This document shows, in pieces, positions 1 through 64,000 of a stretch of DNA of 64,000 nucleotides. The stretch is from the NCBI GenBank assembly GCA_945877815.1, contig CAMDWJ010000005.1, positions 15,549-79,548 on the forward strand, given 5' to 3'. The notes beneath the pieces are model-generated. The model saw only the letters and a list, made by a program, of their open reading frames with translations. It was not told where the DNA came from and made no database searches. The DNA is from Caenispirillum bisanense. GTDB taxonomy: Bacteria; Pseudomonadota; Alphaproteobacteria; Rhodospirillales; UBA2165. A program made the translations under genes and the position numbers. Each line of letters starts with the position of its first letter. Positions within the stretch are counted from its first letter, which is position 1.

Positions 1-795
1 ATCGAGCACGGTTGCGACCGGGCCGCGCGCTGTCGTAGGTGTCGCCGCCTGAACCTTGATCCGCCCGCCCGCATGCGCGAACCACGCACCCGGCACAGGT
101 GCGAAGGCGCGCACCTGGCGGTCGATCTCGGCGGCACTCTTGCCCCAATCGATCTGCGCCTCGTCGCGCGCGATCTTGGCGGCATAGGTAACGCCCTCGA
201 GCGGCTGCGGCACCGCGATCAACGAATCGTCCGCAACACCTTCGACCGCCTCCACGATCATCTCGGCGCCGAGTGCCGCAAGTAGGTCGTGCAAATCGCC
301 CGCATTCATGGTCGGCCCTATCTCGACTGAGCGCGTGATCAGTGCTGCGCCTGTATCCAAACCCTCATCCATCTGCATGATGGTGACGCCGGTCTCAGTA
401 TCGCCGGCCAGGATTGCGCGTTGGATGGGTGCAGCACCTCGCCAACGCGGCAGCAGGGAGGCATGGATATTGAGACAGCCCAATCGCGGAGCATCCAGAA
501 TCGCCTTTGGCAAGATCAGGCCATAGGCGACGACCACCGCGATATCGAGGGCGAGTGCCGCGAATTCCGCCTGCACCTCGGCGCTCTTCAACGACTTAGG
601 ATAGCGAACCGACAGTCCGCGCGCCTCAGCCGCCGCCTGGACGGCGGAGGGGCGTTCCTTGTGCCCGCGTCCCGCCGGACGCGGCGGCTGGCAATAGACG
701 GCGGCGATCTCATGACCGGCCGCGATCAACGCATCCAAGCTTGCGACGGAAAAATCGGGCGTGCCCATAAAGGCAACGCGCAGGCGGGTCGTCAT
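1..795 (-). CDS. fmt: methionyl-tRNA formyltransferase (3' end cut by window edge)
   Basis: Reverse translation from the ATG at 793-795 reads [44 protein letters not shown], a canonical Fmt N-terminus. It lies directly downstream of def. It is absent from the ORF track because it runs off the window. Confidence 0.9.
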
Positions 796-810
796 CGGCG
801 AACCCTCTCC

Positions 811-1344
811 TTAGGCGTCGGCCATCGCCTTCGCGGACATCTGTTTCTTGGTCTTCTGGAGTTTGCGCAGGATGACGTTGCGCTTGAGCTTGGAGATGTG
901 ATCGACGAACAGAACGCCCTCCAAATGATCCATCTCGTGCTGCAAACAGACCGCAAGCAGACGATCGGCCTCGATCTCGCATTGCGTTCCGGTGCGGTCA
1001 AGATAGCGCACGCGCACGCGCGCGGGGCGTGTGACGGGTGCGTAATGATCGGGCAGCGACAGGCAGCCTTCCTCGTAATCGAAAAGCTCGTCGGACGACC
1101 AGACAATCTCGGGATTGACGAGCTGCATCGGCGTCGGATTGTCTGGATTCTTCGAGACATCGACAACGATGATACGCTTGAGTACACCCACCTGAGGTGC
1201 AGCGAGGCCAAGGCCGGGCGCGTCGTACATTGTACTCAGCATATCGTCCATCAGGCGGCGCACATTGTCGTCAACCGTCTCAACCGGTTCGCACGGCTGA
1301 TTCAGGCGCGGATCGGGCGCGATGATGATGGGCAGGATGGCCAT
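811..1344 (-). CDS. def: peptide deformylase
   Basis: MAILPIIIAPDPRL start. Carries the GLGLAAPQVG, EGCLS and HEMDHL metal-binding motifs. Start trimmed from the track ORF (1401) to the conserved MAILPI at 1344. Confidence 0.93.
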   Translation of the reverse strand: MAILPIIIAPDPRLNQPCEPVETVDDNVRRLMDDMLSTMYDAPGLGLAAPQVGVLKRIIVVDVSKNPDNPTPMQLVNPEIVWSSDELFDYEEGCLSLPDHYAPVTRPARVRVRYLDRTGTQCEIEADRLLAVCLQHEMDHLEGVLFVDHISKLKRNVILRKLQKTKKQMSAKAMADA

Positions 1345-1485
1345 GGCCGGACATTTCCTCGATTCGCTGTTGGAGATAGGCCACAGCCCCCCTGGGGTCA
1401 AGATTTACGGGGGATTATCAGGCTTTAACCGGTCAAATTGAACGATTTCGGCTGATGGGGCAGGATAGGGTCTGGAGGAACAGAT

Positions 1486-2883
1486 ATGGAACTTTTCTTG
1501 GGCGGCGTAGCGCTTGCGGCGGCGGCAGCGGCGATTTTTTTCGCGTTACGCTCGAAGGGCGTGGCCATCCGTCTCGACGAGCGCGAACGCGACGTAGCGG
1601 CGCAACAGGACGAAATCGACCGCATCACCTCCATTGCCAATGAACGCGCCGGGCTAGTGGTCAAGCTCGAAGCAGAAGAACGCCGCGCAAGCGAACTGCG
1701 GATGGAACGTGACGAAGCCAGACTATCGGAAAAAACATTGGCGGCCGAATTGGCGCAAATGCGCGCAGATTACGCCGAACTCCGCACTATCCTGAATGAA
1801 GAGCGCAAACAGACTGCCGAACGGTTGAGCGACCGCGAAAAAATGAAGCTCGAATTCCAGGCGCTGTCGCAGGAGATCATGAAGGGCCATTCCGCGACCT
1901 TCACCGAACACAACAAGGAGCAGATGAACGTCCTTCTAACGCCGCTGCGCACCCGGCTGGAGGAATTCCAGAAATCGCTCCACACCGCGCATACCGAAAG
2001 TAACCGCGAACGCATTACCCTGGCCGAGCAAATCAAGGGCTTGACCCAGACCAGCACCCAAATGATGACCGAGACCACTAATTTAACGCGCGCGCTGAAA
2101 GGCGAGACTCAGACGCAGGGTGCGTGGGGCGAGATGATCTTGGAAAGCATCCTCGAACGCTCCGGCTTGCGGGTCGGCGAGGAGTACGTCACGCAAACGA
2201 GCCACGCGGTCGAGGGCGGGCGCGTGCGCACCGACGTGATCGTCAACCTACCCAACGGCCAGCGCGTGGTGATCGATTCCAAGGTCTCTCTCACCGCATT
2301 CGAGAATTACTGCAACGCAGCGGAAGAGATGGAGCGCACGGCGCACCTAAAGGCTCATCTGACAAGCCTGCGCGCGCATATCAGGATCCTGGGCGGTAAG
2401 GATTATCACACCGCCGCCGGATCGAACCTCGATTACGTCATCATGTTCGTGCCGATCGAAGGCGCGCTCGCCGCCGCGTGCCAGCAAGATCCGGCGTTGA
2501 CCGGTTATGCCATCGAAAGCAATGTGCAGATCGCGACACCGACGACCTTGATGATCGCCCTGCGCACGATCAGCAATCTGTGGCAGGTCGAACGCCGCAA
2601 TCGCAATGCCGATGAGATCGCCAAGCGCGCGGGCCTTCTCTACGACAAGTTCGTCGGCTTCGCCGCCAACCTAGAAAAAGTCGGCACACATCTGGATCGC
2701 GCCAAAGACAGCTACACAGAAAGCGTAAAGCAGCTGAGCGCCGGCCCCGGCAACATCGTGCGTCAGGTCGAACAGCTGAAAGATATGGGGGCCAAGACCA
2801 ACAAAACGATTCCCGCCTCACTTATCAGCGAGGCCGATGACGAATTTCCGCTGCTTCAGGACGCGAACCGCGCCGCCGAGTAA
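1486..2883 (+). CDS. rmuC: DNA recombination protein RmuC
   Basis: 465 aa. N-terminal TM helix, long coiled-coil region, and a C-terminal RmuC nuclease-like domain (DVIVNLPNGQRVVIDSKVSL, MFVPIEGA). Confidence 0.85.
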   Translation: MELFLGGVALAAAAAAIFFALRSKGVAIRLDERERDVAAQQDEIDRITSIANERAGLVVKLEAEERRASELRMERDEARLSEKTLAAELAQMRADYAELRTILNEERKQTAERLSDREKMKLEFQALSQEIMKGHSATFTEHNKEQMNVLLTPLRTRLEEFQKSLHTAHTESNRERITLAEQIKGLTQTSTQMMTETTNLTRALKGETQTQGAWGEMILESILERSGLRVGEEYVTQTSHAVEGGRVRTDVIVNLPNGQRVVIDSKVSLTAFENYCNAAEEMERTAHLKAHLTSLRAHIRILGGKDYHTAAGSNLDYVIMFVPIEGALAAACQQDPALTGYAIESNVQIATPTTLMIALRTISNLWQVERRNRNADEIAKRAGLLYDKFVGFAANLEKVGTHLDRAKDSYTESVKQLSAGPGNIVRQVEQLKDMGAKTNKTIPASLISEADDEFPLLQDANRAAE

Positions 2884-2886
2884 ACG

Positions 2887-3132
2887 CTAACGTCCCTTCG
2901 CCTTGCCGATCAGGAAGAAAATCAGCCAGATCGGCACGACCAGAACCGCGCCGATCAGGATCGGCCCAAGCGCCCATTCGAAGAAATCGCCGAAGAACCC
3001 AATAATGTCGCGAAAGGAACTTGCCACCCAACGCAGGAACCCGACCGCGTCGAGATCCATAAATTTCAGGATAATTCCGACAATCAGCGAGGCGATGAGG
3101 AGCTTTACGATAGTGCCGACGACGTTGGGCAT
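2887..3132 (-). CDS. small integral membrane protein (hypothetical)
   Basis: 81-aa ORF from MPNVVGTIVKLLIASLIVGII with 2-3 hydrophobic helices. Start chosen at the internal ATG (3132) after an SD-like region. No family recognised. Confidence 0.5.
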   Translation of the reverse strand: MPNVVGTIVKLLIASLIVGIILKFMDLDAVGFLRWVASSFRDIIGFFGDFFEWALGPILIGAVLVVPIWLIFFLIGKAKGR

Positions 3133-3215
3133 GATGATTTGACCTAACCTTGGACTTTCGCCCGCACTCGGGCGTTCTAAATATAACGGATCATTCTTGC
3201 GGAGACACGCCACCG

Positions 3216-3443
3216 ATGATGTACATTCTCGCGATCGTTCTGCCACCGCTGGCCCTACTCATCCAAGGGCGCGTCATTCAGGCGGTGCTTAACCTCATTC
3301 TATTCGTCCTCTCGATCGTCTTCGCGATCTTCTCCTTCGGAACATTGTGGATGATCTGCGTCGCCTGGGCGATCTACGTCGTCTACCGCGATCGGTCGGA
3401 CAACCGCATACGCCGCATCGCCGAGGAAACCCTGCCGCGCTGA
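3216..3443 (+). CDS. YqaE/Pmp3-like small membrane proteolipid
   Basis: MMYILAIVLPPLALLIQGR resembles the ILPPLGV motif of the UPF0057/YqaE family. Two TM helices. Start set at the MMY codon. Confidence 0.6.
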   Translation: MMYILAIVLPPLALLIQGRVIQAVLNLILFVLSIVFAIFSFGTLWMICVAWAIYVVYRDRSDNRIRRIAEETLPR

Positions 3444-3447
3444 CCCG

Positions 3448-4041
3448 CTAAACCGTTCTGCGGTCCTTGAGCGCTGAGGCCAGTGTGCCGTCATCGAGAT
3501 AATCGAGCTCGCCGCCGACCGGGATGCCGCGCGCCAAGGCCGTGATCTCGACCTCAGCACCCATCAGACGGTCGGCGATGTAATGCGCCGTCGTTCGCCC
3601 GTCGACAGTGGCGCTGGTCGCCAGCACTACCTCAAGCACCGTGCCCGACCGCACACGCTCCACCAGATCGGAGATCGCGAGATCGTCCGGCCCAACGCCA
3701 TCCAAGGGCGACAGCACCCCGCCTAAGACGTGATAGCGGCCTTTGAAGGAATTGGTGCGCTCAATCGCCCATAGATCGGCGACCTGTTCGACGACGCAGA
3801 TTGTGCCAGCATCGCGCTGCGGATTCGCGCAGACCGCACACGGGTCGGTCGTATCGAGATTATGACAGAGCCCGCAGGTGCGCACATTCTGCGCCGCGCG
3901 CGCCATAGCGTCGGCGAGCGGTGCCAGAATCGCTTCCTTGCGGGTCAGCAGGAAAAGTGCCGCGCGCCTCGCCGAACGCGGCCCGAGCCCCGGCAATTTG
4001 GCCAGCATTTGCACCAGCCGATCGATGTCGGTGACGGCCAT
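3448..4041 (-). CDS. recR: recombination protein RecR
   Basis: LPGLGPRSARRAALFLL helix-hairpin-helix, a C4 zinc finger (CGLCHNL...CAVC) and a Toprim region. Conserved dnaX-ybaB-recR order. Confidence 0.95.
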   Translation of the reverse strand: MAVTDIDRLVQMLAKLPGLGPRSARRAALFLLTRKEAILAPLADAMARAAQNVRTCGLCHNLDTTDPCAVCANPQRDAGTICVVEQVADLWAIERTNSFKGRYHVLGGVLSPLDGVGPDDLAISDLVERVRSGTVLEVVLATSATVDGRTTAHYIADRLMGAEVEITALARGIPVGGELDYLDDGTLASALKDRRTV

Positions 4042-4050
4042 ACGTGCGAA

Positions 4051-4374
4051 TCAGAACGGCAGCTTGAAACCGGGCGGCAGGGGCAATCCGCCGGTCAGTT
4101 CGGACATCTGCTCGGCGGTATGGGTTTCGATCTTGCCGCGCGCATCGTTGATCGCGGCGGCGATCAAGTCTTCCAGAACGCCGACCTCGCCGGCTGAGAA
4201 GAATCGCGGATCGATCTTGACCCGTTTGGCCTCGTGCTTGCCGCTCAAGGTCACCTCGACCATTCCGCCGCCGGACGAGCCGGTAATTTCCAGCTCCGAC
4301 AGACGGGTTTGCATCTGGGTCAGGCGTTCTTGCATCTCCTGCGCCTGGCGCATCATCTGGCCGAGGTTTTTCAT
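4051..4374 (-). CDS. ybaB: nucleoid-associated protein YbaB/EbfC
   Basis: MKNLGQMMRQAQEMQERL...GGGMVEVTLSG is typical of the YbaB family. Located between dnaX and recR. Start trimmed to MKNLG. Confidence 0.92.
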   Translation of the reverse strand: MKNLGQMMRQAQEMQERLTQMQTRLSELEITGSSGGGMVEVTLSGKHEAKRVKIDPRFFSAGEVGVLEDLIAAAINDARGKIETHTAEQMSELTGGLPLPPGFKLPF

Positions 4375-4399
4375 GCCGGACCCTTTGTGGCGCGCGGTT

Positions 4400-6208
4400 T
4401 CATAAATCGAGATCTCCTTCGGGATCGACATCACCATAATCGTCGTCGCTGTACTCGGCGTTGGGTGACGTCGACGGCACATCCATGGTCACAGCGGCCG
4501 GCAAGAGCGCCGCGCCGATCGCGCGCACCTGTTCCAGCTCGGCGCCCGGAAAGGCATCGAGGATGGAGCGCATCAAGGGATGGCGCGTCACTTCCTCGCG
4601 TTTGTCGCGCGCGGCCGCATCTTGCTGTTCGCCCAGCGTTTCGGCGCCGCCGCTTTGCACGACCGTCACCATCCAACGGGCACCCGTGACGGTGCCGAGG
4701 AAACGGCTGATCCGATTGGGTAGATCGCGGACCGCGCCGGCACTCAATCTGATTTCGAGTTGCCCCGGCTGGAAGGACACAAGATGCACATTGCGCATCA
4801 TCTCGGCGCGCAGCATGCGTTCACCCTGCGTCTCGGCCAAGGCAATGATATCAGCAAAGCTACGTGGGCCCACTTGTTCCTCGGGCCGCGGCTGGACCTC
4901 GGTACGCGCGACGGCCTGGGTGTTACCTTGCGGCATCGAGGCCCGCGGCGAGCGCTGCGGCGATGGGCCCGACGGCGCGGGCGCCACTCCTCCGCCTTGC
5001 GGTGCCGAGGCCGGCGCGGTCGTCAGGGCTTTGGCCGCATCGGCCGGGGTCGGCAGATCGCTCATGAAGGCTAGCCGGATCAGGATCATTTCGGCGGCCT
5101 GTAACGGCGCGGGTGCGGTGGCCGCTTCGCGCACGCCCTTCAGCAGCATCTGCCAGGCGCGCGTCAATTCGCCCATGGATAAAGTTTCGGCCAGCGCCTT
5201 GCCGCGCACCCGATCGAGTTCGGCCACCATGGGATCGTCGGCCGCACCGGGCGCCACTTTCAACCGCGTCACCCAATGGGTTACGTCGAGCACATCCTGG
5301 AGCAAGATGATGGGATCGGCGCCGGCGGCGTAATCGGCGGCCAGAGTCGCGATCGCGCCCGGCGCGTCGCCCGCCATCACGCGCTCGAAGATATCGAAGG
5401 AGCGCGCGCGATCGGCGAGCCCCAGCATGGCACGCACTGATTCTTCAGTGAGCGCGCCCTGATCACCCGTGCCGACCGCGATCGCCTGATCGAGCAGGCT
5501 CATCCCGTCGCGCACCGAACCGTCGGCGGAGCGCGCGATCAGGCGGATGGCACCCTCCTCGACCTTGGCGCCCTCGCGGGCGGCAACAGTGGTGAAATAA
5601 GCGGCGAGCGTTTCCACATCGACGCGGCGCAGATCGAAGCGCTGACAGCGTGACAGTACCGTCACGGGAACTTTCCGGATTTCCGTGGTGGCGAAGATAA
5701 ATTTCACGTGCGCCGGCGGTTCTTCGAGCGTTTTGAGCAGCGCGTTGAAGGCACCCTTCGACAGCATATGCACTTCGTCAATGATATAGACCTTGTAGCG
5801 CGCCGCGACCGGGCGATAGCGCACCCCGTCGATCAGCTCGCGCATATTGTCGACGCCGGTATTGCTGGCCGCGTCCATCTCGATCACGTCGACCATGCGG
5901 TCGTCGGCGATCGAGCGGCACATGTCGCACACGCCACACGGATTGATCGTTGGCCCGCCGGTCCCGTCGGGGCCGATGCAATTGAGAGCGCGGGCGATGA
6001 TGCGCGCCGTGGTCGTCTTGCCGACGCCGCGCACGCCGGTCAGGACGAAGGCATGCGCCAGCCGGCCCGATTCGAAGGCATTGGTGAGCGTGCGCACCAT
6101 CGCGTCCTGCCCGATCAACGCGTCGAAATTCGACGGCCGATAGGTACGCGCAAGAACGCGGTAGCCGGCCTTGGAGTCTTTACCTGTCAGTTCGGCTGAT
6201 TCACTCAT
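4400..6208 (-). CDS. dnaX: DNA polymerase III subunits gamma/tau
   Basis: Walker A GVRGVGKTTTARI, zinc module CGVCDMC, SRC motif (LSRCQRF), and a long Pro/Ala-rich linker. Start at MSESAEL. Confidence 0.95.
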   Translation of the reverse strand: MSESAELTGKDSKAGYRVLARTYRPSNFDALIGQDAMVRTLTNAFESGRLAHAFVLTGVRGVGKTTTARIIARALNCIGPDGTGGPTINPCGVCDMCRSIADDRMVDVIEMDAASNTGVDNMRELIDGVRYRPVAARYKVYIIDEVHMLSKGAFNALLKTLEEPPAHVKFIFATTEIRKVPVTVLSRCQRFDLRRVDVETLAAYFTTVAAREGAKVEEGAIRLIARSADGSVRDGMSLLDQAIAVGTGDQGALTEESVRAMLGLADRARSFDIFERVMAGDAPGAIATLAADYAAGADPIILLQDVLDVTHWVTRLKVAPGAADDPMVAELDRVRGKALAETLSMGELTRAWQMLLKGVREAATAPAPLQAAEMILIRLAFMSDLPTPADAAKALTTAPASAPQGGGVAPAPSGPSPQRSPRASMPQGNTQAVARTEVQPRPEEQVGPRSFADIIALAETQGERMLRAEMMRNVHLVSFQPGQLEIRLSAGAVRDLPNRISRFLGTVTGARWMVTVVQSGGAETLGEQQDAAARDKREEVTRHPLMRSILDAFPGAELEQVRAIGAALLPAAVTMDVPSTSPNAEYSDDDYGDVDPEGDLDL

Positions 6209-6240
6209 GGCGCGCCATGGTGGCAAATGGACGGAAAATC

Positions 6241-6345
6241 GGGTGGGAGACCGGACAATCGACCCGGCCGAAACTCGTTACGGCTGCTTCCTTCCGGACC
6301 TGACCGGGTTAGCGAGCAAGCCGTCCGCTCGCCGGCCTCCCAACC
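6241..6345 (-). ncRNA. ffs: signal recognition particle RNA (4.5S, small bacterial type)
   Basis: The minus strand contains the invariant domain IV core GGTCAGGTCCGGAAGGAAGCAGCC. The ends GGTTGGGAGGCCGG and CCGGTCTCCCACCC pair as a closing helix. Typical position upstream of dnaX. Ends are approximate. Confidence 0.8.
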
Positions 6346-6414
6346 AAACTATATCAGGTCGCGGGACGGGATTTGCAAGCGATTAAGCCTCCGCCAAAGC
6401 CGGTCATTTAAAGC

Positions 6415-6996
6415 CTACTGCTCGACAACGAAGGAACCAACCATTCCCTCGCGCGCCCCGCGGCTGAAGGGGGATTGGTAAAAGCCGGTGAAGAACAAAC
6501 CGGGCCACAGGCTTGGGCCTTCGCCGCCCTCGAAATCGTAATAGCCGTCGCGCACCGGAACGAAATGCACCTCTTTGATCTCACCGGGCTTGAGGCTGAG
6601 CGCGATCAGATTGACGCCGGTGATGTCTTCTTTCTCGGTCACGATCTTGCGGATGGCGGTCGTCCTGAAGAATTCGGGAGCGGCGAACAGATGATGCACG
6701 TCGTCGCGATTCTCGACCACCATGATATAGGGTTCGCCCTGAAAGAGATGAACGATCATCGGGCGGAATTCATTCTGGCGGATAGCGATTTCGAAGACCA
6801 GCGCCTGCGACCAATCGACCGCCTCGACGATTTCCTGCGGCTTGAGAACGGTGCCGTAAGAATTGACGAATTCGAACACGTCGCTGCGGCCGGTCACGTT
6901 GCTGGCACAGCCGGCAAGGACCGTGACGGACGCGATCGTCAGTACCGCCGCGAGCGGGCGCAGGAAACGCGATAGTCGGGGCACAATCTGGTCCAT
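6415..6996 (-). CDS. putative lipoprotein (hypothetical)
   Basis: Signal peptide ending in the lipobox LAGC (AVLTIASVTVLAGCAS). 193 aa. No family recognised. Confidence 0.6.
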   Translation of the reverse strand: MDQIVPRLSRFLRPLAAVLTIASVTVLAGCASNVTGRSDVFEFVNSYGTVLKPQEIVEAVDWSQALVFEIAIRQNEFRPMIVHLFQGEPYIMVVENRDDVHHLFAAPEFFRTTAIRKIVTEKEDITGVNLIALSLKPGEIKEVHFVPVRDGYYDFEGGEGPSLWPGLFFTGFYQSPFSRGAREGMVGSFVVEQ

Positions 6997-7148
6997 TTGC
7001 TCTCAGCGCTGCTGATGAGCCGAATGATTCGCATATAGGGGCGATTCGGACGCTTAATCAATGGTTTCGCAGGCACCCTGTGGATATCAAACACGGCTGC
7101 GGAATCCCATGAGTTGCAGCGCCTACGCCTGGATGATTTAACGGGTAC

Positions 7149-8066
7149 ATGAGTTTCAGATTCTATTTCGACGGCATTGAGATCGACCGCGCCCCCCACC
7201 TGCGCCACGAACCCGACTGGGCGGGCGGCAGCCCGCGCGATTCGCTGGCGCGCATCGTTCCGATCTGGCGCGACCAGTCGTTGGTGCATGGTGGCGATGC
7301 CCCCCGCGCCGCCTTCCTCGAAGCCGACGAGGCGCGCGCCATATGCGAGCTCGGATCGACCATCGTGTTTTTGGGTCTCGATAACGGCCATGCCTATTAC
7401 GCGGTCGATCTGTCGGATCACGAAGACCCGACCCAATTGGCATTGCCCGACGGCGCGGTCTTCGAGGATCTCCGCCGGCTCGCCTCCAATCTCGACCAGG
7501 TCGATGCCGGCAAGCTCGCCTACGGGCGTGCCCTCGCCCACTGGCATCGCAACCACCGGTTTTGCGGCGCCTGCGGCGCGCCGACCACCTCGAACAAAGG
7601 CGGCCACGAACGGGTGTGCGGCAACGAAGCCTGCGGGCGCCATCATTTCCCGCGCACCGATCCCGCCGTCATCATGCTGGTCACCCACCCCACCGAGGAC
7701 AAATGCCTGTTGGGGCGCAACAAGCGCTTCCAGGGCCTGCGCTTTTCGACCCTGGCTGGCTTCGTCGAGCCGGGCGAAACGCTCGAACAGGCGGTCAGCC
7801 GCGAGGTGAAGGAGGAATCCGGCATCTATACGGCCGACGTGACCTATCAGGCCTCGCAGCCCTGGCCGTTCCCGGCCTCGATCATGCTGGGGTTCCGCGC
7901 GCGCGCGATCACAACCGAGATCAATTGCGAGGATCAGGAATTGATCGAGGCCAAATGGTGCACGCGCGACGAAGTGCGCGCCATGTCGACCGACAGCGGT
8001 ATCCTGCCGCCGTCCAATTATTCGATTTCGCGCTGGCTGATCGATACCTGGTTAAATGAGGGCTGA
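7149..8066 (+). CDS. nudC: NAD(+) diphosphatase (NADH pyrophosphatase), Nudix family
   Basis: Zinc ribbon CGACGAPT...CGNEACG followed by the Nudix box GFVEPGETLEQAVSREVKEESGI. Confidence 0.9.
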   Translation: MSFRFYFDGIEIDRAPHLRHEPDWAGGSPRDSLARIVPIWRDQSLVHGGDAPRAAFLEADEARAICELGSTIVFLGLDNGHAYYAVDLSDHEDPTQLALPDGAVFEDLRRLASNLDQVDAGKLAYGRALAHWHRNHRFCGACGAPTTSNKGGHERVCGNEACGRHHFPRTDPAVIMLVTHPTEDKCLLGRNKRFQGLRFSTLAGFVEPGETLEQAVSREVKEESGIYTADVTYQASQPWPFPASIMLGFRARAITTEINCEDQELIEAKWCTRDEVRAMSTDSGILPPSNYSISRWLIDTWLNEG

Positions 8067-8076
8067 GGGCCGCGCC

Positions 8077-8493
8077 TTACACCCCGAACAGGCCGATCAC
8101 CAATCCTTGGATCAGCATGACGCCAAGCCAATGGCCGCCGTCGATGACGGTCAGGATGCGTTTGGAACCCTGATAGCCGTGATTGACCGCCATGGTCGTG
8201 ACCACAAAACCGGCCCACAGGATGAGCGCGGTTATGACGCCGTTGCGTGTGCTCACCTGGCCCGGTCCGAGATGGCCGAGTGCGCCGGCCAACACCCAGG
8301 CCATGACGAGTTCGCACACGGCCGCAACGATGAACGGCGTCTTCGACGGGTTCGCCCGGAGTTCCTCGACGCTCTTGCCGATCGCCGCCAGCCACGGCTT
8401 GGACAGCGACATGTAATAGATCGCGCCGAACCCGAAACTCGCCAGTGCCGCGATGACGACCGCGAGATAATTGATCCCGGCGAACACCATCAC
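8077..8493 (-). CDS. DUF1761-family membrane protein
   Basis: 138 aa with four hydrophobic helices. N-terminus INYLAVVIAALASFGFGAIYY is typical of DUF1761. Confidence 0.65.
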   Translation of the reverse strand: MMVFAGINYLAVVIAALASFGFGAIYYMSLSKPWLAAIGKSVEELRANPSKTPFIVAAVCELVMAWVLAGALGHLGPGQVSTRNGVITALILWAGFVVTTMAVNHGYQGSKRILTVIDGGHWLGVMLIQGLVIGLFGV

Positions 8494-9350
8494 TCAGCCA
8501 CGCTCTGCAATTTACGGAACGGATGCGCGGGATAGACGCCCAGAATGCGGACCTCGCGCGAGAAGAAATCAAGCTCTTCGAAGGCAAGGCGCACATTGGT
8601 GTGCTGCGGATGGCCGTCCACCTCGGCATAAAATTGCGCGGCTACAAACCCGCCACCGACGAGATAGCTTTCGAGCTTGGTCATATTGACGCCATTGGTG
8701 GAAAAGCCGCCGAGCGCCTTATAAAGCGCCGCCGGCACGTTGCGCACGCGGAACACGAAACTGGTCACGACGTCGCCGGAATTCGGGCCCGCATCCTTTG
8801 CGTCGCGCGCCATGATCAAGAAGCGCGTCGTATTGTGCTCGGCGTCTTCCATGTTGGTGCGCAAGCAATCGAGACCGTAAATCTCGCCCGCCAGTTCCGA
8901 GGCGATGGCGGCGTGCGCCGCCTCCCCGCGTGCGGCGATTTCGCGCGCGGCCGCCGCCGTATCGACATGAACCATCGGCGTCAGGCCGAGTTTCTGGATC
9001 GTCGCCCGGCACTGGTTGAGTGCGTGGACATGGCTGTGGACATATTTGAGATCGGCCAGGGAGGAGCCCTTGACCGCGAGAAGCTGGTGTTCGACCCGCT
9101 GGAAATGCTCGCCGATGATGTGCATGCCCGATTCTGGCAGCAGATGGTGGATGTCGGCCACCCGCCCGGCGACCGAATTGTCGATCGGGATCATCGCGTA
9201 TCGGGCCTGACCGTCGCGCACGGCGGCGAAGGTATCTTCAAAGGTCGTGCAGGGCAGCGGCGTCAGATCGGGGAACACGCGACGGCAGGCGAGATCGGAA
9301 TTCGCGCCGATATCGCCCTGAAACGCTATGCTTTTCGTGGGGTCCGTCAT
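8490..9350 (-). CDS. pheA: prephenate dehydratase
   Basis: IAFQGDIGANSD start of the PDT domain, the TRF motif (NTTRFLIMAR) and a C-terminal ACT domain. Start set at MTDPTKS (9350). Upstream in-frame starts exist at 9401 and 9443. Confidence 0.88.
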   Translation of the reverse strand: MTDPTKSIAFQGDIGANSDLACRRVFPDLTPLPCTTFEDTFAAVRDGQARYAMIPIDNSVAGRVADIHHLLPESGMHIIGEHFQRVEHQLLAVKGSSLADLKYVHSHVHALNQCRATIQKLGLTPMVHVDTAAAAREIAARGEAAHAAIASELAGEIYGLDCLRTNMEDAEHNTTRFLIMARDAKDAGPNSGDVVTSFVFRVRNVPAALYKALGGFSTNGVNMTKLESYLVGGGFVAAQFYAEVDGHPQHTNVRLAFEELDFFSREVRILGVYPAHPFRKLQSVAE

Positions 9351-9478
9351 GGCCCGAACTGTCCCGGATCCGGATTGAAAGTCGCGCTCTTTTAGACCCA
9401 TAGCCCCTATCTGTACAGGACAGGCGGCATCCTCTATACACACGGCGATACGCGAACCGTCTCCGAGGAATCCGGCCG

Positions 9479-10012
9479 ATGTGGGGTAAAGGTACCAATA
9501 ATATCCTGGGCGCCATTCTGGTGTCTTTGTGGTTGCTGTGGGGCGTCAATACATTGGGCGATCTGCTGATTCCCAAGGTCGAGGCGGCGAAATCCGAGGG
9601 AACCGAGATGGCGGCCGCCACGGCCGGCCCGAAGGGCGCGCCTGAAGAAGTCGAGCCTTTGCAGATCCGCCTCGTCTCGGCCGACGTCGAAAAGGGCAAG
9701 ACGGTCGCCAAGAAATGCGTCTCGTGCCACACCTTCGACAAAGGCCAAGCCAACAAGGTCGGCCCCAATCTGTTCGACGTCTATGGCGGACCGCATGCCC
9801 ATGTGCAGGGTTTTGCCTATTCCGAGGCGATGAAGAAAAAGGCCGGCCCCTGGTCCGCCGAGGATCTGGATGCCTTCCTGACCAAGCCTGCGACTTATGC
9901 TCCGGGCACCAAGATGGCCTTCGCCGGCCTGTCCAGCGGCAAGGAACGCGCCGCGGTCATCAAATATTTGCAGAGCCTGTCGGACGCTCCGAAGCCACTC
10001 CCGCAGCCGTAA
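9479..10012 (+). CDS. membrane-anchored class I cytochrome c
   Basis: N-terminal TM anchor (ILGAILVSLWLLWGV), heme motif CVSCH, and the distal Met region GTKMAFAGL. Confidence 0.88.
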   Translation: MWGKGTNNILGAILVSLWLLWGVNTLGDLLIPKVEAAKSEGTEMAAATAGPKGAPEEVEPLQIRLVSADVEKGKTVAKKCVSCHTFDKGQANKVGPNLFDVYGGPHAHVQGFAYSEAMKKKAGPWSAEDLDAFLTKPATYAPGTKMAFAGLSSGKERAAVIKYLQSLSDAPKPLPQP

Positions 10013-10036
10013 CAGCTGCGGCGTGAGCGATCCCGC

Positions 10037-10810
10037 GTGACCGTCTCGTCCGCCTTCGTCGAACTCGCGGTGCGGTTGGCCGACGCGGCCGGGCCGATCG
10101 TCAAACGCTATTTCCGCGCCGGCACGGCCATCGTCGATAAGGACGATTTGAGCCCCGTTACCGTTGCAGACCGCGATGCAGAGGCCGCGATGCGCAGCCT
10201 CATCGCCGAGGCTCAGCCCACGCACGGGGTGCTTGGCGAAGAAATGGGCGCCGACCGCGCGGATGCCGAGTATGTCTGGGTGCTCGACCCGATCGACGGC
10301 ACCAAATCCTTCGTCACCGGCAAGCCGCTGTTCGGCACGCTGATATCGCTCACCCATCGCGGCATTCCCGTCATCGGCATCATCGACCAACCGGTGCTGG
10401 GCGAACGCTGGCTGGGCATCGCCGGTGAGCCGGCGCGCTTCAACGGCCAGATCATCAAGACCCGCGCCTGTGCCCGGCTGGCCGATGCCTGGCTCTATGC
10501 AACGACGCCGCAAATGTTTGTAGGCGAGTCACTCACCGCTTACGACCGCCTCGCAGGTTCGGTCAAATTTCCGCTCTACGGCGCCGATTGCTACGCCTAT
10601 GGAATGCTGGCGGCGGGCTGGACCGATCTGGTCTGCGAAGCGTCCCTCAAACCCTACGACTGGTGCGCCCTGGCTCCGATCGTCGAGGGGGCGGGCGGGC
10701 GCATCACCGATTGGGAGGGGCGGCCGCTGACGATCACGTCGGGCGGGCGGGTGCTCGCGGCCGGCGATGCCCGCATGCACGCCGAAGCCATGGCCCGGCT
10801 TAAAGGCTGA
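10037..10810 (+). CDS. inositol monophosphatase family protein (HisN-like histidinol-phosphatase candidate)
   Basis: IMPase motifs VTVADRDAE, GEE and WVLDPIDGTKSF. GTG start as in the track. Confidence 0.8.
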   Translation: MTVSSAFVELAVRLADAAGPIVKRYFRAGTAIVDKDDLSPVTVADRDAEAAMRSLIAEAQPTHGVLGEEMGADRADAEYVWVLDPIDGTKSFVTGKPLFGTLISLTHRGIPVIGIIDQPVLGERWLGIAGEPARFNGQIIKTRACARLADAWLYATTPQMFVGESLTAYDRLAGSVKFPLYGADCYAYGMLAAGWTDLVCEASLKPYDWCALAPIVEGAGGRITDWEGRPLTITSGGRVLAAGDARMHAEAMARLKG

Positions 10811-10894
10811 CACACGCGGGTTTGACCCATGCGGGACTTGCCTCGGAGGCGGCCCCCTGCCCACAATGTGCCCGCGCAACATGAGAGGATTGGA

Positions 10895-12751
10895 ATGCAC
10901 GGATCGATCCGGACCCTTGGCCTCGCCAGCGCCCTTGCTTGCGCCTTTGCGGGCACCCTGGCCCTTGCCGCGCCGCAAGCCGTCGCCGAGCCTATTCACG
11001 GCTTCGCCATGCACGGCGCCCCCAAGTATGGGCCGGATTTTAAACATTTCGACTATGTGAACCCGAATGCGCCCAAAGGGGGCCTCGCTCGCCTGTCGGC
11101 CATCGGCACGTTCTCAACCTTCAACCCCTTTACCTTAAAGGGCGTTGCCGCCGCAGGTATTATGCAGATTTTCGAAACCCTGATGGAAAGCCCGGACGAC
11201 GAGGCCTTCACCGAATATGGTTTGCTCGCCGAAACCATCGAGGTGCCAGAGGATCGTTCGTGGGTTGCCTTCACCCTTCGACCCCAGGCACGCTGGCACG
11301 ACGGCAAGCCGGTCACCGTCGAGGATGTGATTTTCAGCCTCAATGTACTGAAAGAAAAAGGCCAACCGTTCTACCGATTCTATTACAAGGATGTCGCCAA
11401 GGCCGAGAAGACCGGCGAGCGCCGCGTCAAATTCACCTTCACGGCGGACGGCGAAAACCGCGAACTGCCGCTGATCATCGGCCAACTTCCGATCCTGCCC
11501 AAACATTATTGGGAGAGCCGCGCCTTCGATCAGACCACGATGGAGCCGCCGCTCGGCAGCGGACCCTATAAGATCAAGGAATTCGAAGCGGGTCGCAGCA
11601 TCGCTTACGAGCGCGTGACGGATTATTGGGGTGCCGATCTGCCCATCAACAAGGGCCGCGATAATTTCGACATCCTGCGCTACGACTATTATCGCGATTC
11701 GACCGTCGCCCTCGAAGCCTTTAAGGCCGGCGAATACGATTTCCGCCAGGAAAACAGCGCCAAGGTCTGGGCCACCGGTTACGAATCGCCCGCCATGACC
11801 GGCGGGTTGTTCAAGAAGGTGGATATCCCCAACGAAATCCCGACCGGGATGCAGGGCTTCGCCTTCAATACCCGCAAGGAGATGTTCCAAGACAAGCGCG
11901 TGCGCCAGGCGCTCGGCTATGCTTTCGATTTCGAATGGAGCAACAAGAATCTGTTCTACGGCCAATACACCCGCACCAAGAGCTATTTTTCGAATTCCGA
12001 ACTGGCCTCCGTGGGTTTGCCCTCGCCCGAGGAACTCAAAGTCCTGGAACCCTTGCGCGGCAAGATCCCGCCCGAGGTCTTCACGCAAGTTTATGAAGCA
12101 CCGGTCAGCGACGGATCGGGCAATATCCGTGAAAACCTGCGCAAAGCGCAGATCATCCTGCGCGATGCCGGCTGGTCGGTGAAGGACGGCAAACTGATCA
12201 ACAACAAGACACAGAAGCATCTCGCCTTCGAGATCCTGCTCGTCTCCCCTGACTTCGAACGGATCGTCCTGCCATATGTGAAAAATCTCGAGCGGCTCGG
12301 CGTCACTGCGAACGTTCGCACTGTCGACACCGCGCAATATCAATCGCGCGTCGACGATTTCGATTTCGACGTGATCGTCCAAAGCTTCGGCCAGTCGCTG
12401 TCGCCTGGCAACGAACAACGCGACTTCTGGGGTTCGGACGGCGCCAATCAACCCGGCAGCCGTAATGTGATAGGCATCAAGGATCCTGCAATCGACGCAT
12501 TGATCGATCAAGTGATCGCCGCCGGCGATCGCGAACAACTGATTGCGCGCACGCGTGCGCTCGATCGCGTGCTCTTGTGGAATCATTTCATGGTCCCGCA
12601 ATTCCACAACAGGACCTTCCGCGTCGCCTATTGGGACAAGTTCAATCGCCCCGAAACGACGCCGAAATACGGCCTCGCCTTCTCGGCTTGGTGGATCGAT
12701 TCCGCCAAGGACCAGGAGCTCCGCGCCAAAAAATCCCAACAGAGAAAATGA
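10895..12751 (+). CDS. yejA: ABC transporter periplasmic substrate-binding protein, family 5 (YejA-like)
   Basis: Signal peptide MHGSIRTLGLASALACAFAGTLALAAP and an SBP_bac_5-type sequence of about 600 aa. Followed by yejB/E/F homologues. Start trimmed to the signal-peptide Met. Confidence 0.85.
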   Translation: MHGSIRTLGLASALACAFAGTLALAAPQAVAEPIHGFAMHGAPKYGPDFKHFDYVNPNAPKGGLARLSAIGTFSTFNPFTLKGVAAAGIMQIFETLMESPDDEAFTEYGLLAETIEVPEDRSWVAFTLRPQARWHDGKPVTVEDVIFSLNVLKEKGQPFYRFYYKDVAKAEKTGERRVKFTFTADGENRELPLIIGQLPILPKHYWESRAFDQTTMEPPLGSGPYKIKEFEAGRSIAYERVTDYWGADLPINKGRDNFDILRYDYYRDSTVALEAFKAGEYDFRQENSAKVWATGYESPAMTGGLFKKVDIPNEIPTGMQGFAFNTRKEMFQDKRVRQALGYAFDFEWSNKNLFYGQYTRTKSYFSNSELASVGLPSPEELKVLEPLRGKIPPEVFTQVYEAPVSDGSGNIRENLRKAQIILRDAGWSVKDGKLINNKTQKHLAFEILLVSPDFERIVLPYVKNLERLGVTANVRTVDTAQYQSRVDDFDFDVIVQSFGQSLSPGNEQRDFWGSDGANQPGSRNVIGIKDPAIDALIDQVIAAGDREQLIARTRALDRVLLWNHFMVPQFHNRTFRVAYWDKFNRPETTPKYGLAFSAWWIDSAKDQELRAKKSQQRK

Positions 12752-12761
12752 ACGCAGACAG

Positions 12762-14330
12762 ATGAAAATCTCCAACTTCCTGATGGGCGAATGGCGCGAA
12801 GGGTCCGGTCCTGGCATCGCGTTGGTCGATCCTGTGACGGGTGAAGAAGTAGCGCGCGCATCGTCCGATGGCATCGATCTCGAAGCCGCCCTCGATTACG
12901 CGCGGCGCCAGGGCGGACCCGCCCTGCGTGCGCTCAGCTACAAAGAGCGTGGCGCATTGCTCGCCAAGGCGGTCGAGGTGCTGACCGCCAACCGCGAAAA
13001 ATATGCCGATATCGCGCTCCGCAATTCCGGCAACACCAAGGTCGACGCAACCATCGATATCGACGGCGGCATCGGCACCTTGAATTTCTACGCTCGCCTC
13101 GCCGGCAAACTCGGCGACGCCAAGTACCTCAAAGACCCTGGCTTCGAACGCATGGCAAAGGACGAAGCCTTCCAGGGTATGCACATCTGGGTTCCCCTGG
13201 CCGGCGCGGCGATCCACATCAATGCCTTTAACTTCCCCTCATGGGGCCTGTGGGAAAAAGCCGCGGTCGCGATTCTGTCCGGCGTTCCGGTGGTCGCCAA
13301 GCCGGCGACTTCAACGGCGCTATTGTCCTATGCGATGGTCCGCGACGTGATCGAGGCCGATGTTTTTCCGAAAGGCGCCCTCAATCTGATCGTAGGATCC
13401 GCGCGCGATCTGATGGACGCCACCAACGGGACCGACGCCGTGGCCTTCACCGGTTCGGCCGAGACCGCCATCAAGCTGCGCGCGAACGGGGCGACCCTGG
13501 CTCGTGGCACGCGCTTCAATACCGAGGCCGACAGTCTCAATATGAGCCTGCTCGGTCCCGACGTGACGACCGCTTCGCCTGAATTCGATCTGTTCATCAA
13601 GGAAGTAACCCGCGAGATGACGGTCAAGGCGGGCCAGAAATGCACCGCCATCCGACGCGCGCTTGTCCCTGCTAAATTGGCGAATGAAGTGACTGCGGCC
13701 CTCGAAGCGCGCCTGTCCAAAATCGCGACCGGCAATCCGCGCAATGAAGTCGTGCGCATGGGACCGCTGGTCAACCGCGCGCAACAGGCGGCGGCCCAAG
13801 ACGGCATCCGCACATTGGCCAAGGAGGCGAAGATCGTCACCGGCGGCGCGGGTGGTTTCTCCCCCGTGGATGCCGATCCCAAGTTTTCGGCCTTCGTAGC
13901 TCCCACCCTGCTGTATTGCGCCGATCCAAAGGCCGGCAAGGCCGTACATGAGGTCGAGGTCTTCGGGCCGGTCTGCACGCTGATGCCCTATAACGGGCTG
14001 GCCGAAGCCTATGCGCTCGCCGCGCGCGGCGGTGGCTCGCTTGTCGCTTCGATCTTCACCGCGGATGACGCAATCGCCGCAGAAGCCACCTTGGCGCTTG
14101 CCCCATACCACGGCCGCGTTTTGTTGATCGACGAAAAGGTCGGCGCGTCACAAACCGGACATGGAATCGTCATGCCGATGATGACCCATGGCGGGCCCGG
14201 GCGCGCGGGCGGCGGCGAGGAATTGGGCGGCGTTCGCGGACTTCGATTCTATCACCAGCGCACCGCCGTGCAGGGTCGTCTCGACCGGCTTCAGGGTTTG
14301 GGAATCGGTGCGGCGGAAGTGATCTTATAG
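12762..14330 (+). CDS. aldehyde dehydrogenase family protein (PaaZ N-domain / 3,4-dehydroadipyl-CoA semialdehyde dehydrogenase-like)
   Basis: MKISNFLMGEWREG start, FTGSAETA, the catalytic region EMTVKAGQKCTAIRR, and EVFGPV. The track ORF start (12543) overlaps yejA and was trimmed to the ATG at 12762. Confidence 0.8.
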   Translation: MKISNFLMGEWREGSGPGIALVDPVTGEEVARASSDGIDLEAALDYARRQGGPALRALSYKERGALLAKAVEVLTANREKYADIALRNSGNTKVDATIDIDGGIGTLNFYARLAGKLGDAKYLKDPGFERMAKDEAFQGMHIWVPLAGAAIHINAFNFPSWGLWEKAAVAILSGVPVVAKPATSTALLSYAMVRDVIEADVFPKGALNLIVGSARDLMDATNGTDAVAFTGSAETAIKLRANGATLARGTRFNTEADSLNMSLLGPDVTTASPEFDLFIKEVTREMTVKAGQKCTAIRRALVPAKLANEVTAALEARLSKIATGNPRNEVVRMGPLVNRAQQAAAQDGIRTLAKEAKIVTGGAGGFSPVDADPKFSAFVAPTLLYCADPKAGKAVHEVEVFGPVCTLMPYNGLAEAYALAARGGGSLVASIFTADDAIAAEATLALAPYHGRVLLIDEKVGASQTGHGIVMPMMTHGGPGRAGGGEELGGVRGLRFYHQRTAVQGRLDRLQGLGIGAAEVIL

Positions 14331-14336
14331 ACTCTC

Positions 14337-15449
14337 ATGCTCGCATACATCATCCGACGCCTGTTTTTGGTGATCCCGACGCTCTTCGTGATCATTCTAT
14401 TGAATTTCGTCTTCGTGCAGTTCGCGCCGGGCGGGCCGGTCGAACAGGCGATTGCCCAGATTCAAGGCCGGGCGGTTGATGCAACCGCGCGCATTTCCGG
14501 TGGAGGTGGCGAAACGGCGCCGGGTGCGCAGCGTGACCAGACGCAATCGCGCGGCGACAGCGCCAGCAAATACCGTGGCGCTCGCGGCCTCGACCCGCAA
14601 CTGGTCAAAGAACTTGAACGCCAGTTCGGCTTCGACAAACCGGCCCCCGAGCGTTTTTGGCTGATGATCAAGAATTACGTCAAATTCGATTTCGGCCAAA
14701 GTTTCTATCAAAACCGCAGCGTGGTCGATCTGGTCGTCGAGAAGATGCCGGTCTCAATTTCCATCGGCGTTTGGACGACGCTTCTCGTCTACTGCATATC
14801 AATCCCGCTTGGCATCACCAAGGCGGTGCGCGACGGCGAATCCTTCGACGTGTGGACCAGTGTTGTCGTCATCATCGGCAATGCGATCCCCGCCTTCCTG
14901 TTCGCGATCCTCCTCGTCGTACTGTTCGCCGGCGGCAGTTTCTTCAATCTCTTTCCCCTACGCGGGCTCACGTCGGCAAATTGGCACGATCTCAATTGGG
15001 GCATGAAAATCCTGGATTACCTGTGGCACATGGTGCTGCCGATCACGGCGATGGTCATCGGCGGTTTCGCATCGCTGACGATTCTCACCAAAAATTCCTT
15101 CCTGGAGGAGATCAACAAGCAATATGTGCTGACGGCGCGTTCCAAGGGCATCGACGAGCGGCGCATCCTCTACGGCCACATTTTCCGCAATGCGATGTTG
15201 ATCGTGATTGCTGGCTTTCCGAGCGCCTTCATCGGCATCCTATTCGGCAGCTCGCTGCTCATCGAATTGATCTTCTCGCTCGACGGACTCGGATTGCTCG
15301 GATTCGAAGCGGTCGTGAATCGCGATTACCCAGTCGTCTTCGGAACCCTCTATATCTTTACGCTGATGGGGCTCTTGATGGGGATTCTCGGCGACCTCGC
15401 CTATCACATGGTCGATCCCCGCATCGATTTCGAAGCGCGCGAGGTCTGA
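14337..15449 (+). CDS. yejB: ABC transporter permease (YejB-like)
   Basis: [24 protein letters not shown] is a typical DppB/YejB N-terminus. BPD_transp_1 region present. Confidence 0.88.
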
Positions 15450-15452
15450 ACC

Positions 15453-16493
15453 GTGGGTTTCAGATATTCGATGTCGCCCCTCAATCGACGAAGGCTCGCG
15501 AATTTTCGTGCCAATCGCCGCGGCTACTGGTCGTTCTGGATATTCATGGTCCTGTTCGTCGGCAGCTTGTTCGCCGAATTCGTCGCGAACGACCGGCCAA
15601 TCCTGGTCCGCTACGACGGGCAATTCTATATGCCCGTGGTGGTCGAATATCCCGAGACCACATTTGGCGGCATCTTCGAAACCGCGACCGATTATCACGA
15701 TCCCGAAGTGCAGAAATTGATCGAAGAGAAGGGCTGGATCGTCTGGCCGATGATCCCCTTTAGCTACGACACCGTCGTGCATGATCTGGGACGCCCATCG
15801 CCCTCGCCGCCGACGGCGAAGAACTGGCTCGGTACCGACGATCAGGCCCGCGACGTCGCCGCACGCCTGATCTACGGGTTCCGCATTTCGATCCTGTTCG
15901 GCCTGATCCTGACCTTGCTGTCGTCCGTCGTCGGGGTGGCAGCTGGGGCCTGGCAGGGATATTTCGGCGGCATGGTCGATCTGTTGTTTCAGCGCTTCAT
16001 GGAAATCTGGGGCAGCATGCCGCAACTCTATATCCTGATCATTCTCGCGTCCTTCTTCGAGCCGTCGTTTTCGCTCCTTCTGGTGATCATGCTGGCCTTC
16101 AGCTGGATGTCGCTAGTGGGCGTCGTGCGCGCCGAATTCCTTCGCGGACGCAATCTGATGTTCGTGATGGCGGCCAAGGCGCTCGGGCAATCGAACGTAC
16201 GGTTGATGTTCAAGCATATCTTGCCGAACGCCATGGTCGCGACGATTTCGTTCATGCCCTTCATTCTCAACGGCGCGATCTCGTCGCTGACGGCGCTCGA
16301 TTTCATCGGTTACGGCCTGCCGGCTGGTTCGGCTTCGCTCGGCGAAATTTTGAATCAGGGAAAAAACAATCTTCAGGCACCCTGGCTCGGCATTTCGGCT
16401 TTTTTCGTAACCGCAATCATGCTCAGCCTGCTGATCTTCATCGGCGAAGCGGTGCGCGACGCGCTCGATCCGCGCAAGACGTTCCGGACCTAA
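15453..16493 (+). CDS. yejE: ABC transporter permease (YejE-like)
   Basis: RRLANFRANRRGYWSFWIF N-terminus, the TDDQARDV motif, and 6 TM segments. Alternative ATG at 15471. Confidence 0.88.
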   Translation: MGFRYSMSPLNRRRLANFRANRRGYWSFWIFMVLFVGSLFAEFVANDRPILVRYDGQFYMPVVVEYPETTFGGIFETATDYHDPEVQKLIEEKGWIVWPMIPFSYDTVVHDLGRPSPSPPTAKNWLGTDDQARDVAARLIYGFRISILFGLILTLLSSVVGVAAGAWQGYFGGMVDLLFQRFMEIWGSMPQLYILIILASFFEPSFSLLLVIMLAFSWMSLVGVVRAEFLRGRNLMFVMAAKALGQSNVRLMFKHILPNAMVATISFMPFILNGAISSLTALDFIGYGLPAGSASLGEILNQGKNNLQAPWLGISAFFVTAIMLSLLIFIGEAVRDALDPRKTFRT

Positions 16494-16495
16494 CC

Positions 16496-18118
16496 ATGGC
16501 CTTGCTTGAAGTCCGCAACCTGTCGGTGAGTTTCGGTCGCGTGCCGAACGAAATGAAAGCCGTGAAAGGCGTCTCGTTCGATCTCGATCGCGGCCAGACG
16601 GCGGGCATCGTCGGCGAATCCGGATCGGGCAAATCCGTCACCGCTTTGTCGATCCTGAAACTTCTACCCTATCCGATGGCATGGCACCCTTCGGGCCAGA
16701 TCCGTTTCGACCGCACCGATATGATGCGTGCATCGGATGCCGAATTGCGCGCGATCCGCGGCAACCGGATCGCCATGATTTTCCAGGAGCCAATCAATTC
16801 GCTGAACCCACTCCATTCCATCGAGCGCCAGATCAGCGAAGTGCTGAACGTTCACAAACACATGGGTGTGCGCCAGGCCCGCATGCGCGTCGAGGAACTC
16901 CTCGATCTCGTCGGATTGGGCGAGGCGAAAAGCCGCCTGCATGCCTTGCCACATGAATTTTCCGGCGGCCAGCAGCAGCGCATCATGATCGCCATGGCGC
17001 TCGCCAACGAACCCGAAATCCTGATCGCGGACGAACCGACGACCGCTCTCGACGTCACTGTGCAGGCGCAGGTTCTCAAATTGCTCAAGGACCTGACGAA
17101 CGAGCTAGGCATGGCGATGCTACTGATCACCCACGATCTCGGCATAGTCCGGCGCATGTCCGATACCGTGCATGTCATGACCAACGGGCAAATCGTCGAA
17201 ACCGGCCCAACCGAACAGGTCTATGCCAATCCCCAACATCCCTATACGCAGCGCCTGTTGGCCTCCGAGCCCAGGGGCCGGCCGGATCCGGTTCCCCAAG
17301 ATTCGAAGGAAATCCTCCATGCTGCCGATCTGCGCGTCTGGTTCCCGATCAAGAAGGGCGTGATCCGCCGCACGGTAGGCCATATTAAGGCGGTGGACGG
17401 CGTCACGCTCACGGTTCGCGAAAGCCATACGCTCGGCATCGTCGGCGAATCGGGCTCCGGCAAATCGACGCTGGCCAGAGCACTTCTACGGCTTGAACGC
17501 TCGACCGGCGAGATCGTATTCCAAGGGCGCGCCATCCAAAATCTATCGCGCGCACAGATGCGCCCCCTGCGGCGCGAAATGCAGATCGTGTTCCAGGATC
17601 CTTTCGGCTCACTCTCGCCGCGCATGTCCGTCTTCCAGATCGTCGAGGAAGGATTGCTGGTGCATGACGAAGGCGGCGGCTACTCGGCGCGGCGCACCCG
17701 GGTGGCCGAGGCCCTGGCCGAGGTCGGGCTCGATCCGGCCACGATGGACCGTTACCCGCACGAATTCTCAGGCGGCCAACGCCAGCGTATCTGTGTCGCC
17801 CGCGCACTCGTGCTCAAGCCCAAATTGATCGTATTGGACGAGCCGACGTCCGCGCTCGACATGTCGGTGCAGGCGCAGATCGTCGAATTGTTCCGTACGC
17901 TGCAAGTGCGTCACAAGCTTGCTTATCTCTTCATCAGTCACGATCTGAAGGTCGTGCGCGCACTCGCCCACGATATCGTCGTGCTGCGCCGCGGCGTGGT
18001 GGTGGAAGCGGGCGCGGCCGATACGATCTTCGACACGCCCACCGAGGCCTATACCAAGGCTCTCATGAAGGCTGCCTTCAAGATCGAGGCAGACGAAACC
18101 GGCGCCGTCGCGCGCTGA
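16496..18118 (+). CDS. yejF: ABC transporter ATP-binding protein with duplicated ATPase domains (YejF-like)
   Basis: Two Walker A sites (GESGSGKS twice), two signature motifs ([16 protein letters not shown]) and two Walker B sites. Confidence 0.92.
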
Positions 18119-18205
18119 CGCCTGCAATTTTTTTGCAATCCTGGTTCGATGTGACGTTTTTATGACTTGCCCTCGGATCGAAACGGCGCATTATTAGATA
18201 GCTTC

Positions 18206-18216
18206 CTAATTATTAG
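18206..18216. promoter_or_regulatory. candidate MarR operator (palindrome CTAAT-T-ATTAG)
   Basis: An 11-bp perfect palindrome in an AT-rich tract 14 bp upstream of the marR-family start. A TTATTAG half-site is repeated at 18191-18197. Confidence 0.25.
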
Positions 18217-18229
18217 CGACTCTACATAA

Positions 18230-18712
18230 ATGCCTGGACCAGATGCCGGCGGGACAGCCCCCGGTCCCACTAATCTCACCCACGAATTCGGATTGCGGCT
18301 CGTGCAGATGGCCCATCGCTGGCGCCGCGTGCTCGACGAGCGACTGCGTCCGACGGGCCTGTCGCAATCGACCTGGCGAACCCTTTTCCATCTCGCCCAT
18401 ATGGGCGACGGGATTTTGCAAAAGGATTTGGCGATAGCGATCGGGATCGAAGGTCCGTCGCTCGTTCGCCTGCTCGACAATCTGGAAAGCGACGGCCTGA
18501 TCGAACGCCGCCCCGCCGCCAACGACCGGCGCGGCAAGACCCTGCACCTGACCGCGCTCGGCCAGACCCGCCACCGCGAGCTCATGGTGATCGCCGACGA
18601 GGTGCGCGCCCAGCTTCTGGAAGGCACCTCGGCCGCCGACCTCAGGATCTGTCTTAAGGTTTTCGATCGCGTCCGCGCCAACGCTGAAACCCGCATCGGG
18701 GAGGAGTCATAA
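18230..18712 (+). CDS. MarR family transcriptional regulator
   Basis: Winged-helix region LSQSTWRTLFHLAHMGDGILQKDLAIAIGIEGPSLVRLLDNLESDGLIERR...DRRGK. First gene of the efflux operon. Confidence 0.88.
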   Translation: MPGPDAGGTAPGPTNLTHEFGLRLVQMAHRWRRVLDERLRPTGLSQSTWRTLFHLAHMGDGILQKDLAIAIGIEGPSLVRLLDNLESDGLIERRPAANDRRGKTLHLTALGQTRHRELMVIADEVRAQLLEGTSAADLRICLKVFDRVRANAETRIGEES

Positions 18713-19896
18713 TGGCCCAGGATGCTAATACGCCCGTCCGTGCACCGGAAGGCGCCGGAGGACCCGACGCATTCAGCGAACAATTGTTCCGCCGCCGCCG
18801 TCTTCTTCTGATCGGCCGGCGCGGCGTGATTCGCATCGGCATCGTGGCCGTTCTTCTGTTGATCGTCGGCATTTGGGGCAACAGCTGGTTGCAACACCGC
18901 TTCGCGCATGTGGTCGAGCAAGATGCGCGCATCGCCGCCGACATGGTGGCGATCGCATCGCGTTTCGATGGATGGCTCGTCCGCGTTCCCGTGAGCCAAG
19001 GCCAGAAGGTCGCCAAGGGCGATGTCCTCATCGAGATCGATTCGCGAGCCTCGCAACTGAAGCTCGCCGAACTGGTGGCACAAGTGAACGAGACCCGCGC
19101 GCAACGCGAGACCCTGACGGCCGAGCTTAAGATGACCGAGGCGCAAACGCTGCATCGGCTGGAGGCGCAACGTCATCGTGTTGTCGCCGGACGTGCGGCG
19201 ACCCAGGCGGCGCGCGCGCGTCACGCCTTCGTTCAATCCGAATATGCGCGCATGCAATCGCTTGCGAGCAGTCGCGTCGTCTCCTCCCAGGCCCTGGAAA
19301 AATCCGCCGCCGATATGAAGGACCTGAGCGAGAAGCTCGCCCAGACCACGGCCGAGTTCGCCGTCGCCGAGGCGCAGCTTGCCGAAGCCGAAGCCGCGCG
19401 CCAGCAAAGCGCGGTCCTGCAACGCAAGATCGAGCAGCTGGAAGCCGAAGAGCAGCGGCTCAACGCGGTGCAGGATCAGCAACGTCTCGAAATTGCCGAT
19501 CGGACCGTGACCAGCCCAATCACCGGCGTCGTCGACAAGCTGTTCATCAATCCCGGCGAGTTCGTACGCCCCGGCCAGCGGCTGTTGCTGGTCCACAATC
19601 CGCAAGAGGTCTGGGTCGATGCCAACGTGCGCGAGACGGATGTAGGCAAAATCGCTCTCGGCGCGGCCGTGAAGATCCATGTCGATGCCTATCCCGACCG
19701 TTCGTTCGACGGCGAGGTCGTGCATATTGGCTCGTCGGCGACCAGCCAATATGCCCTGCTGCCCAATCCGAATCCGAGCGGCAACTTCACAAAAATCGTC
19801 CAGCGTCTGCCGATCAAGATCAAGGTCAAGGAACCCGGCGAGCTATTGCGTCCAGGCATGATGGTGGAGATCGACGTTGCCGTCACCGGTCGCTGA
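18712..19896 (+). CDS. HlyD-family membrane fusion protein (EmrA-like)
   Basis: N-terminal TM, biotinyl-lipoyl-like hairpin (GQKVAKGDVLIEID), a long coiled coil and a beta-barrel domain. Start overlaps the marR stop (ATAATG). Confidence 0.88.
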   Translation: MAQDANTPVRAPEGAGGPDAFSEQLFRRRRLLLIGRRGVIRIGIVAVLLLIVGIWGNSWLQHRFAHVVEQDARIAADMVAIASRFDGWLVRVPVSQGQKVAKGDVLIEIDSRASQLKLAELVAQVNETRAQRETLTAELKMTEAQTLHRLEAQRHRVVAGRAATQAARARHAFVQSEYARMQSLASSRVVSSQALEKSAADMKDLSEKLAQTTAEFAVAEAQLAEAEAARQQSAVLQRKIEQLEAEEQRLNAVQDQQRLEIADRTVTSPITGVVDKLFINPGEFVRPGQRLLLVHNPQEVWVDANVRETDVGKIALGAAVKIHVDAYPDRSFDGEVVHIGSSATSQYALLPNPNPSGNFTKIVQRLPIKIKVKEPGELLRPGMMVEIDVAVTGR

Positions 19897-21493
19897 CACC
19901 GGCCCGATACCGCCGCCCTTCGCCCCCAATCGTTGGCTGGTCACGATCACCGTGACCATCGGCGCGATCTCGACCATCCTTGCCACCACTATTATCAATG
20001 TCGCGATCCCGAGTGTCATGGGCGCCTTCGGCATCGGCCAGGATACCGCGCAGTGGTTGGCGTCGGGTTTCCTCGCCGCGACAACGACTGCGATGCTGAT
20101 GGCCGATTGGTTTGTGCGCCAATTGGGACGGCGCGGCACATATCAGTTGGGCATGACAGTCTTCATTGCCGGCTCGATCCTCGGGGCATTCGCCGAGACG
20201 ATCGAACTCGTCATCACCGCGCGCATCGTACAGGGTGCGGCCGCCGGGTTGATCCAGCCGCTGACGATGGTCACGATCTTCGAAGCCTTCCCCCCGAACG
20301 AGCGCGGCAAGGCGATGGGCATTTTCGGCATCGGCTCGATCATGGCGCCGTCAATGGGGCCTTATGCGGGAGGCCTTGCGGTCGATGCCTTCGATTGGCA
20401 TGCGGTCTTTCTGTTCCCGGTTCCCTTCTGCATCGTCGCCGGAATACTGGGATCCTTCCTATTGCGGCCGCGTGATCCGTCGGTGCAGCGCACGCGGTTC
20501 GATTGGATCGGCTTCGTGCTGCTCGTGACATTCACATTCTCACTCATGACGGCGCTGTCGCATGGCATTCGCGAAGGCTGGCAGTCGAATTTTATCTTGG
20601 GCCTATTCACGATCGCTGGGACGGCCTTTGTATCCTTCCTCGTCTGGGAGAAGTTCTGGCCAACCCCGCTGCTCAATCTGCGACTGTTCACGATCCCGGC
20701 CTATGCCATTGTCACCGTGATCGCTTGGGTGATGGGCGCTTCGCTGTTTACGTCGTTCTATACGACACCGTTGTTCGTGCAACTCGTGCAGGGCTATACG
20801 CCGACGCTCGCCGGCATGATGCAGATTCCAGCGGGCCTCATGATGGCAATGGGCGCCGTGATTTTCGGGCGCCTCGGCGATCTTGGCTATCGCCGCTCCC
20901 TCGTCTTCCTCGGTTTCGTCATGGTCGCCTATTCCAACTACCTGATGGCGGATGCCGACGCCAATACGCCGTTCGTGACCTTCGCCATCTGGCTGGTCAT
21001 CGCCCGCGTGGGCGTGTCGTGCATCTTCCCGAACCTGAATGTGACCGGATTGCGAGCCCTGCCATCGGAACTCCTGGTCCAAGGATCGGGTGCTATCAAT
21101 TTCATCCGCCAGCTCGGCGGCGCCTTCGGCGTCAATATTATCGCGGTCGTCCTCGAGGATCGTGCGTTGTTCCATGGTGCGGCGCTCACCGCGACCCAGA
21201 CCGAATCCAATGCGGCGACTTTCGATCTGTTCGAACGCTTGCGCGTCCTGCTGGCACAAGGCGGGCTGACTGGCGTGCCGGATGGCGCCATCGATCCGAT
21301 GGCGATCCAGTTCTTGAGCCAGAGCGTCTATGCCCAGGCGCAGATGTTCGCTTTCCGCGATTCGTTCCTGCTGATTGCTTTTGTCGCAACCTTGGCGCTG
21401 GTGCCTATCCTGTTCCTGCAAGGTGGGCGCGAAACGGTCGCCCCTAAACGCCGTCACGGCGCTCCGCCGCGGGTCGAGGCACCTGCGGAATGA
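19877..21493 (+). CDS. MFS transporter, DHA2 (14-TM, EmrB-like) drug efflux
   Basis: WLVTITVTIGAISTILATTIINVAIPSVMGAF N-terminus and 14 predicted TM helices. A TTG start overlaps the hlyD 3' end and is uncertain. Confidence 0.85.
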   Translation: MPSPVADTGPIPPPFAPNRWLVTITVTIGAISTILATTIINVAIPSVMGAFGIGQDTAQWLASGFLAATTTAMLMADWFVRQLGRRGTYQLGMTVFIAGSILGAFAETIELVITARIVQGAAAGLIQPLTMVTIFEAFPPNERGKAMGIFGIGSIMAPSMGPYAGGLAVDAFDWHAVFLFPVPFCIVAGILGSFLLRPRDPSVQRTRFDWIGFVLLVTFTFSLMTALSHGIREGWQSNFILGLFTIAGTAFVSFLVWEKFWPTPLLNLRLFTIPAYAIVTVIAWVMGASLFTSFYTTPLFVQLVQGYTPTLAGMMQIPAGLMMAMGAVIFGRLGDLGYRRSLVFLGFVMVAYSNYLMADADANTPFVTFAIWLVIARVGVSCIFPNLNVTGLRALPSELLVQGSGAINFIRQLGGAFGVNIIAVVLEDRALFHGAALTATQTESNAATFDLFERLRVLLAQGGLTGVPDGAIDPMAIQFLSQSVYAQAQMFAFRDSFLLIAFVATLALVPILFLQGGRETVAPKRRHGAPPRVEAPAE

Positions 21494-21496
21494 TCC

Positions 21497-22318
21497 TTAG
21501 ATCAGGCCGCCATAGACGATCCACATGAGCAATGCGCCGAGACACAGGCGGTAGATCACGAAGGGCGTCAAGCTCGCGCGGCGCAGCCACGCCATCATGA
21601 AGGCGATCGCGGCAAGGCCAAAGACGAACGACAAGGAACCGCAGATCACGGCATCGTGAACCTGCGAAAAATCGCCTGACTGATAAACCTTGTAACTCTC
21701 CAAGATGCCCGCTCCGAGAATGGTCGGGATCGCCATGAGGAACGAAAAACGCGCGGCCTCCGATCGCTCAACGCCCAGAAAGCGCGCCGCCGTCATGGTG
21801 GCACCCGACCGGCTGGTGCCCGGGATCAAGGCCATCGCCTGGAATATACCGATGAAGAACGCACCGCCGAATCCGATATGGTCCATGCGCCGAATGGTCA
21901 TGAACATCTTATCGGCAATGAACAGCAAGATGCCGAAGATGATCGTGGTCCAGGCGACGATGGCGACGGCGCGCAGACCGTCCGGGAAATAGGTCTCGAT
22001 CAGCAAACCGGCAGCGACCGCGGGGATGCTGGCCACGATCAATTTCATGATCAGCCAGAATTCCTTGTCGAGCGGACGGCCGCGCGCGATCTGGCGGAAG
22101 CTTCGGCCGAACGAGCGGGTCATCGCAAAAACATCGCGCCAGAAATACAGGATGACCGCCAGCAAAGTTCCAAGGTGGACCGAAACGTCGATCATCCGTC
22201 CCTGGTCGTCCCAACCCGTGAAAAAGGGCACCAGGATCAGATGCCCGGACGAGGAAATGGGCAGGAATTCTGTGATCCCCTGGACCGCGGCAAGGACGAC
22301 GAGATGGACGAATGGCAC
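21497..22318 (-). CDS. uppP: undecaprenyl-diphosphate phosphatase
   Basis: QGITEFLPISSSGHL motif and the PGTSRSG motif. 273 aa, polytopic. Confidence 0.93.
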   Translation of the reverse strand: MPFVHLVVLAAVQGITEFLPISSSGHLILVPFFTGWDDQGRMIDVSVHLGTLLAVILYFWRDVFAMTRSFGRSFRQIARGRPLDKEFWLIMKLIVASIPAVAAGLLIETYFPDGLRAVAIVAWTTIIFGILLFIADKMFMTIRRMDHIGFGGAFFIGIFQAMALIPGTSRSGATMTAARFLGVERSEAARFSFLMAIPTILGAGILESYKVYQSGDFSQVHDAVICGSLSFVFGLAAIAFMMAWLRRASLTPFVIYRLCLGALLMWIVYGGLI

Positions 22319-22438
22319 GGGCGGTTTCCCGAAAGACGCAGCGATGGCGAGCAGTATTAAACCGGTTTGCGTGACAACGAAAGTCCCGGATCGTTTCTAC
22401 TGTCGGGTCCACGTTTCGTAGGATATAACATCCCGCGC

Positions 22439-23107
22439 ATGCGTACGCTTTATCACCTGTGGCTCTCTCCGTTCTCCCGCAAAGTTCGCATCGTTCTCGC
22501 GGAAAAGAAGCTTCCGTTCGAGATGAATGTCGAGCAAGTGTGGGATCGGCGTCGAGACTTCCTGGCCCTAAACCCGGCGGGAGAGGTCCCGGTGCTCGTT
22601 GAGCCGGACAATACGGTGCTGGCCGAATCTTGGGCGATCTGCGAGTACCTGGAAGAACAGTCGCCGGATCCCAATCTGATCGGGCGAACGCCCTACGAGC
22701 GCGCCGAGGTGCGGCGGCTGGTCGGCTGGTTCGACCGCAAATTCGACCGCGAGGTCAGCGACCGGCTGATCAATGAAAAGGTCATGAAACGGTTCCTGGG
22801 CCTGGGCGAGCCCGACAGCCGGGAGATCCGCGCGGCGCAAAAGAATATTCACACTCACCTCGCCTATATCTCCTTCCTGGTGGAACGCCGCCACTGGCTC
22901 GCCGGTGAGGAATTATCCTTCGCTGATATCGCTGCCGCGGCACATATTTCCTGCGTCGATTATCTAGGCGACGTGCCGTGGGCCGATCACGCCGTCGCCA
23001 AGACCTGGTACATGCGCGTCAAGTCGCGTCCTTCGTTGCGCGCGATCTTGGCTGATCGGATTCCCGGCCTCCCGCCCGCCAAGCATTACGCCGATCTGGA
23101 TTTTTGA
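22439..23107 (+). CDS. glutathione S-transferase family protein
   Basis: MRTLYHLWLSPFSRKVRIVLAEKKLPFEM thioredoxin-like N-domain plus a GST C-domain. Start trimmed from 22367. Confidence 0.85.
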   Translation: MRTLYHLWLSPFSRKVRIVLAEKKLPFEMNVEQVWDRRRDFLALNPAGEVPVLVEPDNTVLAESWAICEYLEEQSPDPNLIGRTPYERAEVRRLVGWFDRKFDREVSDRLINEKVMKRFLGLGEPDSREIRAAQKNIHTHLAYISFLVERRHWLAGEELSFADIAAAAHISCVDYLGDVPWADHAVAKTWYMRVKSRPSLRAILADRIPGLPPAKHYADLDF

Positions 23108-23122
23108 AATCGTCCAGCGCCG

Positions 23123-23610
23123 TCATCCACCCTCATAGGCATTCTTCAACACGGCCATATCGAGCTTGGCCATGGTCATCATCGACTTCATGGCCCGCTG
23201 CGAGGCCGCCGTGTCGGAGCTTTTCAGATAGTCCAAGATCTGGATAGGCGTCACCTGCCAGGACAGGCCGAACTTGTCGATGAGCCAGCCACACTCGCGG
23301 GGCGCGCCACCGCCCTCCTGCAGCTTGTCCCAGAAATAATCGATCTCTGCCTGGGTCGTGCACATCACGATGAACGAAACAGCGTGATTGAATTTAAAAT
23401 TCGGGCCGCCGTTCAAGGCGATGAAAGGCCGACCTTCCAGCTCGAAGCTGACTGTTAGGATGCTGCCGACGGGGCCGGGACCGGCCTCGCCGTGGCGCAA
23501 TTCATCCGTGATCGCGGCCTGACGACCGCCGGCCTTGAAGGTCGCGACGTAGAAGTTGCGGCCTCTTCTGCTTGACCGTCGTACCACAAACACGGTGTTA
23601 ACTTCGACAT
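23123..23610 (-). pseudogene. frameshifted VOC-superfamily protein of the PhnB / 3-demethylubiquinone-9 methyltransferase-like family
   Basis: The conserved N-terminus MSKLTPCLWYDGQAEEAA is read from the ATG at 23610 in one frame. The rest of the family sequence (NFYVATFK...GSILTVSFELEGRPFIALNGGPNFKFNHAVSF...CGWLIDKFGLSWQV) continues in another frame from about 23560. One base appears to be missing at GCCGCA-AC. Confidence 0.7.
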
Positions 23611-23621
23611 CGTTCTGGTCC

Positions 23622-24083
23622 TTATACGGCTATTGCTTGGCCGACCGGGCAATCCTCTCCCTTCGCCATGGCGGCCTGTGCGGCCACTTCATCCATCCAC
23701 ATCACCTCCCAGATGTGTCCATCCCGATCTTCGAAATTGCGAAAATACATGAAGCCGTAATCCTGCTTCGCCATGAGATCGACCTTACCGCCGGCATTCC
23801 AAGCCTTGTCGAGCGTCGCATCAACATCGTCGCGGCTCTCGGCGGACATGCAGATGATCATCTCCGACGTGGTTTTCGTGTCGGCGATCTTTTTCGCACA
23901 GAACACTTTGTATTTGTCATGGGTCAGCAGCATCACATGGATGGTTTCGGAGAAAACCATGCAGGACGCGGTATCGTCGCAGAATTGCTCGTTCTTGACG
24001 GCGCCGATCGCCTCGTAAAAGGCAGTCGCGCGTTTAATATCTGTGACCGGCAGGTTGACGAAAATAATTTTGGATTTAGACAT
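23622..24083 (-). CDS. VOC (glyoxalase/bleomycin-resistance) family protein
   Basis: MSKSKIIFVNLPVTDIKRATAFYEAIG...FRNFEDRDGHIWEVMW is a typical single-domain VOC fold sequence. Confidence 0.8.
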   Translation of the reverse strand: MSKSKIIFVNLPVTDIKRATAFYEAIGAVKNEQFCDDTASCMVFSETIHVMLLTHDKYKVFCAKKIADTKTTSEMIICMSAESRDDVDATLDKAWNAGGKVDLMAKQDYGFMYFRNFEDRDGHIWEVMWMDEVAAQAAMAKGEDCPVGQAIAV

Positions 24084-24152
24084 TGGGTTCCTCCTTTGAG
24101 CATCGGTTTTCCACTTGATGTTTGACGGTCATAGCGAAGTGAGTTATAAAAA

Positions 24153-24168
24153 GTAACTATGAAGTTAC
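24153..24168. promoter_or_regulatory. candidate HxlR operator (GTAACT-ATGA-AGTTAC)
   Basis: Perfect 6-bp inverted repeat with a 4-bp spacer, centred on the hxlR-family ATG. It lies in the AT-rich divergent region shared with the VOC gene. Confidence 0.35.
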
Positions 24169-24860
24169 AACAAATAACTAAAAAGAAAAACGTCCCATCG
24201 CACCGTAGCTACGACGATGCCTGCGGCATTGCCCATGCCCTCGACCTGATCGGCGAACGCTGGGCCTTGCTGGTCATGCGGGAATTGTTGCTCGGCCCGA
24301 AACGATTCAGCGATCTACGCGAAAGCCTACCCGGCATCAGCGCAAACGTGCTGACCCAACGCCTCGAAGGATTGGAGCAGGCGGGCCTATTGGTGAAGCG
24401 CAAGCTGCCCCCGCCGGCCGCGAGCCAGGTCTACGAATTGACCCAATGGGGCTACGAGAGCGAGTCGATTATCTGCGATATGGGCCGATGGGCGGCGCGC
24501 TCGCCATCGCACGACCCGACCCTGCCGGTAAGCCCGGTATCCATCATACTGTCGATGCGCACAATGTTCGATGCGACGCGCACCCTTGGGATCGACGCCC
24601 GCGTCGGATTTCAATTCGGCTACGAAAACTTCGTCGCCCGCGTCTTAGAGGAACAACTCCACATCTCGCGCGCACCGGTGGAAGGCGCGGACGCGATCTT
24701 CACGGGCACCGCACGCTACCTCGCCGCCGCGATCTATGGCGGTGTGCCGCTGGCAGCGTTGGAGAAAAAAGGCGCACTCACGGTCGCGGGCGACCGCACG
24801 CTGGCCGAACGCTATCTCACACTGTTCGTGCTGCCGCCAAAGGTGAAACCGACAGGCTGA
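24159..24860 (+). CDS. HxlR-family transcriptional regulator with C-terminal SCP2-like extension
   Basis: CGIAHALDLIGERWALLVMRELLLGPKRFSDLRESLPGISANVLTQRLEGLEQAGLL is a canonical HxlR wHTH. About 110 extra C-terminal residues. Confidence 0.8.
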   Translation: MKLQQITKKKNVPSHRSYDDACGIAHALDLIGERWALLVMRELLLGPKRFSDLRESLPGISANVLTQRLEGLEQAGLLVKRKLPPPAASQVYELTQWGYESESIICDMGRWAARSPSHDPTLPVSPVSIILSMRTMFDATRTLGIDARVGFQFGYENFVARVLEEQLHISRAPVEGADAIFTGTARYLAAAIYGGVPLAALEKKGALTVAGDRTLAERYLTLFVLPPKVKPTG

Positions 24861-24907
24861 ACCTCGGCACTCGTCAGATCGCCGAGAACCGGTCGATAAA
24901 GACGTCC

Positions 24908-25558
24908 ATGAGCGCGAATCACGATCACGGACATAGCCACGACGTGGCATTCGACGGCATCCCCGCCGATTACAAATGCCGCCTCTGGCTCGTCGTCGCC
25001 ATCAACGCAACTGTGTTCGTGGTCGAGGTTCTGGCGGGCGCCATCGCGGACTCCCAAGCGCTCCGCGCCGATGCGCTGGATTTCCTGGGCGACGCCGCAA
25101 CCTACGGATTGAGCCTCGCCGTGATCGGTACGCCGGCCAAGACGCGCGCCAATGCCGCGCCACTGAAAGGAATCAGCCTCGCCATCATGGCGGTCTGGGT
25201 GCTCGGCTCGACGATCTATCAAACCCTGATCTTGGGCGTGCCAAAGGCCGAGGTCATGAACGCCATCGGCGCGCTAGCGCTCTGTGCCAAAATCGCCAGC
25301 GTCCTAATCCTGATGCTCTACGCCGAGGGAGATGCGAACGTGCGCTCGGTGTGGCTGTGCTCGCGCAACGACGCCATCGGCAATGTCGCGGCGATGGCGG
25401 CAGCGCTCGCCGTGTGGGGCACCACGACCGCGTGGACCGACCTGATCGTGGCTGCGATCATGGCGAGGCTGTTCTTCTGGTCGTCAGTACAGATAGTCCG
25501 TCAAAACCGCAGCGTGCTTCAAAATGCCGCGCAGCACGGGCACAGCCATAGCCACTAA
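24908..25558 (+). CDS. cation diffusion facilitator (CDF) family metal efflux protein, short form
   Basis: His-rich N-terminus (NHDHGHSHD) and C-terminus (HGHSHSH). TM2 and TM5 metal-site motifs ADALDFLGD and SRNDAIGN. Six TM helices and no cytoplasmic C-terminal domain. Start trimmed to the ATG at 24908. Confidence 0.8.
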   Translation: MSANHDHGHSHDVAFDGIPADYKCRLWLVVAINATVFVVEVLAGAIADSQALRADALDFLGDAATYGLSLAVIGTPAKTRANAAPLKGISLAIMAVWVLGSTIYQTLILGVPKAEVMNAIGALALCAKIASVLILMLYAEGDANVRSVWLCSRNDAIGNVAAMAAALAVWGTTTAWTDLIVAAIMARLFFWSSVQIVRQNRSVLQNAAQHGHSHSH

Positions 25559-25563
25559 TTGGA

Positions 25564-26457
25564 CTACCCCTTGAACTTCCCATCGGCCACGCCCTGTACG
25601 CCGGGCCGGCAGGCGAACAATCCGCCCGCATGGGGCTGGCCCTTGGACTGCGGCAAATAGTCGTGACCGATCGACGTGATGAACAGGGTGCTCATGTCGG
25701 TCCCGCCGAAGGTGCACATGGTCGGCTTTTCCACCGGCACCTTGATCATACGGTCAAGCTTTCCCTCCGGCGTGAAGCGCGCGACCGAGCCGCTCGTCAG
25801 CGCAACCCAATAACAACCTTCGACATCGACGCTGGCGCCGTCGGGACGGCCGGGCAGATCATGAGTGGTGAAAAAGACGCGGCGGTTGGAGATCGCACCG
25901 GCGTCCGGATCGTGATCGAAGCGCCACACGGTTTGCACGTCGGTATAGCTATCGGCGCAGTAGAAATATTTCCGCTCCGCATCGAAGGCGATGCCGTTCG
26001 AGATGCCGATATCGTCAACCTTCATCGTCGCCGTACCATCGGGCGCCATACGCCAGATTGATCCCGTGCGCGTCTTGCGGTCTGACGGGTCCATCATGCT
26101 GCCCGCCCAAAAGGCGCCATACGGATCGCAGCGCCCGTCGTTCATCCGGTTGCCCGGTTTGTGTTCCGGATCGCAGATAAAGGTCTTGGTCCCTTGGTCG
26201 AAATCCACGTAATGGAAGCCGGAGCGCAACGCCGCGACGAGCGCGCCTCTCGCATCCGGCTGGGCGCGCAAGCCGAGACATCCGACCTGCTCGCCGAGAT
26301 CGCACACCTCGTCTGTCCCGCTCGACGGATCGGTGCGATGGATCTCGTGCTTCATGATATCGACCCAATAGAGCCGCTGTTCGGCGACGCTCCACACCGG
26401 GCCTTCGCCCAGTGTGGCGTGTGCATCGAGAACAAGATCGACAGAGAGGTCGCTCAT
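25564..26457 (-). CDS. SMP-30/gluconolactonase/LRE family protein
   Basis: LGEGPVWSVAEQRLYWVDI motif, plus N/D-containing beta-propeller repeats (SNGIAF, PDGASVD). Start trimmed to MSDLSVD. Confidence 0.85.
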   Translation of the reverse strand: MSDLSVDLVLDAHATLGEGPVWSVAEQRLYWVDIMKHEIHRTDPSSGTDEVCDLGEQVGCLGLRAQPDARGALVAALRSGFHYVDFDQGTKTFICDPEHKPGNRMNDGRCDPYGAFWAGSMMDPSDRKTRTGSIWRMAPDGTATMKVDDIGISNGIAFDAERKYFYCADSYTDVQTVWRFDHDPDAGAISNRRVFFTTHDLPGRPDGASVDVEGCYWVALTSGSVARFTPEGKLDRMIKVPVEKPTMCTFGGTDMSTLFITSIGHDYLPQSKGQPHAGGLFACRPGVQGVADGKFKG

Positions 26458-26467
26458 CGGCGGCAGA

Positions 26468-27958
26468 TCACCCGGCGTAGGTTCCCGCAGCGGTGCCCGC
26501 GATCTTGCCGAACACAGATCCGGAAACGAGGCCGGAGCCGCCCGGATAGTTGAAGTAGAAGAGCCCGCCCACCAACTCGCCGGCGGCATAGAGGCCGGGG
26601 ATCGCCTCGCCTGCGGTATCGATCACGCGGCCCGTATCGGGTTCGATACGCAACCCGCCGAAGGTGAAGGTGATGCCGCAGGTGATCGCATAGGCCTCGT
26701 AAGGCGGCGCATCCAGACGGTTGGCCCAGTTGGATTTCGGCACCCGCAGCCCTTCGGTGTGGCGGCCGTCCTTCACGTTCGGATTGAACGTGATGTCGGT
26801 GCGCACCGCCGCATTGTAGGCGGTCACTTCACGCAGGAAGCCAGATGCGTCGACATCGTCGAGTTTCTTCGCCAACTCCTCCAAGCTATTCGCCGTCACC
26901 TTGGTGACCTGCTTGATGCGGTATTCGTCGCGCAGCAGGTGTGTGACCTTGGAATCGAAGACCTGCCAGGCGAACTGGCCCGGTTGCTCAAGCACGGCGC
27001 GGCCGTATTTCGCATAGGTGTAGTTGCGGAAATCAGCGCCCTCGTCGACGAAGCGCTCGCCGTTCATGTTGACGATGATGCCGAAGGGATAGGAATGTTT
27101 TTGGAAATTGTCGCCGACCTCGAGATCGCCGAAGTCCGGCGCGTTGCGGTCCCACCCCACTGCATGCGCGCCCGACCAATTGCCGTAGGGCATCGCGCCG
27201 ATATCGAGCGCCATCTTGATGCCGTCACCCATATTGAAGCGCGTGCCGCGCACCTTGGCGAGATCCCAGCCCGGCCCCATGCAGCGCGTGCGCCATTCGG
27301 AATTCGCCTCGAACCCGCCGCTCGCGATGACGACGCAGCGTGCGCGCAGATCGAAAGCCTTGCCGTCCTTTACCGCGACAACGCCCGTCACCTTTCCGTT
27401 CTCGACGATCAGGTTGCGCCCGCGCGTGCGATAGCGGATCTCAAGCCCCTTCTTTTTGACCTCCTTGGTCAGCGCTTCGACGAGGCCCGGCCCACCGCCG
27501 GCCGATTCGATATGCGCGCCGCCCCAGAACTTGAACTTGCCTTCGTGCTTGAAAGCCTGACGCCCGTAGGCCGGCAGGAAGCGCACGCCGTGGCTGCGCA
27601 TCCACACCGCCGTATCCTGCGCGCGCTCGACCAACTGCTCGACGAGATCGGGATTGGCGCGGAATTGCGTGATGCGCCCCATATCGTCGTAGAAATCTTC
27701 CTTCCGATATTGGCTGAAGTCGGTGTTCTTCTCTTCCTCGGGCGAAATGTCGGGAATGATGCGTTTGAGCTGATCGAGATCGTCGTAAGGAATGCGGAAC
27801 AGGCCGGCCGTGTAGCGGCTGTTGCCGCCCGATTCCTCCTCGGGGGCTGCTTCCAGAAGAATGATTTTCTTCGCACCCTGGTCATTGGCGGCAAGTGCTG
27901 CGCACATGGCCGCATTGCCCGCCCCTACTACGATAACGTCGGCATCGAGATCGCTCAT
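26468..27958 (-). CDS. FAD-dependent oxidoreductase (TcuA / fumarate-reductase flavoprotein-like)
   Basis: The dinucleotide fold DVIVVGAGNAAMCAA, GGNSRYT, and C-terminal LYAAGE are typical of the FAD_binding_2 family. Confidence 0.82.
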   Translation of the reverse strand: MSDLDADVIVVGAGNAAMCAALAANDQGAKKIILLEAAPEEESGGNSRYTAGLFRIPYDDLDQLKRIIPDISPEEEKNTDFSQYRKEDFYDDMGRITQFRANPDLVEQLVERAQDTAVWMRSHGVRFLPAYGRQAFKHEGKFKFWGGAHIESAGGGPGLVEALTKEVKKKGLEIRYRTRGRNLIVENGKVTGVVAVKDGKAFDLRARCVVIASGGFEANSEWRTRCMGPGWDLAKVRGTRFNMGDGIKMALDIGAMPYGNWSGAHAVGWDRNAPDFGDLEVGDNFQKHSYPFGIIVNMNGERFVDEGADFRNYTYAKYGRAVLEQPGQFAWQVFDSKVTHLLRDEYRIKQVTKVTANSLEELAKKLDDVDASGFLREVTAYNAAVRTDITFNPNVKDGRHTEGLRVPKSNWANRLDAPPYEAYAITCGITFTFGGLRIEPDTGRVIDTAGEAIPGLYAAGELVGGLFYFNYPGGSGLVSGSVFGKIAGTAAGTYAG

Positions 27959-27985
27959 TTCGTTCTTCCCTAAACGGATTTTCGG

Positions 27986-28930
27986 TCAGTTCGGCATCTT
28001 TTGGCCGAGGCCAGCTGCCTTGGCGCGCTCATAGATCATAGCGCCGAAAGCCACATCCTCGAAGGCGATGCCGAGCGAATGGAACAAGGTGATTTGCCCG
28101 GGCGAAGTGCGCGTCGCAATTGTACCCTCGACGATGTCGCCAAGCTCAACGATCTTGGACCAATCAAGTTTCCCTTTGTCGGCGAGATTGACCAGAGCGG
28201 ACGCCTCGATCTTCGCCTGCTCGACCTGATCGGTGACGATCTGATCGGCGCGCAGCACGCAGTCTTCGTCGAGTTCGATACGGTCCAGTCCGTTGGCACC
28301 GATGCCGTTCACATGCATGCCGGGCTTGAGCCAGGCCCCCTTCAGCACGGGCGCCGTCGCATTGGTCGCCGTCACAATGATGTCGGCGCCGTCGACGCAG
28401 GCTTCCGCCGAGACGGCGCCCACGGTCGTAATGCCGAGTTCGTCCTGAATCTTCTTGGCAAAGGAATCGCGTTTGGCGGCGTCACGGCTGAACACCACGA
28501 TGCGGTCAAGCTTGCGCACCAATGCGATCGCGCGAATCTGGTCCGGCGATTGGCGCCCGGTGCCAATCACGGCGAGGATTTTCGCATCCGCGCGCGCCAT
28601 CCGTTTCGTGGCCACGCCGGTCGCGGCCCCGGTGCGCGTCGTCGAGGCCCAGTTGAGATCGATCATCGCGACGGGCGCTTTTTCCTTGAGTGACAGTAGG
28701 ATCAGCGCGTTGTAGCCGATCTTCGGCAGGTAGGCGCGATAGCCGAAATAATCCGAGCCGGGGATGGCACCCGCCATGACGTTGAGACCGGCATTGTCGA
28801 CGCGAAGCCGGCGGCGCGGCAGATTCGCGGTCGCCTTATCGCTCCAATGGACGAAACTCGCCTCAAGCGAATCGATGGCATCCTGGATATTGACGAGGCG
28901 CTTGACCTCGTCGGTCGAAATGTAAATCAA
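27986..28930 (-). CDS. ornithine cyclodeaminase / mu-crystallin family protein
   Basis: 314 aa. Rossmann motif AVIGTGRQS and overall OCD/mu-crystallin pattern. Confidence 0.82.
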   Translation of the reverse strand: MIYISTDEVKRLVNIQDAIDSLEASFVHWSDKATANLPRRRLRVDNAGLNVMAGAIPGSDYFGYRAYLPKIGYNALILLSLKEKAPVAMIDLNWASTTRTGAATGVATKRMARADAKILAVIGTGRQSPDQIRAIALVRKLDRIVVFSRDAAKRDSFAKKIQDELGITTVGAVSAEACVDGADIIVTATNATAPVLKGAWLKPGMHVNGIGANGLDRIELDEDCVLRADQIVTDQVEQAKIEASALVNLADKGKLDWSKIVELGDIVEGTIATRTSPGQITLFHSLGIAFEDVAFGAMIYERAKAAGLGQKMPN

Positions 28931-28965
28931 TTTGATCCTCCGATTAATTCTTGAATGGCGCCAAT

Positions 28966-29658
28966 TCAGTTGACGCCCGTGGCGGCGAAAATCTCGCGCG
29001 CCTTTTCCGTCGCCAGAAAATCGAGAATGGCGCTCACCGCATCGCTCTCGCGGCCCTTCACAGACGCAAATTCGTAAGGCGACGGGTATTCTATTTCCTC
29101 GGGCAAGGGGCCGAGATAGGCAATATTTTTGTTCGCGAGGAATTCGGTGGCCACACCGAAGGCTATTTCGCGAGACGCTTTGCCGGCCGCGAGACGCGCA
29201 TTGACCTCGGCGCCGCTCGCGTAACGAATCGTCTTATCTTCGAAACGCCGGATGAAGCCGAGACGGGTCAGGACGCCCACCATATATTCGCCGCTCGCCG
29301 CCGTGGTATAGATCAGGGTATCGGCGTTTCGCAAAGCCTCGGTGAAATAGTGCATCGAGGAAATGTCCGGTACGTCCGCGCCCTCGCGCACCGCGACGCC
29401 GATCTGGATGCTGCCGACGGGGACACGGCGCGGGGCGAGATATCCTTTCTCCACCGCATGACCGATGGCGTTGTCCATCAGCCCAACTATATCGGCGTCG
29501 CAGGAACCTTGCGCCAGTTCCCTTTCGATATCGGGAGCGTGCGTAAAACTGGCAGCGAACGTCCAACCGTGTTCGGCCTGGAAGTCCTTGACAATATTGG
29601 TGACGCCGGTTTTAAGCGCGCCGGCGGTGCGGACCTTGACGGTGGATGAATTTGTCAT
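28966..29658 (-). CDS. periplasmic-binding-protein-fold protein (ModA/SBP_bac_11-like) without signal peptide
   Basis: VKVRTAGALKTGVTNIVKDFQAEHG...IYTTAASGEY...GVATEFL resembles molybdate/anion SBP folds. The N-terminus MTNSSTVKV has no hydrophobic signal sequence. Confidence 0.6.
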   Translation of the reverse strand: MTNSSTVKVRTAGALKTGVTNIVKDFQAEHGWTFAASFTHAPDIERELAQGSCDADIVGLMDNAIGHAVEKGYLAPRRVPVGSIQIGVAVREGADVPDISSMHYFTEALRNADTLIYTTAASGEYMVGVLTRLGFIRRFEDKTIRYASGAEVNARLAAGKASREIAFGVATEFLANKNIAYLGPLPEEIEYPSPYEFASVKGRESDAVSAILDFLATEKAREIFAATGVN

Positions 29659-29723
29659 GGCCGCACGCTATCGCCCGAAGGGCGATGCGTCCAGCGTCCA
29701 TAACGTTGCGGTTCGCGAAAAGG

Positions 29724-30665
29724 TTAGGCTGCGCGGCGCCTTTGGGTCGGCCGCATGACCTGTTCGATCTGCTGAACGATGCTTTCGGGATTGAGCGGCT
29801 TCATGATGAAGCCGTTGGCGCCCGCCTCCATCGCCTTCGATGTCCAAACCGCCTCGGATCGGACTGACATCACGAGCAGCTTCATCGCGGAGAATTCGGA
29901 ATGCTTGCGAATCTCGGCGCAAACTTCGAGCCCATTCATTTCCGACATCATCAGATCGGTGATGACAAGATCTGGACGGAAATGCGGAAGCTCGGCGATC
30001 GCTCCGATCGCCGTCGCCGTGGTCCGTACCGTATGGCCGGCATGCTCCAGGAACAGGGTGACGAATTTCAAAACCTCGAGATCGTCGTCGACGACCAGGA
30101 CGCGGTAGAGATCCTTAGGTGCCGCGACACGTGCCTGCTCGGCATTCGACAGCACCGAATTGGCGAAGCGAAGACGCCGTGACAGGATGCCCGCCAGCGA
30201 GCGATAAAAGTGCGTGGAAAAATCCGTCGAATGCACGATCAAATCCTGGATCACATCGCGATCGATGCGATAGAGCTGGGTCGGCCGCTCGGCGATCACC
30301 GACGCGCTGGCAAGATCGCCGTCGAGAAAGGACATCTCACCGATCACCGAACCCAAACCCAAACGCGCAAGCTCCACCGCCTTATAACAATTCGGCCCGG
30401 CATGCTCGCGTTTGATAACCTTGGCTTCGCCTTCGACGATGACATACAGAGCCTTGCAGGGCGCCCCCTCATGCAGAATGAAATCACCCGGATTGCACGC
30501 GACCAAATCGGCGCGTGCCAGAAGTGCATCGGTTTCCTGCGGTGTCAGAAAGGTGAACAGCTGGGAAAAGGCGAAATTAAAACGATCCTCGACGCTCACT
30601 TCTGCGGCGGGCGAGGCAAGACGCGAATTGGTGCGCGCGTGTGCTACGGCGCTTTGGGCGGACAT
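29724..30665 (-). CDS. cyclic-nucleotide-binding domain protein fused to a C-terminal response-regulator receiver
   Basis: N-terminal CAP_ED (GDFILHEGAPCKALYVIVEGEAKV...GEMSFLDG...ASVIA). C-terminal REC (VLVVDDD...DLVITDLMMSEMNG...LLVMS...FIMKP). Confidence 0.8.
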   Translation of the reverse strand: MSAQSAVAHARTNSRLASPAAEVSVEDRFNFAFSQLFTFLTPQETDALLARADLVACNPGDFILHEGAPCKALYVIVEGEAKVIKREHAGPNCYKAVELARLGLGSVIGEMSFLDGDLASASVIAERPTQLYRIDRDVIQDLIVHSTDFSTHFYRSLAGILSRRLRFANSVLSNAEQARVAAPKDLYRVLVVDDDLEVLKFVTLFLEHAGHTVRTTATAIGAIAELPHFRPDLVITDLMMSEMNGLEVCAEIRKHSEFSAMKLLVMSVRSEAVWTSKAMEAGANGFIMKPLNPESIVQQIEQVMRPTQRRRAA

Positions 30666-30833
30666 GTTGGGACTCCTCTAAATTGACGCCCAAGTGTGGC
30701 CCCCGAATAGTCTTCGATTCGTTAAAATCCAGACGAAAGACGTTTTCGTAAATCACGAACGAGCGTAAGTAGGAATCACAATCTGGTGCTGGCACCGAAC
30801 GCTTCTATCCGCGCCACAATTCTCGGAGATCCC

Positions 30834-32054
30834 ATGAGTGAAACGCCGACCTTCGTCACACATCTCGAATGCAGCTTGACCGGGGAACACTATCCCGCCG
30901 ACACACTCCACGGTCTATCGAAAGCCGGAAAGCCACTACTGGTGCGATACGATCTCGAAGCCCTATCGAAATCCGTGACAAAAGAGACAATCGGCGCGCG
31001 CATTCCTGAATTTTGGCGCTACCGGGAGTTCCTTCCCGTGCGACACGCCGAGAATATCATACGGCTCGGCGAAGTGATGACGCCGATCCTGCCGCTTCCC
31101 AAAATTAGTAAACGTCTCGGCGTCACCGAAATCCTTGTTAAGGATGAAGGACGCTTGCCTACCGGGTCGTTCAAGGCGCGCGGCCTGGCGCTCGCCGTCA
31201 CGATGGCGAAGGAACTCGGCGTCAAACGCATGGCGATGCCAACGAACGGCAATGCGGGGGCGGCCCTCGCCGCCTATGGTTCGCGCGCCGGGATCGAGAC
31301 CTACATTTTCTGCCCCGACGACACGCCCGAGGTGAACGTGCGCGAGATCGCGCTGCAAGGCGGCAAGACCTTTCTCGTCAACGGCCTCATCGACGATTGC
31401 GGTAAAATCGTCGGCGCCGGCAAAGAGACGATGAATTGGTTCGACGCGTCGACCCTGAAGGAACCCTATCGCATTGAGGGCAAGAAAACGATGGGACTGG
31501 AATTAGCCGAGCAATTGGGTTGGGAGGTTCCGGACGTGATCCTCTATCCGACCGGCGGCGGCACCGGCCTGATCGGCATGTGGAAGGCCTTCGCGGAGTT
31601 GGGCAAGATCGGCTGGATCGGACCTAAGCGCCCGCGCATGGTCGCTGTGCAGGCGGCCGGCTGCGCGCCGATGGTGCGCGCCTATGAACAGGGCGAGGAA
31701 TTCGCCACGCGTTGGGAAGATGCACACACTTATGCAGCGGGCATCCGCGTACCGGCAGCGGTGGGCGATTTTCTGATTCTGCGCGCGGTTCGCGAATCCA
31801 AGGGCTTCGCGACTGCGGTGGAGGATGACGAAATCGCCGCAGGCTTAGCCGAAGTGGCACAAACCGACGGCGTGCTGATGTGCCCCGAAGGGGCGGCGAC
31901 CTACGCCGCCTATAAGAAGGAGCTCAAATCGGGGCGCATCGCACCGAACGAGCGGGCTTTGCTATTCAATTGCGCGACCGGGCTCAAATATCCAATGCCC
32001 GCAGCGGGCCGACGTATCGATATCTCAAAGCCGGTGAATTACGCCACGCTGTAG
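30834..32054 (+). CDS. threonine synthase-like PLP-dependent enzyme
   Basis: PLP lysine motif PTGSFKARG, the NGNAGAALAAY region, and the glycine loop YPTGGGTGLIG. Start trimmed to MSETPTF. Confidence 0.82.
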   Translation: MSETPTFVTHLECSLTGEHYPADTLHGLSKAGKPLLVRYDLEALSKSVTKETIGARIPEFWRYREFLPVRHAENIIRLGEVMTPILPLPKISKRLGVTEILVKDEGRLPTGSFKARGLALAVTMAKELGVKRMAMPTNGNAGAALAAYGSRAGIETYIFCPDDTPEVNVREIALQGGKTFLVNGLIDDCGKIVGAGKETMNWFDASTLKEPYRIEGKKTMGLELAEQLGWEVPDVILYPTGGGTGLIGMWKAFAELGKIGWIGPKRPRMVAVQAAGCAPMVRAYEQGEEFATRWEDAHTYAAGIRVPAAVGDFLILRAVRESKGFATAVEDDEIAAGLAEVAQTDGVLMCPEGAATYAAYKKELKSGRIAPNERALLFNCATGLKYPMPAAGRRIDISKPVNYATL

Positions 32055-32056
32055 GC

Positions 32057-32626
32057 TCAGCGGTCGCCCGGGAGCATCCGCTTCAAGGTCCGATCTCCCA
32101 GCAACCAGTGATGGACGAGTGCTGCCGCGCCATGCGCCAATGCCAGGAAGAATAGGGCATTGGCCATAGCCTCATGGGCTTCCTTCACGCTGCGTGCCGT
32201 CGCGCGTCCGCCCGACATAGGCGATGCGATCTCGAACAGGCCGAAAATAGGCAATACCTCGCCGCTGGCGAATCGGAAGGCGACACCTGAAAGTGGGGCC
32301 AGCACCAGCAATACCAGAAGAAGGTAATGGGTCAACGACGCCAGACGGTCAGCCCAGGGGCCCAATGCGGTCGGTTCAGGCTTCGGCTTCGGATCCTGCA
32401 ACCGCCACAGCAAGCGGATCGCCAGCACGGCGAGCACGGCAAGGCCAACGAAAATATGGGCGAGGATGCCCGGCGCGCGCGGTCCATCGCCACCGAGGTC
32501 TTCACCGATCTGGCCTAGAATCCATGCCGATGCGACGAGAACGACCGTCAGCCAGTGCAAGATTTGCGCGACAGCACCATAACCGCGCGATGAATTTCGC
32601 ATATGCATCGTTTTCTCCACTGACAC
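32057..32626 (-). CDS. cytochrome b561 family protein
   Basis: YGAVAQILHWLTVVLV with the conserved His, four TM helices, and paired His residues (HIFVG, HYLLL, HGAAALVHH). Confidence 0.8.
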   Translation of the reverse strand: MSVEKTMHMRNSSRGYGAVAQILHWLTVVLVASAWILGQIGEDLGGDGPRAPGILAHIFVGLAVLAVLAIRLLWRLQDPKPKPEPTALGPWADRLASLTHYLLLVLLVLAPLSGVAFRFASGEVLPIFGLFEIASPMSGGRATARSVKEAHEAMANALFFLALAHGAAALVHHWLLGDRTLKRMLPGDR

Positions 32627-32766
32627 CGCGCCGCCAGCCTTCGCTAGTTCTAGGGCAACCCGGGATCAATGCTTTGATCCAGGTCAATTTCCGCCTCGAT
32701 TGACGAATTTCGTTGATCCTGTCATTTTTCGGCCTAACTCAAAGACAGAATCACAGGAGTCGCCTC

Positions 32767-33783
32767 ATGGCTGAGATCGTTGGCGGGATGGGCTCGTCGC
32801 ATGGACCGCTGCTTATCCTTCCCGCCGAAAGTTGGCCTCTGCGCGCCAATTTCGACCGCAACCTGAAGGAGCATCATTTCCGGGGCGGCGTTTACGATTT
32901 CCCGCAGCTGCTCGCCAAGCGCAACAGCGAACAGGAATATTTCGAAAAGGAAATCCGCCCTGAGGTCCGCGAGGAACGGTTCAACCGCTGCCAGGTTGCG
33001 CTCGATGCGCTCGGCGAGGCGGTGAAAAAGTTCAAGCCGGACGTCCTCGTGCTCATCGGTGACGATCAACACGAATGGTTCTTTGACGACGTGCAGCCGA
33101 GCTATTCGATCTTCTCCGGCGATAAGGTTTTGAATACGGGCTACGAGCCCGCGAAACATGCGCATAAGGATCCGGCCGTGCAGCTCGTCGAGTCGCACCG
33201 CCATACCCCGGTCGATACCTGGTACGAATGCGTGCCCGACCTTGCCAACACCATTGTTGCCGAATGCATGGAGTCGGAATTCGACGTAACCGCGTCGGAG
33301 AAAGTGCCGGAAGGCCCGGAAGGTCCGCGCGGCATCGGCCACGCCGTCAGCTTTATCTATCGCCGAATCCTGAAGGACAAGGCGATCCCGCTGGTACCGG
33401 TGCTCATCAACACCTTCTTCCCGCCGAATCAGCCGACGCCGAAACGCTGCTTCGAACTCGGCCAGGCGATCGGCCGCGGCATCCAGAAATGGGATACCGA
33501 CAAGCGCGTGCTCGTCGTAGCGTCGGGCGGTCTGTCACACTTCGTCATCGACGAGGCCTGGGACCGCAAGATGCTGAAGGCGATGCAGACCCGCGACTAC
33601 AAGACGATCACGAGCGAGCCCAACATCATCTTCAATTCGGGAACGTCCGAGACCAAGAATTGGATCGCGACGCTAGGCGTTCTGTCGACCACGAACTACG
33701 AGATGAACCTGCTCGATTACGTGCCGTGCTATCGCTCCGAGGCCGGCACCGGCAACGCTATGGCCTTCGCCACTTGGCAATAA
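32767..33783 (+). CDS. class III extradiol ring-cleavage dioxygenase (LigB family)
   Basis: MAEIVGGMGSSHGP start and the DQHEWF, GIGHAVSF and ASGGLSH motifs typical of LigB/gallate-protocatechuate 4,5-dioxygenase-like enzymes. Confidence 0.8.
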   Translation: MAEIVGGMGSSHGPLLILPAESWPLRANFDRNLKEHHFRGGVYDFPQLLAKRNSEQEYFEKEIRPEVREERFNRCQVALDALGEAVKKFKPDVLVLIGDDQHEWFFDDVQPSYSIFSGDKVLNTGYEPAKHAHKDPAVQLVESHRHTPVDTWYECVPDLANTIVAECMESEFDVTASEKVPEGPEGPRGIGHAVSFIYRRILKDKAIPLVPVLINTFFPPNQPTPKRCFELGQAIGRGIQKWDTDKRVLVVASGGLSHFVIDEAWDRKMLKAMQTRDYKTITSEPNIIFNSGTSETKNWIATLGVLSTTNYEMNLLDYVPCYRSEAGTGNAMAFATWQ

Positions 33784-34658
33784 TGCCCTCCAAGCAAGAG
33801 CCCGTCGCGATCGACAGCGACGGACTCAAGCTCTCCGCCGTCGTCCACGTCCCGTCCGATCTGAAACCCGGCGAGAAACGCGCGGCGGTCCTCATTTTGC
33901 ACGGCTTCGGCGGTCACAAGGACGGGCCGCAGCAACGCTGGTCATCGAACCAGTTCGTAGCCTGGGGCTATATCGCCGTGCGTCTCGATTATCGCGGCTG
34001 CGGCGAGAGCGAGGGCAAACGCGGCTGGACCCTGCCAATGGAACAGGTCGCCGATACGCGCAACGCCATGACCTATTTGGCTGGCCGGACTGACGTCGAT
34101 GCGTCGCGCATCTGCCTGCTCGGCACCAGCTACGGTGCGTCGGTCGCCATCTGGACGGCTGCGGCGGATGAGCGCGCCTGCGCGGTGATCTCGCAGGGCG
34201 GCTGGGCCAACGGCGAGCGCAAGGCGCGCGAGCAGCATGCGAGCCCGGAAGCCTGGAAAAAATTCTCCGACATGCTGGAGAGAGGACGCGCCCACAAGGC
34301 GAAGACCGGCGAATCCATGATGGTCGATCGCTACGACGTAGTGCCGGTGCCAGAACATCTGCGCGCCAATATCGATTCGCGCTCGATCTTCCAATTTCCC
34401 GTCGATACGCCCATCGAAACCTTCGCCTTCCATCCCGGCGACATGATCGCCAAGGTGGCGCCCCGCCCCATCCTCCTCATGCATGCCGCGAACGACCGGG
34501 TAACCCCGGTGAACGGCGCGATCGAACTGTTCCAGGCGGCGAAACAACCGTGTGAGTTGTATCTGATGTCCGACGTCGATCATTTCATGTTCGGCGAGGA
34601 CAATCCGCGGGTTATCCACTTCGTCAAAGACTGGCTCGACCGTTATTTTCCGGCATAA
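33783..34658 (+). CDS. alpha/beta hydrolase
   Basis: HGFGGHK oxyanion region, nucleophile elbow GTSYG, and C-terminal D/H (NDRVTP, DHFMF). Its ATG overlaps the LigB stop (TAATG). Confidence 0.8.
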   Translation: MPSKQEPVAIDSDGLKLSAVVHVPSDLKPGEKRAAVLILHGFGGHKDGPQQRWSSNQFVAWGYIAVRLDYRGCGESEGKRGWTLPMEQVADTRNAMTYLAGRTDVDASRICLLGTSYGASVAIWTAAADERACAVISQGGWANGERKAREQHASPEAWKKFSDMLERGRAHKAKTGESMMVDRYDVVPVPEHLRANIDSRSIFQFPVDTPIETFAFHPGDMIAKVAPRPILLMHAANDRVTPVNGAIELFQAAKQPCELYLMSDVDHFMFGEDNPRVIHFVKDWLDRYFPA

Positions 34659-34694
34659 TCGAGTTTCGGGGGCCTTTACGAAAGATCGTCGGAC

Positions 34695-35315
34695 GTGAGC
34701 GAGCCAAAACGGCGAGACGAAAGTCTCGCGACGATATCTGCGTCCGCGCCGCTCGTACGGGCGACTCTTTGGCTATCCGCCGTCGCTGCGATCGCCACAA
34801 TTTCCGTGTTCCTATTCGCGGATATGGACCTGGTCAGACGTCATTTAAAGACGCCCTATGCATGGCTCGAACTCGGCGCCATCGCCCTGACCGCGTGTGC
34901 CGCGATCCTGGCCGCTTTCTGCTTAAATACATCGCGAACCTCGCCCCGGCGGGTTTTCCTCCCCGTTCCGCCGCTTACGCTATGGCTGATCGTTTGCGCC
35001 TACGATTGCCTGAGGCACGTCACCCTGGTCGGGGCCGAGGCGTGGGATTTAGGCGATAGCCCGCACTGCGTCCTTTTCATTCTCGCCATCAGCATTCCGC
35101 TCGGCATTAGCGTGATGGCGACGTATCGTCTACGGCCGGGCCGCTCGTCTGCCCTCGCCGGGCTCGGCGTTGCAACATTCGCAATCTGCCTGCTGCAGTT
35201 CTTCCACCCGTTCGATTCGAATCTCACAGACCTGATCGCGCATATAACAGCGGCGGCGATCGTAGTCGGCGCGATGACTTATTCGGCGCAGCTCATGCCA
35301 ACGATTCGAAGCTGA
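34695..35315 (+). CDS. NrsF-family (DUF1109) anti-sigma-F paralogue, orphan copy 1
   Basis: Six-TM pattern with family motifs DSPHCVLFILAISIPLG and LLQFFHPFD. Paralogous to the gene at 39106-39741. GTG start. Confidence 0.75.
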   Translation: MSEPKRRDESLATISASAPLVRATLWLSAVAAIATISVFLFADMDLVRRHLKTPYAWLELGAIALTACAAILAAFCLNTSRTSPRRVFLPVPPLTLWLIVCAYDCLRHVTLVGAEAWDLGDSPHCVLFILAISIPLGISVMATYRLRPGRSSALAGLGVATFAICLLQFFHPFDSNLTDLIAHITAAAIVVGAMTYSAQLMPTIRS

Positions 35316-35380
35316 AATTCACTCGACGAAATTGCACTCGGATTCTGCCGGGCCAGGCCAGACCTCGGGTTATCCACAGG

Positions 35381-36076
35381 GTGAAGAATCGACTCGAACA
35401 GTATTTGTTGTCCGCACAGTCAGCAGATATCGCGCGAAAGACCCGAACCGTGACAGAGACGAAACGCCGTAGCGACCGCCTCGCCACACATACTGCGTCT
35501 GCTCCGCTGACCTGTGCGATGGTATTTCTCGCAACCTTGGCGTTTGTCGGCGGTTTGCTCGGCTATTTATTCGCCGACCATGATGAGTTGGCGCGCCAAA
35601 TCCGCGACCCGCGCGCAGCGTTCGAATGGTTCGGCGCGGGACTAACGACCGTCGGCGCGATCTTGGCGACGTTTCGCATGCATGCGCATGGCCCCACCGC
35701 ACTGTGGCGCGCCGGACCTTTGCTGACCTTCGCGACCTGGCAACTCGCGACGATTTATCTTTGCCATGACATCCCCACGGAGAAGCCCGCCGAACAGATT
35801 CTTTATGGACACAGTCCCGACTGTTTCCTGTTCATCCTGGCGATCAGCATTCCAGTAAGCAGCGCGTTGTTCTGGGTGTTGTGCCAACACCGCATCCCGC
35901 TCGGCAGTTCCGTGGCGGCCATGGCGGGCTTAAGTGCCGCGGCGGCATCGATCTGGCTCATGCAGTTCTTCCACGCGTTCGAGATGAATATCGGTGATTG
36001 GTCGATCCACTTCGCCGTGATCGGCATCGTCGTCGGATGTGCCGCTTATGCACGGCACATACTATCCAGCGATTAG
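35381..36076 (+). CDS. NrsF-family (DUF1109) anti-sigma-F paralogue, orphan copy 2
   Basis: Motifs HSPDCFLFILAISIPVS and LMQFFHAFE with the same TM layout. The GTG start is uncertain. Confidence 0.72.
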   Translation: MKNRLEQYLLSAQSADIARKTRTVTETKRRSDRLATHTASAPLTCAMVFLATLAFVGGLLGYLFADHDELARQIRDPRAAFEWFGAGLTTVGAILATFRMHAHGPTALWRAGPLLTFATWQLATIYLCHDIPTEKPAEQILYGHSPDCFLFILAISIPVSSALFWVLCQHRIPLGSSVAAMAGLSAAAASIWLMQFFHAFEMNIGDWSIHFAVIGIVVGCAAYARHILSSD

Positions 36077-36495
36077 TGTTCGATCTTGCGCACAATGAGG
36101 TGATCGAGCGAAATAGTGCCGGGCCCTCGCGTCAAAATGTAGCCGAGCATCGCGACCCACATAAGATGCGCGTTCCAGGATTCCGGATATACAAAGATCT
36201 GGATCACCACCGTCATTGCCAGCAACGGCAAGGTCGCTAGGCGCGTCGCTATACCAAGCAGCAAGAGTACAGGGCATGACAATTCCACTGCGGTCGCGAA
36301 CATCGCCGCAAGTTCGGGCGGCAGAAAAGGCACGCGATATTCGTCGCGAAACAGGACGATCGTCGTCTGCCAGCTGTCGATTTTGGTGAGGCCAGAATGC
36401 CAAAAGACTCCACCCACGGTCAGGCGGAACACAAACTGAAAAATCGATAGCGGCAGTCGCTCCATTTCCATCAACAATGATTTGAGATTCAACAT
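36073..36495 (-). CDS. DoxX-family membrane protein (last gene of the DUF2282/MNIO operon)
   Basis: RLTVGGVFWHSGLTKI...FATAVELSCPVLLLLGIATRLATLPLLAMT is a typical DoxX sequence. It starts 5 nt after the DUF2063 stop. Confidence 0.8.
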   Translation of the reverse strand: MLNLKSLLMEMERLPLSIFQFVFRLTVGGVFWHSGLTKIDSWQTTIVLFRDEYRVPFLPPELAAMFATAVELSCPVLLLLGIATRLATLPLLAMTVVIQIFVYPESWNAHLMWVAMLGYILTRGPGTISLDHLIVRKIEH

Positions 36496-36499
36496 CGTC

Positions 36500-37282
36500 T
36501 TAGGCACTCCCAACCAAGTTAAATCCCGCGATCGCGCCTTCGATGAACAGAGCCGCGCATTCCGCATTCACATCGAACTCGCCCTCTACGCCGGCGACAG
36601 CCTCAATGGCATCGCCGAGGGCGGTTCCGCCGTCCAGCGCGGCGCGAAAAGCGAAGGTTGCCGGTGCGAGCTCGCGGAATTCGACCACGCCGTCGCGGCG
36701 ACGCACTTCCAGCAACGCGCCACCGGATTCTAGATTGACGGGTGCGCGCGCAGTCACTTCAGATTGGTTCGCGCGCCAAATCTCAATGATCGGCCAAGGC
36801 GAGCACAAATATCCGAACGAGGGCTGGAATCGGAATGTCAGGCGTTCGGCATCGGCAGCGGCGAGCCCGCCAAGACTAGCCGGGTCCAATGGCGTCCCAT
36901 CGGCTGCCGCGCCGGCGCGCTGCAGCACCCATTCCAGCCGCGCGACATCAGCGAGATAGACCAATTCGCGGCAGGGAGGAAAATCGGCGAGAAAATCGGC
37001 AAATCGAGCGCCATAACCCGCAACGCAAGGAGTATCGGGCGGCAGACCGCAAATAAATTCGTGGGCCGCGAAGGCAAAAAAGCGCGCATCGACCAGCCGG
37101 CATACGACCGGAAAGGTCTCGGCAAGCGCCGCGCTCAGGGACATCCGGGCATTATTACGATGGATCTCGATCCGTTCGGCGGCGGCGATCCCCTCGACCT
37201 CGATAAATGCGGCCAGGGCCGTCGTGTCGCCGGCGAGAATGGCCCGGCGGAAGTCCCGTTGAATCTCAAGCAGCGAGGACAT
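36500..37282 (-). CDS. bufC: DUF2063-family protein, putative MNIO partner subunit (BufC-like)
   Basis: MSSLLEIQRDFRRAILAGD...IHRNN...LEWV is the DUF2063 N-domain pattern. It overlaps the DUF692 gene by 17 nt. Confidence 0.8.
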   Translation of the reverse strand: MSSLLEIQRDFRRAILAGDTTALAAFIEVEGIAAAERIEIHRNNARMSLSAALAETFPVVCRLVDARFFAFAAHEFICGLPPDTPCVAGYGARFADFLADFPPCRELVYLADVARLEWVLQRAGAAADGTPLDPASLGGLAAADAERLTFRFQPSFGYLCSPWPIIEIWRANQSEVTARAPVNLESGGALLEVRRRDGVVEFRELAPATFAFRAALDGGTALGDAIEAVAGVEGEFDVNAECAALFIEGAIAGFNLVGSA

Positions 37283-38108
37283 GAATGCTCCGCGCGATAC
37301 TTGCCTCGGCCACCAAATCTGCGAGGGCAGGCAGGTTCTTGTCGCGTTCGATCAGGCTCGGCACCGCGCCGAAACGATTGAGCGCAGCCCCGAACAGCGT
37401 CCAGACCTCGTCGCAAATGGCAGCGCCGTGATCGTCGATCAGCAAAGTCCGTTCGTCGATGTCGCACCGCGCATGACCGGCGAGATGGATTTCGCCGATC
37501 GCATCGGCGGGAAGCGTTTCCAGATAGAGGATCGGATCTTCACCGACATTGTGCGCGTTCACATAGAGATTGTTCACGTCGCAGAGAATTCCGCAGCCGG
37601 TGCGGCGGACGAGTTCGGCCAGAAATTCGGCCTCGGGAATGCGCGAATCACGAAAGCGCAGGTAACGCGAAGGATTCTCGACGAGCAGGGATCGGCCGAG
37701 ACCATCCTGCGCCGCCGCCACATTGCGAGTAACGATAGCGAGCGACTCTTCGGTGTAAGGCAGAGGCAAGAGATCGTTGAGATAGGCGCCGTCCACCACG
37801 CTCCAGGACAGATGCTCGGAGACCAAGAACGGTTGGACACGGTCGATCAGATCGCGAAAGCGCCCGAGATGGTCACGATCGAGCCCCTCCGCGCTGCCGA
37901 GCGACAGGCCGACGCCATGCAAACTCAGCATGAAGTCGCGGCGGATGTACATGAGCCGGGTGAAAGCCGGCCCGAAATCCATATAATTCTCGGCGTGCAC
38001 TTCGAGAAAATCGAGCGCGGGACGCGTTGCCGACAACTCATCGACGTGCGGTGCGCGCAGACCTATACCGATCTGCGCCTCCGCCCGTCGTGTTCGATCG
38101 TCGAACAT
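37266..38108 (-). CDS. bufB: DUF692-family multinuclear non-heme iron oxidative enzyme (MNIO; MbnB/BufB-like)
   Basis: IGIGLRAPH, FLEVHAENY, SLHGVGLSLGS, SEHLSW, LLVENPS, CDVNNLYVNAHN, IHLAGH and DDHG are the TIM-barrel metal-ligand motif series of DUF692. Confidence 0.88.
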   Translation of the reverse strand: MFDDRTRRAEAQIGIGLRAPHVDELSATRPALDFLEVHAENYMDFGPAFTRLMYIRRDFMLSLHGVGLSLGSAEGLDRDHLGRFRDLIDRVQPFLVSEHLSWSVVDGAYLNDLLPLPYTEESLAIVTRNVAAAQDGLGRSLLVENPSRYLRFRDSRIPEAEFLAELVRRTGCGILCDVNNLYVNAHNVGEDPILYLETLPADAIGEIHLAGHARCDIDERTLLIDDHGAAICDEVWTLFGAALNRFGAVPSLIERDKNLPALADLVAEASIARSIHVLAA

Positions 38109-38134
38109 GATCGCGTCCCGCGCCGATTGCCTGA

Positions 38135-38416
38135 TTACATCGGCTTCAAAGTAGCGCCTTGGATTTTCGCGCAGGTACCGACCGGCACGTAGATCCAGGC
38201 CTTGGGATCACTGGCGCGTTTGGCTTCGCCGGCGCACGAATTGCTGTTGGAGGAGGCGCAATCGTTTTTTCCGACCGCATTGACACCGTAGCATTTCTCG
38301 GCCTGGAAGCTCGGCGTGGGCGCCGGGGCAGCATTGGCCGCAAGCATGGGCAGGGCCACGAGGGCCGAGAAAGCCGAGGCCGCAAGCAGCGCGCTTTTGG
38401 TAGAAATATTTTGCAT
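38135..38416 (-). CDS. bufA: DUF2282-type Sec-signal, 4-Cys precursor peptide (BufA-like RiPP precursor)
   Basis: 93 aa. Signal peptide MQNISTKSALLAASAFSALVALPMLAANA|AP. Core with EKCYGV, NDCAS, NSCAGE and GTCAKI. SD GGGAGA lies 8 nt upstream. The track ORF (171 aa) was trimmed to the ATG at 38416. Confidence 0.85.
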   Translation of the reverse strand: MQNISTKSALLAASAFSALVALPMLAANAAPAPTPSFQAEKCYGVNAVGKNDCASSNSNSCAGEAKRASDPKAWIYVPVGTCAKIQGATLKPM

Positions 38417-38485
38417 GGATGAATCTCCCATTATGCTGAAGTGGATTACGGACCCAACATTGTCTACAAAGGTCCGTGCTCCCTG

Positions 38486-38511
38486 TTCGCACGATGACCG
38501 CACCGGGTTAC
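38486..38511 (-). promoter_or_regulatory. ECF sigma-F-type promoter candidate (GTAACC-N16-CGAA) driving the bufA operon
   Basis: The minus strand reads GTAACC CGGTGCGGTCATCGTG CGAA. It sits about 70 nt upstream of the bufA ATG. It is the only perfect occurrence I could find in the window. Confidence 0.6.
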
Positions 38512-38544
38512 AGGGGGCGGCGATAAAAACGAAAGCCCCCAGAC

Positions 38545-39102
38545 TTGGCGCGAACGAGAGAAAAAAACGCCGACTGGTCCCGCTGGATGGCGGCGGGACA
38601 GAACGGCGATTCGGCCTCCTATGAGCGACTCTTGCGCGCCGTGGTGCCATTCGTGCGGGCCGTCGTATCGCGCCATCATCGCGGAGACCGTATCGACGAT
38701 GCGGTACAGGACGTGCTCCTGACCGTCCATCGCGTGCGCCATACCTACGACCCGGCCCGGCCTTTCGACAATTGGCTTGCGACGATCGCGCATCGTCGGT
38801 CGATCGACCTCCTGCGTCGCCGCGCCCGTATCGCCGCCAACGAGACGAACGACGAATTGGCCTATGAAACCTTTGCCGATCCCATGGCGAACTCGGACTT
38901 GGAGAGGAATGCGCGGACCGAGGGATTGAGCGCGGCGATTGCCGCTTTGCCAGAAAGCCAGCGTGAGGCGATAGACTTGCTAAAGGTGCGCGAAATGACT
39001 CTGATCGAGGCGGCGCGAACCAGCGGCAAATCCATCGCGGCGTTGAAAGTGAATGTCCACCGCGCGATCAAAACGCTGCGGGCGCGGATGAAAGGAGATT
39101 AA
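38545..39102 (+). CDS. sigF: ECF RNA polymerase sigma factor (SigF-like)
   Basis: Region 2 (DDAVQDVLLTVHRVRHTYDPARPFDNWLATIAHRRSIDLLRR) and region 4 (LPESQREAIDLLKVREMTLIEAARTSGKSIAALKVNVHRA). The TTG start is uncertain; an in-frame ATG lies about 14 codons downstream. Confidence 0.88.
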   Translation: MARTREKNADWSRWMAAGQNGDSASYERLLRAVVPFVRAVVSRHHRGDRIDDAVQDVLLTVHRVRHTYDPARPFDNWLATIAHRRSIDLLRRRARIAANETNDELAYETFADPMANSDLERNARTEGLSAAIAALPESQREAIDLLKVREMTLIEAARTSGKSIAALKVNVHRAIKTLRARMKGD

Positions 39103-39105
39103 GAC

Positions 39106-39741
39106 GTGTCGGAAACTACGGACCAATTGATCCACCGGCTAGCACAGGATGCCGGTCCCGTCCGCCGCTTGAAAACGCCGCTGATGCGCGCCGCGGCCTG
39201 GTTCGCGGTGGTCGCGACAGGTTCCGCCGCCGCCGTAATCTGGCTCGCCGATTTTCCCGAATTCATGGCGCGCGCACACGATCCGCGCCATCTAATTGAG
39301 CTTGCGGCGACCCTGATGACCGGGGTCCTGGCGATCATTGCTGCCTTCGAGATGAGCCTGCCCGATCGCGCTCGCGCCTGGGCCGCCCTGCCGCTGCCGG
39401 CGCTCGCCCTATGGCTCGCGACAGCGGGTACTGGCTGCGTGCAAAATTGGATCGCGGGCGTGCCGTCGGATCCGAGCGAGAGCGCGGATTGTTTCGCCAT
39501 CATCGTCGCCACGAGCATCCCGCTCGCCGCGGTCCTTCTCTGGATGCTGCGCCGCGCGAAACCGCTGGCGCCCGGGCCGGTCGCGGCGATGGGCGGGTTG
39601 GGGGTGGCGGGCATCGCCGCATTTCTGCTGCAATTCTTCCACCCCTTCGACGTGACCCTGCTCGATCTTGCGATCCACGCCGTCGCGGTCGGATTGGTCG
39701 TCGGCGTATCCGCCGTCTCGGCGCGTGCGCTCCCCGCCTAA
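39106..39741 (+). CDS. nrsF: NrsF-family (DUF1109) anti-sigma-F factor
   Basis: Begins 3 nt after the sigma stop. Six TM helices. Motifs SADCFAIIVATSIPLA and LLQFFHPFD. Confidence 0.85.
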   Translation: MSETTDQLIHRLAQDAGPVRRLKTPLMRAAAWFAVVATGSAAAVIWLADFPEFMARAHDPRHLIELAATLMTGVLAIIAAFEMSLPDRARAWAALPLPALALWLATAGTGCVQNWIAGVPSDPSESADCFAIIVATSIPLAAVLLWMLRRAKPLAPGPVAAMGGLGVAGIAAFLLQFFHPFDVTLLDLAIHAVAVGLVVGVSAVSARALPA

Positions 39742-40607
39742 CTCTTCCACTCCCAACTCGTCGGTGCGTCAGGTGCATCGACGATGCGGTTGCGCATCGC
39801 TCCGATATCGCCGAGTTCGGATTCGAGCACGTCGCCGTCTTTCAGAAACCAATCGCCGCCCTTGTGTCCCATCGCAACGCCCGACGGCGTGCCAGTGAGA
39901 ATGACGTCACCCGCTTCCAGCGTCATCTGCGAGAGATAGGCAATCAGTTTTGGAATCGGCCAGATCATGTTCGACGTGTTGGACTCCTGGCGCACCTCGC
40001 CGTTGACGCGCGTGCGCAACGCGAGGTTCATCGGATCGGCGATTTCGTCGGCGGTCACGAACCACGGTCCCATCGGGCAAAAGGTATCGAACATCTTGCC
40101 CAGCAACTGATTGCCCTCGGCACGTTCTGTCGCGACAACGTCGCGCGCCGTGATGTCCGATGCGATCGAATAGCCCGCGATCACGGAAGTGGCGTCCTCC
40201 TCGCGCACATGGCGGCACCGCTTGCCAATCACCACGGCGAGTTCGGTTTCGTAATCGAGTTTGCGCGTCGCGCGCGGCTTGACGATATCGTCATAGGCGC
40301 CGGTCAGGGTCGAGGTTGCCTTGATCCAGGCCGACGGAACGACGTTCGGGAAGCGCCCGTCGCCGGCCGACATTTCGCTATTGTGCGAACGGTAGTTTCG
40401 CCCGACCGCGATAATCTTCGACGGCCGCGCTACGGGCGCCAGCAATCGGCATTCGGACAAGGGACGCGCGAAAGCGCTTTGCGTAAGCTTGCCGCCCCGC
40501 AGCCATTCAACGAGATCGTCCCCGCCCGGCAGTTCGGCGACGCGCTCGTCGGAGACGACGAGGCCCAAGCGAGCCTCACCGCCCACGGCATAACGGACAA
40601 CTTTCAA
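39738..40607 (-). CDS. fumarylacetoacetate hydrolase (FAH) family protein
   Basis: KIIAVGRNYRSH, DYETELAVVIGK, GKMFDTFCPMGP and GDVILTGTPSGV motifs. The TTG start overlaps the upstream stop (TTGA). Confidence 0.85.
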   Translation of the reverse strand: MKVVRYAVGGEARLGLVVSDERVAELPGGDDLVEWLRGGKLTQSAFARPLSECRLLAPVARPSKIIAVGRNYRSHNSEMSAGDGRFPNVVPSAWIKATSTLTGAYDDIVKPRATRKLDYETELAVVIGKRCRHVREEDATSVIAGYSIASDITARDVVATERAEGNQLLGKMFDTFCPMGPWFVTADEIADPMNLALRTRVNGEVRQESNTSNMIWPIPKLIAYLSQMTLEAGDVILTGTPSGVAMGHKGGDWFLKDGDVLESELGDIGAMRNRIVDAPDAPTSWEWKS

Positions 40608-41863
40608 TAGACGTGCTCGACAAGTTCCTCGGCCTCGATCCGACCCGAGGCGACCAATTCGGCGCGCGAGCGGGCCTTCCACTCGGCGCGTGGCATAAAG
40701 CCCGGCGTCGAATGGACGCGATCGGCGACATGTTTCAGCAAGGTCGCATCGTCCATGCCGAAATCGAGGGGCCAAGCGATCGGAGCCGGAATGTAATAGT
40801 CGGACTCGTATGAAATCTCGAGCGAATTGCCTTCCGGATCGTCGCAATACAGCGAATAGGAATTGCCGTGGTTAATCGGGCGGAAGTTCGCGCAGCCCGG
40901 AATCGTGCGAAGTGAATCGTTTATGCCGCGCAGCGTCGTGATATCGGGCACGCGGAAGGTGACCTGGTTGACGCTCGATTTTATTTTGGGATCGCGGCCC
41001 GAAACCAAAATCAATTGCGCCACCTGATTGGGATCGCGGGTGAGATACACAATATCCGCAGCGGCTTGTCCGCCGAACGCCGGCATCCGCCCCTTGCCGG
41101 TCACCAGATAGCCGAGCGTCTGCGCGTAGAAAGCCTGGAGGCGATCCATATCGGCGACATAGATGCCAACCTGATGCATCGCGATTTTCGGGAACGGATC
41201 GGCGGGTGCGTGTGTTCCGACCGGGCGGCGGAAAACGCTTTCGCTTGAAGTGATCTTGGCATCGATGCTGGGCGTGGCTTGCGACGCGAGCCGGCCGAGA
41301 CTGGCCAGAACCTTATGCGTCTCCTCGGCCCAGGCGGCGCGCAACATGAACCCCAGTGTCGTGCGGCACTGTCCCTCGGTCTGCGTCATGATCTCCACGT
41401 CCGAGCGCGACAAATCGAGCGGCCAATAGGCCGGCTGCGGCACATACCAGCCGGTGTTGACCGAGGCCGAGATACGGTGGCCCTGCGGATCGACGAAATA
41501 GAGTGTCCAAGCGATGCCGTGATCGGCGGCTTCGATTCCAGTCACCCCCGGCTCGCGCTCGAGGCGCGCCTTCATGCGACGCAGTTCAGCCAAATCGGGC
41601 GCGAGAAACCCGATCTGATTGACGGTGGATGGCAACTCCTTCGGCCGACCGCCGGCGATGACCAGCTGATGATGTTCCCACGGGCGCCGCGTCATGAAGG
41701 ACATATCGAATTCGACGGGGCCGGCATGGACATGGCCGCAATCGCTGACCGCGAAGCCCATCACGCGCGTATAGAAATCCTCGAGCGCCGCGACGTCTTG
41801 GCAAAACACGCCGAAATGGCTGAACACCAGCGCCGGCACATTCTGCTCGCTAACACTAATCAT
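40604..41863 (-). CDS. tandem-duplicated VOC/extradiol dioxygenase-like protein
   Basis: Two homologous halves of about 200 aa. Compare HHQLVIAGGRPKELPSTVNQIGF...GWYVPQPAYWPLDL with VAQLILVSGRDPKIKSSVNQVTF...DYYIPAPIAWPLDF. Confidence 0.75.
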   Translation of the reverse strand: MISVSEQNVPALVFSHFGVFCQDVAALEDFYTRVMGFAVSDCGHVHAGPVEFDMSFMTRRPWEHHQLVIAGGRPKELPSTVNQIGFLAPDLAELRRMKARLEREPGVTGIEAADHGIAWTLYFVDPQGHRISASVNTGWYVPQPAYWPLDLSRSDVEIMTQTEGQCRTTLGFMLRAAWAEETHKVLASLGRLASQATPSIDAKITSSESVFRRPVGTHAPADPFPKIAMHQVGIYVADMDRLQAFYAQTLGYLVTGKGRMPAFGGQAAADIVYLTRDPNQVAQLILVSGRDPKIKSSVNQVTFRVPDITTLRGINDSLRTIPGCANFRPINHGNSYSLYCDDPEGNSLEISYESDYYIPAPIAWPLDFGMDDATLLKHVADRVHSTPGFMPRAEWKARSRAELVASGRIEAEELVEHVY

Positions 41864-41884
41864 CTACACCTCCCAAAACTTAGT

Positions 41885-43303
41885 TTATTTCCCGTTATCT
41901 TTGGCCGCCGCTTCGCCCGCGCGCAAGCCCAACACGAACGCCTTCACGATCCCGCCGACATAGCCGACATTCGGGCCGCCTTCGAGACCGCCGGTGGACG
42001 AACCCGCCGCGTACAGGCCGGAAATGATCGTGCCCTTGTCGGTGAGCACATGCGCGTGGGCATCGATATCGATACCGCCCATGGTGTTGGTGACCCCGGC
42101 ACAGACCTTGATCGCGCAATAGGGCGCTTCGATGGCATGGGCCTTGGCCTTTTTCTCGGTGCGGATCGGACTTAAGCGATCCAGCGTGGCGCCCTTGAGC
42201 GCCGCGTTGTAGCCCGCAAGCGTAGCGGCGAGTGCATCGGCAGGCACATCGATGGCGCGTGCGATTCCGGGGATATCGGCCGCCTCGATCAATGTGCCGC
42301 CGTTGTCGGTAAGTTCCGAATTGGGCGGCGATACACCGCCGGTCGCGATATCGTCCCAGATCTTGCGGCTCAAAACGACCGTCGCCGACAACGGATCGGC
42401 GAGCTTGGCAATGGCATTGGCGACGAACACCGCGCCGCGTCCCTCGTCGACGAAACGATTTCCCGTCCCGTCCACCAGGATCGACGCGGTCGCGGCGATA
42501 TCGATATTAGGATAGGGCCACAGCCGATCATCGGTCATCGCCTCTCGCGCCAGAATGTGGCCGTAGAAGGCGCCGATCTCGGTGATCTTGGCACCGGCGT
42601 CGCGCGCCATGCGGATGCCATCGCCGGTGGCCGACGGGGTCGCGCGCAATTTCACGCGGGTCGGCTCCGGCGTCACCGTATCCTTGAGCATGGCGGGGTT
42701 CGCCTGGAAACCGCCGTCGGCAATGACGATGGCCTTCGCGCCATAGCGCAGCATATCGCCCTCGTGGCGAGCATCGACACCGACGCACACGCCTTCAGCC
42801 ATGACGAGGTTCGCCACCTCGACGCCGCGGATTACCCGCCCGCCGAGATTGACGAGTTTCTGCTCGAGCGCCATCAGCGTTTGATCCGGACCCCTGCCTT
42901 GCCAATCGAGCCCGGCGCGCATGGCGCGCGGCGGCGCCAGAACGAGATGCGCGCGCCCCGCCACATAGCTCATCGCTTTTTCATGTTCGAGGCGCACGCC
43001 GTGGGCCGTCAGCCAATCGACGATGCGGGCGGCGTCCTCGGCGATCGCGCGCACGAGTTCGGGTTTCGCATAGTTCATCGTTTCCGTGTTGATCGCGGCG
43101 ATCAGCCCTTCTGTGCCGAGACGCACATCGTTCGAGGCGACGTGGAAAACCCCGGTCGCGATGCGCGAATTGTTGAATTGCTTTGGCCCGCTCTGGCGCT
43201 CGATCACGAGGACCGACAGGCCAAGTTCACGGCCACGCAACGCGGCGGTTAGGCCAGCGAAACCGGCGCCGATGCAAATCAGATCTACGTCTTCGCCGAT
43301 CAT
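41885..43303 (-). CDS. FAD-dependent oxidoreductase (FAD_binding_2; fumarate reductase/ketosteroid dehydrogenase-like)
   Basis: DLICIGAGFAGLTAAL dinucleotide fold plus C-terminal GLYAAGSSTGG. Start trimmed to MIGEDVD. Confidence 0.82.
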   Translation of the reverse strand: MIGEDVDLICIGAGFAGLTAALRGRELGLSVLVIERQSGPKQFNNSRIATGVFHVASNDVRLGTEGLIAAINTETMNYAKPELVRAIAEDAARIVDWLTAHGVRLEHEKAMSYVAGRAHLVLAPPRAMRAGLDWQGRGPDQTLMALEQKLVNLGGRVIRGVEVANLVMAEGVCVGVDARHEGDMLRYGAKAIVIADGGFQANPAMLKDTVTPEPTRVKLRATPSATGDGIRMARDAGAKITEIGAFYGHILAREAMTDDRLWPYPNIDIAATASILVDGTGNRFVDEGRGAVFVANAIAKLADPLSATVVLSRKIWDDIATGGVSPPNSELTDNGGTLIEAADIPGIARAIDVPADALAATLAGYNAALKGATLDRLSPIRTEKKAKAHAIEAPYCAIKVCAGVTNTMGGIDIDAHAHVLTDKGTIISGLYAAGSSTGGLEGGPNVGYVGGIVKAFVLGLRAGEAAAKDNGK

Positions 43304-43504
43304 GTCGATGCCTCTCCCGTATGGTTTCTCATAATTAATGTGAATCCTGCGCAGACCCGAGGGTTGTTGACAACGCACGTTGGCGCGATGCGCTCCGCCG
43401 TGCGCGCAATCGGCCGCCGATCCGAGTCTAGCAACACTCGTAGATTTTCAGACAAAACCTAAAATAGCTCGTCTATCGCGGTCCATTGCGCAGGATCACA
43501 CGAG

Positions 43505-44041
43505 GTGAAACGCGTCGCCATATTCACAAATGCCGGTGGCGGTAAATCGACCCTGGCCAAGCACCTGGTCGATATCGCCGGCCTGCCGTTGTACGTTGTG
43601 GATAAAATGCGATTCCTGCCCGGAGGCGATGCCGTGCCTCATCAGCAATATTTGGCCACGCACGCGGAGCTGATACAGCGCGATGACTGGATCATCGATG
43701 GTTTCGAAAACGTCGCCACGGCGTGGGAACGATTTGACCGGGCCGACACGCTGATCCACGTCGATCTGCCGCGGGCCGTGCATTACTGGTGGGTCACGAA
43801 GCGCTTCGTCAAAGGTCTTTTTAGAAACCCGGATGGCTGGCCTGAAAACAGTCCTCTCTGGAGCAGCACGCTCTCGAGCTATTCGGTCATCTCGCGGTGT
43901 CATCGCAACCTGACGCCGAGGTATAGGCAGTTGCTTTTGGATTCGGCGGCGTCGAAACGTGTCCACCATCTCAGATCGCCTGCCGAGATCGCGAATTTTC
44001 TCGAAACGGTGAGGCGCGAAGCCGCGCGATCTATAAAATAA
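43505..44041 (+). CDS. P-loop NTPase, adenylate-kinase / topology-modulation (FlaR)-like
   Basis: Walker A NAGGGKST near the N-terminus. About 178 aa. GTG start. Confidence 0.6.
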   Translation: MKRVAIFTNAGGGKSTLAKHLVDIAGLPLYVVDKMRFLPGGDAVPHQQYLATHAELIQRDDWIIDGFENVATAWERFDRADTLIHVDLPRAVHYWWVTKRFVKGLFRNPDGWPENSPLWSSTLSSYSVISRCHRNLTPRYRQLLLDSAASKRVHHLRSPAEIANFLETVRREAARSIK

Positions 44042-44513
44042 AGCTGACGCTTCCGAGGCTCGCCAATTCCAGCGCGTCCAGACGCACGATCCGCTCGGCA
44101 ATCTTTAGGTCACTCGCCGCCTTCGCCAGCTTGAAGTGATAGGTGCCGACATATTGGCGGATGTCTTCGTTGCGACGGAAGCGATAGATGACGAAGTTGG
44201 CGGCCAGGGTGACGGTATGATCGTCCTGCTCAAGAATCCGGACATTCGAAATCATCCGCCGCGTGCGCGAATGTGGAAATTCGGCATGCGCATTGCGGCT
44301 TTTCAAACGGACAATGCGGGCCTTGATGCGGGCAATATCGTCGGCGATGGTGAAAAGCGTGTTTCCGATTTCGCCCTGCGGCTGATCGTTGGGCGGAATG
44401 CGGTAGACGGCATCCTCGGTGAGCAGATCCAGCCATTCGTCGAGACGCCACTCGTCGAGCAGAGCCGCTTCGCGATACAGGAAATCCTCAACCTCTCCAC
44501 GCGAGACCGTCAT
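44031..44513 (-). CDS. aromatic ring-hydroxylating dioxygenase beta subunit
   Basis: EVEDFLYREAALLDEWRLDEWLDLLTEDAVY is the typical SnoaL-like beta-subunit N-terminus. Its ATG overlaps the alpha-subunit stop (ATGA). Confidence 0.85.
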   Translation of the reverse strand: MTVSRGEVEDFLYREAALLDEWRLDEWLDLLTEDAVYRIPPNDQPQGEIGNTLFTIADDIARIKARIVRLKSRNAHAEFPHSRTRRMISNVRILEQDDHTVTLAANFVIYRFRRNEDIRQYVGTYHFKLAKAASDLKIAERIVRLDALELASLGSVSFIL

Positions 44514-45805
44514 TGCGCGGCCGCCGCAGCGACGTCGTTGCCCATATGCCTGGCCCACTGGCGCCAGAAGGCGCGCAGATGCAATTCATCCGTATTGAGC
44601 TGCTCGCCGGTCTTGTTGATCCCGCGCGACAGTTCCGACCATTCGATCTCGCGCCAAGTCTTCAAACCCGCCTGTACGCATTCCAAAGCTTCGACGTCGT
44701 CCGGCGTCGCAAACCCGCCCGGCCCATAGAAAGTGAGGAAGCTGTCGAGCCGACGCGCGCGTGCGGTTTCGGATTCTTCGGTCGGGCCGAGCGCCCAGGC
44801 GGTGACGCGCATGCGATCGACGGCGAGCGGATGGAAGGCGCGGATGGTGACGGAGGATCCGTCGTTGATGACGAGATTGGGAAAGATCACGAGATTGCGA
44901 TTGGTATCGGCGACCCGCGCCGCGCGATCGGCACCCAAACGTTCCACCAGCTCGTCGCGGATGACCGCGATCTCGGGTTTGGACTCCTCGCCATAAATGG
45001 GGATCCAGCGGGCGACGGGCCGGCCACGGAAATTGACGTTGTCGATCACGGCATGGCCATTTCCGAGATCTATGCCGACGCCGTGCGAAGGCAGCAGGTG
45101 TCCCGCCTCCGGCGCTTGAAACTCGACGCCAGCATCCTTGATATATTTGAGCCAGGTCGCGTGCGTGCTGAGCAGGTGATAGTCGTCGAAGGAATTTTCG
45201 ACAAGCAGCTTCCAATTGGCGGCGATGTCGTATTCCTGAGTGCCCTGGATCAAATGCATCTTGCCGGACGGCGACTGATCGACGACGAGATCGATATATT
45301 CCTTGGCGCCCGCGAGATAATCGACGAGCGGCATGGCGTTTTTATCAAAATTCACGAACCAGAAATCGCGATAGCTTTCGAGACGGGGCACCGATGTCAG
45401 GCCGAATTTGGATTGATCGAAATTCGGCGGATAGGATTCCTTGCCCGGCACAATCGTCAGGTTCCCGTCCGCGTCGTAAACCCAGCCATGATAGAAACAC
45501 ACATGGCGCTTGGCATTGCCGGCGCTCTCGCGGCACACGAGGGCCGCGCGGTGACGGCACGAATTAAGCAGGGCCTTCACCGCGCCGTCGGCCCCGCGGC
45601 AGAAAATCAGCGGACGCCCGCAGATGGTACGGGTGCGGAAATCGCCGGGCGCGGCCAATTCAGAATCGTGGCCGACATAGATCCAGCAGGTATCGAAAAT
45701 GCGACGGCGCTCCGCCTCGAGCACCGCTTCATCAACGAGGGTGCGGCGGTTGACCCGAAAGGTCATCTTGTCAGGTTCGTCGATCACGTATTGGTTTGAT
45801 GTCAT
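44510..45805 (-). CDS. Rieske (2Fe-2S) aromatic ring-hydroxylating dioxygenase alpha subunit
   Basis: Rieske motif CRHRAALV...CFYHGW, plus a catalytic-domain His/Asp region (DDYHLLSTH). Confidence 0.88.
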   Translation of the reverse strand: MTSNQYVIDEPDKMTFRVNRRTLVDEAVLEAERRRIFDTCWIYVGHDSELAAPGDFRTRTICGRPLIFCRGADGAVKALLNSCRHRAALVCRESAGNAKRHVCFYHGWVYDADGNLTIVPGKESYPPNFDQSKFGLTSVPRLESYRDFWFVNFDKNAMPLVDYLAGAKEYIDLVVDQSPSGKMHLIQGTQEYDIAANWKLLVENSFDDYHLLSTHATWLKYIKDAGVEFQAPEAGHLLPSHGVGIDLGNGHAVIDNVNFRGRPVARWIPIYGEESKPEIAVIRDELVERLGADRAARVADTNRNLVIFPNLVINDGSSVTIRAFHPLAVDRMRVTAWALGPTEESETARARRLDSFLTFYGPGGFATPDDVEALECVQAGLKTWREIEWSELSRGINKTGEQLNTDELHLRAFWRQWARHMGNDVAAAAAQ

Positions 45806-45896
45806 GAGGCATTTTTACATGCGGGTGCAGACTTTCAACCCCATGAATCTCGCCTATGATAGTGCGAATGACTATCGCCGGGGGAGCCGCAATCTC

Positions 45897-46613
45897 ATGA
45901 GCATGTTATCCGATACAGTTGAGAAGATCGTCACCGCCAACCGCATCCTCGCGCGCGAGGAGGTGGTGGACGGATTCGGCCATGTGAGTATGCGTCATCC
46001 GACCGACCCCGAACGTTATTTGCTGTCGCGCTCGCGTAGCCCCGAACTGGTGGAAAGCGGCGATATCCTGGAATACACGCTGGACGGCACCTGCATCGAC
46101 GACAACGGCGGCATGAAACCCTATGCCGAACGCTTCATCCACGGCGCGATTTATAAGGCGCGCCCCGATGTGATGAGCGTGGTGCATCACCACGCCTATC
46201 CGGTTGTCAGCTTCACCGCCTCCAAAATGCCGATCCGCCCGATGATGCATACGACGGCCGTGATCGGCCACGAAATCCCGCTTTGGGATATCCGCGACAA
46301 ATTCGGCCCCAACACCAATATGCTGGTCGTCAATATGGAGCAGGGCGGCGATCTGGCGAAGAAGCTCGGCAGCAATCGCATGGTGATGATGCGCGGCCAT
46401 GGCGCCACCTCGGCCGGCACGACCATCGAGGATTCTGTGATCAGTTCGATCTATCTGCAGATCGCCGCGCGCCAGCAATTGGATGCGCTGACCATCGGCG
46501 GCGAAATCACCTATCTGAGCAAGGGCGAGATCGACGGTCAGATTTCGCCCGAAGTGATCGCCATCGCCTTCCCACGCATTTGGGAATATTTCAGCCGCCG
46601 TGCTGGTCGATGA
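45897..46613 (+). CDS. class II aldolase/adducin family protein
   Basis: GFGHVSMRH, VVHHHA and MRGHGA motifs. The start is uncertain because several in-frame starts lie upstream, back to 45699. Confidence 0.8.
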   Translation: MSMLSDTVEKIVTANRILAREEVVDGFGHVSMRHPTDPERYLLSRSRSPELVESGDILEYTLDGTCIDDNGGMKPYAERFIHGAIYKARPDVMSVVHHHAYPVVSFTASKMPIRPMMHTTAVIGHEIPLWDIRDKFGPNTNMLVVNMEQGGDLAKKLGSNRMVMMRGHGATSAGTTIEDSVISSIYLQIAARQQLDALTIGGEITYLSKGEIDGQISPEVIAIAFPRIWEYFSRRAGR

Positions 46614-46636
46614 GGCCGGACAATAGGAGTGCACGA

Positions 46637-48010
46637 ATGAACATCCTGACCGACGACGCCACCGGCGCGATAGCGCTGCATGCGGTGAGCAAAGACAAAT
46701 TGGCCGATTTCAAAAGCACCTTGCCCGCACCGGCCAAAGCCTGGATCGAGGCGACCGGGTTCGAGGCCGGATCGGGCAAGACCTGCCTGATCCCGGGCGC
46801 CGACGGCAAGCTGGCAAGCGTCGTCCTCGGAACCTCGGCCACCGATGGCATGTGGAGCTTCGGCAACGGCGCGCGTGATCTGCCGAAGGGCACCTATAAA
46901 TTGGCCACACCGCTGGGCGGCGAAGAAGCAAGCCGCTCCGCACTGGCCTGGGGATTGGGCGCCTATTCCTTCGGGCGCTACAGGGAAACCGACGCGCCGA
47001 AGGCCAGCCTCGTATGGCCCGACGCCAGCGACAAGGCCGAGGTGCAGGCGATGCTGGACGGCATCAATCTGGCGCGCGATCTCATCAATACGCCGACCGA
47101 GGATATGGGACCCTCGGCCCTGGCCGAGGCCGCGCGCGAATTGGCGCGGCGTCACAATGCCGGCTTCACCGTCACCGTCGGCGACGATCTGCTGAAAAAC
47201 AATTATCCCGCGATCCACGCGATCGGCCGGGCCAGCGACGAAGCGCCGCGCCTGATCGATATCGTGTGGGGCGAGGCGAATGCGCCCAAGGTGACGCTGT
47301 GCGGCAAAGGCGTGTGCTTCGATACCGGCGGGCTCGACATCAAGCCGGCGTCCGGCATGAAGAACATGAAGAAGGACATGGCCGGCGGTGCCAATGTCCT
47401 GGCGCTGGCGCACGCGATCATGTCGAGCGGGCTCAAGGTGCGGCTGCGCGTGCTGATTCCGGCCGTGGAAAATTCGATCGCCGGCAATGCGGTGCGGCCG
47501 CTCGACGTGATCCGCGCGCGCTCGGGCAAGACCATCGAGATCGGCAATACCGATGCCGAGGGCCGCGTCATCCTCGCCGATGCGCTAGCCGAGGCGTCGA
47601 GCGAAAAGCCCGATCTGCTGATCGATTTCGCGACCCTGACGGGTGCGGCGCGCGTCGCGCTGGGTGTCGATCTTCCGGCGCTGTTCTGCAACGACGACCG
47701 CCTCGCCGCAGATCTGTTGGCCGCCGGCACACGCGCGCAGGATCCGATGTGGCGTCTGCCGCTGTGGCCAGGCTACCGCAAGATGATCGACAGCAAGACC
47801 GCCGACATCACCAACGCGCCGGAGGGCGGCTTCGCCGGCGCCATCACGGCCGCGCTGTTTTTGCAGGAATTCGTCGGCGCGGGGATTCCCTGGGCCCATA
47901 TCGATATGATGGCGTGGAACCAATCCAACCGGCCAGGCCGTCCAGAAGGCGGCGAGGCCATGTCGGTGCGGACCTGCTTCGAGGTGATCAAGAAACGCTA
48001 CGGCGGCTGA
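46637..48010 (+). CDS. M17 leucyl aminopeptidase family protein
   Basis: Catalytic signature NTDAEGRVILADAL, plus GKGVCFDTGGLDIKP and MKKDMAGGA. Start trimmed to MNILTDD. Confidence 0.88.
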   Translation: MNILTDDATGAIALHAVSKDKLADFKSTLPAPAKAWIEATGFEAGSGKTCLIPGADGKLASVVLGTSATDGMWSFGNGARDLPKGTYKLATPLGGEEASRSALAWGLGAYSFGRYRETDAPKASLVWPDASDKAEVQAMLDGINLARDLINTPTEDMGPSALAEAARELARRHNAGFTVTVGDDLLKNNYPAIHAIGRASDEAPRLIDIVWGEANAPKVTLCGKGVCFDTGGLDIKPASGMKNMKKDMAGGANVLALAHAIMSSGLKVRLRVLIPAVENSIAGNAVRPLDVIRARSGKTIEIGNTDAEGRVILADALAEASSEKPDLLIDFATLTGAARVALGVDLPALFCNDDRLAADLLAAGTRAQDPMWRLPLWPGYRKMIDSKTADITNAPEGGFAGAITAALFLQEFVGAGIPWAHIDMMAWNQSNRPGRPEGGEAMSVRTCFEVIKKRYGG

Positions 48011-48024
48011 CGGGGGTGCCAAAG

Positions 48025-48198
48025 GCCGATTTCTCGACATCGTCCCCGCAGACCCTCGGAAAAGCTGGGGTCCCGCCCCGCCGATCTCTACATTCTTCTC
48101 GACCCGATCTCGACATTCTCTCTACATTTTCTCTATATTTTCTTGGCCGATTCTCGACATTCTCTAGACCTGCATCTCGACCGTTTCTCGACATTTCC
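48025..48198 (+). repeat. array of same-orientation TCTCGACAT repeats with about 11-bp phasing
   Basis: Exact copies at 48032, 48108, 48152 and 48186. Variants TCTCTACAT (48085, 48119), TCTCTATAT (48130), TCTCTAGAC (48161) and TCTCGACC (48175). Pyrimidine-rich, AT-rich island in a non-coding gap. Confidence 0.8.
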
Positions 48199-48433
48199 CG
48201 GCGATCCGAATGGCACAATTCCTCGGTCCGACAGCGCTGAGTGCAGCCGGCGATCAACAGAACATATCAGAAACATTGTGCCAAAAAATGACTCCTCGCG
48301 TCAAGGAAAATAATTCCAATAACGCACTGAATTGAGACTCCGCACGCCATCTCGCAATGGGTCTGGCAAAGCCATTGGTTTTTGCCCGAATCGCGACTAG
48401 AATGGTACGCTAACGTAACGATCAAGGCGTGCC

Positions 48434-48814
48434 ATGTCGTCCAATTCCGCTCTCCGGCCGGCCCAGGTGTTGGAACTGTGGCGCCGCACCATCGTCGAAG
48501 GTGTCAGGCGCGACCAACCGGATCTCTCAACCCGCCAGATGGCGATCCTGCTGATCGTCTATACGCAGCCGGCGCCCCATACCGTGCGCGGCCTGGCGGC
48601 CAATCTCGCCATCTCCAAGCCCGCGGTGACGCGCGCACTCGACCGGTTGGGGCAGCTCGATTTCGTGCGCCGCAAAACCGACGAGGACGACCGCCGCAGC
48701 GTTCTCGTGCAACGCACCGTGAAAGGGTCGGTCTTCCTGTCCGATTACGCCGGTCTGATCTCCGCCGCCCTTGAGACGATTTCTGTGCCGCAGATAATTG
48801 TTCCTTTGGCATGA
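48434..48814 (+). CDS. MarR-like winged-helix transcriptional regulator
   Basis: LSTRQMAILLIVYTQPAPHTVRGLAANLAISKPAVTRALDRLGQLDFVRRKTDEDDRRS is a wHTH with the DxR wing. It overlaps the sulP start. Confidence 0.8.
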   Translation: MSSNSALRPAQVLELWRRTIVEGVRRDQPDLSTRQMAILLIVYTQPAPHTVRGLAANLAISKPAVTRALDRLGQLDFVRRKTDEDDRRSVLVQRTVKGSVFLSDYAGLISAALETISVPQIIVPLA

Positions 48815-50550
48815 GCCTTCCGCCGAAACTCAGCTTCGCCGAACTTTTCACACCGAAACTCATTACCGTCTGGCGAGAAGGCTACGGCTTGCGCGAATTG
48901 CGCGCCGATGCGCTGGCTGGATTGACGGTTGCGATTGTCGCGCTGCCCTTGTCGCTCGCCATCGCCATCGCATCGGGTGCCTCGCCGGAACGCGGTCTCT
49001 ATACCGCGATCGTCGGCGGATTCCTGGTTTCGGCGTTTGGCGGCAGCCGGTTCCAGATCGGCGGTCCGGCCGGCGCCTTCATCGTGCTCGTCGCCGCTAT
49101 CATCCAACGGCACGGCATCGACGGGATGCTGCTCGCCACCATTCTCGCCGGGTGCATCTTGATGCTGGGCGGCATTCTGCGTCTCGGCACTTACATCAAA
49201 TTCATACCCTATCCGGTCACGGTCGGATTCACCGCCGGCATCGGGGTCATCATTTTGGCGAGCCAGTTGCGCGACTTCTTCGGCCTCACACTCGCCGAAG
49301 CCGAACCCGGACCGTTCCTGGCGAAGATCGTGACGCTGGCATCGGCTGCCGCGACGATCAATCCGGTTGCCCTCGCGATCGCCGGCTGCACCATTGCCAC
49401 GATCCTCGTGCTACGTCGCATCGCACCCCATTGGCCGGGCATGCTGATCGCGGTGGCCGGCGCCGCCACCCTGACTTTCGCATTCAATCTGCCGGTGGAA
49501 ACCATCGGCACGCGCTTCGGCGGCCTGCCATCGGGCCTTATCTTGCCGGCGCTGCCCGAGATCACCTTGCAGCGCATCGTCACGATCCTGCCCGATGCCT
49601 TTTCGCTGGCGCTACTCGGCGCCATCGAATCGCTCCTATCGGCCGTGGTCGCGGATGGCATGTCCGGACGGCGCCACCGTTCGAACGGCGAGTTGGTAGC
49701 CCAAGGCATCGCCAATATCGGCTCGGGCCTGTTCGGCGGCATCTGCGTCACCGGCACGATCGCGCGCACCGCGACCAACGTGCGCGCCGGCGCGATCGGC
49801 CCGATCTCGGGCATGCTGCACGCGGTCTTCTTGTTGGGCTTTCTCGTTTTGGCGGCGCCGGTGGCGAGCTACATCCCGCTCGCGGCACTCGCCGCCGTGC
49901 TCGTCCATGTCGCCTGGAATATGGCGGAAAAAGAGGAAATCGCGATTCTGTTGCGGGTTTCGCGCGGCGACGCGGTCGTTCTTCTGTCGAGCTTCCTACT
50001 CACGGTTTTCTACGATCTTACGGCCGGCATCCTCGTCGGCTTCGGCATTGGCACCTTGTTGTTTCTCAGCCGCATGGCTCAGTCGATCGAGGTGCAGACG
50101 CTGGCACCGATGGTACCCGCCGACGCGTCGGACGAGACCGAAGAAAGCACGCGCTATGACGCCGCACTCGCCAGCAATCCCGATGTCGTCGTCTACCGGA
50201 TCTCGGGCGCCTTCTTCTTCGGCGCCGCCGCGACCGTCGGCGCGGTGCTCGACCGTATCGCAGATACCCACAAGGCGCTCGTCTTCGATCTGTCAGGCGT
50301 GCCGTTTCTCGATTCGACCGGCGCCAGCACGATCGACGGCTTCGCCCGCAAGGCTGAACGCGCCGGGATCAAAATGTTATTGGTCGGCGTGACACCGACG
50401 ATCCGGCGCATGCTGAAGCTGCATCACGTCCGCCCGCCGCGCGTAATCTTTCGCGCGACCATCGCCGATGCGCTCGCCACCCTCAACGGGGCGAGCGGTG
50501 GCGCGATCAGCGCGCGAGACCTCGACGGGTCGGAAGACGAAACCGGCTGA
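48811..50550 (+). CDS. SulP-family anion (sulfate) permease with C-terminal STAS domain
   Basis: GLTVAIVALPLSLAIAIASG and the Sulfate_transp core. STAS region VVVYRISGAFFFGAA...LVFDLSGVPFLDSTG. Confidence 0.9.
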   Translation: MSLPPKLSFAELFTPKLITVWREGYGLRELRADALAGLTVAIVALPLSLAIAIASGASPERGLYTAIVGGFLVSAFGGSRFQIGGPAGAFIVLVAAIIQRHGIDGMLLATILAGCILMLGGILRLGTYIKFIPYPVTVGFTAGIGVIILASQLRDFFGLTLAEAEPGPFLAKIVTLASAAATINPVALAIAGCTIATILVLRRIAPHWPGMLIAVAGAATLTFAFNLPVETIGTRFGGLPSGLILPALPEITLQRIVTILPDAFSLALLGAIESLLSAVVADGMSGRRHRSNGELVAQGIANIGSGLFGGICVTGTIARTATNVRAGAIGPISGMLHAVFLLGFLVLAAPVASYIPLAALAAVLVHVAWNMAEKEEIAILLRVSRGDAVVLLSSFLLTVFYDLTAGILVGFGIGTLLFLSRMAQSIEVQTLAPMVPADASDETEESTRYDAALASNPDVVVYRISGAFFFGAAATVGAVLDRIADTHKALVFDLSGVPFLDSTGASTIDGFARKAERAGIKMLLVGVTPTIRRMLKLHHVRPPRVIFRATIADALATLNGASGGAISARDLDGSEDETG

Positions 50551-51451
50551 GATAGCTGGGCAGGATCGCGCCCATCGGCGTCGCCTGCACCCCGAGATCG
50601 GCCAAGGTCTTGGCGCCCGGCGAGACGACATTGGGCGTATGCATCATCAAGACCTGATCGGCGGTCAGCAGCTTGCCCGGCAGGTGTTGCAAGATCAGCC
50701 CTTCGATCGCGAGGATCCAGAACGGTACCGTCGCCAACAGGCGGCGGCGGCCGGTATATTTCAGGACCAGCTCCATCAGCGTCCGTCCGCTCACCACCTC
50801 GGGTCCGCCCAGCTCGAAAGTGGCACCGGTCGCGTCGTCGCGGGTCAGTGCCGCGACGATGGCATCCGCCACATCGCCGACATAGACCGGCTGAAACTGT
50901 GTCGGCAAGACCGGCAGAACCGGAAAGAAGCGGGTCATGCTGGCGAACATGTTGAAGAATTTGTCTTCCGGACCAAAGATGACCGAGGGCCGAAGGATCG
51001 TCGCGGCCGGAAACGCAGCGCGCAGCGCCGCCTCGCCCTTGGCCTTGGTCTGCCCGTAGACGGCGGGCGAATCCGCTGCGGCACCCAGCGCCGACAAATG
51101 GACCAAACGCGAGACCCCAGCGGCGGCGGCGGCCTTGGCGACGGTTTCGGCGCCCAGCACATGCATCCGCTCGAAACTGGCTTTGTCGCCCGGCGCCAAA
51201 ATCCCCACCAGATTGACGACCCAGTCGGCGCCGACGATTGCCCTTGCGACCGAAGATTCGTTGGCAACATCAGCCGAGATCGGCACGATATGGGCGACCC
51301 GGCCCATGACCTTGAGATACAAGGCCTCCTCCGGATTGCGCACCGCGACGCGGACAATATGGCCCTGGGCGGCAAGCCGCTGGACCAGATGGCGGCCGAT
51401 GAAGCCCGAACCGCCGAAGACCGTGACCAATTTGCCCGTCATGCCTGTCAT
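50507..51451 (-). CDS. NAD(P)-binding epimerase/dehydratase, complex I NDUFA9-like family
   Basis: VTVFGGSGFIGRHLVQRL Rossmann motif. Length of about 310 aa and a pattern typical of alphaproteobacterial NDUFA9 homologues. Its 3' end overlaps sulP convergently. Confidence 0.8.
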   Translation of the reverse strand: MTGMTGKLVTVFGGSGFIGRHLVQRLAAQGHIVRVAVRNPEEALYLKVMGRVAHIVPISADVANESSVARAIVGADWVVNLVGILAPGDKASFERMHVLGAETVAKAAAAAGVSRLVHLSALGAAADSPAVYGQTKAKGEAALRAAFPAATILRPSVIFGPEDKFFNMFASMTRFFPVLPVLPTQFQPVYVGDVADAIVAALTRDDATGATFELGGPEVVSGRTLMELVLKYTGRRRLLATVPFWILAIEGLILQHLPGKLLTADQVLMMHTPNVVSPGAKTLADLGVQATPMGAILPSYLSRFRLPTRRGLAR

Positions 51452-51606
51452 CTGTACCCACCCTGACGGCGCCTTTGTGCGCCGACCGGCCCGTGACGGT
51501 CAAGGGGTCGGGGCTCGGAGCCGACCGATCTTGACAACCGGCAGGCTTGACCCAACTTCCCGGCACGAGTACCACCCTCCCCGAGCTTCGGCTCGATATT
51601 GGAAAA

Positions 51607-51693
<87 letters not shown>

Positions 51694-51706
51694 ATCTAAC
51701 GTACAC

Positions 51707-51727
51707 ATGGAGGTCTGACGCCTCCAT
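51707..51727 (+). terminator. hairpin downstream of tRNA-Leu (possible terminator or processing element)
   Basis: ATGGAGG-TCTGACG-CCTCCAT, a 7-bp perfect stem. No U-tract follows, so intrinsic-terminator status is weak. Confidence 0.3.
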
Positions 51728-51924
51728 TCGCGCAACTGTGCGCTGCGAGCCTCACCCAAAATCCCTGTAGTTTCCGCACTTTTTTTCGGACAACTGTTCA
51801 AAATTGAACAGCGGCAATTGCGCCGGACCGTCATGCTGTCGCTACGCGAAGCTTACACATTCAAGCTTACCGAGAAGCCGCACCGGCTCCGCAGCCAAGT
51901 CATCACGATCGGAATAAATTCATC

Positions 51925-52284
51925 ATGATACTCATCGTCGAAGACGATGCGTTTATCCGCGAAATGGTTGAGGGGATGATCCAGGACCTGGGTCATCACA
52001 CGTTGTCGGCGAGCGACGTCGACGAGGGACTTTCGCTCCTGCGATCGGCTCAACACATCAAAGCGCTGTTCACCGACATCAATCTCAAGGCACAAGAGTT
52101 CGGCGGCTGCGATCTCGCGCGCCAGGCCATCAAACTTCGGCCGGGACTGAGGGTGCTCTATACGACCGGCAATCTCGTCACCGACAAAATAAGAAGTTTG
52201 TTTGTCGCGGGCGCACATCTTCTGCTCAAGCCCTACACGCAAAACCAACTTCAAGTTTCCATCGAGGCCACGCTCGCCCCGTAA
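51925..52284 (+). CDS. single-domain response regulator (receiver only)
   Basis: ILIVEDD, FTDINL, LYTTG and LLLKP receiver signature residues. 119 aa. Confidence 0.85.
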   Translation: MILIVEDDAFIREMVEGMIQDLGHHTLSASDVDEGLSLLRSAQHIKALFTDINLKAQEFGGCDLARQAIKLRPGLRVLYTTGNLVTDKIRSLFVAGAHLLLKPYTQNQLQVSIEATLAP

Positions 52285-52328
52285 TTCCGAGGTCGAGAAA
52301 ATCCGATGCCCCCCAGAGGATAGAGCCC

Positions 52329-54041
52329 GTGTCCGATAGTGCCGCGCGTGAGATGATCGCCGAAGAAGTACTGCTCAAGGCAGGCGCCCTGCAACGCGCC
52401 ATTCTCAACAGTGCCAATTTCTCCAGCATCGCCACCGATGCCAAGGGCGTCATCCAAATCTTCAATGTCGGCGCCGAGCGGATGCTGGGCTACGCCGCGG
52501 CCGAGGTGATGAACAAGATCACGCCCGCCGATATTTCCGACCCGCAGGAAGTGATCGTGCGCGCCGAAGCACTCAGCGTCGAGCTTGGAACGCCCATCAC
52601 GCCGGGCTTCGAGGCCTTGGTCTTCAAGGCCTCACGCGGAATCGAGGACATCTACGAGCTGACCTACATCCGCAAGGACGGCAGCCGGTTCCCAGCCGTC
52701 GGATCCGTCACGGCGCTGCGCGACGCCCAAAACGCCATCATCGGGTATCTGCTGATCGGCACCGACAATACCGCGCGCAAGGAAGCCGAAGAGGCGTTGC
52801 TAAAAGCCGGCGCCCTGCAACGTGCGATTTTCAACAGTGCCAATTTCTCCAGCATCGCCACCGATGCCAAGGGCGTCATCCAAATCTTCAATGTCGGCGC
52901 CGAGCGGATGCTGGGCTACGCCGCGACCGAGGTGATGAACAAGATCACGCCCGCCGATATTTCCGACCCGCAGGAAGTGATCGTGCGCGCCGAAGCACTC
53001 AGCGTCGAGCTTGGAACGCCCATCACACCGGGCTTCGAGGCCTTGGTCTTCAAGGCCTCACGCGGAATCGAGGACATCTACGAGCTGACCTACATCCGCA
53101 AGGACGGCAGCCGGTTCCCAGCCGTCGTATCCGTCACGGCGCTGCGCGACGCCCAAAACGCCATCATCGGGTATCTGCTGATCGGCACCGACAACACCGC
53201 GCGCAAACAGGTCGAAGCCGAACAAAGGAAACTCGATCAGCGCCTACGTGAGCAGACGGCCCTTCTGAGCGAGGCGAACGAGGAGATCCAGCGGTTCGTC
53301 TTTATCGTCAGCCACGATCTGCGCTCGCCCCTCGTCAATATCATGGGGTTCGCCAGCGAGATCGATACTTCGCGCAAGCAAATATTCGCGCGACTGACGG
53401 AGCTTCGCACCCAGGTCGGGGGCGAACAGAATGTCGAAAACGACAACGTGCTGCATCGAGATGTCGAGGAAGCGCTCGCCTACATCAAATCGTCGGTTGC
53501 GAAAATGGATCGCCTCATCGCAGCGCTACTCAAACTATCGCGCGAGGGGCAACGTCAGTTTCTGCCGCAATCCATCGACATGTCGCAGCTGCTGCAATCG
53601 ACCACGGAGGCCTTGGCGCATCAGGCGCGCGATGCCAACGTCAAGATCAGCATCGAAGACCTTCCGGCGATCACCAGCGACCGCCTCGCCCTCGAACAGG
53701 TTTTCTCCAATCTGATGGACAACGCAGTCAAATATTTGCGGTCCGATGTGCCCGGCAGCATCGATGTGCGCGCCACCGAATCCGATGATTCGATCACCTA
53801 TGAGATTCACGACAACGGGCGAGGTATCGAAGCGCGGGACCGCGATCGTATCTTCGATCTGTTTCGCCGTTCTGGCATTCAGGACCGGCCCGGCGACGGC
53901 ATTGGGCTCGCCCATGTCCGCACGCTTGTGCGCCGCCTCGGTGGTTCGATCAATGTCGAGAGCGAACCCAACCGCGGAACCATATTCAAAGTGACGTTGC
54001 CCAGAAGATGGCATCAGCAGACAAGCGAGGTAGTGGCGTGA
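52329..54041 (+). CDS. PAS-PAS sensor histidine kinase (HisKA + HATPase_c)
   Basis: Two nearly identical PAS domains. H-box FIVSHDLRSPL, N-box NLMDNAVKY, G-boxes DNGRGI and GDGIGL. GTG start. Confidence 0.88.
   Translation: MSDSAAREMIAEEVLLKAGALQRAILNSANFSSIATDAKGVIQIFNVGAERMLGYAAAEVMNKITPADISDPQEVIVRAEALSVELGTPITPGFEALVFKASRGIEDIYELTYIRKDGSRFPAVGSVTALRDAQNAIIGYLLIGTDNTARKEAEEALLKAGALQRAIFNSANFSSIATDAKGVIQIFNVGAERMLGYAATEVMNKITPADISDPQEVIVRAEALSVELGTPITPGFEALVFKASRGIEDIYELTYIRKDGSRFPAVVSVTALRDAQNAIIGYLLIGTDNTARKQVEAEQRKLDQRLREQTALLSEANEEIQRFVFIVSHDLRSPLVNIMGFASEIDTSRKQIFARLTELRTQVGGEQNVENDNVLHRDVEEALAYIKSSVAKMDRLIAALLKLSREGQRQFLPQSIDMSQLLQSTTEALAHQARDANVKISIEDLPAITSDRLALEQVFSNLMDNAVKYLRSDVPGSIDVRATESDDSITYEIHDNGRGIEARDRDRIFDLFRRSGIQDRPGDGIGLAHVRTLVRRLGGSINVESEPNRGTIFKVTLPRRWHQQTSEVVA
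52383..53206 (+). repeat. intragenic tandem duplication of a PAS-domain module (period 426 bp)
   Basis: 52383-52780 and 52809-53206 align with about 7 mismatches by manual comparison. The duplication is mirrored in track ORFs that share MKIWMTPLASVAMLEKLALL. Confidence 0.9.
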
Positions 54042-54475
54042 CAGAACCGGTTGTTATCGCGATGATCGAAGACGATGAAGGCCACGCGCACCTCATCGAG
54101 AAGAATCTCCGCCGCGCGGGTGTCAATAACGAGATCGTGCCGCTTCGCGACGGCGCCAGCGCGATCGCGTTCCTGTTCGGCCCCAACGGCACCGGCCTCG
54201 TCAAACAAAGCCGCCACCTGTTGATCCTGCTGGATCTCAACCTGCCGGACATGTCCGGCATCGATATCCTGAGACGCCTCAAGGAGAACGAGCACCTTAA
54301 GATTTCTCCGGTCATAGTGCTGACCACAACCGACGACCGGGTCGAAATCCAGCGCTGCTACGACCTCGGTTGCAACGTCTACATCACCAAGCCGGTCGAC
54401 TACGAGAAATTCGCCCATGCGATCCAACAACTCGGCTTGTTCGTCTCGGTCATACAGGTTCCGAAAACGATCTAA
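54038..54475 (+). CDS. single-domain response regulator (Rcp-like)
   Basis: IAMIEDDEGH, LILLDLNLPDMSG, VIVLTTT and YITKP. A GTG start overlapping the HK stop (GTGA) is preferred over the track start at 54008. Confidence 0.82.
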   Translation: MTEPVVIAMIEDDEGHAHLIEKNLRRAGVNNEIVPLRDGASAIAFLFGPNGTGLVKQSRHLLILLDLNLPDMSGIDILRRLKENEHLKISPVIVLTTTDDRVEIQRCYDLGCNVYITKPVDYEKFAHAIQQLGLFVSVIQVPKTI

Positions 54476-55911
54476 TGACCAAACCCCGCGCGCGCGTCCT
54501 TTACATCGATGACGATTCCGGCTTGTGCCGGCTTGTCCAGAAGGATTTGCAACGCCACGGGTATGTCGTCGAAATCGCGACCGACGGCGTAAGCGGCTTC
54601 CATCGGATCGCCAAAGGCGGCATCGACGTCGTCGCCCTCGATCACTACATGCCGAACCAGGACGGGCTGGAGACGCTGGCGAACATTCGCGCCTTGGCGG
54701 AGCCGCCGCCGGTAATCTATGTGACCGCGTTGCAGGAGGGTCGCATGGCGGTGGCCGCTCTCAGGGCCGGCGCGGTCGATTATGTCGCCAAGGACGTGCA
54801 TGGCGAATTCCTGGTTCTTCTGCAACGAGCCATCGATGCGGCGTTCAGAGCGGTCACACTACGCCACGCCATGGAGGCCGCCGAAGCCGACAACAAACGC
54901 AACCGACGGCTGACGCAAAATATCGTCGACACGATCCGCGATCCCCTCGTCGTCCTCGAAGCCGACATGAGGATCATGACCACGAACAAGGCGTTTCTGA
55001 CCATATTCGGCATCACGGCGATCGAGGCGCATGGACGACGCATTTCCGAATTGGGCGAGCGTCAATGTGATGTCCCGGAACTGCGCGCCTTGATGGCAAG
55101 GGTGCTGCCGGACAACAAACCGATCGAACGCTTCGAAATCGAGGACACATTCCCAGGTCTCGGCCGTCGCGTCTTCAACCTGAATGCGCGCAAGATCACC
55201 CAACCCGGGAATCATTCGCACTGCATGCTTCTCGTTTTCGAGGACATCACCGATTCTAAACAGCGCGAACGCGACGCCGTGATGCTGACCAACGAAATCT
55301 CGCATCGGATCAAGAACAGCCTACAGATCATTATCGGCCTGATCGCGTATGAGGCACGATCGACGGCGCAACCCTACGTTCAAGGCTATCGCGCCATGCA
55401 GACGCGCATCGGCGCTATCGCCCAACTTTACGACCTGATTTCGCAATCGAGCAGTGGGCAGACCGTCGCCATGGATGCCTATCTCAGGGAAATCGCCAAA
55501 ACCATCACGGAAAGCCTGCTCGCAAACACATCGGGCATCAAAATAAAGGTCAAGGCGGGAGCCTTGGAAATCGATCCCGATCGCGACGTCCCATTCGGCC
55601 TTTTGGTCAATGAGCTGGTCACGAACGCCATCAAGCATGCTTTTCCCGATGGAATGGGATCCATCGTGCTGAGCGCACAAAAGGTCGCCGATGAGGTCGA
55701 GTTGATCGTCGCCGACGATGGGATCGGCATGGCGGAGAATCTCCCCGTAGGGATCTCTGAGAAACGCGGGTCCAACTACATCGCCGTCTTCGTGCGGCAA
55801 TTGCGCGGCGTGATCGTACCCCCTGAGTCGAAAGAACCCGGAACAAAAGTCACGATACGCTTTCCCTTGGACATCGTCGCGCCGGAGATCGCCGAGCGCG
55901 TCGTCGCCTAG
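54475..55911 (+). CDS. hybrid REC-PAS-HisKA_2/HWE-type histidine kinase
   Basis: N-terminal receiver (VLYIDDD...VVALDHYMPNQDG...YVAKD), a PAS domain, H-box EISHRIKNSLQII, and an ATPase region (NELVTNAIKHAF, DDGIG). Its ATG overlaps the upstream stop (TAATG). Confidence 0.85.
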   Translation: MTKPRARVLYIDDDSGLCRLVQKDLQRHGYVVEIATDGVSGFHRIAKGGIDVVALDHYMPNQDGLETLANIRALAEPPPVIYVTALQEGRMAVAALRAGAVDYVAKDVHGEFLVLLQRAIDAAFRAVTLRHAMEAAEADNKRNRRLTQNIVDTIRDPLVVLEADMRIMTTNKAFLTIFGITAIEAHGRRISELGERQCDVPELRALMARVLPDNKPIERFEIEDTFPGLGRRVFNLNARKITQPGNHSHCMLLVFEDITDSKQRERDAVMLTNEISHRIKNSLQIIIGLIAYEARSTAQPYVQGYRAMQTRIGAIAQLYDLISQSSSGQTVAMDAYLREIAKTITESLLANTSGIKIKVKAGALEIDPDRDVPFGLLVNELVTNAIKHAFPDGMGSIVLSAQKVADEVELIVADDGIGMAENLPVGISEKRGSNYIAVFVRQLRGVIVPPESKEPGTKVTIRFPLDIVAPEIAERVVA

Positions 55912-56102
55912 CCTGTTTCGGAATCCATCCGAACCTAGATCGCACCGTTTCCGGGGGGGTGGCCTGCGCGTGACAGCCATGCTACACATTTGCCGTCGGG
56001 CACCGCGAAAAAGCCCGAAAAAGAGCCAATATTCAAGGTCCGGTGACCGGTCGACTTCTGCTGGGCATCGATCTTTCCTAAACGGTCGCAAGGGGCACGA
56101 TC

Positions 56103-56720
56103 ATTTCCGTTCAGGTCAGACTTCATCAGGGCGATATCCCGGCAGATCTGAGCTTTGGCGACAGCATCGCCATCGATACCGAGACGCTCGGCCTTAATCC
56201 CTTGCGCGACCGTTTGTGCCTGATCCAACTGTCGGCGGGCGATGGGATCGGCCATATCGTCCAATTCCAACCCGGCATGTATGCGGCTCCGAACCTCAAA
56301 CGGGTTCTGGCTGACGAGCGAATCACCAAGATTTTCCATTTTGGCCGCTTCGATATCGCGGTGATCGCCCAATATCTGGGCATCGTGTGCCGGCCGGTCT
56401 ATTGCACCAAGATCGCGTCGCGCCTGACCCGAACCTATACCGACCGCCACGGGCTGAAGGATTTGTGCGCCGAGCTTCTGGGCGTCGATCTGTCGAAACA
56501 GCAGCAAACCTCCGATTGGGGCCGCCCCGAGCTGACCCAGGACCAGCTAAATTACGCGGCCTCGGACGTCCTCTATCTCCATCGCCTCCGCGACGCGCTG
56601 AACGATCGTCTCGCTCGCGAAAATCGGCAAGATTTGGCCAAATCCTGCTTCGAATTCCTGCCCTCGCGCGCCCAGCTCGACCTTGCGGGCTGGCCCGAAC
56701 AGGATATCTTCGCCCATTAG
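56103..56720 (+). CDS. rnd: ribonuclease D-like 3'-5' exonuclease (short form), apparent non-canonical ATT start
   Basis: DEDD motifs AIDTETLGL, FHFGRFD and YAASDVLYLH. The first exonuclease motif lies upstream of the first canonical start (TTG 56202). In-frame stop at 56079-56081. SD AAGGGG lies 7 nt before the ATT at 56103. Confidence 0.7.
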   Translation: MSVQVRLHQGDIPADLSFGDSIAIDTETLGLNPLRDRLCLIQLSAGDGIGHIVQFQPGMYAAPNLKRVLADERITKIFHFGRFDIAVIAQYLGIVCRPVYCTKIASRLTRTYTDRHGLKDLCAELLGVDLSKQQQTSDWGRPELTQDQLNYAASDVLYLHRLRDALNDRLARENRQDLAKSCFEFLPSRAQLDLAGWPEQDIFAH

Positions 56721-56905
56721 GGCATTCCCTTACTGCAGACGGACGAGCGGCCAGTTTTGTTGATTTTTAACCCTGGCCGACGCATAGTGTCGGCACGCTA
56801 ATTGCTTGGGTTCTAAGCCTTTCGAATAGCACCGTCGGCACAAATCAATCGTGTCGCAGCGCCACCGCCCGACCATGGGCTCACACAGGATCGGTTTTGG
56901 CACGG

Positions 56906-57889
56906 ATGGACAGTACGCCAGCCCACACTGCACCGAACGACACGCTGGCGCGGGCACGCCGCGTCCTGCAGCTCGAGGCTTCCGGCCTCGTTGCCCTATC
57001 GGCGGCGCTCGACGAGACCTTTATCCGCGCGATCGAAATCCTGGAAAAGGTCTCGGGCCGGATCATCGTCGCCGGTATCGGCAAAAGCGGCCATGTCGCC
57101 CATAAGGTCGCGGCGACCCTGTCCTCGACCGGACGCTCGGCCATGTTCGTCCATCCTGTCGAGGCGAGCCACGGCGATCTCGGCATGATCGAATATAAGC
57201 GCGACGCTGTGCTGGCCTTCACCAATTCCGGCGAAACGCCGGAATTGACCGATCTGGTCGCCTTCACCCGGCGCTTCAAGCTGCCACTCGTGCTCGTGAC
57301 GTCCAATCCCTCGGGACAGCTCGTCGCGCAAGCCGACGTCGCCCTGATCCTGCCCCCGGCGGAAGAAGCCTGCGCGATCGGCATGGCGCCGACGACCTCG
57401 ACAACCCTCATGATGGCGCTGGGCGACGCGCTGGCCGTTGTGCTGATGGAACGCATCGGATTTACGGCCGAGGATTTCAAGGCGCTCCATCCGGGCGGCA
57501 AGCTCGGCAAACGCCTGCTCAAGGTGTCCGACATCATGCATTCGGGCGATAGACTCCCGCTCGCCAACCCGGAACATTCGATGGGCGACATCCTGCCCGA
57601 GATGACCGCGAAGAGCCTCGGCTGCGTCGGCATCGTCGATGCGAAGGGAAAACTGCTCGGCATCGTCACCGACGGCGATTTGCGCCGCCACATGGGCAGC
57701 GACTTGCTCGCCAAGTCCGCTGCCCAAATCATGACAAAATCCCCGCAGACGATCACGCCCGACGCATTCGCGAGCGAGGCCCTGGCAATCATGAACGACC
57801 GCAAGATCACGGCGCTATTTGTCGCCGAAAAAGGGCGTGCCGTCGGCTTGATCCACATCCACGATTGCCTGCGCGCGGGCGTGGTGTGA
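56906..57889 (+). CDS. kpsF: arabinose-5-phosphate isomerase (KpsF/GutQ family; SIS + tandem CBS)
   Basis: GRIIVAGIGKSGHVAHKVAATLSSTG SIS motif plus two CBS domains. Alternative TTG start at 56897. Confidence 0.88.
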   Translation: MDSTPAHTAPNDTLARARRVLQLEASGLVALSAALDETFIRAIEILEKVSGRIIVAGIGKSGHVAHKVAATLSSTGRSAMFVHPVEASHGDLGMIEYKRDAVLAFTNSGETPELTDLVAFTRRFKLPLVLVTSNPSGQLVAQADVALILPPAEEACAIGMAPTTSTTLMMALGDALAVVLMERIGFTAEDFKALHPGGKLGKRLLKVSDIMHSGDRLPLANPEHSMGDILPEMTAKSLGCVGIVDAKGKLLGIVTDGDLRRHMGSDLLAKSAAQIMTKSPQTITPDAFASEALAIMNDRKITALFVAEKGRAVGLIHIHDCLRAGVV

Positions 57890-57906
57890 GAAGCGCCGGC
57901 GACATC

Positions 57907-58602
57907 ATGAATAGCATCCGCATACACGAAGCTCCGCCGGTCGATATCGGCCTGCCCTCGGCCGATCTGCTGACGACGAACCGCCGGCGCACCCGGCCGC
58001 GACGCGTCGCCTACAGCAAATTCGTCTTCGTCATGAAACTGCTGCTGCCGGCCGTGGCGCTTGGGCTAATCGTCCTCGTCGTTCTCTGGCCGCAGATCTA
58101 TATCGACAGCAGCCAGTTCACCATCGGCTTTGCGCGGCTCAAGGCATCGGGCGGCGAATTCCCCAGCATGGTCAATGCGCGCTTTGTCGGCACGGATCGT
58201 CGCAACCAACCCTTTGCCGTCACGGCCGATCTGGCCAAGAGCACGAGCCTCGGCTCGAGCAATGTGGAGCTGGAAATGCCCAAGGCTGATCTCGGCATGA
58301 ATGACGGCAGCTCGATGATGCTGACGGCGAATTCGGGCGTCTTCGACCAAAATGTCAAAACGCTGAAACTGCAAGGTGCCGTCAATCTGTTCCATGATTC
58401 AGGCTATGAATTCCGCACTGCGGCGGCGGATGTCGACTTCACCAGCGGCACGGCATCGGGAACGAAGCCCGTCGATGGACAAGGTCCGTTCGGCCAGCTT
58501 CACGGCGAGGGATTCCGCATTACCGACGACGGCAAGCGTCTGTTGTTCACCGGCAAATCCAAGCTCACCATTTTTCCGGCGGCTCGGACCGGGACGCGAT
58601 GA
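57907..58602 (+). CDS. lptC: LPS export system protein LptC
   Basis: Single N-terminal TM (LLLPAVALGLIVLVVLW) followed by an OstA-like beta-jellyroll. Sits upstream of lptA-lptB. Start trimmed to MNSIRIH. Confidence 0.8.
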   Translation: MNSIRIHEAPPVDIGLPSADLLTTNRRRTRPRRVAYSKFVFVMKLLLPAVALGLIVLVVLWPQIYIDSSQFTIGFARLKASGGEFPSMVNARFVGTDRRNQPFAVTADLAKSTSLGSSNVELEMPKADLGMNDGSSMMLTANSGVFDQNVKTLKLQGAVNLFHDSGYEFRTAAADVDFTSGTASGTKPVDGQGPFGQLHGEGFRITDDGKRLLFTGKSKLTIFPAARTGTR

Positions 58603-59465
58603 CCAAAGCCTATCTTTTGGTGGCGTCTGTCACGCTGTTCCTTTTTAGCCTCCCTTCAGCATTCGCACAGACTCTCAATCTCGCCAGCACCAACGATGCA
58701 CCCATCGAGGTCTATGCCGATAACGGCATCGAATGGCAGCAGGACAACGAGGTTCTGATCGCGCGCGGCAACGCGCGCGCGGTGCGCGCGGGCGTGAATA
58801 TCTATGCCGACGTGCTCCGCGCCTATTACAAGCGCGACGCCTCGGGAAATTCGGATCTCAGCCGGCTCGACGGTGCGGGAAAAGTCCGCATCATCTCGGC
58901 CTCCGAAACCATCGAGGGCGACGGCGCTGTCTATGACATGCAACAGGCGATCCTTGTCGTCACCGGGCGCAAGGTGACCTACACATCGGGCGCCGACGTC
59001 ATCACCGCCGACAAACAGATGGAATATTACGAAACCGCGCAAAAGGCAGTCGCGCGCGGCAATGCTGTAGCACTACACGACGGCAAAAAACTCCAAGCGC
59101 AAATACTCGAGGCCTATTTCCGCAAAACGGCGGCCGATAAATCCGAGGTGCACGAAGTGAGAGCCTTCAATGACGTGGTCATCGTCACCGAACAGGATGT
59201 CGCGCAATCGGACAAAGCCATCTATAATGTCAAAACGGAACTCGCGACAATGACCGGCAACGTGCGGCTCACGCGCGGAGAAAGCGTGCTCGCCGGCGAC
59301 ACGGCCGAGGTCAATATGAAAACCGGCATCAGCCGGCTATTAACCAATAACTCACGCGTACGGGGCATTATCGTACCGCAGAAGCGTGACCCGTCCGTGA
59401 AGGCCCCGAAGGCCAAAAACGGAACCACAAAAAGCAGCGCGACGAAAAGCGGAACCACGAAGTGA
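58599..59465 (+). CDS. lptA: LPS transport periplasmic protein LptA (OstA N-domain) with Lys/Thr-rich tail
   Basis: Signal peptide ...SLPSAFA|QT, OstA_N repeats ([24 protein letters not shown]). Overlaps lptC and lptB. Confidence 0.85.
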
Positions 59466-60268
59466 GCGATATGCCGGCCCTGCCCACCAATCTCGACGCT
59501 TGGCGCGACCACGCACCGATGCGCCCGCAGTTGGTTGCGCAGAACACGCGCGGACTCACAGCGCACAATCTCGGCAAGCGCTTCGACAAACGCCCGGTCG
59601 TGCGCGGCGTTTCATTATCGATTCAACGCGGCGAGGTCGTCGGACTGCTCGGCCCCAACGGCGCCGGCAAAACGACGTGCTTTTATATGATCACCGGGCT
59701 GATATCGCCGGATTACGGAACCGTCCTGCTCGACGGCCAGGACGTTACGGGTTTACCGATGTACCGCCGTGCGCGTCTCGGCATCGGGTACCTTCCTCAG
59801 GAAGCCTCGATCTTCCGCGGTCTCACGGTCGAAGGGAATATCCGCGCCATTCTGGAAGTCGTCGAGCCGTCGAAAGAACGGCGCGACGCCATGCTCGAGG
59901 CGCTGCTGGCCGAATTCTCGATCTCGCATCTCCGCCGCACGCCGGCGCTGGCGCTGTCGGGTGGCGAGCGCCGTCGCGTCGAAATCGCGCGCGCGTTGGC
60001 TTCGCGTCCGCATTTCGTTTTGCTCGACGAGCCGCTCGCCGGCATCGACCCTATTGCCGTCAACGATATTCGCGATCTGATCGCCCATTTGAAGGATCGC
60101 GGAATCGGCGTGCTAATCACGGATCATAACGTCCGCGATACGCTCGACATCATCGATCGAGCATATATCATCCATGACGGTATGGTCCTGATGGAAGGCT
60201 CGCCCGGCGACATCGTCGGTAACGAGGACGTTCGCCGCGTCTATCTGGGCGATCGGTTCAGCCTGTAG
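59462..60268 (+). CDS. lptB: LPS export ABC transporter ATP-binding protein LptB
   Basis: Walker [10 protein letters not shown], signature LSGGERRR, Walker B VLLDEP. The GTG start gives an N-terminal extension; an ATG at 59471 is an alternative. Confidence 0.92.
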
Positions 60269-60277
60269 GATCCGCGT

Positions 60278-61807
60278 ATGGCGATCTCGCCCCGTTTAGA
60301 GATTCGGCAAGGCCAATCATTGGTCATGACGCCTCAGTTGCAGCAGGCGATCAAGCTGCTGCAACTGTCGAACCTCGAACTGCGTGAATTCGTCGAAGAA
60401 GAGCTAGCCGAAAATCCCATGCTCGAACGCGACGAGGGAAATTCCGCAGCGCCGGAAGAACCCGCGGCCAACGAGTCCTCGGACGAACGCCGCACCGACG
60501 GCGCCGAAAATCTCGACTCCCTCAATATGGACGATTACGCCAACGTCTGGGACGATGAATCACCGCGCGAAAGCTCGGCGGCCCCCGCGTCCGCCGAACC
60601 GGACACCACCTTTCCATCGACGTCCTTCGAAGCAACTTCGTTCCAGGATTGGGGATCGGGAGGCGATCAGCGCTTTTCGTCGGGCGACTTCAATTTGGAA
60701 CAGACCGTTTCCCAGGAAGTCAGTCTGCGCGACCATCTGCTCAATCAGATCAATGTCGATATCGTCGATCCCGCCGACCGCCTAATAGCCGTTTACCTTA
60801 CCGATATGCTCGATGAATCCGGCCGCATCACCGACGAGTTGGATCTCGCGGCAGAGCGGCTCGGCTGCACGATGGACGACGTCGAACGCATGTTGAAGCG
60901 GCTTCAGCAACTCGATCCACCCGGCATTTTCGCGCGCGATTTGAAGGAATGCTGGGAGATCCAGTTGCGCGAAAAAGATCGCCTCGATCCGGCGATGGCA
61001 ACGCTGCTCGAAAATATCGAATTGATGAAGATGCACGATTATGTGCAGCTTTCGAAGCTATGCCGTGTCGATGACGACGACATTCGCGACATGATCGACG
61101 AGATCGCGGCCTTGAACCATCATCCGGCGCGCGCGTTCGATCATGTCCTGGCCCAACCCATCGTGCCCGACGTGATCATGCGCCCGAGCAACACTGGCGG
61201 CTGGATCGTCGAATTGAACAGCGATGCCCTGCCTCGTGTCCTGATCAATCATCACTATTACGCCGAAGTCTCGAGCGCGGTCCGCACCAAGGAAGAAAAG
61301 AAATTCGTTGCGGAAAAATTCCAATCGGCGAGTTGGCTGGTCAAATCGATCCATCAGCGTGCGACGACCATTCTGAAAGTGGCCACCGAATTGGTTACTC
61401 AGCAGGACGCTTTCTTCCGTCATGGAGTGCAGCATCTGAAACCGCTTGTCCTGCGCGATATCGCCGACGAGATCGAAATGCACGAATCGACCGTCAGCCG
61501 GGTCACGTCGAACAAATATATCTATACGCCGCGCGGCATCTTTGAGTTGAAGTACTTTTTCACCTCGTCCATCGCATCGTCCGACGGTGGGGCCACTCAT
61601 TCGGCCGAAGCGGTCCGCCATCGCATCAAGGCCTTGATCGACGCCGAACCGGCCGCGGACATCCTCTCGGACGACAAGCTGGTCGAGTTGCTGAATCGCA
61701 ACGGGATCGACATCGCGCGCCGAACGGTCGCGAAATATCGCGAATCGATGCATATCCCGTCGTCCGTGCAACGCCGCCGCGACAAGCGTCGCGCCGCGCG
61801 TATCTGA
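60278..61807 (+). CDS. rpoN: RNA polymerase sigma-54 factor
   Basis: Region I LRQGQSLVMTPQLQQAIKLLQLSNLEL and the RpoN box ARRTVAKYR near the C-terminus. Confidence 0.95.
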   Translation: MAISPRLEIRQGQSLVMTPQLQQAIKLLQLSNLELREFVEEELAENPMLERDEGNSAAPEEPAANESSDERRTDGAENLDSLNMDDYANVWDDESPRESSAAPASAEPDTTFPSTSFEATSFQDWGSGGDQRFSSGDFNLEQTVSQEVSLRDHLLNQINVDIVDPADRLIAVYLTDMLDESGRITDELDLAAERLGCTMDDVERMLKRLQQLDPPGIFARDLKECWEIQLREKDRLDPAMATLLENIELMKMHDYVQLSKLCRVDDDDIRDMIDEIAALNHHPARAFDHVLAQPIVPDVIMRPSNTGGWIVELNSDALPRVLINHHYYAEVSSAVRTKEEKKFVAEKFQSASWLVKSIHQRATTILKVATELVTQQDAFFRHGVQHLKPLVLRDIADEIEMHESTVSRVTSNKYIYTPRGIFELKYFFTSSIASSDGGATHSAEAVRHRIKALIDAEPAADILSDDKLVELLNRNGIDIARRTVAKYRESMHIPSSVQRRRDKRRAARI

Positions 61808-62061
61808 CGAAAAATATATATTTATCAATTGATTAGCATGTCACTTGACAGCAACAGGACGCGGTTCTAACGTCCCGCCGCCATCGCCCAGAGGGGCGGT
61901 CATCGATAAAGAGACAGCGTGAATCGATAGCTCGGAACGACCCAAAAGGGTGCATAGATCCGATTTCGTTCTTCCCATTATTTGAAAAAAAATTGGCCGA
62001 CCGAAAAACGGTGAGGCCGTAAGCCATGTGTGGCGGGTAACGCAGAGTTTTGAGGCCCTTA

Positions 62062-62526
62062 ATGGAAATACGCGATCTCCTTACCTCCGAGCGCGTCGTC
62101 GCCAATCTCAAGGTGACGAGTAAAAAACAAGCCCTGCAGGAACTTTCGAAGAAAATCGCGGGCCTCATCGGACAGGACGAACGGAAGATTTTCGAACTGC
62201 TGCTTGAGCGCGAGCGACTTGGGACCACGGGCGTCGGCGACGGGATCGCCATTCCGCACGGCAAGCTGTCCTCACTCGACAAATTATACGGCATGTTCGC
62301 CCGGCTCGAACGACCGGTGAATTTCGAATCCATCGACGAACGTCCGGTCGATCTCATCTTTCTGCTGCTGGCGCCGGAAACGGCAGGGGCCGATCATCTG
62401 AAAGCTTTGGCGCGAATCTCGCGACTGTTGCGCGACAAAAAGGTATGCGACAAGCTGCGCGGCTCCGATACGCCGGAAGCGCTCTTCGCCCTGTTGACCG
62501 AACAGACGGCCACGCGGGCCGCCTGA
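62062..62526 (+). CDS. ptsN: PTS IIA-like nitrogen regulatory protein PtsN (EIIA-Ntr)
   Basis: GTTGVGDGIAIPHG with the phosphorylatable His. Position downstream of rpoN. Start trimmed to MEIRDLL. Confidence 0.9.
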   Translation: MEIRDLLTSERVVANLKVTSKKQALQELSKKIAGLIGQDERKIFELLLERERLGTTGVGDGIAIPHGKLSSLDKLYGMFARLERPVNFESIDERPVDLIFLLLAPETAGADHLKALARISRLLRDKKVCDKLRGSDTPEALFALLTEQTATRAA

Positions 62527-62538
62527 GCCCCCCCAGCG

Positions 62539-62958
62539 ATGCGACAAGCGCAAGAAACGCTTCGGATCGCCACGCAAGGACCCGGTCTCTACGAAATTAC
62601 CGATGCCGTCTCGCGGTGGACAGCCGGACAGGGCATTACGACCGGATTGCTCACCCTTTATTCGCGTCACACCTCGGCATCGCTGGTGATTCAGGAAAAT
62701 GCCGACACCCAGGTTCTCGACGATCTGCTGCATTTCTTCCAACGGCTCGTTCCGGACGGCGACCCGCTGTTCCGCCACACGGCCGAAGGGCCGGACGATA
62801 TGCCGGCACACGTGCGCAGCGCACTGACCGCGACATCCATTAATATCCCGCTCGGCCAAGGCCACCTACTGCTCGGCACTTGGCAGGGCATATTTCTGTT
62901 CGAACATCGCGCGCAGCCGCATCGCCGTGAGGTTACCCTGCACCTGATGGGGGACTAA
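62539..62958 (+). CDS. yjbQ: YjbQ/UPF0047 family protein (secondary thiamine-phosphate synthase-like)
   Basis: LLTLYSRHTSASLVIQENAD...DMPAHVRS...LGTWQGIFLFEHR are typical UPF0047 motifs. Confidence 0.88.
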   Translation: MRQAQETLRIATQGPGLYEITDAVSRWTAGQGITTGLLTLYSRHTSASLVIQENADTQVLDDLLHFFQRLVPDGDPLFRHTAEGPDDMPAHVRSALTATSINIPLGQGHLLLGTWQGIFLFEHRAQPHRREVTLHLMGD

Positions 62959-63020
62959 GCGCACCACCCCCTCGGCTCTGCCTGCTTGAACTCTCCCCAC
63001 CGGTCGGTTGAAATGAGTCG

Positions 63021-64000
63021 ATGTCCGAAGTTTCCATCTCCGTCGCCACATTGCCGATTCTCGTCATCGACGTGGATCGCACCTTTCATGCCATCGTGCT
63101 GGCGGCGGCCTCCTCCTTGCCGGGCGCCCATGTAACCAGCTGCACCTCACCCGGCGAGGCACTCAACCGTCTGGATGGCTTCACACCGGCGATGATCGTC
63201 ATCGAGGGCCGATTGAGTGGAGCCGCCGGCCTCAATTTCGTGCGACGTCTGCGCGCGGGCCAAACGCCGGCGCCGGCAGACACCTTGGTCATGTTCGTTT
63301 CGCAGGATTTCAGCGGCGGCTTGAGCGGCAAGCTCTGCGAAGTCGGCTGCCATGCTGTCGTGCGCAAACCGCTCTCGCCCGAAGCGCTCGCCCGCGCGAT
63401 CATGCGCGTGTTCGAAAATCCCACACCCTTCGTCATGGGCGGCAACTATCTCGGCCCCGATCGGCGCAAGCCGAATGCGACGGAAAAACGCGACCCTGAT
63501 CGCCGGCGCACGGTAACGCGTGGCGGCTGGGGTGCGGCACCCCGCCGGACGGGCAGCTCGGCCCCGCTGGTGGCGATGACCATATCGTCCGGCCCCAAAG
63601 CCACCGCCAAATCCGGCGCGATCGAGACGGCAGAGCCGATCGGTGGCGCGGTTAGGAGCGAAAGCGCGTACATCGAAACCGCAGCCCTTCCGGCCGGCAA
63701 ATCGACACCCGCGCGCGGGCCGATCGAAACGGCCGAAACCCAAAAGCCGGCCCGCACACCGATAGAACCGCTCGCACCCGCGCCGCCCGCCAAGCGCGTC
63801 CGAGCCGAGCCGATCGAAGCGCCAGACGCATTGTCGGAGGTGAGCGCGAAACCCAAAGAAGATTACGATCTGGCCCCACCGGCGCAGGAAAAGTCGAAAG
63901 CGGCCAAGGAGCCGGAGTTCGACGTTGCCGCCGTTGTGGAACTTCACCGCCAGTGGATCATGAGTAACGGCAAGGCCGGCGCGCGCGCCATTCTCGCGGG
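63021..64000 (+). CDS. atypical receiver-domain protein with repeat-rich linker (3' end cut by window; pentapeptide-repeat-like continuation suspected)
   Basis: My own translation from the ATG at 63021 stays open to the window end, so it is not in the ORF track. REC-like LPILVIDVDR...AMIVIEGRL...LVMFVSQD...VVRKPL. This is followed by reiterated x-IE-T/P-A motifs and then ELHRQWIMSNGKAGARAILA. Confidence 0.65.
   Translation, partial: MSEVSISVATLPILVIDVDRTFHAIVLAAASSLPGAHVTSCTSPGEALNRLDGFTPAMIVIEGRLSGAAGLNFVRRLRAGQTPAPADTLVMFVSQDFSGGLSGKLCEVGCHAVVRKPLSPEALARAIMRVFENPTPFVMGGNYLGPDRRKPNATEKRDPDRRRTVTRGGWGAAPRRTGSSAPLVAMTISSGPKATAKSGAIETAEPIGGAVRSESAYIETAALPAGKSTPARGPIETAETQKPARTPIEPLAPAPPAKRVRAEPIEAPDALSEVSAKPKEDYDLAPPAQEKSKAAKEPEFDVAAVVELHRQWIMSNGKAGARAILA

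Follow-up and report, generated by a model that had tools for sequence, protein, structure and literature searches.

Two orphan NrsF-like genes with a remodelled cytoplasmic face beside a bufferin/sigF-nrsF locus of Caenispirillum bisanense

Anti-sigma factors of the NrsF (DUF1109) family are six-transmembrane proteins that act on ECF16-type sigma factors, represented by NrsF in Caulobacter, OsrA in Bradyrhizobium, AbcS in Brucella, and CarR in Myxococcus. In those systems there is one copy per locus, whereas the 64,000-nucleotide stretch of Caenispirillum bisanense DNA analyzed here (the window) carries three. What are the two additional proteins for, and do they act on the only sigma factor encoded nearby? 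An earlier note made from the sequence described two DUF1109-type paralogues besides the sigma-linked nrsF, neither of them adjoining a sigma gene, and proposed either that three sensors converge on one sigma factor or that the additional copies are decoys. Both paralogues proved to be real, intact open reading frames that score above the Pfam cut-off. A phmmer search found exactly three NrsF-like reading frames and one ECF sigma gene within the 64 kb, with no second sigma gene in the window, so the two genes, here called orphan 1 (o1) and orphan 2 (o2), are indeed without a sigma neighbor. The locus is the standard bufferin/sigF-nrsF layout plus these two NrsF-like genes. Its features are as follows.

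32713–33783, forward strand: ligB-type extradiol dioxygenase (Pfam LigB), the first gene of the co-oriented run ligB-hydrolase-o1-o2
33783–34658, forward strand: alpha/beta hydrolase (Pfam Hydrolase_4/Peptidase_S15), ending 36 bp before o1
34500–34526, forward strand: SigF-type motif GTAACC-N17-CGAA, an exact match inside the hydrolase gene, 195 nt 5' of o1
34695–35315, forward strand: o1, an NrsF/DUF1109-like six-helix membrane protein of 206 aa with a GTG start (Pfam NrsF, 30.0 bits)
35340–35449, forward strand: relic that aligns as a decayed copy of 34585–34694, the stretch spanning the 3' end of the hydrolase gene and the leader
35450–36076, forward strand: o2, an NrsF/DUF1109-like membrane protein of 208 aa with a GTG start (Pfam NrsF, 37.6 bits); the longest open reading frame begins at 35381
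36073–36567, reverse strand: doxX (bufD-like; Pfam DoxX); the start chosen by gene callers, at about 36495, gives 140 aa
36500–37282, reverse strand: bufC, a DUF2063/HvfC-type partner protein (Pfam DUF2063, 74.9 bits)
37266–38108, reverse strand: bufB, a bufferin maturase of the MNIO family (NCBIfam MNIO_BufB, 356.8 bits against a cut-off of 310)
38135–38416, reverse strand: bufA, a DUF2282 bufferin precursor of 93 aa (Pfam DUF2282, 71.6 bits), also called as 93 aa in the related locus L001
38486–38511, reverse strand: SigF-type promoter GTAACC-N16-CGAA 5' of bufA, an exact match to the Caulobacter sigmaF motif
38545–39102, forward strand: ECF sigma factor, SigF/ECF16-like (Pfam Sigma70_r2 and r4_2), starting at TTG 38545 or, more likely, at ATG 38587
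39106–39741, forward strand: cognate nrsF, 211 aa, with a canonical N-terminus (Pfam NrsF, 78.4 bits)

The bufA, bufB, bufC, and doxX genes lie in one operon with a SigF-type promoter, which identifies a buf1 cluster for the copper peptide bufferin. The arrangement resembles the standard buf1 loci of Caulobacter, Nitrobacter hamburgensis plasmid 3, and a Rhizobium sp. plasmid, which have bufABCD, a divergent sigF-nrsF pair, and the same bufA promoter motif. Those loci have a single NrsF, whereas at loci like that of the window doxX faces one or two further NrsF-like genes in convergent orientation. Here, o2 and doxX meet tail to tail with a 4 bp overlap of their stop codons. The orphans are 2.5–3.8 kb from the sole sigma gene, and the convergent operon lies in between. 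An ECF16 anti-sigma gene is expected directly downstream of its sigma gene and co-transcribed with it; unlike the genes for NrsF, OsrA, AbcS, and CarR, neither o1 nor o2 is placed in this way.

Membership of the family was examined by profile, pairwise alignment, and structure prediction. The gathering score of the Pfam NrsF profile (PF06532) is 26.8 bits, and both orphans pass it, with scores well below that of the cognate NrsF. Their alignments begin at profile positions 18 (o1) and 10 (o2), leaving the N-terminus of the profile unmatched. BLASTP gave 37% identity between o1 and o2 (E 9e-31), 37% between o1 and the cognate NrsF (E 2e-30), and 34% between o2 and the cognate NrsF (E 7e-20). 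The three motifs that the earlier note had found in common, namely a first cysteine, a second cysteine within xxC(F/V)xxI(L/V)A(I/T)SIP, and a C-terminal LxQFFHxF(D/E), line up without variation in a single alignment of the three proteins. AF2 models cover o2 and NrsF. The o2 model (pLDDT 88, pTM 0.85) consists of six long helices, and that of the cognate NrsF (pLDDT 92) has the same six-helix core; o1 aligns over its full length with both sequences. The orphans share with the characterized proteins their Pfam family, the six-helix core, a QFFH-type TM5–TM6 region, and a cysteine equivalent to C129/C131, as well as a position near a bufferin/DUF692 operon and an ECF16-like sigma gene with the GTAACC-N16-CGAA promoter. 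The orphan pair is genuine and conserved, a variant of a known anti-sigma family for which the literature searched gave no earlier description.

The second gene had been placed at 35381–36076. The gene itself stands, but its true start is the GTG at 35450. Its orthologues are likewise 208 aa long and begin at the position equal to 35450, and in L018, a close relative, a TAG stop interrupts the stretch that matches the longer version. The region between o1 and o2 copies both the hydrolase 3' end and the o1 leader, and MKNRLEQYLLSAQ in the 35381 extension derives from the hydrolase C-terminal VKDWLDRYFPA. The start at 35381 is spurious because this stretch is a hydrolase relic and because L018 has a stop there. 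The same two observations rule out the extension as a sigma-binding helix kept by o2. The relic, which is nearly intact in the locus L021, also records the history of the pair: its position between the two genes indicates a tandem duplication in which the duplicated unit consisted of one orphan gene and the 3' end of the hydrolase. If the repeat recombined with its source, o1 would be lost and hydrolase-o2 would remain, which may be how the single-orphan loci described below came about.

A neighbor-joining tree of 45 sequences with 500 bootstraps placed all orphans in one clade (99% bootstrap), which divides into the o1 type (100%) and an o2 type that includes the single orphans (100%). The cognate NrsFs from these genomes group in a clade of their own (95%), and the tree thereby excludes a recent origin of the orphans by copying of the local nrsF. 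The local duplication considered in the earlier note is thus upheld for o1 and o2 as a tandem pair and rejected for copying from nrsF. Judged from these sequences, the o1–o2 pair goes back to an old tandem duplication within a small and divergent branch of the NrsF (DUF1109) family. The branch is sparsely populated. In a search of 5.8 billion proteins, the o1 type was represented by only 4 clusters at 65% identity or more, followed by ordinary NrsFs at 45% or less, and the o2 type by 14 clusters at 50–100% identity. Of 1.84 billion cluster representatives searched by profile, 422 proved to be NrsF-family proteins, only a handful of them of the orphan type. Among 185,579 species genomes, the orphan type was found in a single MAG, labelled Rhodospirillaceae, and in no cultured organism. 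The clade is therefore small and rare, and it occurs almost only in uncultured Rhodospirillales.

Comparison of the loci shows what travels with the orphans. The loci L001, L018, and L006 have the layout of the window with two orphans, while L010, L011, and L012 have one o2-type orphan convergent with doxX. L013 has no hydrolase, and its sole orphan is split over two reading frames; the buf genes and sigF-nrsF are intact. In L021, the order is hydrolase-oA-oB-sigma-nrsF on one strand, so that both orphans (oA and oB) are kept directly 5' of sigF-nrsF, upstream and not downstream of the sigma gene, at a locus that has no buf operon and no buf gene in between. Orphans are absent from L014 and L015, the standard loci of the Nitrobacter and Rhizobium plasmids, each of which has a single NrsF. 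The hydrolase is directly 5' of the orphan or orphans in every locus but L013, and ligB precedes it in the same order in L001, L003, L009, L010, and L018. Synteny of orphans with sigF-nrsF was seen in six loci, and in the loci examined the orphans are always within a few kilobases of that pair. Since they accompany sigF-nrsF even where buf is missing, as in L021, a tie to the sigma module is plausible. L021 further indicates that the link is to the sigma module and the ligB-hydrolase operon and not to the RiPP genes. Orphans are not core members of the bufferin cluster, because L021 has them without buf, and L014 and L015 have buf without them. Because the loci that carry information all belong to one narrow lineage in which synteny is conserved, adjacency is weak evidence of function. 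The arrangement of one sigma gene with three anti-sigma-type genes, which had been called unusual for a RiPP locus, is not described in the literature searched, nor are extra NrsF copies. Its tie to the RiPP genes as such is not supported, given the contrast between L021 and L013.

The orphans are maintained as proteins. The dN/dS values in comparison with L018 were 0.24 for o1, 0.28 for o2, 0.07 for nrsF, and 0.25 for bufB, and in comparison with L006 they were 0.27 for o1, 0.17 for o2, and 0.27 for nrsF. The start codon of o1 and its N-terminus (M-S-E-P-K-R-R-D-E-S-L-A) are conserved in orthologues, and orphan reading frames stay intact over about 50% sequence divergence. The ratios of 0.17–0.28, together with the conserved starts and N-terminal motif, show that the orphans are selected protein-coding genes, that is, real NrsF-family paralogues under purifying selection. 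Loss of function by decay, with the orphans as functionless duplicates, is accordingly the least probable explanation of the pair and hardly credible. It would account for the weak Pfam scores, the looser selection than on nrsF in the close comparison (0.24–0.28 versus 0.07), the frameshifted copy in L013, and the lack of both cysteines and of a conserved histidine in oA of L021; however, it does not agree with the intact frames, the ratios well below 1, and the conserved starts and N-terminal motif.

On the cytoplasmic side, the orphans depart throughout from the sigma-linked NrsFs. Every sigma-linked NrsF examined starts with T(D/E)xLIxxLAxxxxPVxRLxPPxxRA, including the distant proteins of Nitrobacter, Rhizobium, Burkholderia, and Pantoea. 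All orphans start instead with (S/T)E(P/T)xRRxxxLAxxxA(S/T)APL, in which a basic ExxRRxxxLA segment replaces the T(D/E)xLI helix and eight residues comprising the PVxRL block are deleted. To quantify the difference, positions at least 80% conserved in 28 canonical NrsFs were taken, and those retained by the orphans were counted. The orphans keep none of the 8 such positions in the N-terminus, 3 of 9 in cytoplasmic loop 1, and none of 3 in cytoplasmic loop 2, which amounts to 3 of 20 for the cytoplasmic side. They keep 4 of 13 in the periplasmic loops and 29 of 45 in the six transmembrane helices, including the polar residues of the membrane core (QFFH, D, and H) and, in the window, also the C129-equivalent cysteine. 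The divergence of the N-termini reported in the earlier note is thus complete at the conserved positions. The AF2 models differ in the same place: NrsF has a separate helix (5–15) and a linker (16–24) before TM1, and o2 has a single continuous helix (3–41). Within the orphan clade, the N-terminus is the best-conserved region; therefore, the cytoplasmic face has been replaced and not simply lost. The canonical N-terminal segment is absent, by eye, in roughly 10 of 125 full-length NrsF-family representatives. An xLAxxxA pattern has survived in the orphan N-terminus, and contact with sigmaF through it would still be possible.

The literature searched contains neither a structure nor a mapped sigma-binding surface for NrsF/DUF1109 proteins. 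We infer that the canonical N-terminal segment is the site of sigma binding, and sequestration of sigmaF by the orphans in the canonical manner then appears unlikely, although the altered cytoplasmic face speaks to sigma binding only indirectly. Three equivalent anti-sigma sensors acting on one sigma factor, as had been suggested, do not fit proteins in which the T(D/E)xLI...PVxRLxPP block is missing and both cytoplasmic loops are changed. The locus can be regarded as a natural dissection experiment, in which paralogues keep the membrane core of the family and have the entire cytoplasmic face replaced. By this pattern, the candidate sigma-binding surface of NrsF is made up of the T(D/E)xLI...PVxRL segment together with two loops, LPDRS and RRAxPLAP.

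The cysteines give a mixed picture. Experimental work has addressed C129 and C179, both in OsrA (212 aa) and in AbcS (211 aa); for Caulobacter NrsF, the residues in question are C131 and C181. C129 of OsrA is needed to hold EcfF, and the C179 type is involved in the signal response. A C129/C131-equivalent cysteine is present in o1 (SPHC), o2 (SPDC), and the cognate NrsF (SADC, residue 129); this is the second cysteine of the shared motifs, of the sigma-holding type. The first cysteine occupies a separate, subfamily-specific position. In contrast to the characterized proteins, the signal-sensing C179/C181 equivalent is absent from all three proteins of the window, the cognate NrsF included, where positions 178 and 179 are F and H of QFFH, the correspondence being drawn by position and published numbering and not by aligning the Caulobacter sequence. 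At the equivalent point, the Pantoea NrsF has AFCHPF. The analogy with the Caulobacter cysteines is therefore sound for the second cysteine only: the first matches no studied cysteine, and the C181/C179 type is missing. Within the orphan clade, either cysteine is absent in several members. The C129 equivalent has been lost in P0035, P0036, and oA of L021, and the last of these has neither cysteine and lacks one conserved histidine.

The sigmaF promoter motif in Caulobacter is GTAACC-N16-CGAA (PMC3511200). The promoter of this type in front of bufA is conserved in L006 and L010. Two exact SigF-type matches were found in the window, against 0.17 expected, and one of them is the motif at 34500–34526. 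It owes its existence to synonymous choices at three codons within conserved hydrolase coding sequence; it is absent from L003, L009, and L010 and has one mismatch in L018. As a SigF promoter of the orphans, it was judged probably fortuitous, in view of the synonymous codons and the lack of conservation. It is a weak lead, and the orphans would be sigmaF-regulated in this genome if it were active. Upstream of o2 and of ligB, none of the loci has a SigF motif, even with two mismatches allowed. In six loci, ligB is preceded by a conserved promoter-like TTGACG...CATTTT that overlaps the palindrome ACGAA-T-TTCGT. A conserved ACGAAAGA element is a candidate start-site element for the o1/o2 transcripts and an alternative to the 34500 motif. 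The gap between the hydrolase and the first orphan is 36 bp in the window and 29 bp in L010. The ligB-hydrolase pair is thus predicted to have its own sigma70-like promoter and operator, with the orphans downstream in the same orientation.

Taken by their anatomy, the orphans are more likely to be helpers or decoys than ordinary anti-sigma factors, and the decoy idea of the earlier note appears to suit them better than three equivalent sensors. Our preferred reading, held tentatively and at somewhat less than even confidence, is that they are accessory membrane modulators or decoys of the sigmaF-NrsF switch whose level is set by the ligB-hydrolase operon. They would no longer sequester sigmaF canonically; they could pair with NrsF through the common membrane core, or they could compete for the same periplasmic or membrane signal as a decoy or co-sensor. 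With their level set by the ligB-hydrolase operon instead of by sigmaF, expression of these catabolic genes would be tied to the threshold at which the sigmaF/bufferin stress response is triggered. An accessory role in the switch is favored because the sigF-nrsF neighborhood persists, even in L021, and because the membrane core is kept. However, we know of no documented oligomerization of the NrsF-NrsF type. If the orphans do modulate NrsF, the ECF16/bufferin copper response would have one more level of control. The practical reach is limited by the rarity of the clade, which is so far known only from uncultured Rhodospirillales.

That the orphans are true extra anti-sigma factors, binding sigmaF through the diverged N-terminus so that three sensors with differing inputs set the amount of free sigma, is rather unlikely, with several observations in its favor. 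They belong to the same family, retain the membrane core and the C129-equivalent cysteine, always occur near sigF-nrsF (directly 5' of it in L021), and have a conserved cytoplasmic N-terminus with a basic KRR cluster. A precedent is found in S. meliloti, where RsiA2 is an orphan second anti-sigma factor for RpoE2 (ECF15). As here, more than one anti-sigma-family protein (RsiA1 and RsiA2) serves one sigma factor and one copy is unlinked; however, those proteins are NepR-like and soluble and keep their sigma-binding region, whereas the orphans are changed exactly there. The retention of none of the 8 conserved N-terminal positions, the alteration of both cytoplasmic loops, and the deletion of a PVxRL block present even in distant NrsFs of Nitrobacter, Rhizobium, Burkholderia, and Pantoea all weigh against this explanation, as does the absence of the C129 equivalent in some clade members. 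Alternatively, the conserved but remodelled N-terminus may have another cytoplasmic partner, such as a different ECF sigma factor encoded elsewhere in the genome. Other DUF1109 genes without a sigma gene are known, one of them on a plasmid of Burkholderia contaminans, but that protein retains the canonical N-terminus. Anti-sigma genes are usually co-transcribed with their sigma genes, and no second sigma gene lies within 64 kb, so we regard a distant sigma partner as very improbable.

The evidence from gene order also bears on an explanation that does without sigmaF. The orphans could be membrane parts of the ligB-hydrolase operon, for example for sensing or handling a membrane-active or redox-active product, and their nearness to sigF-nrsF would then be inherited synteny. 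They are co-oriented with the hydrolase across gaps of only 29–36 bp, and the duplication unit took in the hydrolase 3' end. Where the hydrolase is missing (L013), the orphan is frameshifted beside intact buf and sigF-nrsF genes, and where buf is missing (L021), the hydrolase and both orphans are intact; furthermore, Brucella AbcS shows sigma-independent effects. Nevertheless, no DUF1109 protein with a non-regulatory role is known, each informative kind of locus is represented once, the frameshift in L013 may be a MAG assembly error, and the orphan clade was never seen apart from the sigF-nrsF pair. We consider a sigma-independent role unlikely. A slightly more doubtful proposal is that the orphan clade is a new functional class, descended from a membrane anti-sigma factor, in which the sensing core is kept and the sigma-binding face exchanged. 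Expressed from the ligB-hydrolase promoter, such proteins would serve in the membrane as anti-anti-sigma factors or co-sensors, with NrsF or some new cytoplasmic protein as their binding partner, linking aromatic ring cleavage to the copper/oxidant regulon of sigmaF.

The element upstream of ligB is strongly conserved. It is near-identical across six loci, and the coding genes of the same loci have diverged. A sigma70-like −35/−10 pair is found in it together with the palindrome ACGAA-T-TTCGT. It probably serves as the operator for some regulator of the ligB-hydrolase(-orphan) operon. The control elements considered in the window are as follows.

32690-32730: conserved element 5' of ligB, GATTGACGAATTTCGTTGATCCTGTCATTTTT
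34500-34526: exact match to the sigmaF consensus, GTAACC-N17-CGAA, within the hydrolase coding sequence, 195 nt 5' of o1
34675-34694 and 35430-35449: ACGA(A/G)AGA element, 5' of o1 and o2
38486-38533 (region), minus strand: bufA promoter (GTAACC)
38486-38533 (region), plus strand: candidate sigF promoter, GTTACA-N17-CGAA, weaker than the bufA promoter

The consensus match in the hydrolase gene arises from three synonymous codon choices; it carries one mismatch in the comparison locus L018 and is missing in more distant orthologues. The bufA promoter and the candidate sigF promoter have a GGTTAC/GTAACC core in common and form a compact divergent control region, which is kept in the comparison locus L006. 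Every orphan gene, in the window and in L006, L010, L018, and L021, has the ACGA(A/G)AGA element conserved 9-10 nt 5' of its GTG or TTG start codon. This element may act as a weak ribosome-binding site, or it may instead represent a −10 of the ECF type (CGAA).

The longest open reading frames in the window overrun several true genes, stretching upstream past the true starts because the GC content is high.

33228-34658: hydrolase, 476 aa (true gene, 291 aa)
36073-36567: doxX, 164 aa (true gene, ~140 aa)
38135-38650: bufA, 171 aa (true gene, 93 aa)

Three further features lie at loci in other genomes.

L021 1637-1754: relic of the hydrolase 3' end between the orphans oA and oB
L013 8001-8622: orphan split across two reading frames, Rhodospirillaceae MAG
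L017 1071-3645: DUF1109 gene with a canonical N-terminus, Burkholderia contaminans plasmid NZ_CP090638.1

The L021 relic is ~90% identical to the true hydrolase 3' end, whereas the oA and oB proteins are just 36% identical to each other. This disparity suggests gene conversion or a later recombination event rather than a single ancient duplication. L013, the sole match from the genome collection, lacks the hydrolase and has ~3.8 kb of other genes between the orphan and doxX; the split of its orphan reflects either pseudogenization or an error in the assembly. The L017 gene, with its canonical N-terminus, differs from the orphans and represents another kind of sigma-less NrsF. No annotated sigma gene lies beside it on the plasmid, and it is located directly 3' of msrQ/msrP-like genes and a gene for a 73-aa methionine-rich secreted peptide (MrpX-like).

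The sigF-buf locus is surrounded by aromatic-catabolism genes (window 39738-43378 and the flanks of the comparison loci L001 and L018). Its neighbors encode an FAA hydrolase, a two-domain glyoxalase/extradiol dioxygenase, and FAD oxidoreductases, with Rieske dioxygenase subunits farther out.

Follow-up and report, generated by a model that had tools for sequence, protein, structure and literature searches.

A probable Buf1-type bufferin cluster with its cognate SigF/NrsF pair in an uncultured alphaproteobacterium

What is made by four tightly packed genes that are transcribed away from those of an ECF sigma factor and its membrane partner in an uncultured alphaproteobacterium known from metagenome contigs only? 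A preliminary description of this DNA had proposed a Sec-exported, MNIO-modified metallophore under SigF/NrsF control. Within the window, by which we mean the whole 64-kb stretch that was analysed, the six open reading frames it listed were all recovered, in place and on the expected strands, with bufABCD on the minus strand and sigF-nrsF running the other way (Table 1). The junctions it reported were also found on re-checking: 26 nt separate bufA from bufB (38109-38134), bufB and bufC overlap by 17 nt (37266-37282), and 4 nt separate bufC from bufD (36496-36499). On the opposite strand nrsF lies downstream of sigF across a 3-nt gap. Across all eight genes of the locus, dN/dS relative to a 92%-identical relative is 0.07-0.28, indicating that these are real coding genes under purifying selection, and synteny is kept in related loci down to ~50% identity. 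The host is related to Rhodospirillaceae/Stellaceae MAGs.

Table 1. Genes and predicted sequence elements of the locus, in window coordinates
Feature	Coordinates	Strand	Description
bufA	38135..38416	-	bufferin precursor of 93 aa (BufA1/DUF2282), with Cys I-IV as residues 42, 53, 61 and 82
BufA Sec signal peptide (predicted)	38330..38416	-	residues 1-29; K7, hydrophobic core, Ala-Asn-Ala before the predicted cleavage site
bufB	37266..38108	-	280-aa MNIO (DUF692) bufferin maturase
bufC	36500..37282	-	260-aa DUF2063 partner protein, PME1 type; RRE-like domain C-terminal
bufD	36073..36495	-	140-aa DoxX-family membrane protein
SigF-type promoter of bufABCD (predicted)	38486..38511	-	-35 GTAACC, 16-nt spacer, -10 CGAA
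sigF	38545..39102	+	ECF sigma factor, 185 aa from TTG 38545
nrsF	39106..39741	+	211-aa six-TM anti-sigma factor
nrsF2	34695..35315	+	206-aa NrsF-like paralogue, canonical N-terminal motif absent
nrsF3	35450..36076	+	208-aa NrsF-like paralogue, GTG start at 35450
Candidate SigF-type motif	34500..34526	+	GTAACC-N17-CGAA, 169 nt 5' of nrsF2, within the 3' end of a hydrolase gene

Profile-HMM searches placed all six proteins of the preliminary description above curated cut-offs, and none of its family assignments was refuted. The Cys-containing DUF2282 frame it had identified as a signal-peptide precursor matches PF10048 (73.2 bits against a cut-off of 22.4), is preceded by a Shine-Dalgarno sequence (GGGAGA, 7 nt 5' of the ATG), and carries an AxA signal peptide that would be cleaved after Ala-Asn-Ala. 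Its four Cys, retained in 34 related loci, are spaced 11/8/21 exactly as in the DUF2282-type, Sec-targeted precursor of Caulobacter Buf1 (Cys12/23/31/52), and the Asp before Cys II, the Ser-Cys-Ala at Cys III and a Trp are in register as well. Residue 54, immediately after Cys II, is Ala here versus Lys in Caulobacter; residues flanking the Cys of DUF2282 precursors are reportedly poorly conserved.

The reading of the DUF692 protein as an MNIO enzyme is upheld by matches to PF05114 (MbnB_TglH_ChrH, 328 bits) and to the NCBIfam equivalog NF050167, 'MNIO family bufferin maturase' (356.8 bits, cut-off 310). BufB is at most 68% identical to its counterpart in the nearest species-representative genome and falls below the HvfB equivalog cut-off (231 vs 360). 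Among solved structures 3BWW is the nearest (E 1e-34), with TglH and MbnB next. The Fe-ligand motifs of 3BWW/MbnB are matched in the alignment by H64, H99, E144, D177, N180, H208, D225, H227 and E254, so that every ligand position is retained. The homology of BufB to MbnB raises the alternative that Cys53 and Cys61 become a methanobactin-like oxazolone-thioamide pair instead of 5-thiooxazoles; telling these two isomers apart is difficult, and the related products oxazolin and MovA were initially assigned as oxazolone/thioamide. However, BufB scores far under the MbnB equivalog cut-off (55 vs 325), NMR of Buf1 gave a thiooxazole, and alkylation-assisted HMBC later reassigned oxazolin to thiooxazole, with all PME1-dependent MNIOs argued to make this product. 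We consider the oxazolone-thioamide pair improbable.

The DUF2063 protein, previously suggested to be the MNIO partner, matches PF09836 (74.9 bits). The best Foldseek PDB matches of its AF2 model (mean pLDDT 90.3) are TglI (8HCI_A/8HI7_A, E ~1e-5) and NGO1945 (3DEE, 5e-5), and weak matches spanning ~70 residues connect it to the lasso-peptide RRE TbiB1; the modeled fold agrees with that of TglI and NGO1945, both partners of MNIO enzymes. BufD matches PF07681 (DoxX, 64.7 bits), and in NCBIfam it comes closest to the HvfX-family Cu-binding RiPP maturation protein; BufC and BufD score under the HvfC and HvfX cut-offs, respectively. A longer frame of 164 aa is available for bufD, and public assemblies use the 140-aa start chosen earlier. 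The expectation that all four operon genes would be annotated as hypothetical or DUF is now true only in part. It fails for PF10048 and PF09836, whose current Pfam names are 'BufA1' and 'HvfC_N', and for BufB with its equivalog, although BufC homologues are still named 'DNA-binding domain-containing protein' by NCBI. The bufferin family has thousands of members, and curated models now exist.

The Pfam texts for PF10048 ('predicted integral membrane protein') and PF09836 ('putative DNA-binding domain'), together with the NCBI naming of BufC homologues, would fit a cluster that modifies no peptide and consists of a membrane protein and a DNA-binding regulator, or else an inactive relic. Such readings are scarcely credible, being contradicted by the intactness of every ORF and the dN/dS values given above, by the intact Fe ligands and four Cys, by the resemblance of the BufC model to MNIO partner proteins, and by Caulobacter genetics and biochemistry that run counter to the old names. 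Moreover, BufA has no hydrophobic segment past its signal peptide, the sole one in a crude hydropathy scan being N-terminal (residues 8-30).

The divergent regulators likewise agree with the earlier assignment to an ECF sigma factor and a six-TM DUF1109/NrsF anti-sigma. SigF contains Sigma70_r2 and r4_2 domains and scores 79.9 bits against TIGR02937 (sigma70-ECF, cut-off 42.9). Its start is ambiguous between TTG 38545 (185 aa) and ATG 38587 (171 aa); the former is favored because conservation at the protein level, including the stretch R-E-x-x-W-S-x-W-M, extends upstream of the ATG in relatives. NrsF matches PF06532 (78.4 bits) and shows six hydrophobic segments in the hydropathy scan. The N-terminal motif T-D-Q-L-I-H-R-L-x-x-D-x-G-P-V-R-R-L, as well as Cys111 and Cys129, is conserved in every sigF-linked NrsF of the alignment. 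The motif GTAACC-N16-CGAA, defined experimentally as the SigF motif in Caulobacter (Kohler et al. 2012, PMC3511200), has one exact match on both strands of the 64 kb, versus 0.04 expected, and this match lies just upstream of bufA. Thirteen other loci also have it ahead of bufA, the spacer being N16 or N15, and in the intergenic alignment both the -35 and the -10 element stand out as invariant. Transcription is predicted to begin near 38478, which would make the 5' UTR ~62 nt long. The motif upstream of bufA had been absent from the preliminary description. A SigF-type promoter for sigF itself was looked for and none was found.

Gene content, family cut-offs, the four-Cys register, the Fe ligands, the BufC fold, the promoter and synteny together support a bufferin interpretation, and we place at about 0.88 the probability that the locus is a copper-buffering Buf1-type cluster (bufA1B1C1D1) with its cognate ECF pair. 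The proposed metallophore matches the published bufferin system of Caulobacter vibrioides, buf1ABCD (CCNA_03363-03366), with which the locus shares four-gene order, an adjacent SigF/NrsF pair and an identical promoter motif (Leprevost et al., PNAS 2024, PMC11626156). The system is therefore not new, and its presence here is neither surprising nor overlooked; the locus is a new member, a copy of Caulobacter buf1ABCD/sigF-nrsF. It differs in its uncultured host and in the two added NrsF-like genes adjoining bufD, and, unlike in Caulobacter, no second (buf2) cluster is visible within the window. A survey of MNIOs (PMC12452194) ranks Buf1 clusters that carry sigma and NrsF genes as the largest family of MNIO RiPPs, and the architecture here agrees with its description of them. 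Bufferins now belong to a named class, the captophorins (PMC13097082).

By homology to Caulobacter, SigF would at rest be held at the membrane by NrsF and released upon a periplasmic stress signal (copper, chromate or cadmium in Caulobacter) to drive bufABCD transcription at the GTAACC-N16-CGAA promoter. BufB, the iron enzyme, would act in the cytoplasm together with the RRE-containing BufC, carrying out a four-electron oxidation at each of the BufA residues Cys53 and Cys61 and yielding 5-thiooxazoles; in Caulobacter, genetics and in vitro reconstitution established that BufB and BufC are necessary and sufficient for modification. The precursor would then be exported by Sec and cut by signal peptidase at the predicted site, with a Cys42-Cys82 disulfide in the mature product. 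The folded peptide of ~64 residues would chelate periplasmic Cu(I)/Cu(II) and buffer excess metal, consistent with the protection against copper provided by the Caulobacter product. DoxX, although conserved, is probably dispensable for modification, as in Caulobacter.

The same machinery could instead serve a job other than copper buffering, with SigF/NrsF sensing another periplasmic insult (reactive chlorine or oxygen species, chromate, cadmium, gold) and the thiol-bearing peptide serving as a redox scavenger or handling a different metal. SigF/NrsF homologues answer chlorite/hypochlorite in Azospira and ROS in Bradyrhizobium, and the Caulobacter pair responds to chromate and cadmium, so the inducer at this locus may be another one. 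The bufferin authors also expect roles for other metals and read DoxX as a sign of other stresses, and the annotated parts of the window hold no copper-resistance genes. Nevertheless, all characterized members of the MNIO-PME1 class bind copper, in Caulobacter Cu induces the buf reporters whereas Fe, Zn and Mn do not, and loss of the Caulobacter clusters has a copper phenotype. A non-copper role is accordingly unlikely, although it is the likeliest of the alternatives weighed here.

Copper buffering by a Buf1-type product can be set against several related systems. The gig (gold-induced genes) operon of Cupriavidus metallidurans and other metal-induced DUF2282-DUF692-DUF2063-DoxX operons are of the same type and respond to transition-metal stress. 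In the Burkholderiales loci examined the SigF promoter motif likewise lies 5' of bufA and BufB is ~58-60% identical to that described here, whereas BufA has a longer N-terminal core and Cys spacing of 11/7/21. The EGKCG-repeat captophorins (oxazolin/Hvf of Haemophilus, gonophorin, fontiphorin) also combine an MNIO with a DUF2063/PME1 partner, often with DoxX, and have signal-peptide precursors and copper-binding thiooxazole products, but their precursor is a repeat peptide rather than a DUF2282 domain. Methanobactin MbnABC similarly uses an MNIO and a partner to turn Cys of a ribosomal peptide into a copper ligand; its partner, however, is MbnC and not a DUF2063 protein, its product is an oxazolone-thioamide, it relies on a leader peptide and dedicated export instead of Sec, and it is a secreted copper scavenger as opposed to a periplasmic buffer. 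In Azospira suillum a divergent SigF/NrsF pair with a similar promoter governs the adjacent yedY1Z1-mrpX operon, which supplies a Sec-exported protective periplasmic peptide, yet the effector there is an unmodified methionine-rich peptide plus a methionine sulfoxide reductase, and the signal is reactive chlorine.

The only mildly novel element of the locus is the pair of extra NrsF-like genes, which lie just outside the interval of the preliminary description and are absent from it. NrsF2 matches PF06532 (30.0 bits, cut-off 26.8), has six hydrophobic segments by the same crude scan and is 35% identical to NrsF; NrsF3 matches the family at 37.6 bits. For nrsF3, whose longest ORF runs from 35381, the GTG at 35450 is favored because homologues are mostly 208 aa. 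Both proteins lack the N-terminal motif that is conserved among NrsF proteins linked to sigF, and dN/dS values of 0.24 for nrsF2 (vs locus L041) and 0.28 for nrsF3 point to purifying selection on both. The nrsF3 gene runs toward bufD, and the stop codons of the two overlap (TTAG, 36073-36076); this convergent position is kept in loci L041-L049, and nrsF2 is found in L041, L044 and L046, so that linkage of these genes to bufD persists within a small clade. The motif upstream of nrsF2 is the sole exact N17 match in the window (0.06 expected) and hints at a SigF-type element; it is not conserved, with one mismatch in L041 and two in L045. An exact N16 motif precedes the NrsF3-like gene of locus L038.

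The buf locus is a Buf1-type bufferin biosynthetic gene cluster (bufA1B1C1D1), an already well-described system for which curated models exist. The six open reading frames named in the preliminary description are all present at the positions and on the strands it gave, and its account of the junctions is correct: bufB lies directly downstream of bufA after a 26-nt gap, bufB and bufC overlap by 17 nt, and 4 nt separate bufC from bufD. On the opposite strand the sigF-nrsF spacer is 3 nt. In profile searches every one of the proposed family assignments exceeds its curated cut-off and, with the six reading frames in place, the original observation is thereby confirmed (table). Proteins identical to these are encoded on ENA, NCBI and Logan contigs, where their names are uninformative.

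Features of the buf locus and its surroundings; positions are in window numbering except for the motif in the related locus L038
Feature	Position	Strand	Family or context	Profile score (bits)
bufA	38135-38416	-	PF10048 (DUF2282, now named BufA1)	73.2
bufB	37266-38108	-	PF05114 (MbnB_TglH_ChrH, formerly DUF692)	328
bufC	36500-37282	-	PF09836 (DUF2063/HvfC_N)	74.9
bufD	36073-36495	-	PF07681 (DoxX); last gene of the operon	64.7
sigF	38545-39102	+	Sigma70_r2/r4_2; TIGR02937	above cut-off (TIGR02937)
nrsF	39106-39741	+	PF06532; six hydrophobic segments; directly after the ECF sigma gene	78.4
nrsF2	34695-35315	+	PF06532	30.0 (cut-off 26.8)
nrsF3	35450-36076	+	PF06532	37.6 (cut-off 26.8)
SigF-type promoter motif of bufA	38486-38511	-	70 nt upstream of the bufA start codon, correct orientation	
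Candidate SigF-type motif GTAACC-N17-CGAA, exact	34500-34526	+	169 nt upstream of nrsF2, in hydrolase coding sequence	
GTAACC-N16-CGAA, exact, in L038	12639-12664	-	intergenic, ahead of the NrsF3-like gene	
9-nt block TTATGCTGA	38431-38439	+	bufA 5' UTR, between Shine-Dalgarno and promoter	
dnaX	4400-6226	-		
SRP RNA	6243-6340	-		
Aromatic-ring-cleavage genes	32713-34658	+		
Aromatic-ring-cleavage genes	39738-47000			
tRNA-Leu(CAG)	51607-51693	+		
rpoN	60278-61807	+		

BufB matches the NCBIfam equivalog NF050167, 'MNIO family bufferin maturase', with 356.8 bits against a cut-off of 310, and falls well below the NCBIfam equivalog cut-offs for HvfB, ApyH, MbnB and ChrH. The locus does not qualify as an oxazolin/Hvf-type cluster by its HvfB score (NF003818, 231 against 360) or as a methanobactin-type cluster by its MbnB score (TIGR04159, 55 against 325), and its precursor is a DUF2282 protein. 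Among solved structures 3BWW is nearest (E 1e-34), with TglH and MbnB next, and in HMMER alignments H64, H99, E144, D177, N180, H208, D225, H227 and E254 of BufB align to the iron-ligand motifs of 3BWW and MbnB, on which the MbnB ligands are His54, His90, Glu133, Asp163, His192, Glu239 and Asp208/His210. The bufferin call could be reached with confidence from sequence alone.

A side observation concerns 44 aligned BufB homologues, 10 of which carry Q, A and R at positions matching the Fe ligands H64, E144 and H208. These probably correspond to the Ferrovibrio-type loci (L025-L034, L039), in which no DUF2282 gene was detected adjoining bufB; they may form a diverged or non-canonical subgroup of MNIOs, or the differences may be an artefact of alignment.

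The precursor and the partner subunit agree with the family assignment. BufA has 93 residues with cysteines at positions 42, 53, 61 and 82, a spacing of 11/8/21 that is identical to that of Caulobacter Buf1 (Cys12/23/31/52); with an offset of 30 residues the Asp before Cys II, the Ser-Cys-Ala at Cys III and Trp44 are also in register. Across 34 related loci, the bufA genes preserve the four-cysteine pattern, 11 / 7-9 / 21. A Sec signal is predicted from an n-region with K7 and the sole hydrophobic segment, residues 8-30, which ends in Ala-Asn-Ala; the signal peptide was judged by hand and from hydropathy, and this places the putative cleavage site. Inspection of the precursor sequence revealed no EGKCG repeats, and a sequence search found no solved structure for BufA. 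A PDB search by sequence likewise gave no match for BufC. An AlphaFold2 model of BufC built from 46 homologues (mean pLDDT 90.3) has matches with E about 1e-5 to TglI (8HCI_A, 8HI7_A), an MNIO partner, and to NGO1945 (3DEE), a DUF2063 protein, and its C-terminal ~70 residues bear a weak likeness to lasso-peptide RREs of the TbiB1 type (E>1). The predicted fold identifies BufC as the two-domain partner (PME1) known from the literature. Separately, three Rhodospirillaceae MAGs (L018, L021 and L023) carry tandem bufA genes ahead of a single bufB, consistent with published clusters bearing tandem precursors, and in L018 and L023, for which sequence was listed, the second copy has extra cysteines, six in total.

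Control of the operon by SigF is indicated by a single element. The SigF-binding sequence defined experimentally in Caulobacter, GTAACC-N16-CGAA (PMC3511200), has one exact match on both strands of the 64-kb window, with 0.04 expected, and that match is the bufA promoter motif. Thirteen other loci, with the closest relatives at one end and Burkholderia and Trinickia at the other, carry this motif ahead of bufA with N16 or N15 spacing, and when the divergent intergenic regions are aligned its -35 and -10 elements form invariant blocks; the motif defined in Caulobacter is thereby shown to hold for distant alpha- and betaproteobacterial loci. A SigF-type promoter for sigF itself was considered and rejected: the best plus-strand candidate has two mismatches and an N17 spacer, and its CGAA falls in a purine-rich, RBS-like element, GAAAG, that recurs ahead of several start codons. 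Autoregulation of sigF-nrsF in Caulobacter is modest. The idea that bufA is preceded by a riboswitch or a structured 5' UTR was also rejected, the fold of the bufA 5' UTR being not significant (z-score -0.42) and an Rfam search returning no match in the locus. Scans for sigma-70 promoters and terminators across 34400-40000 gave matches at or below shuffle expectation.

Two further observations concern the same intergenic region. The 9-nt block in the bufA 5' UTR is invariant in five loci whose proteins diverge to about 50% identity, and could belong to the sigF promoter or to the region in which bufA translation initiates. The start of sigF is ambiguous between TTG at 38545 (185 aa) and ATG at 38587 (171 aa), both of which are used in public gene calls; R-E-x-x-W-S-x-W-M is conserved at the protein level upstream of the ATG and favours the longer form, the TTG start of which is only ~35 nt from the bufA -35 element.

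The genes present, their order and the promoter motif all match buf1ABCD of Caulobacter vibrioides, where the SigF/NrsF pair adjoins the operon just as it does here. In that bacterium genetics, mass spectrometry, NMR and in-vitro reconstitution established that conversion of the two central cysteines to 5-thiooxazoles requires both BufB and BufC, which also suffice for it (in Buf1 the modified residues are Cys II and III, and Cys I and IV form a disulfide); that the signal peptide serves Sec export and is dispensable for modification; that DoxX is not needed; and that the product is a ligand of Cu(I)/Cu(II) and confers protection against copper (PMC11626156). Given this correspondence and the published Caulobacter experiments, we adopt the mechanism of the preliminary description, a Sec-exported, oxidatively modified periplasmic metallophore under ECF control by metal or oxidative stress, with a probability of roughly 0.88. 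By analogy with Caulobacter, Cys II and Cys III of BufA would be converted to 5-thiooxazoles, and the product would be exported and bind copper. The inducing signal is likewise presumed from the analogy and is the weakest point of the mechanism, because SigF/NrsF homologues answer different signals in different bacteria: chromate and cadmium, copper, and reactive chlorine or ROS. In surveys, Buf1 clusters are reported as the most numerous MNIO RiPP group, with sigma-factor and NrsF genes among their contents (PMC12452194), and a 2026 paper groups Buf1 with oxazolin, fontiphorin and others as 'captophorins' (PMC13097082). The locus, from an uncultured soil or water alphaproteobacterium, is of small value for discovery: it adds one Buf1-type cluster to a family of thousands that is already covered by curated HMMs and a characterised model.

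The six-gene outline of the locus stands as first drawn, except that it missed two PF06532 genes on the plus strand directly beyond bufD, nrsF2 and nrsF3, and these are the sole element of the locus that we consider worth follow-up. The genes nrsF3 and bufD are tail-to-tail, with stop codons that overlap in TTAG at 36073-36076. The two products are 35% (NrsF2) and 31% (NrsF3) identical to NrsF and retain its six-TM hydrophobic body, the Q-F-F-H-x-F motif and the second conserved cysteine. In NrsF, C111 and C129 are invariant in all sigF-linked homologues aligned; they are 18 residues apart, against 50 for the conserved periplasmic C131/C181 of Caulobacter NrsF, to which they may or may not correspond. 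An N-terminal motif, T-D-x-L-I-x-x-L-x-x-D-x-x-P-V-R-x-L, is present in every sigF-linked NrsF aligned and missing from all paralogues, which have a 9-residue deletion at this site. Since this motif is missing and no sigma gene precedes nrsF2 or nrsF3, the two are best described as NrsF-like and cannot be filed as anti-sigma factors. Compared with L041, a relative whose NrsF3 is 92% identical, the two genes show purifying selection (dN/dS 0.24 and 0.28, respectively) at a level similar to that of BufB and BufC.

The paralogue group is very small: searches recovered 12 clusters at 90% identity from 5.8 billion and, from 1.84 billion representatives, a single one with E<1e-30, and the short N-terminus is seen in only a few of the retrieved sequences. 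In every contig with enough flank, an NrsF3-type gene converges directly on bufD; the loci are L041, L042, L043/L044, L045, L046/L047, L048 and L049, with identities as low as 50%. Three lineages have two paralogues and L045 has one, the contigs of L048 and L049 being too short or masked upstream for this count. In L038, the exception, an NrsF3-like gene is found 4 kb away, following LigB, and carries a frameshift in that MAG. Expression of nrsF2-nrsF3 from a SigF promoter was rejected and is kept as a weak lead: the exact N17 motif lies within coding sequence, decays in relatives (it is not conserved in L041 or L045) and may be a chance match; the upstream DNA of L046, L048 and L049 is missing or masked. 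Only L038 has an exact N16 form ahead of its NrsF3-like gene.

That NrsF2 and NrsF3 serve as accessory components of the SigF switch in a small alphaproteobacterial clade is a tentative proposal, which we consider rather improbable. As such components they could be sigma-blind sensors or decoy partners through which the signal range of NrsF is tuned or widened. A part in feedback is also conceivable, either through a SigF dependence of their own, as the exact motifs upstream in the window and in L038 would allow, or through silencing by antisense read-through of the induced bufABCD transcript, which is possible because no terminator can fit between the convergent bufD and nrsF3. A lineage-specific expansion of bufD-linked NrsF-like proteins could give a handle on the poorly understood NrsF sensor.

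The window falls within the ENA metagenome contig ERZ27280309 k141_956450, and the SRP RNA, tRNA-Leu(CAG), dnaX and rpoN genes around the locus indicate that it is chromosomal DNA. The nearest species-representative genome is a Rhodospirillaceae MAG with 68% BufB identity and shared synteny on the FAA-hydrolase/nrsF/sigF side, followed by Stellaceae MAGs with 62-65%. The buf locus is set in aromatic-ring-cleavage genes encoding a LigB-type dioxygenase, an alpha/beta hydrolase, an FAA hydrolase, a glyoxalase-fold dioxygenase, an FAD oxidoreductase and the alpha and beta subunits of a Rieske dioxygenase. The LigB-(hydrolase)-NrsF3 linkage is kept even in L038, where it is separated from bufD.

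Follow-up and report, generated by a model that had tools for sequence, protein, structure and literature searches.

The locus

In the 64-kb window (the whole stretch of DNA analysed; GC content, 60.8%), a short minus-strand gene that is very probably bufA heads the tight operon bufABCD, with genes for an ECF sigma factor and an anti-sigma factor on the opposite strand. The features are listed below in window coordinates, with the basis of each in brackets.

38135..38416, minus: bufA, probable Buf1-type bufferin precursor, DUF2282/BufA1 (translation, Pfam, homologues, public gene calls)
38330..38416, minus: predicted Sec signal peptide, residues 1-29, MQNISTKSALLAASAFSALVALPMLAANA (rule-based; predicted SPase I cleavage after A29)
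38138..38329, minus: 64-aa core peptide after ANA (C42/C82, predicted disulfide; C53/C61, predicted 5-thiooxazoles)
38424..38429, minus: Shine-Dalgarno sequence GGGAGA (direct sequence reading)
38486..38511, minus: sigmaF-type ECF promoter motif GTAACC-N16-CGAA (exact match)
37266..38108, minus: bufB, MNIO (DUF692) bufferin maturase, 280 aa (Pfam MbnB_TglH_ChrH, E 4.6e-98)
36500..37282, minus: bufC, DUF2063 partner protein, 260 aa (Pfam PF09836, E 6.2e-21; weak HvfC match)
36073..36495, minus: bufD, DoxX-family membrane protein, 140 aa as called (Pfam DoxX, E 1.8e-17)
38584..39102, plus: divergent ECF sigma factor, SigF-like, 171 aa as called (Sigma70_r2, r4_2, TIGR02937)
39106..39741, plus: nrsF, anti-sigma factor (DUF1109/NrsF), 211 aa (Pfam PF06532, E 8.4e-22)

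The gap between bufA and bufB is 26 nt, bufC overlaps bufB by 17 nt, and the gene order around bufA is identical in public gene calls. Two gene starts differ between sources: the public doxX call (140 aa) begins at 36495, 4 nt after the bufC stop, and the mechanical ORF spans 36073-36567 (164 aa); for the sigma gene, the public call gives 171 aa beginning at ATG 38584 and the mechanical list 185 aa from TTG 38545. Once reverse-complemented, part of the 86.8-kb contig k141_956450 (ENA metagenome assembly ERZ27280309) is identical to positions 35135-41416 and, by inference, to the whole window. Beyond nrsF, a minus-strand block (39738-45805) holds catabolic-looking genes that appear unrelated to the bufferin operon, including FAA-hydrolase family and two-domain glyoxalase/extradiol-dioxygenase-like proteins (Pfam). 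Read from the ORF list, the block also has a flavoprotein-like ORF and a 431-aa protein that carries the Rieske motif CxH...CxxH (CRHR...CFYHGW), with a small ORF resembling a beta subunit after it.

The precursor gene and its product

Read on the minus strand, bufA (38416 to 38135) gives 93 aa plus a stop; translation of the plus strand over the same interval is meaningless. The GGGAGA stands off the ATG by a 7-nt spacer, its last base at -8 relative to the A, and the gene is enclosed by a 171-aa ORF (38135..38650, minus) that the mechanical ORF list begins at an upstream ATG. The product matched Pfam PF10048 (DUF2282; current Pfam name in the public calls, BufA1) with an E value of 1.7e-20 and 73.2 bits (gathering score, 22.4), over profile positions 2-51 of 53. 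In a word-indexed search across 5.8 billion proteins, the precursor had 397 homologues, most of them 88-95 aa long, and exhaustive phmmer of the precursor against 1.84 billion representatives returned 1,091 representative clusters (E≤0.001). The nearest named relatives are from Stellaceae and uncultured Alphaproteobacteria MAGs. Where strain DNA encodes an identical precursor, the differences are confined to third codon positions (2-3 sites). A six-frame scan of the window found no second bufferin-like precursor.

The N-terminus was assessed by the classical rules (n, h, and c regions; -3/-1 rule). The n-region has one Lys (Lys7), the h-region is a 20-residue uncharged run (residues 8-27), and ANA/AP at residue 29 satisfies the -3/-1 rule, with A27 and A29 conserved at 97-98% among 120 homologues. 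The same three features stand ahead of CysI in 111 of 140 diverse family members. Neither a lipobox Cys nor a twin-arginine motif was found in a rule-based scan of the precursor N-terminus, and no other hydrophobic segment of the precursor approaches the h-region. In Caulobacter vibrioides BufA1, mass spectrometry located the cut where a signal-peptidase site had been predicted, and a beta-lactamase reporter was exported by means of the signal peptide (PMC11626156). By analogy, the precursor would be cleaved by SPase I after A29.

The earlier note on this DNA had described a 93-aa translation with Cys at positions 42, 53, 61, and 82, a GGGAGA 8 nt upstream, an enclosing 171-aa ORF, a signal peptide with n-region, h-region, and ANA site, and an MNIO context. 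The translation and the Cys contexts matched exactly, on the minus strand, the earlier note having named no strand; the Shine-Dalgarno sequence was located at 38429-38424 and the enclosing ORF in the ORF list; the classical rules and the conserved AxA bore out the signal peptide; and the MNIO (DUF692) gene is real and lies directly downstream of bufA. The observation is thus confirmed in each of its elements.

The Cys codons lie at 38293-38291 (C42, in EKCYGV), 38260-38258 (C53, in NDCA), 38236-38234 (C61, in SCAG), and 38173-38171 (C82, in GTC), which are residues 13, 24, 32, and 53 of the core. Across 121 sequences (120 close homologues plus the query), each of the four Cys is invariant, as is its context (EKCYG, NDC, SCAG, GTC); in the query and 138 representatives drawn from clusters at 50% identity, the four Cys are conserved at 99, 98, 99, and 94%, and E40, K41, G44, N51, D52, G63, and G80 at 92% or more each. 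Cys spacing is 11/8/21, and the family range is 11/7-9/21 (139 diverse sequences). Alignment with DUF2282 members, which had been proposed as a check on the cysteine pattern, thus found it conserved in the 121 close and the 139 diverse sequences alike.

An AF2 model of the precursor (31-sequence alignment) had a mean pLDDT of 54.5, which is low confidence. Its strands at residues 39-43 and 74-78 equal the NMR-verified strand positions of Buf1 shifted by one residue, in a low-confidence model; because the pLDDT was too low for a fold search, the strand positions alone were used, as weak support. Nothing in the PDB matched the precursor sequence at E≤1, so by sequence the precursor has no solved relative.

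Operon and regulation

The MNIO scored 356.8 bits on the NCBIfam MNIO_BufB equivalog model, which it passes (cutoff, 310), and fell below the NCBIfam cutoffs for HvfB, MbnB, ApyH, and ChrH. For comparison, 80 bufA-related loci were taken from GTDB genomes of Alpha-, Beta-, and Gammaproteobacteria, Acidobacteriota, Methylomirabilota, and others (none from Caulobacter). A bufB gene lies within 5 kb of bufA in 69 of the 80, directly downstream in all of these except L044, L067, and L075, and bufC and doxX are also present in most of the 80. The arrangement bufABCD with sigma and nrsF genes is a standard Buf1 cluster type in a 2025 survey of MNIO clusters (PMC12452194).

The motif GTAACC-N16-CGAA, defined experimentally in Caulobacter as the sigmaF-binding motif (Kohler et al. 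2012, PMC3511200), lies on the bufA strand with its 3' end 70 nt upstream of the bufA ATG. It is the single exact match in the 64-kb window, where 0.04 would be expected by chance. With one mismatch allowed there are 10 matches (2.7 expected), and none in the window except the bufA site is obviously upstream of a gene start. The same motif precedes bufA in 14 of the 80 related loci, mostly those with an adjoining sigma factor. With this motif upstream and sigF-nrsF adjacent, the locus has the marks of a SigF/NrsF regulon member, the promoter being a predicted one. In Caulobacter, NrsF keeps sigmaF at the membrane until metal stress frees it, and sigmaF responds to chromium and cadmium (PMC3511200). 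An Rfam scan found no RNA element in or near the bufA leader; elsewhere in the window, it identified a bacterial small SRP RNA (63.7 bits; 6243-6340, minus) and one tRNA (51607-51690, plus).

Within 38506-38533, the -35 element of the bufA promoter (GTAACC on the minus strand) reads GGTTAC on the plus strand. An overlapping plus-strand GTTACA-N17-CGAA (38507-38533) could, speculatively, be a back-to-back promoter for the sigma gene (ATG 38584). This sequence departs from the consensus by two mismatches and by one extra base in the spacer.

Three NrsF-family (PF06532) paralogues, all on the plus strand (34695-35315, 35519-36076, and 39106-39741), surround the single ECF sigma gene. Two of the three are convergent with doxX at its end, with a 4-nt overlap of the doxX stop in one case. 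The three share 32-38% identity and all retain a Cys pair (C111/C129 in the first), which is probably the counterpart of the cysteines that matter for function in Caulobacter NrsF. By tblastn, more than one NrsF match was found in none of the 80 related loci.

The query also belongs to a small sub-clade with homologues P0002, P0004, P0006, P0076, P0112, and P0116. Its members have Asn for the usual His before S-C(III) at residue 59, Ala for Ser before the conserved Trp at residue 73 (KAW versus KSW), and at residues 90-93 an end in ...LKPM or ...LKAM, not ...TPKA. The mature peptide would contain no His and a single, C-terminal Met. Of the 121 close sequences, 27 have the Asn of NSCAG, as do 36 of the 139 diverse ones, and the Buf1 copper site is apparently independent of His (PMC11626156). 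From a His-less sub-clade combined with three NrsF paralogues that keep the Cys pair, a shifted metal preference might follow, or induction by several signals via competing anti-sigma factors; we consider this unlikely.

Identity and proposed function

Bufferins are a family of copper-chelating modified peptides described in 2024 (Leprevost et al., PNAS 2024, PMC11626156). The precursor carries every sequence-level feature of Buf1: the profile match, the four Cys, the rule-based signal peptide, and neighbouring MNIO, DUF2063, and DoxX genes. We consider it very probable that the gene is bufA and that its product is a Buf1-type bufferin precursor, the source of a ribosomal peptide that would chelate copper in the periplasm. 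This reading draws on what is seen directly in the DNA (the sequence features, the family match, the operon layout, the promoter motif, and the conservation); modification sites, chemistry, cleavage, copper binding, and regulation are carried over by homology from C. vibrioides Buf1.

The Buf1 system of C. vibrioides comprises BufA1 (CCNA_03363/CC3254), BufB1, BufC1, BufD1, and SigF-NrsF (PMC11626156, PMC3511200). In BufA1, CysII and CysIII (core Cys23 and Cys31) are each oxidised by four electrons to give a 5-thiooxazole, and CysI and CysIV (Cys12 and Cys52) are unmodified and disulfide-bonded, as assigned from mass spectrometry, NMR, and Cys-to-Ser variants (PMC11626156). The modification needs both BufB1 and BufC1, which together suffice for it, and DoxX is dispensable; the mature 68-residue Buf1 binds one Cu2+ via 2N+2S (KD, ~6e-15 M) and protects against copper (PMC11626156). 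Copper binding and protection are known for C. vibrioides Buf1 and Buf2 only (PMC11626156).

The earlier note held that the MNIO oxidises some of the Cys and that the others may form a disulfide in a Sec-exported precursor, which agrees with the experiments on BufA1, the founding member of the family (PMC11626156). Its further statement that the sequence does not reveal which Cys are modified no longer holds: the 11/8/21 spacing is that of BufA1, so by homology C53 and C61 would be the modified residues, as 5-thiooxazoles, and C42-C82 the disulfide. The predicted monoisotopic mass of the mature modified core is 6545.08 Da, versus 6555.15 Da unmodified.

In the proposed scheme, metal stress would inactivate the membrane anti-sigma factor NrsF, and the freed ECF sigma factor would fire the GTAACC-N16-CGAA promoter, leading to transcription of bufABCD. 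In the cytoplasm, the di-iron MNIO BufB and its DUF2063 partner BufC would oxidise C53 and C61, by four electrons each, to 5-thiooxazoles. Sec would then export the 93-aa precursor, with signal peptidase I cutting after Ala29, and in the periplasm the C42-C82 disulfide would staple the first beta-strand to the C-terminal turn. The resulting 64-residue mini-protein would bind one copper ion via its two thiooxazoles (2N+2S) and so buffer excess copper.

Alternative readings

A different start, either at the ATG of the 171-aa ORF (38650) or at an in-frame ATG 21 nt upstream of the bufA start (38437, adding MGDSSMQ to the N-terminus), would bury or alter the signal peptide. Both the enclosing ORF and the nearer ATG are present, over-long gene models occur in ~5% of close homologues and in many representatives, and the Caulobacter orthologue was initially annotated too long, from a wrong start (PMC3511200). 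Against this, 112 of the 120 closest homologues are 88-95 aa long, and in the 171-aa version the Pfam match is confined to residues 118-166. ATG 38650 lies within the divergent sigma gene, upstream of the sigmaF promoter (38511-38486); ATG 38437 is not preceded by a Shine-Dalgarno sequence and overlaps the GGGAGA of the 38416 start; and the in-frame extension at related locus L001 is unrelated in sequence. Concern that an automated caller could mis-start the gene was not borne out here, as public gene callers chose the 93-aa start, on 10 contigs carrying the precursor. We regard a different start as very improbable and retain ATG 38416.

With that start kept, the product might still be an unmodified, small, membrane-anchored or periplasmic Cys-rich protein that binds metal through free thiols, with the MNIO acting elsewhere. 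The old DUF2282/Pfam label, "predicted integral membrane protein," is in keeping with this, as is the sizeable share of Buf1 precursor genes that have no adjoining MNIO gene (PMC12452194). Here, however, the MNIO and partner genes follow bufA directly, in the same order as in most of the 80 loci, the sole hydrophobic stretch of the precursor is N-terminal and ends in a conserved AxA site, and BufB and BufC were both required, and together sufficed, for modification of BufA1 in vitro (PMC11626156), which leaves this reading very little room. Modification of the central Cys to methanobactin-like oxazolone-thioamide pairs instead of 5-thiooxazoles is barely credible. The two groups are isomeric and hard to distinguish, and oxazolin was originally assigned oxazolone/thioamide (PMC11252979), but it has since been reassigned to 5-thiooxazole, bufferins were assigned 5-thiooxazoles by selective 13C/15N labelling, and the BufB of this locus reaches 55 bits on the MbnB model (cutoff, 325). 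The thioamide-type oxidation mentioned in the earlier note has, for this MNIO subfamily, likewise given way to 5-thiooxazole chemistry. A modified Buf1-type bufferin therefore remains the preferred reading.

Significance

The locus is a textbook Buf1 member in a standard operon, real but ordinary. Its precursor anatomy falls within a published family and is thus already known (publications of 2024-2026); the anatomical reasoning of the earlier note was sound, arriving from raw sequence at what the field established only by 2024. Departures from the Buf1 norm (the His-less core, the ...LKPM end, and the two additional NrsF paralogues) are minor. The annotation "BufA1 family bufferin precursor" should replace "DUF2282 / predicted integral membrane protein," and the operon would mark a sigmaF-controlled copper or metal stress defence in a soil-type proteobacterium that is uncultured. 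Beyond correct annotation, the significance is little.

Comparison with known systems

Among MNIO-modified peptides, Buf2 (BufA2, Buf_6/12Cys) resembles the query as a Sec-exported, BufB/BufC-modified thiooxazole copper binder, but has six conserved Cys and clusters without doxX or sigma/nrsF genes (PMC12452194). The two are weakly alike in sequence, but a Buf2 precursor was considered for this gene and rejected (NCBIfam BufA2, NF050166, 25.5 bits against a cutoff of 60; four Cys, not six). Oxazolin (HvfA), fontiphorin, gonophorin, and bulbicupramide share with the query a signal peptide and an operon with an MNIO, a DUF2063/RRE partner, and DoxX. These EGKCG-repeat peptides have 5-thiooxazole copper ligands in common with bufferins; their precursors bear EGKCG motifs in repeats and are probably unstructured, whereas the query has a folded four-Cys domain. 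An EGKCG/oxazolin precursor was also rejected (no EGKCG repeat; MNIO at 231 bits on the HvfB model, cutoff 360). In the methanobactin system (MbnA/MbnB/MbnC), an MNIO likewise creates a copper ligand by oxidising Cys in a ribosomal peptide, but a leader peptide takes the place of the Sec signal, the product is an oxazolone-thioamide, a dedicated exporter is used, and the peptide is a secreted copper-acquisition agent, not a periplasmic buffer. A methanobactin precursor was set aside on the MbnB score given above and the Sec-type signal of the query.

The closest counterpart is Caulobacter Buf1, which has the same bufABCD order, adjacent sigF/nrsF, and the same GTAACC-N16-CGAA motif. C. vibrioides BufA1 belongs to the same Pfam family and has the same 93-aa precursor length as the query. 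It was compared via the residue numbers printed in PMC11626156, not by pairwise alignment. By those numbers, its core Cys12/23/31/52 and the query's 13/24/32/53 have the same 11/8/21 spacing with a one-residue shift, and its Glu10, Cys12, and Tyr13, its Ser30-Cys31-Ala32, and its Trp44 and Val47 correspond to E-K-C-Y, S-C-A, and W-I-Y-V of the query at shifted positions. The query differs in its shorter core (64 versus 68 aa), which lacks His, has NSCAG in place of the family-typical HSCAG, and ends in ...LKPM, and its operon, unlike that of Caulobacter Buf1, has two extra NrsF paralogues alongside.

Follow-up and report, generated by a model that had tools for sequence, protein, structure and literature searches.

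The 64-kb window (the whole stretch of DNA analysed) contains a bufA operon that is divergent from a sigma gene and nrsF across a 128-bp region. On the minus strand, bufA (38135..38416) encodes a 93-aa DUF2282/BufA1 precursor (Pfam PF10048, E = 1.7e-20) with a signal peptide and four cysteines, found in the translation as EKC, NDC, NSC and GTC. The block that follows, 36073..38108(-), consists of bufB (38108..37266; MNIO/DUF692, i.e. MbnB/DUF692; PF05114, E = 4.6e-98), bufC (37282..36500; DUF2063; PF09836, E = 6e-21) and doxX (36567..36073; PF07681, E = 2e-17), and the short or overlapping gaps are consistent with a single bufA-bufB-bufC-doxX transcript. With a DUF2282 precursor carrying a signal peptide and cysteines, an MNIO, a DUF2063 protein and DoxX all recognised by Pfam, the group corresponds to a bufferin (buf1-type) RiPP cluster. 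On the plus strand, the sigma gene (38545..39102; Pfam Sigma70_r2/r4_2) was taken to start at TTG 38545, the only in-frame start past the stop at 38524-38526; W11 and S12 of its product are conserved in homologs, S12 with a TCN/AGC serine codon switch, and Gly184 is specified by the rare codon GGA in 54 of 64 loci. It is followed by the DUF1109 anti-sigma gene nrsF (39106..39741, plus strand; PF06532, E = 8e-22), the Shine-Dalgarno sequence of which, AAAGGAGA (39090..39097, plus strand), lies inside the end of the sigma gene. The sigma factor is called ECF16-type here by its DUF1109/NrsF six-helix anti-sigma partner. Two extra NrsF paralogs are present in the window, unlike in the Caulobacter locus.

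Direct reading of the minus strand from 38511 to 38486 gives GTAACC-CGGTGCGGTCATCGTG-CGAA with an N16 spacer, so that a perfect SigF-type motif does point toward bufA, as had been claimed in the original prediction, and the distance from the last A of CGAA (38486) to the A of the bufA ATG (38416), estimated there as about 70 nt, was computed to be 69 nt. The consensus given in that prediction matches the published sigmaF-binding sequence of Caulobacter, GTAACC-N16-CGAA (PMC3511200). For ECF16 promoters, the published forms are tGTAACc-N16-CGAA (PMC3420878) and GTAAC(g/a)-N14-15-(c/t)CG(t/a). We assigned the -35 element of this site, PbufA, to T-GTAACC (38506..38512, minus strand; GTAACC at 38511..38506, preceding T at 38512) on the basis of the motif match, the aligned flanks and the published ECF16 form, the T standing directly before GTAACC in 47 of 52 aligned sites. 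The -10 element, assigned from the motif match and aligned flanks, is CGAA (38489..38486) followed by CA (38484..38489 in all, minus strand), with C in 41/52 sites and A as the next base in 37/52. Among the 52 sites of the relatives the spacer is N15 in 36 and N16, as in the window, in 16. In addition, an A/T-rich patch, ATAAAAA (38523..38529), lies 12-18 nt upstream of the -35 element and may act like an UP element; in the 52 loci, A+T content rises to 62-69% at positions -15 to -18 from GTAACC, versus about 30% in the neighbouring columns.

The perfect motif occurs once in the window, versus a mean of 0.04 copies in 100 dinucleotide shuffles, and the claim that the 64 kb hold no second perfect copy thus stands. 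Relaxing the spacer to N14-19 added one match, at 34500(+), with an N17 spacer; it lies within a hydrolase gene, upstream of an NrsF paralog, scored only 6.6 bits and was rejected. When the whole window was scanned for further regulon members with a position matrix trained on related loci only, PbufA (23.7 bits) alone exceeded the maximum of the reversed-sequence control (17.4), the second real site scoring 15.0. We treated the one-mismatch copies at 5259, 19919, 28212, 33286, 34590, 42810, 49029 and 59421 as noise; the annotated ones fall within or next to dnaX, a LigB dioxygenase gene and lptA/lptB, and the copy at 49029 is antisense to an ORF. The statement that the near-misses have a wrong spacing or a wrong -10 element was incorrect for one site, 38866..38891(+), which has both N16 and CGAA and differs only at the second position of the -35 element (GAAACC).

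For the analysis of conservation we compared 80 related loci; the sigma factor of the window shares 54-74% identity with those of uncultured relatives and is more distant from those of the studied systems. The divergent motif is perfect in 53 of the 80 and has one mismatch in 13 more, and all 66 copies occupy the same place on the strand pointing away from sigma, at 29-106 nt from the W11 codon in every locus but one (L080, 306 nt). Four of six distant plasmid-borne loci also carry it, and in loci lacking bufA the same promoter stands before other divergent genes. The published sequence, the adjoining sigma/NrsF pair and this conservation all bear out the identification of the motif as an ECF16 (SigF-type) promoter aimed at bufA: -35 and -10 elements at N16, a sigma factor with a DUF1109/NrsF partner, appropriate orientation and distance, and conservation among orthologous loci were all found. 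Judged from its sequence, the 128-bp divergent region is the site of one ECF16 (SigF-type) promoter, PbufA, tGTAACC-N16-CGAAca, on the minus strand. PbufA is a genuine but ordinary stress-sigma promoter, of a kind already known from Caulobacter. By homology, the bufA operon is predicted to depend directly on the sigma factor.

By the EcfF spacing, in which Bradyrhizobium japonicum transcripts start 6 bp past the -10 box (PMC3420878), and by the Caulobacter CC3254 start at -61 (PMC3511200), transcription of bufA-bufB-bufC-doxX is predicted to begin at 38478..38481 (minus strand), giving a leader of about 63 nt. At 2-3 nt past this predicted start, both folding and recurrence point to a stem-loop, ACGGACC(U)/(G)GGUCCGU (38447..38478, minus strand; 7-8 bp, 14-16 nt loop). 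Its core is a 7-bp inverted repeat with a 16-nt loop, acggacc at 38448-38454 and ggtccgt at 38471-38477, with the coordinates and arms that had been given for it, and adding one G-U pair extends it to 8 bp with a 14-nt loop (-12.8 kcal/mol). Taken alone the hairpin is unremarkable, being only marginally better than shuffled sequences (z = -2.15 for the 38-nt piece, with 7 of 200 shuffles folding equally well; z = -0.9 for the whole leader), and therefore its weight comes only from conservation. Strong hairpins were found at this position in 61% of 38 bufA-type loci, compared with 16% of 492 random controls and only 14% of targets other than bufA (p = 6e-10), and a hairpin near the leader start is thus a recurring feature of bufA leaders. 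Similarly, z-scores at the leader start averaged -1.14, versus -0.25 in controls (p = 4e-7), and since the loci are phylogenetically related and non-independent, both p values overstate the evidence. At least eight different stem sequences occupy this leader position. In the one alignable subgroup the stem pairs in 93% of cases but essentially without compensatory change, the arms GCGG...CCGC being invariant, so the case for a structure rests on different stems at one position and not on covariation. The stems cannot be aligned with one another, and RNAalifold, run on a MAFFT alignment of 12 leaders, accordingly missed the 5' hairpin; its sole output was an invariant 4-bp GCAU/AUGC pairing that lacked covariation. 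The same alignment of 12 related leaders delimited an AGCATAA box (38437..38431), the A, G, C, T and A columns of which are invariant or nearly so, and a Shine-Dalgarno sequence, GGGAGA (38429..38424), together spanning 38424..38437 on the minus strand before the bufA ATG (38416..38414). No match to Rfam 15 covariance models was obtained in 38000-38900 up to E = 10.

Most likely, the hairpin works in the RNA itself, as a 5'-terminal stabiliser that would guard the precursor mRNA from 5'-end-dependent decay. Stabilising stem-loops at the 5' terminus of bacterial mRNAs, of the ompA type, are a known class; the present hairpin resembles them in being stable, in beginning only a few nucleotides past the predicted 5' end and in having no terminator tail, and differs in that its loop of 14-16 nt is unusually large and its 5' end is a predicted one. 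We consider it possible, but unlikely, that the repeat is instead an operator in the DNA, bound by a repressor or metal sensor, or that it signals pausing or attenuation, or that it forms the 5' hairpin of a sigma leader antisense to bufA and starting in the bufA translation-initiation region. The invariant, non-covarying arms of the alignable subgroup would suit an operator, as would the position of the repeat (+2 to +31), which is typical of operators, but a sequence-specific protein site is argued against by the stems, which have wholly different sequences in different subgroups and yet keep their position and pairing, and the hairpin is missing where the same promoter drives other genes. 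A terminator or attenuator was rejected because the hairpin is followed by AATCCACTTCAGC, which contains no T-run, and a terminator scan of 38100-38800 found none. As to the antisense leader, the opposite strand in the subgroup resembling the window carries a weak sigma-70-like element, TTTGCA-N16-TATGCT, that would place a start just before the repeat, but this element is present in only 7 of 52 loci and falls below the scan threshold.

Apart from the leader hairpin, the region was examined for a promoter serving the sigma gene. The absence of an equivalent motif facing sigma, asserted in the original prediction, was borne out: no perfect, one-mismatch or relaxed (GTAAC-N15-19-CG[AT]) form stands before the sigma gene and faces it; the relaxed motif was found within 230 nt in none of 80 sequences (79 related loci and the window); and no copy with one mismatch or fewer was found within 250 nt in the 28 loci that lack a perfect divergent copy. 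A cognate motif facing sigma, as in an autoregulated sigma/anti-sigma operon, is thus missing, the only candidate on that strand being one with two mismatches and N17. Presumably the sigma gene is expressed at a basal level from another promoter; a promoter scan for one of the sigma-70 type gave no hit, and the TTTGCA-N16-TATGCT element described above, which appeared in a looser scan antisense to the bufA ribosome-binding region, was not adopted. It is rather improbable, in our estimation, that back-to-back promoters share the -35 region, with the degenerate GTTACA-N17-CGAA at 38507..38533(+) driving a near-leaderless sigma transcript under weak autoregulation. Such an element is present in the window, CGA[AT] occurs 18-21 nt past GGTTAC in 14 of 52 loci (modestly above a level of about one per offset), and all studied ECF16 sigma factors show some sigma-dependent expression of their own gene, but the -35 element has two mismatches, loss of the AAC core among them, the spacer is one off, and the -35 block falls under the matrix threshold, leaving the site without a score. 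Moreover, the element is missing in three quarters of the relatives, and in many of them CGAT overlaps the sigma ATG, so that a start 6 nt on would fall inside the ORF; the A that follows GGTTAC in 47 of 52 sites may just as well be the complement of the T in tGTAACC.

The motif could also be read backward, as the sigma gene's own plus-strand promoter with TTCG (38486-38489) as -35 and GGTTAC (38506-38511) as -10, which would put the transcript start some 27 nt ahead of the sigma start codon. A 2026 study of Cupriavidus transcription starts gives the ECF16 elements as xAATTCG (-35) and xxGGTTAC (-10), the reverse complement of the usual form (PMC13492112), and nearly all relatives have the motif just upstream of sigma. 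Nevertheless, this reading appears very unlikely, since GTAAC is the -35 and CGAA the -10 element according to the 5' ends mapped in Caulobacter, in B. japonicum and in Brucella, and the Cupriavidus study itself did not find its reversed motif at the RpoQ-dependent rpoQ start, where it reported a GAATAA-like sequence at -10. In Burkholderia glumae a DUF2282 gene transcribed in the same direction follows directly on the motif in its GTAACC-to-CGAA orientation, and in L080 306 nt separate the motif from sigma. On the bufA side, the leader hairpin is conserved, as are the Shine-Dalgarno sequence of the divergent gene and the distance to that gene. A chance motif in GC-rich intergenic DNA, with the operon driven otherwise, might be argued from the mere 10 specified bases and the 10 one-mismatch copies in the window, most of them in housekeeping genes, but it is effectively refuted by 66 of 80 relatives keeping the motif on one strand only, in addition to the expectation of 0.04 perfect matches per window and the occurrence of the site, with correct flanks, in the single 128-bp region predicted, and its probability is negligible.

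The near-miss at 38866..38891 (plus strand), taT-GAAACC-N16-CGAA-ct, spans codons Y107 to N116 in the sigma2-sigma4 linker, 215 nt before nrsF, and has the second-best matrix score in the window (15.0 bits, below the reversed-control maximum of 17.4). Its -35 element carries a T-to-A change relative to GTAACC. The motif is present in 78 of 79 loci, with perfect GTAACC in five, and in five of six distant ECF16 loci. Its codons are frozen, the rare GAA (72/73), TTT (63/71) and GCG (78/78) as well as TAT (71/77), whereas D112, P113 and N116 vary freely. The synonymous-site constraint here is the strongest in the sigma gene. The site is thus a cognate motif within sigma, upstream of the anti-sigma gene, and apparently selected as DNA. 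From this pattern it looks like an internal SigF-type promoter for nrsF, and because the copy is kept at synonymous sites, SigF probably controls nrsF, whether or not it also controls the sigma gene. In principle, the site might instead be conserved for some other role of the DNA or RNA. The suggestion that the sigma/anti-sigma pair may not be autoregulated therefore needs to be divided: it agrees with the clade-wide absence of a sigma-facing motif, but not with the near-consensus copy kept upstream of the anti-sigma gene. On balance we incline to the view that the bufferin-linked ECF16 sigma genes sampled from alpha-, beta- and gamma-proteobacteria carry a cognate promoter, TAT-GAA/GTA-ACC-TTT...GCG-AAy, in their linker codons, fixing rare codons and probably the residues E/V-T...A-N, that NrsF and not sigma is SigF-inducible, and that in the clade of the window the upstream autoregulatory promoter was lost or never present. 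An inducible NrsF with no upstream autoregulatory promoter would amount to pure negative feedback, with basal sigma, an inducible inhibitor and an inducible bufferin operon. In the literature searched we found no description of an intragenic anti-sigma promoter for ECF16, and the sigF-nrsF locus is not listed in the Caulobacter global transcription start supplements.

Taken as a whole, the locus is very probably best explained by PbufA, the leader hairpin and a feedback loop. By homology, metal or oxidative stress would cause NrsF, a six-helix membrane anti-sigma factor, to release the neighbouring ECF sigma; RNA polymerase with the released sigma would bind PbufA and start transcription about 6-7 nt past CGAA, near 38479(-). 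The transcript, covering bufA-bufB-bufC-doxX, the operon for the copper-chelating RiPP bufferin, would open almost at once with the GC-rich stem-loop 38477..38448, which may stabilise the 5' end of the precursor-encoding mRNA. The internal motif, slightly weaker, probably makes nrsF alone SigF-inducible, and the result would be a shut-off (negative feedback) loop without positive feedback. What the analysis shows directly are the sequences, with their statistics and conservation, and the gene families; the function of the hairpin and the activity of the internal promoter are proposals, and the start site, the sigma dependence and the inducing signal in this scheme are drawn from homologous systems.

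PbufA itself adds little beyond extending the known SigF/bufferin-operon pair to an uncultured Stellaceae-like alphaproteobacterial lineage and confirming that SigF regulons can be predicted there from the motif. For genome-wide promoter assignment, the orientations at the 80 loci call for caution: an ECF16 motif "upstream of sigma" is usually that of the divergent operon, and reverse-complemented use of the motif seems to have occurred in at least one recent study. The conserved leader hairpin may add a layer of post-transcriptional control to the mRNA of a RiPP precursor. The less ordinary part of the locus is a sigma gene with no upstream ECF16 promoter but seemingly with one inside its own coding sequence, aimed at the inhibitor gene; this frozen-codon motif suggests a shut-off route for bufferin-linked ECF16 systems and illustrates clearly how a regulatory signal can constrain the sequence of a protein-coding gene.

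The closest known system is sigF-nrsF/CC3254-CC3257 of Caulobacter crescentus (Kohler et al. 2012, PMC3511200; Leprevost et al. 2024, PMC11626156), which has the same divergent order (NrsF, sigma / DUF2282, DUF692, DUF2063, DoxX). Gene order and protein lengths match CC3252-CC3257, the lengths being near-identical (window/Caulobacter: 93/93, 280/280, 260/254, 164/150, 185/179 and 211/214 aa). In Caulobacter, CC3254-3257 depend solely on sigmaF, as supported by a -35 deletion test and a start mapped at -61 from the CC3254 start codon (PMC3511200), and both buf1 and buf2 are under SigF control (PMC11626156). The buf1 promoter, PCC3254, has the same GTAACC-N16-CGAA, and the leader of about 63 nt predicted here compares with the mapped -61. 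However, Caulobacter sigF has its own "highly similar" promoter and is induced by copper, whereas the window and its 79 relatives have none facing sigma, and neither a leader hairpin nor an internal motif is mentioned in the Caulobacter paper (PMC3511200). The invariant NrsF cysteines also differ in position (111 and 129 in the window, about 131 and 181 in Caulobacter).

The systems of Sinorhizobium meliloti (RpoE7), B. japonicum (EcfF/OsrA), Brucella (BcrS/AbcS) and Cupriavidus (RpoQ/RsqA-gig) likewise combine an ECF16 sigma factor and a DUF1109 anti-sigma factor with TGTAAC...CGAA promoters. S. meliloti and Cupriavidus have the same divergent DUF2282/DUF692/DUF2063 operon as the window, and SMb20530-20527 of S. 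meliloti, with the same motif, are RpoE7 targets (PMC6180224); the regulons of Brucella and B. japonicum differ, comprising MsrPQ and methionine-rich peptides. A motif-bearing, sigma-dependent promoter lies upstream of the sigma gene itself in B. japonicum, Brucella and S. meliloti, as does an RpoQ-dependent region with no identified motif in Cupriavidus, whereas in the window the motif is present only at the divergent operon and the intragenic site. The absence of a sigma-facing motif thus sets the window and its 79 relatives apart from the five studied ECF16 systems. Promoters by which a cognate sigma factor induces the anti-sigma gene and not its own are known from other ECF groups, for example PrshA of Corynebacterium glutamicum (PMC3489674), rseA P3 of Escherichia coli (PMC8595263) and the ecfR6 promoter inside rpoE6 of S. 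meliloti (PMC6180224), for which rapid shut-off has been proposed as the role; in C. glutamicum, as we infer for the window, the sigma gene is driven by housekeeping promoters only. The candidate site in the window differs from these in being embedded in the sigma2-sigma4 linker codons, where rare codons, and apparently also the residues E/V-T...A-N, are held constant by it in alpha-, beta- and gamma-proteobacteria.

The perfect motif GTAACC-CGGTGCGGTCATCGTG-CGAA lies upstream of bufA at 38511..38486 on the minus strand, in agreement with the original prediction of a SigF-type (ECF16) promoter, here called PbufA. As predicted, no second perfect GTAACC-N16-CGAA occurs anywhere in the 64 kb, for which dinucleotide shuffles average 0.04 copies; widening the spacer to N14-19 added a single match, an N17 copy within a hydrolase gene. 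With a position matrix trained on 51 related loci, the window excluded, PbufA scored 23.7 bits, compared with 15.0 for the next real site and a maximum of 17.4 in the reversed-sequence control. One-mismatch copies were commoner in the window than in shuffles (10 vs 2.7). Those at 5259, 19919, 28212, 33286, 34590, 42810, 49029 and 59421 were set aside because all scored below the control; the annotated ones lie in or beside housekeeping genes (dnaX, lptA/lptB before rpoN, and a LigB dioxygenase gene), and the copy at 49029 is antisense. Pfam assignments were DUF2282/BufA1 (bufA, 38416..38135), MbnB/DUF692 (38108..37266), DUF2063 (37282..36500) and DoxX (36567..36073) on the minus strand, and ECF sigma (38545..39102) and NrsF/DUF1109 (39106..39741) on the plus strand, an arrangement in which each gene has its counterpart in Caulobacter CC3252-CC3257, with protein lengths nearly equal.

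A sigma-protein profile search of species-representative genomes yielded 80 loci (54-74% identity), mostly from Stellaceae/Rhodospirillales MAGs, with some from Caulobacterales and Steroidobacteraceae. Perfect GTAACC-N15/16-CGAA copies were present upstream of sigma in 53/80 loci and one-mismatch copies, mostly GTAACT, in 13/80; in all 66 loci the motif is directed away from sigma. Among 52 sites the spacer was more commonly N15 (36) than N16 (16), a T preceded GTAACC in 47, and CGAA was followed by C in 41 and then A in 37. The divergent partner is bufABC-doxX in about half of the related loci. Other loci (L008, L009 and L015; L010, L016, L020, L022 and L028) have no bufA beside sigma and carry the same divergent promoter ahead of one of two other genes, encoding either a membrane protein of ~190 aa with a weak DoxX_2 match (E = 0.006) or a secreted protein of ~75 aa with no Pfam family and the motif YDGADRF[RK]D...GW. 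These loci independently support a promoter role for the element toward the divergent gene.

As for its main interpretation, PbufA fits what was already established for SigF and bufferin operons. Kohler et al. defined the sigmaF-binding sequence as GTAACC-N16-CGAA, and in Caulobacter the CC3254 transcription start site (TSS) was mapped at -61 and its promoter requires the -35 element and sigF (PMC3511200). The ECF16 group consensus is tGTAACc-N16-CGAA, with the B. japonicum TSS 6 bp downstream of the -10 box (PMC3420878); TGTAAC...CGAAT is the sequence through which RpoE7 activates this divergent operon in S. meliloti (PMC6180224); and bufferins, copper-chelating RiPPs under SigF control, are made by this operon type (PMC11626156). 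A 2026 TSS study in Cupriavidus assigned ECF16 a consensus of AATTCG at -35 and GGTTAC at -10 (PMC13492112), apparently GTAACC...CGAA(TT), the form with experimental support, read as its reverse complement; this may explain why no ECF16 motif was reported at rpoQ or gig.

By analogy, the TSS of the bufferin operon is predicted near 38479, so that the bufA leader would be ~63 nt long, with GGGAGA-N7-ATG at its 3' end. At 38523-38529, 12-18 nt before the -35 element, there is an A/T-rich patch of conserved position (A+T 62-69% at -15 to -18 in the 52 loci). It may serve PbufA as an UP-like element or belong to the translation start region of sigma, which lacks a Shine-Dalgarno sequence.

The inverted repeat ACGGACC/GGTCCGT, noted in the original prediction at 38448-38454 and 38471-38477, is present and, with one G-U pair, forms an 8-bp stem (-12.8 kcal/mol) that is no more than moderately unusual (z = -2.15 for the 38-mer, -0.9 over the full leader). 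In 52 loci, the 50 nt from 4 nt after CGAA had a mean z of -1.14, against -0.25 for random segments (Mann-Whitney p = 4e-7, the loci not being independent samples). When perfect stems starting 5-16 nt after CGAA were counted, a strong stem was found in 61% of 38 bufA-type loci but in 16% of 492 random controls (p = 6e-10, again for loci that are not independent samples), and in 14% of 14 loci with another target gene. The stem differs by subgroup (for example, ACGGACC in the window, GGGCG, GCGGGGCG, GGCCCC, GCCGGGC and CGTGCGGCC); its position and pairing are kept, its sequence is not, and in the one alignable subgroup pairing was 93% with almost no compensatory change. A terminator scan detected no terminator-like tail after the hairpin, and the region had no Rfam match. 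We take the hairpin to be a genuine feature specific to bufA leaders that most likely acts at the RNA level, and we favour protection of the 5' end, since the predicted TSS is 2-3 nt before the stem. Just before the bufA Shine-Dalgarno sequence, an AGCATAA box (38431-38437, minus strand) is conserved in the window-like subgroup; its GCAU can form an invariant 4-bp pairing with AUGC of the bufA start codon.

The public gene call starts sigma at ATG 38587 (171 aa). However, W11 and S12 are kept in homologs, with S12 encoded in one relative by the other family of serine codons (TGG-AGC; a TCN/AGC switch), indicating that the 14 codons upstream of 38587 are translated. Judged from sequence, the start is TTG 38545, the sole start codon in frame downstream of the stop at 38524-38526, with no Shine-Dalgarno sequence visible before it, which gives a control region of 128 bp. 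A relaxed search for GTAAC-N15-19-CG[AT] within 230 nt found 0/80 loci with a copy facing sigma, compared with 64/80 on the other strand, extending to the whole clade the earlier claim that no SigF-type motif faces this gene. The sole sigma-facing candidate in the window, a two-mismatch GTTACA-N17-CGAA, has its -35 region in common with PbufA, and CGA[AT] occurs at its offset in only 14/52 loci. The promoter scan gave no sigma-70-like promoter for sigma; a weak sigma-70-like TTTGCA-N16-TATGCT at 38410-38437 (plus strand) points at the gene and is present in only 7/52 loci. Many relatives have their sigma start codon just 10-33 nt from GGTTAC (GTAACC read on the opposite strand), and any promoter expressing sigma must therefore overlap PbufA.

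Extra perfect motifs were found inside the sigma coding sequence of five relatives (L010, L020, L022, L028 and L043), at the position of a one-mismatch match in the window, taT-GAAACC-tttgccgatcccatgg-CGAA-ct (38866..38891, plus strand), which lies 215 nt before nrsF and ranks second in the matrix scan of the window. In a codon alignment of 79 genes, synonymous constraint in sigma is strongest over this stretch, which uses codons otherwise rare in these GC-rich genes: GAA for E108 (72/73, vs 22% of Glu codons elsewhere in the gene), TTT for F110 (63/71, vs 11%), TAT for Y107 (71/77, vs 53%), ACC for T109 (74/78) and GCG for A115 (78/78, vs 53%), whereas D112, P113 and N116, which lie in the spacer or follow the -10 element, are free to vary. 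A motif with at most two mismatches is present in 78/79 loci, the lone exception being a second paralog in one genome, reverting to GAG. In a further set of six ECF16 loci, carried on plasmids and chromids and more distant (46-54% identity), five have the site (L083-L085, L087 and L088); that of Burkholderia glumae is perfect despite five wholly different intervening residues, and the sixth, from Methylobacterium, has instead a perfect motif facing sigma. On the B. glumae plasmid (L088), sigma, nrsF, DUF2282 and DUF692 are all on one strand, with perfect motifs inside sigma (2307, plus) and just before DUF2282 (3236, plus) and none before sigma. The nrsF gene has its own Shine-Dalgarno sequence, AAAGGAGA, which falls within the sigma gene, at its end, and is likewise held by a rare codon, GGA. 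The site at 38866..38891 is probably an internal SigF-type promoter that would transcribe nrsF without sigma. The suggestion that the sigma/anti-sigma pair is perhaps not autoregulated thus holds for sigma but needs amending for nrsF, and this candidate, with the leader hairpin, modestly raises the value of the finding.

Two further NrsF/DUF1109 paralogs, at 34695-35315 and 35381-36076 (plus strand), are in tandem and convergent with doxX, placing three NrsF-type genes within 5 kb; the flanks of the 80 related loci yielded no such paralogs, and the matrix scan of the window found no good SigF motif before either paralog. Cys 111 and Cys 129 are invariant in the window NrsF and 47 others (45 relatives and both paralogs). 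By position number rather than direct alignment, these 48 proteins have no Cys near 179-181, in contrast to the proposed signal-sensing C181 of Caulobacter and C179 of B. japonicum.

The absence of a sigma-facing motif sets the window clade apart from all studied ECF16 systems: in B. japonicum and Brucella, mapped motif-bearing promoters make ecfF and bcrS, respectively, autoregulated, S. meliloti rpoE7 has a predicted motif before sigma, Cupriavidus rpoQ is RpoQ-dependent, and Caulobacter sigF has a similar promoter of its own and is copper-induced. The literature searched contained no description of an internal anti-sigma promoter in ECF16, but the design proposed here for nrsF, a promoter serving the anti-sigma gene only, is known from C. 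glutamicum sigH-rshA, E. coli rseA P3 and S. meliloti rpoE6-ecfR6.
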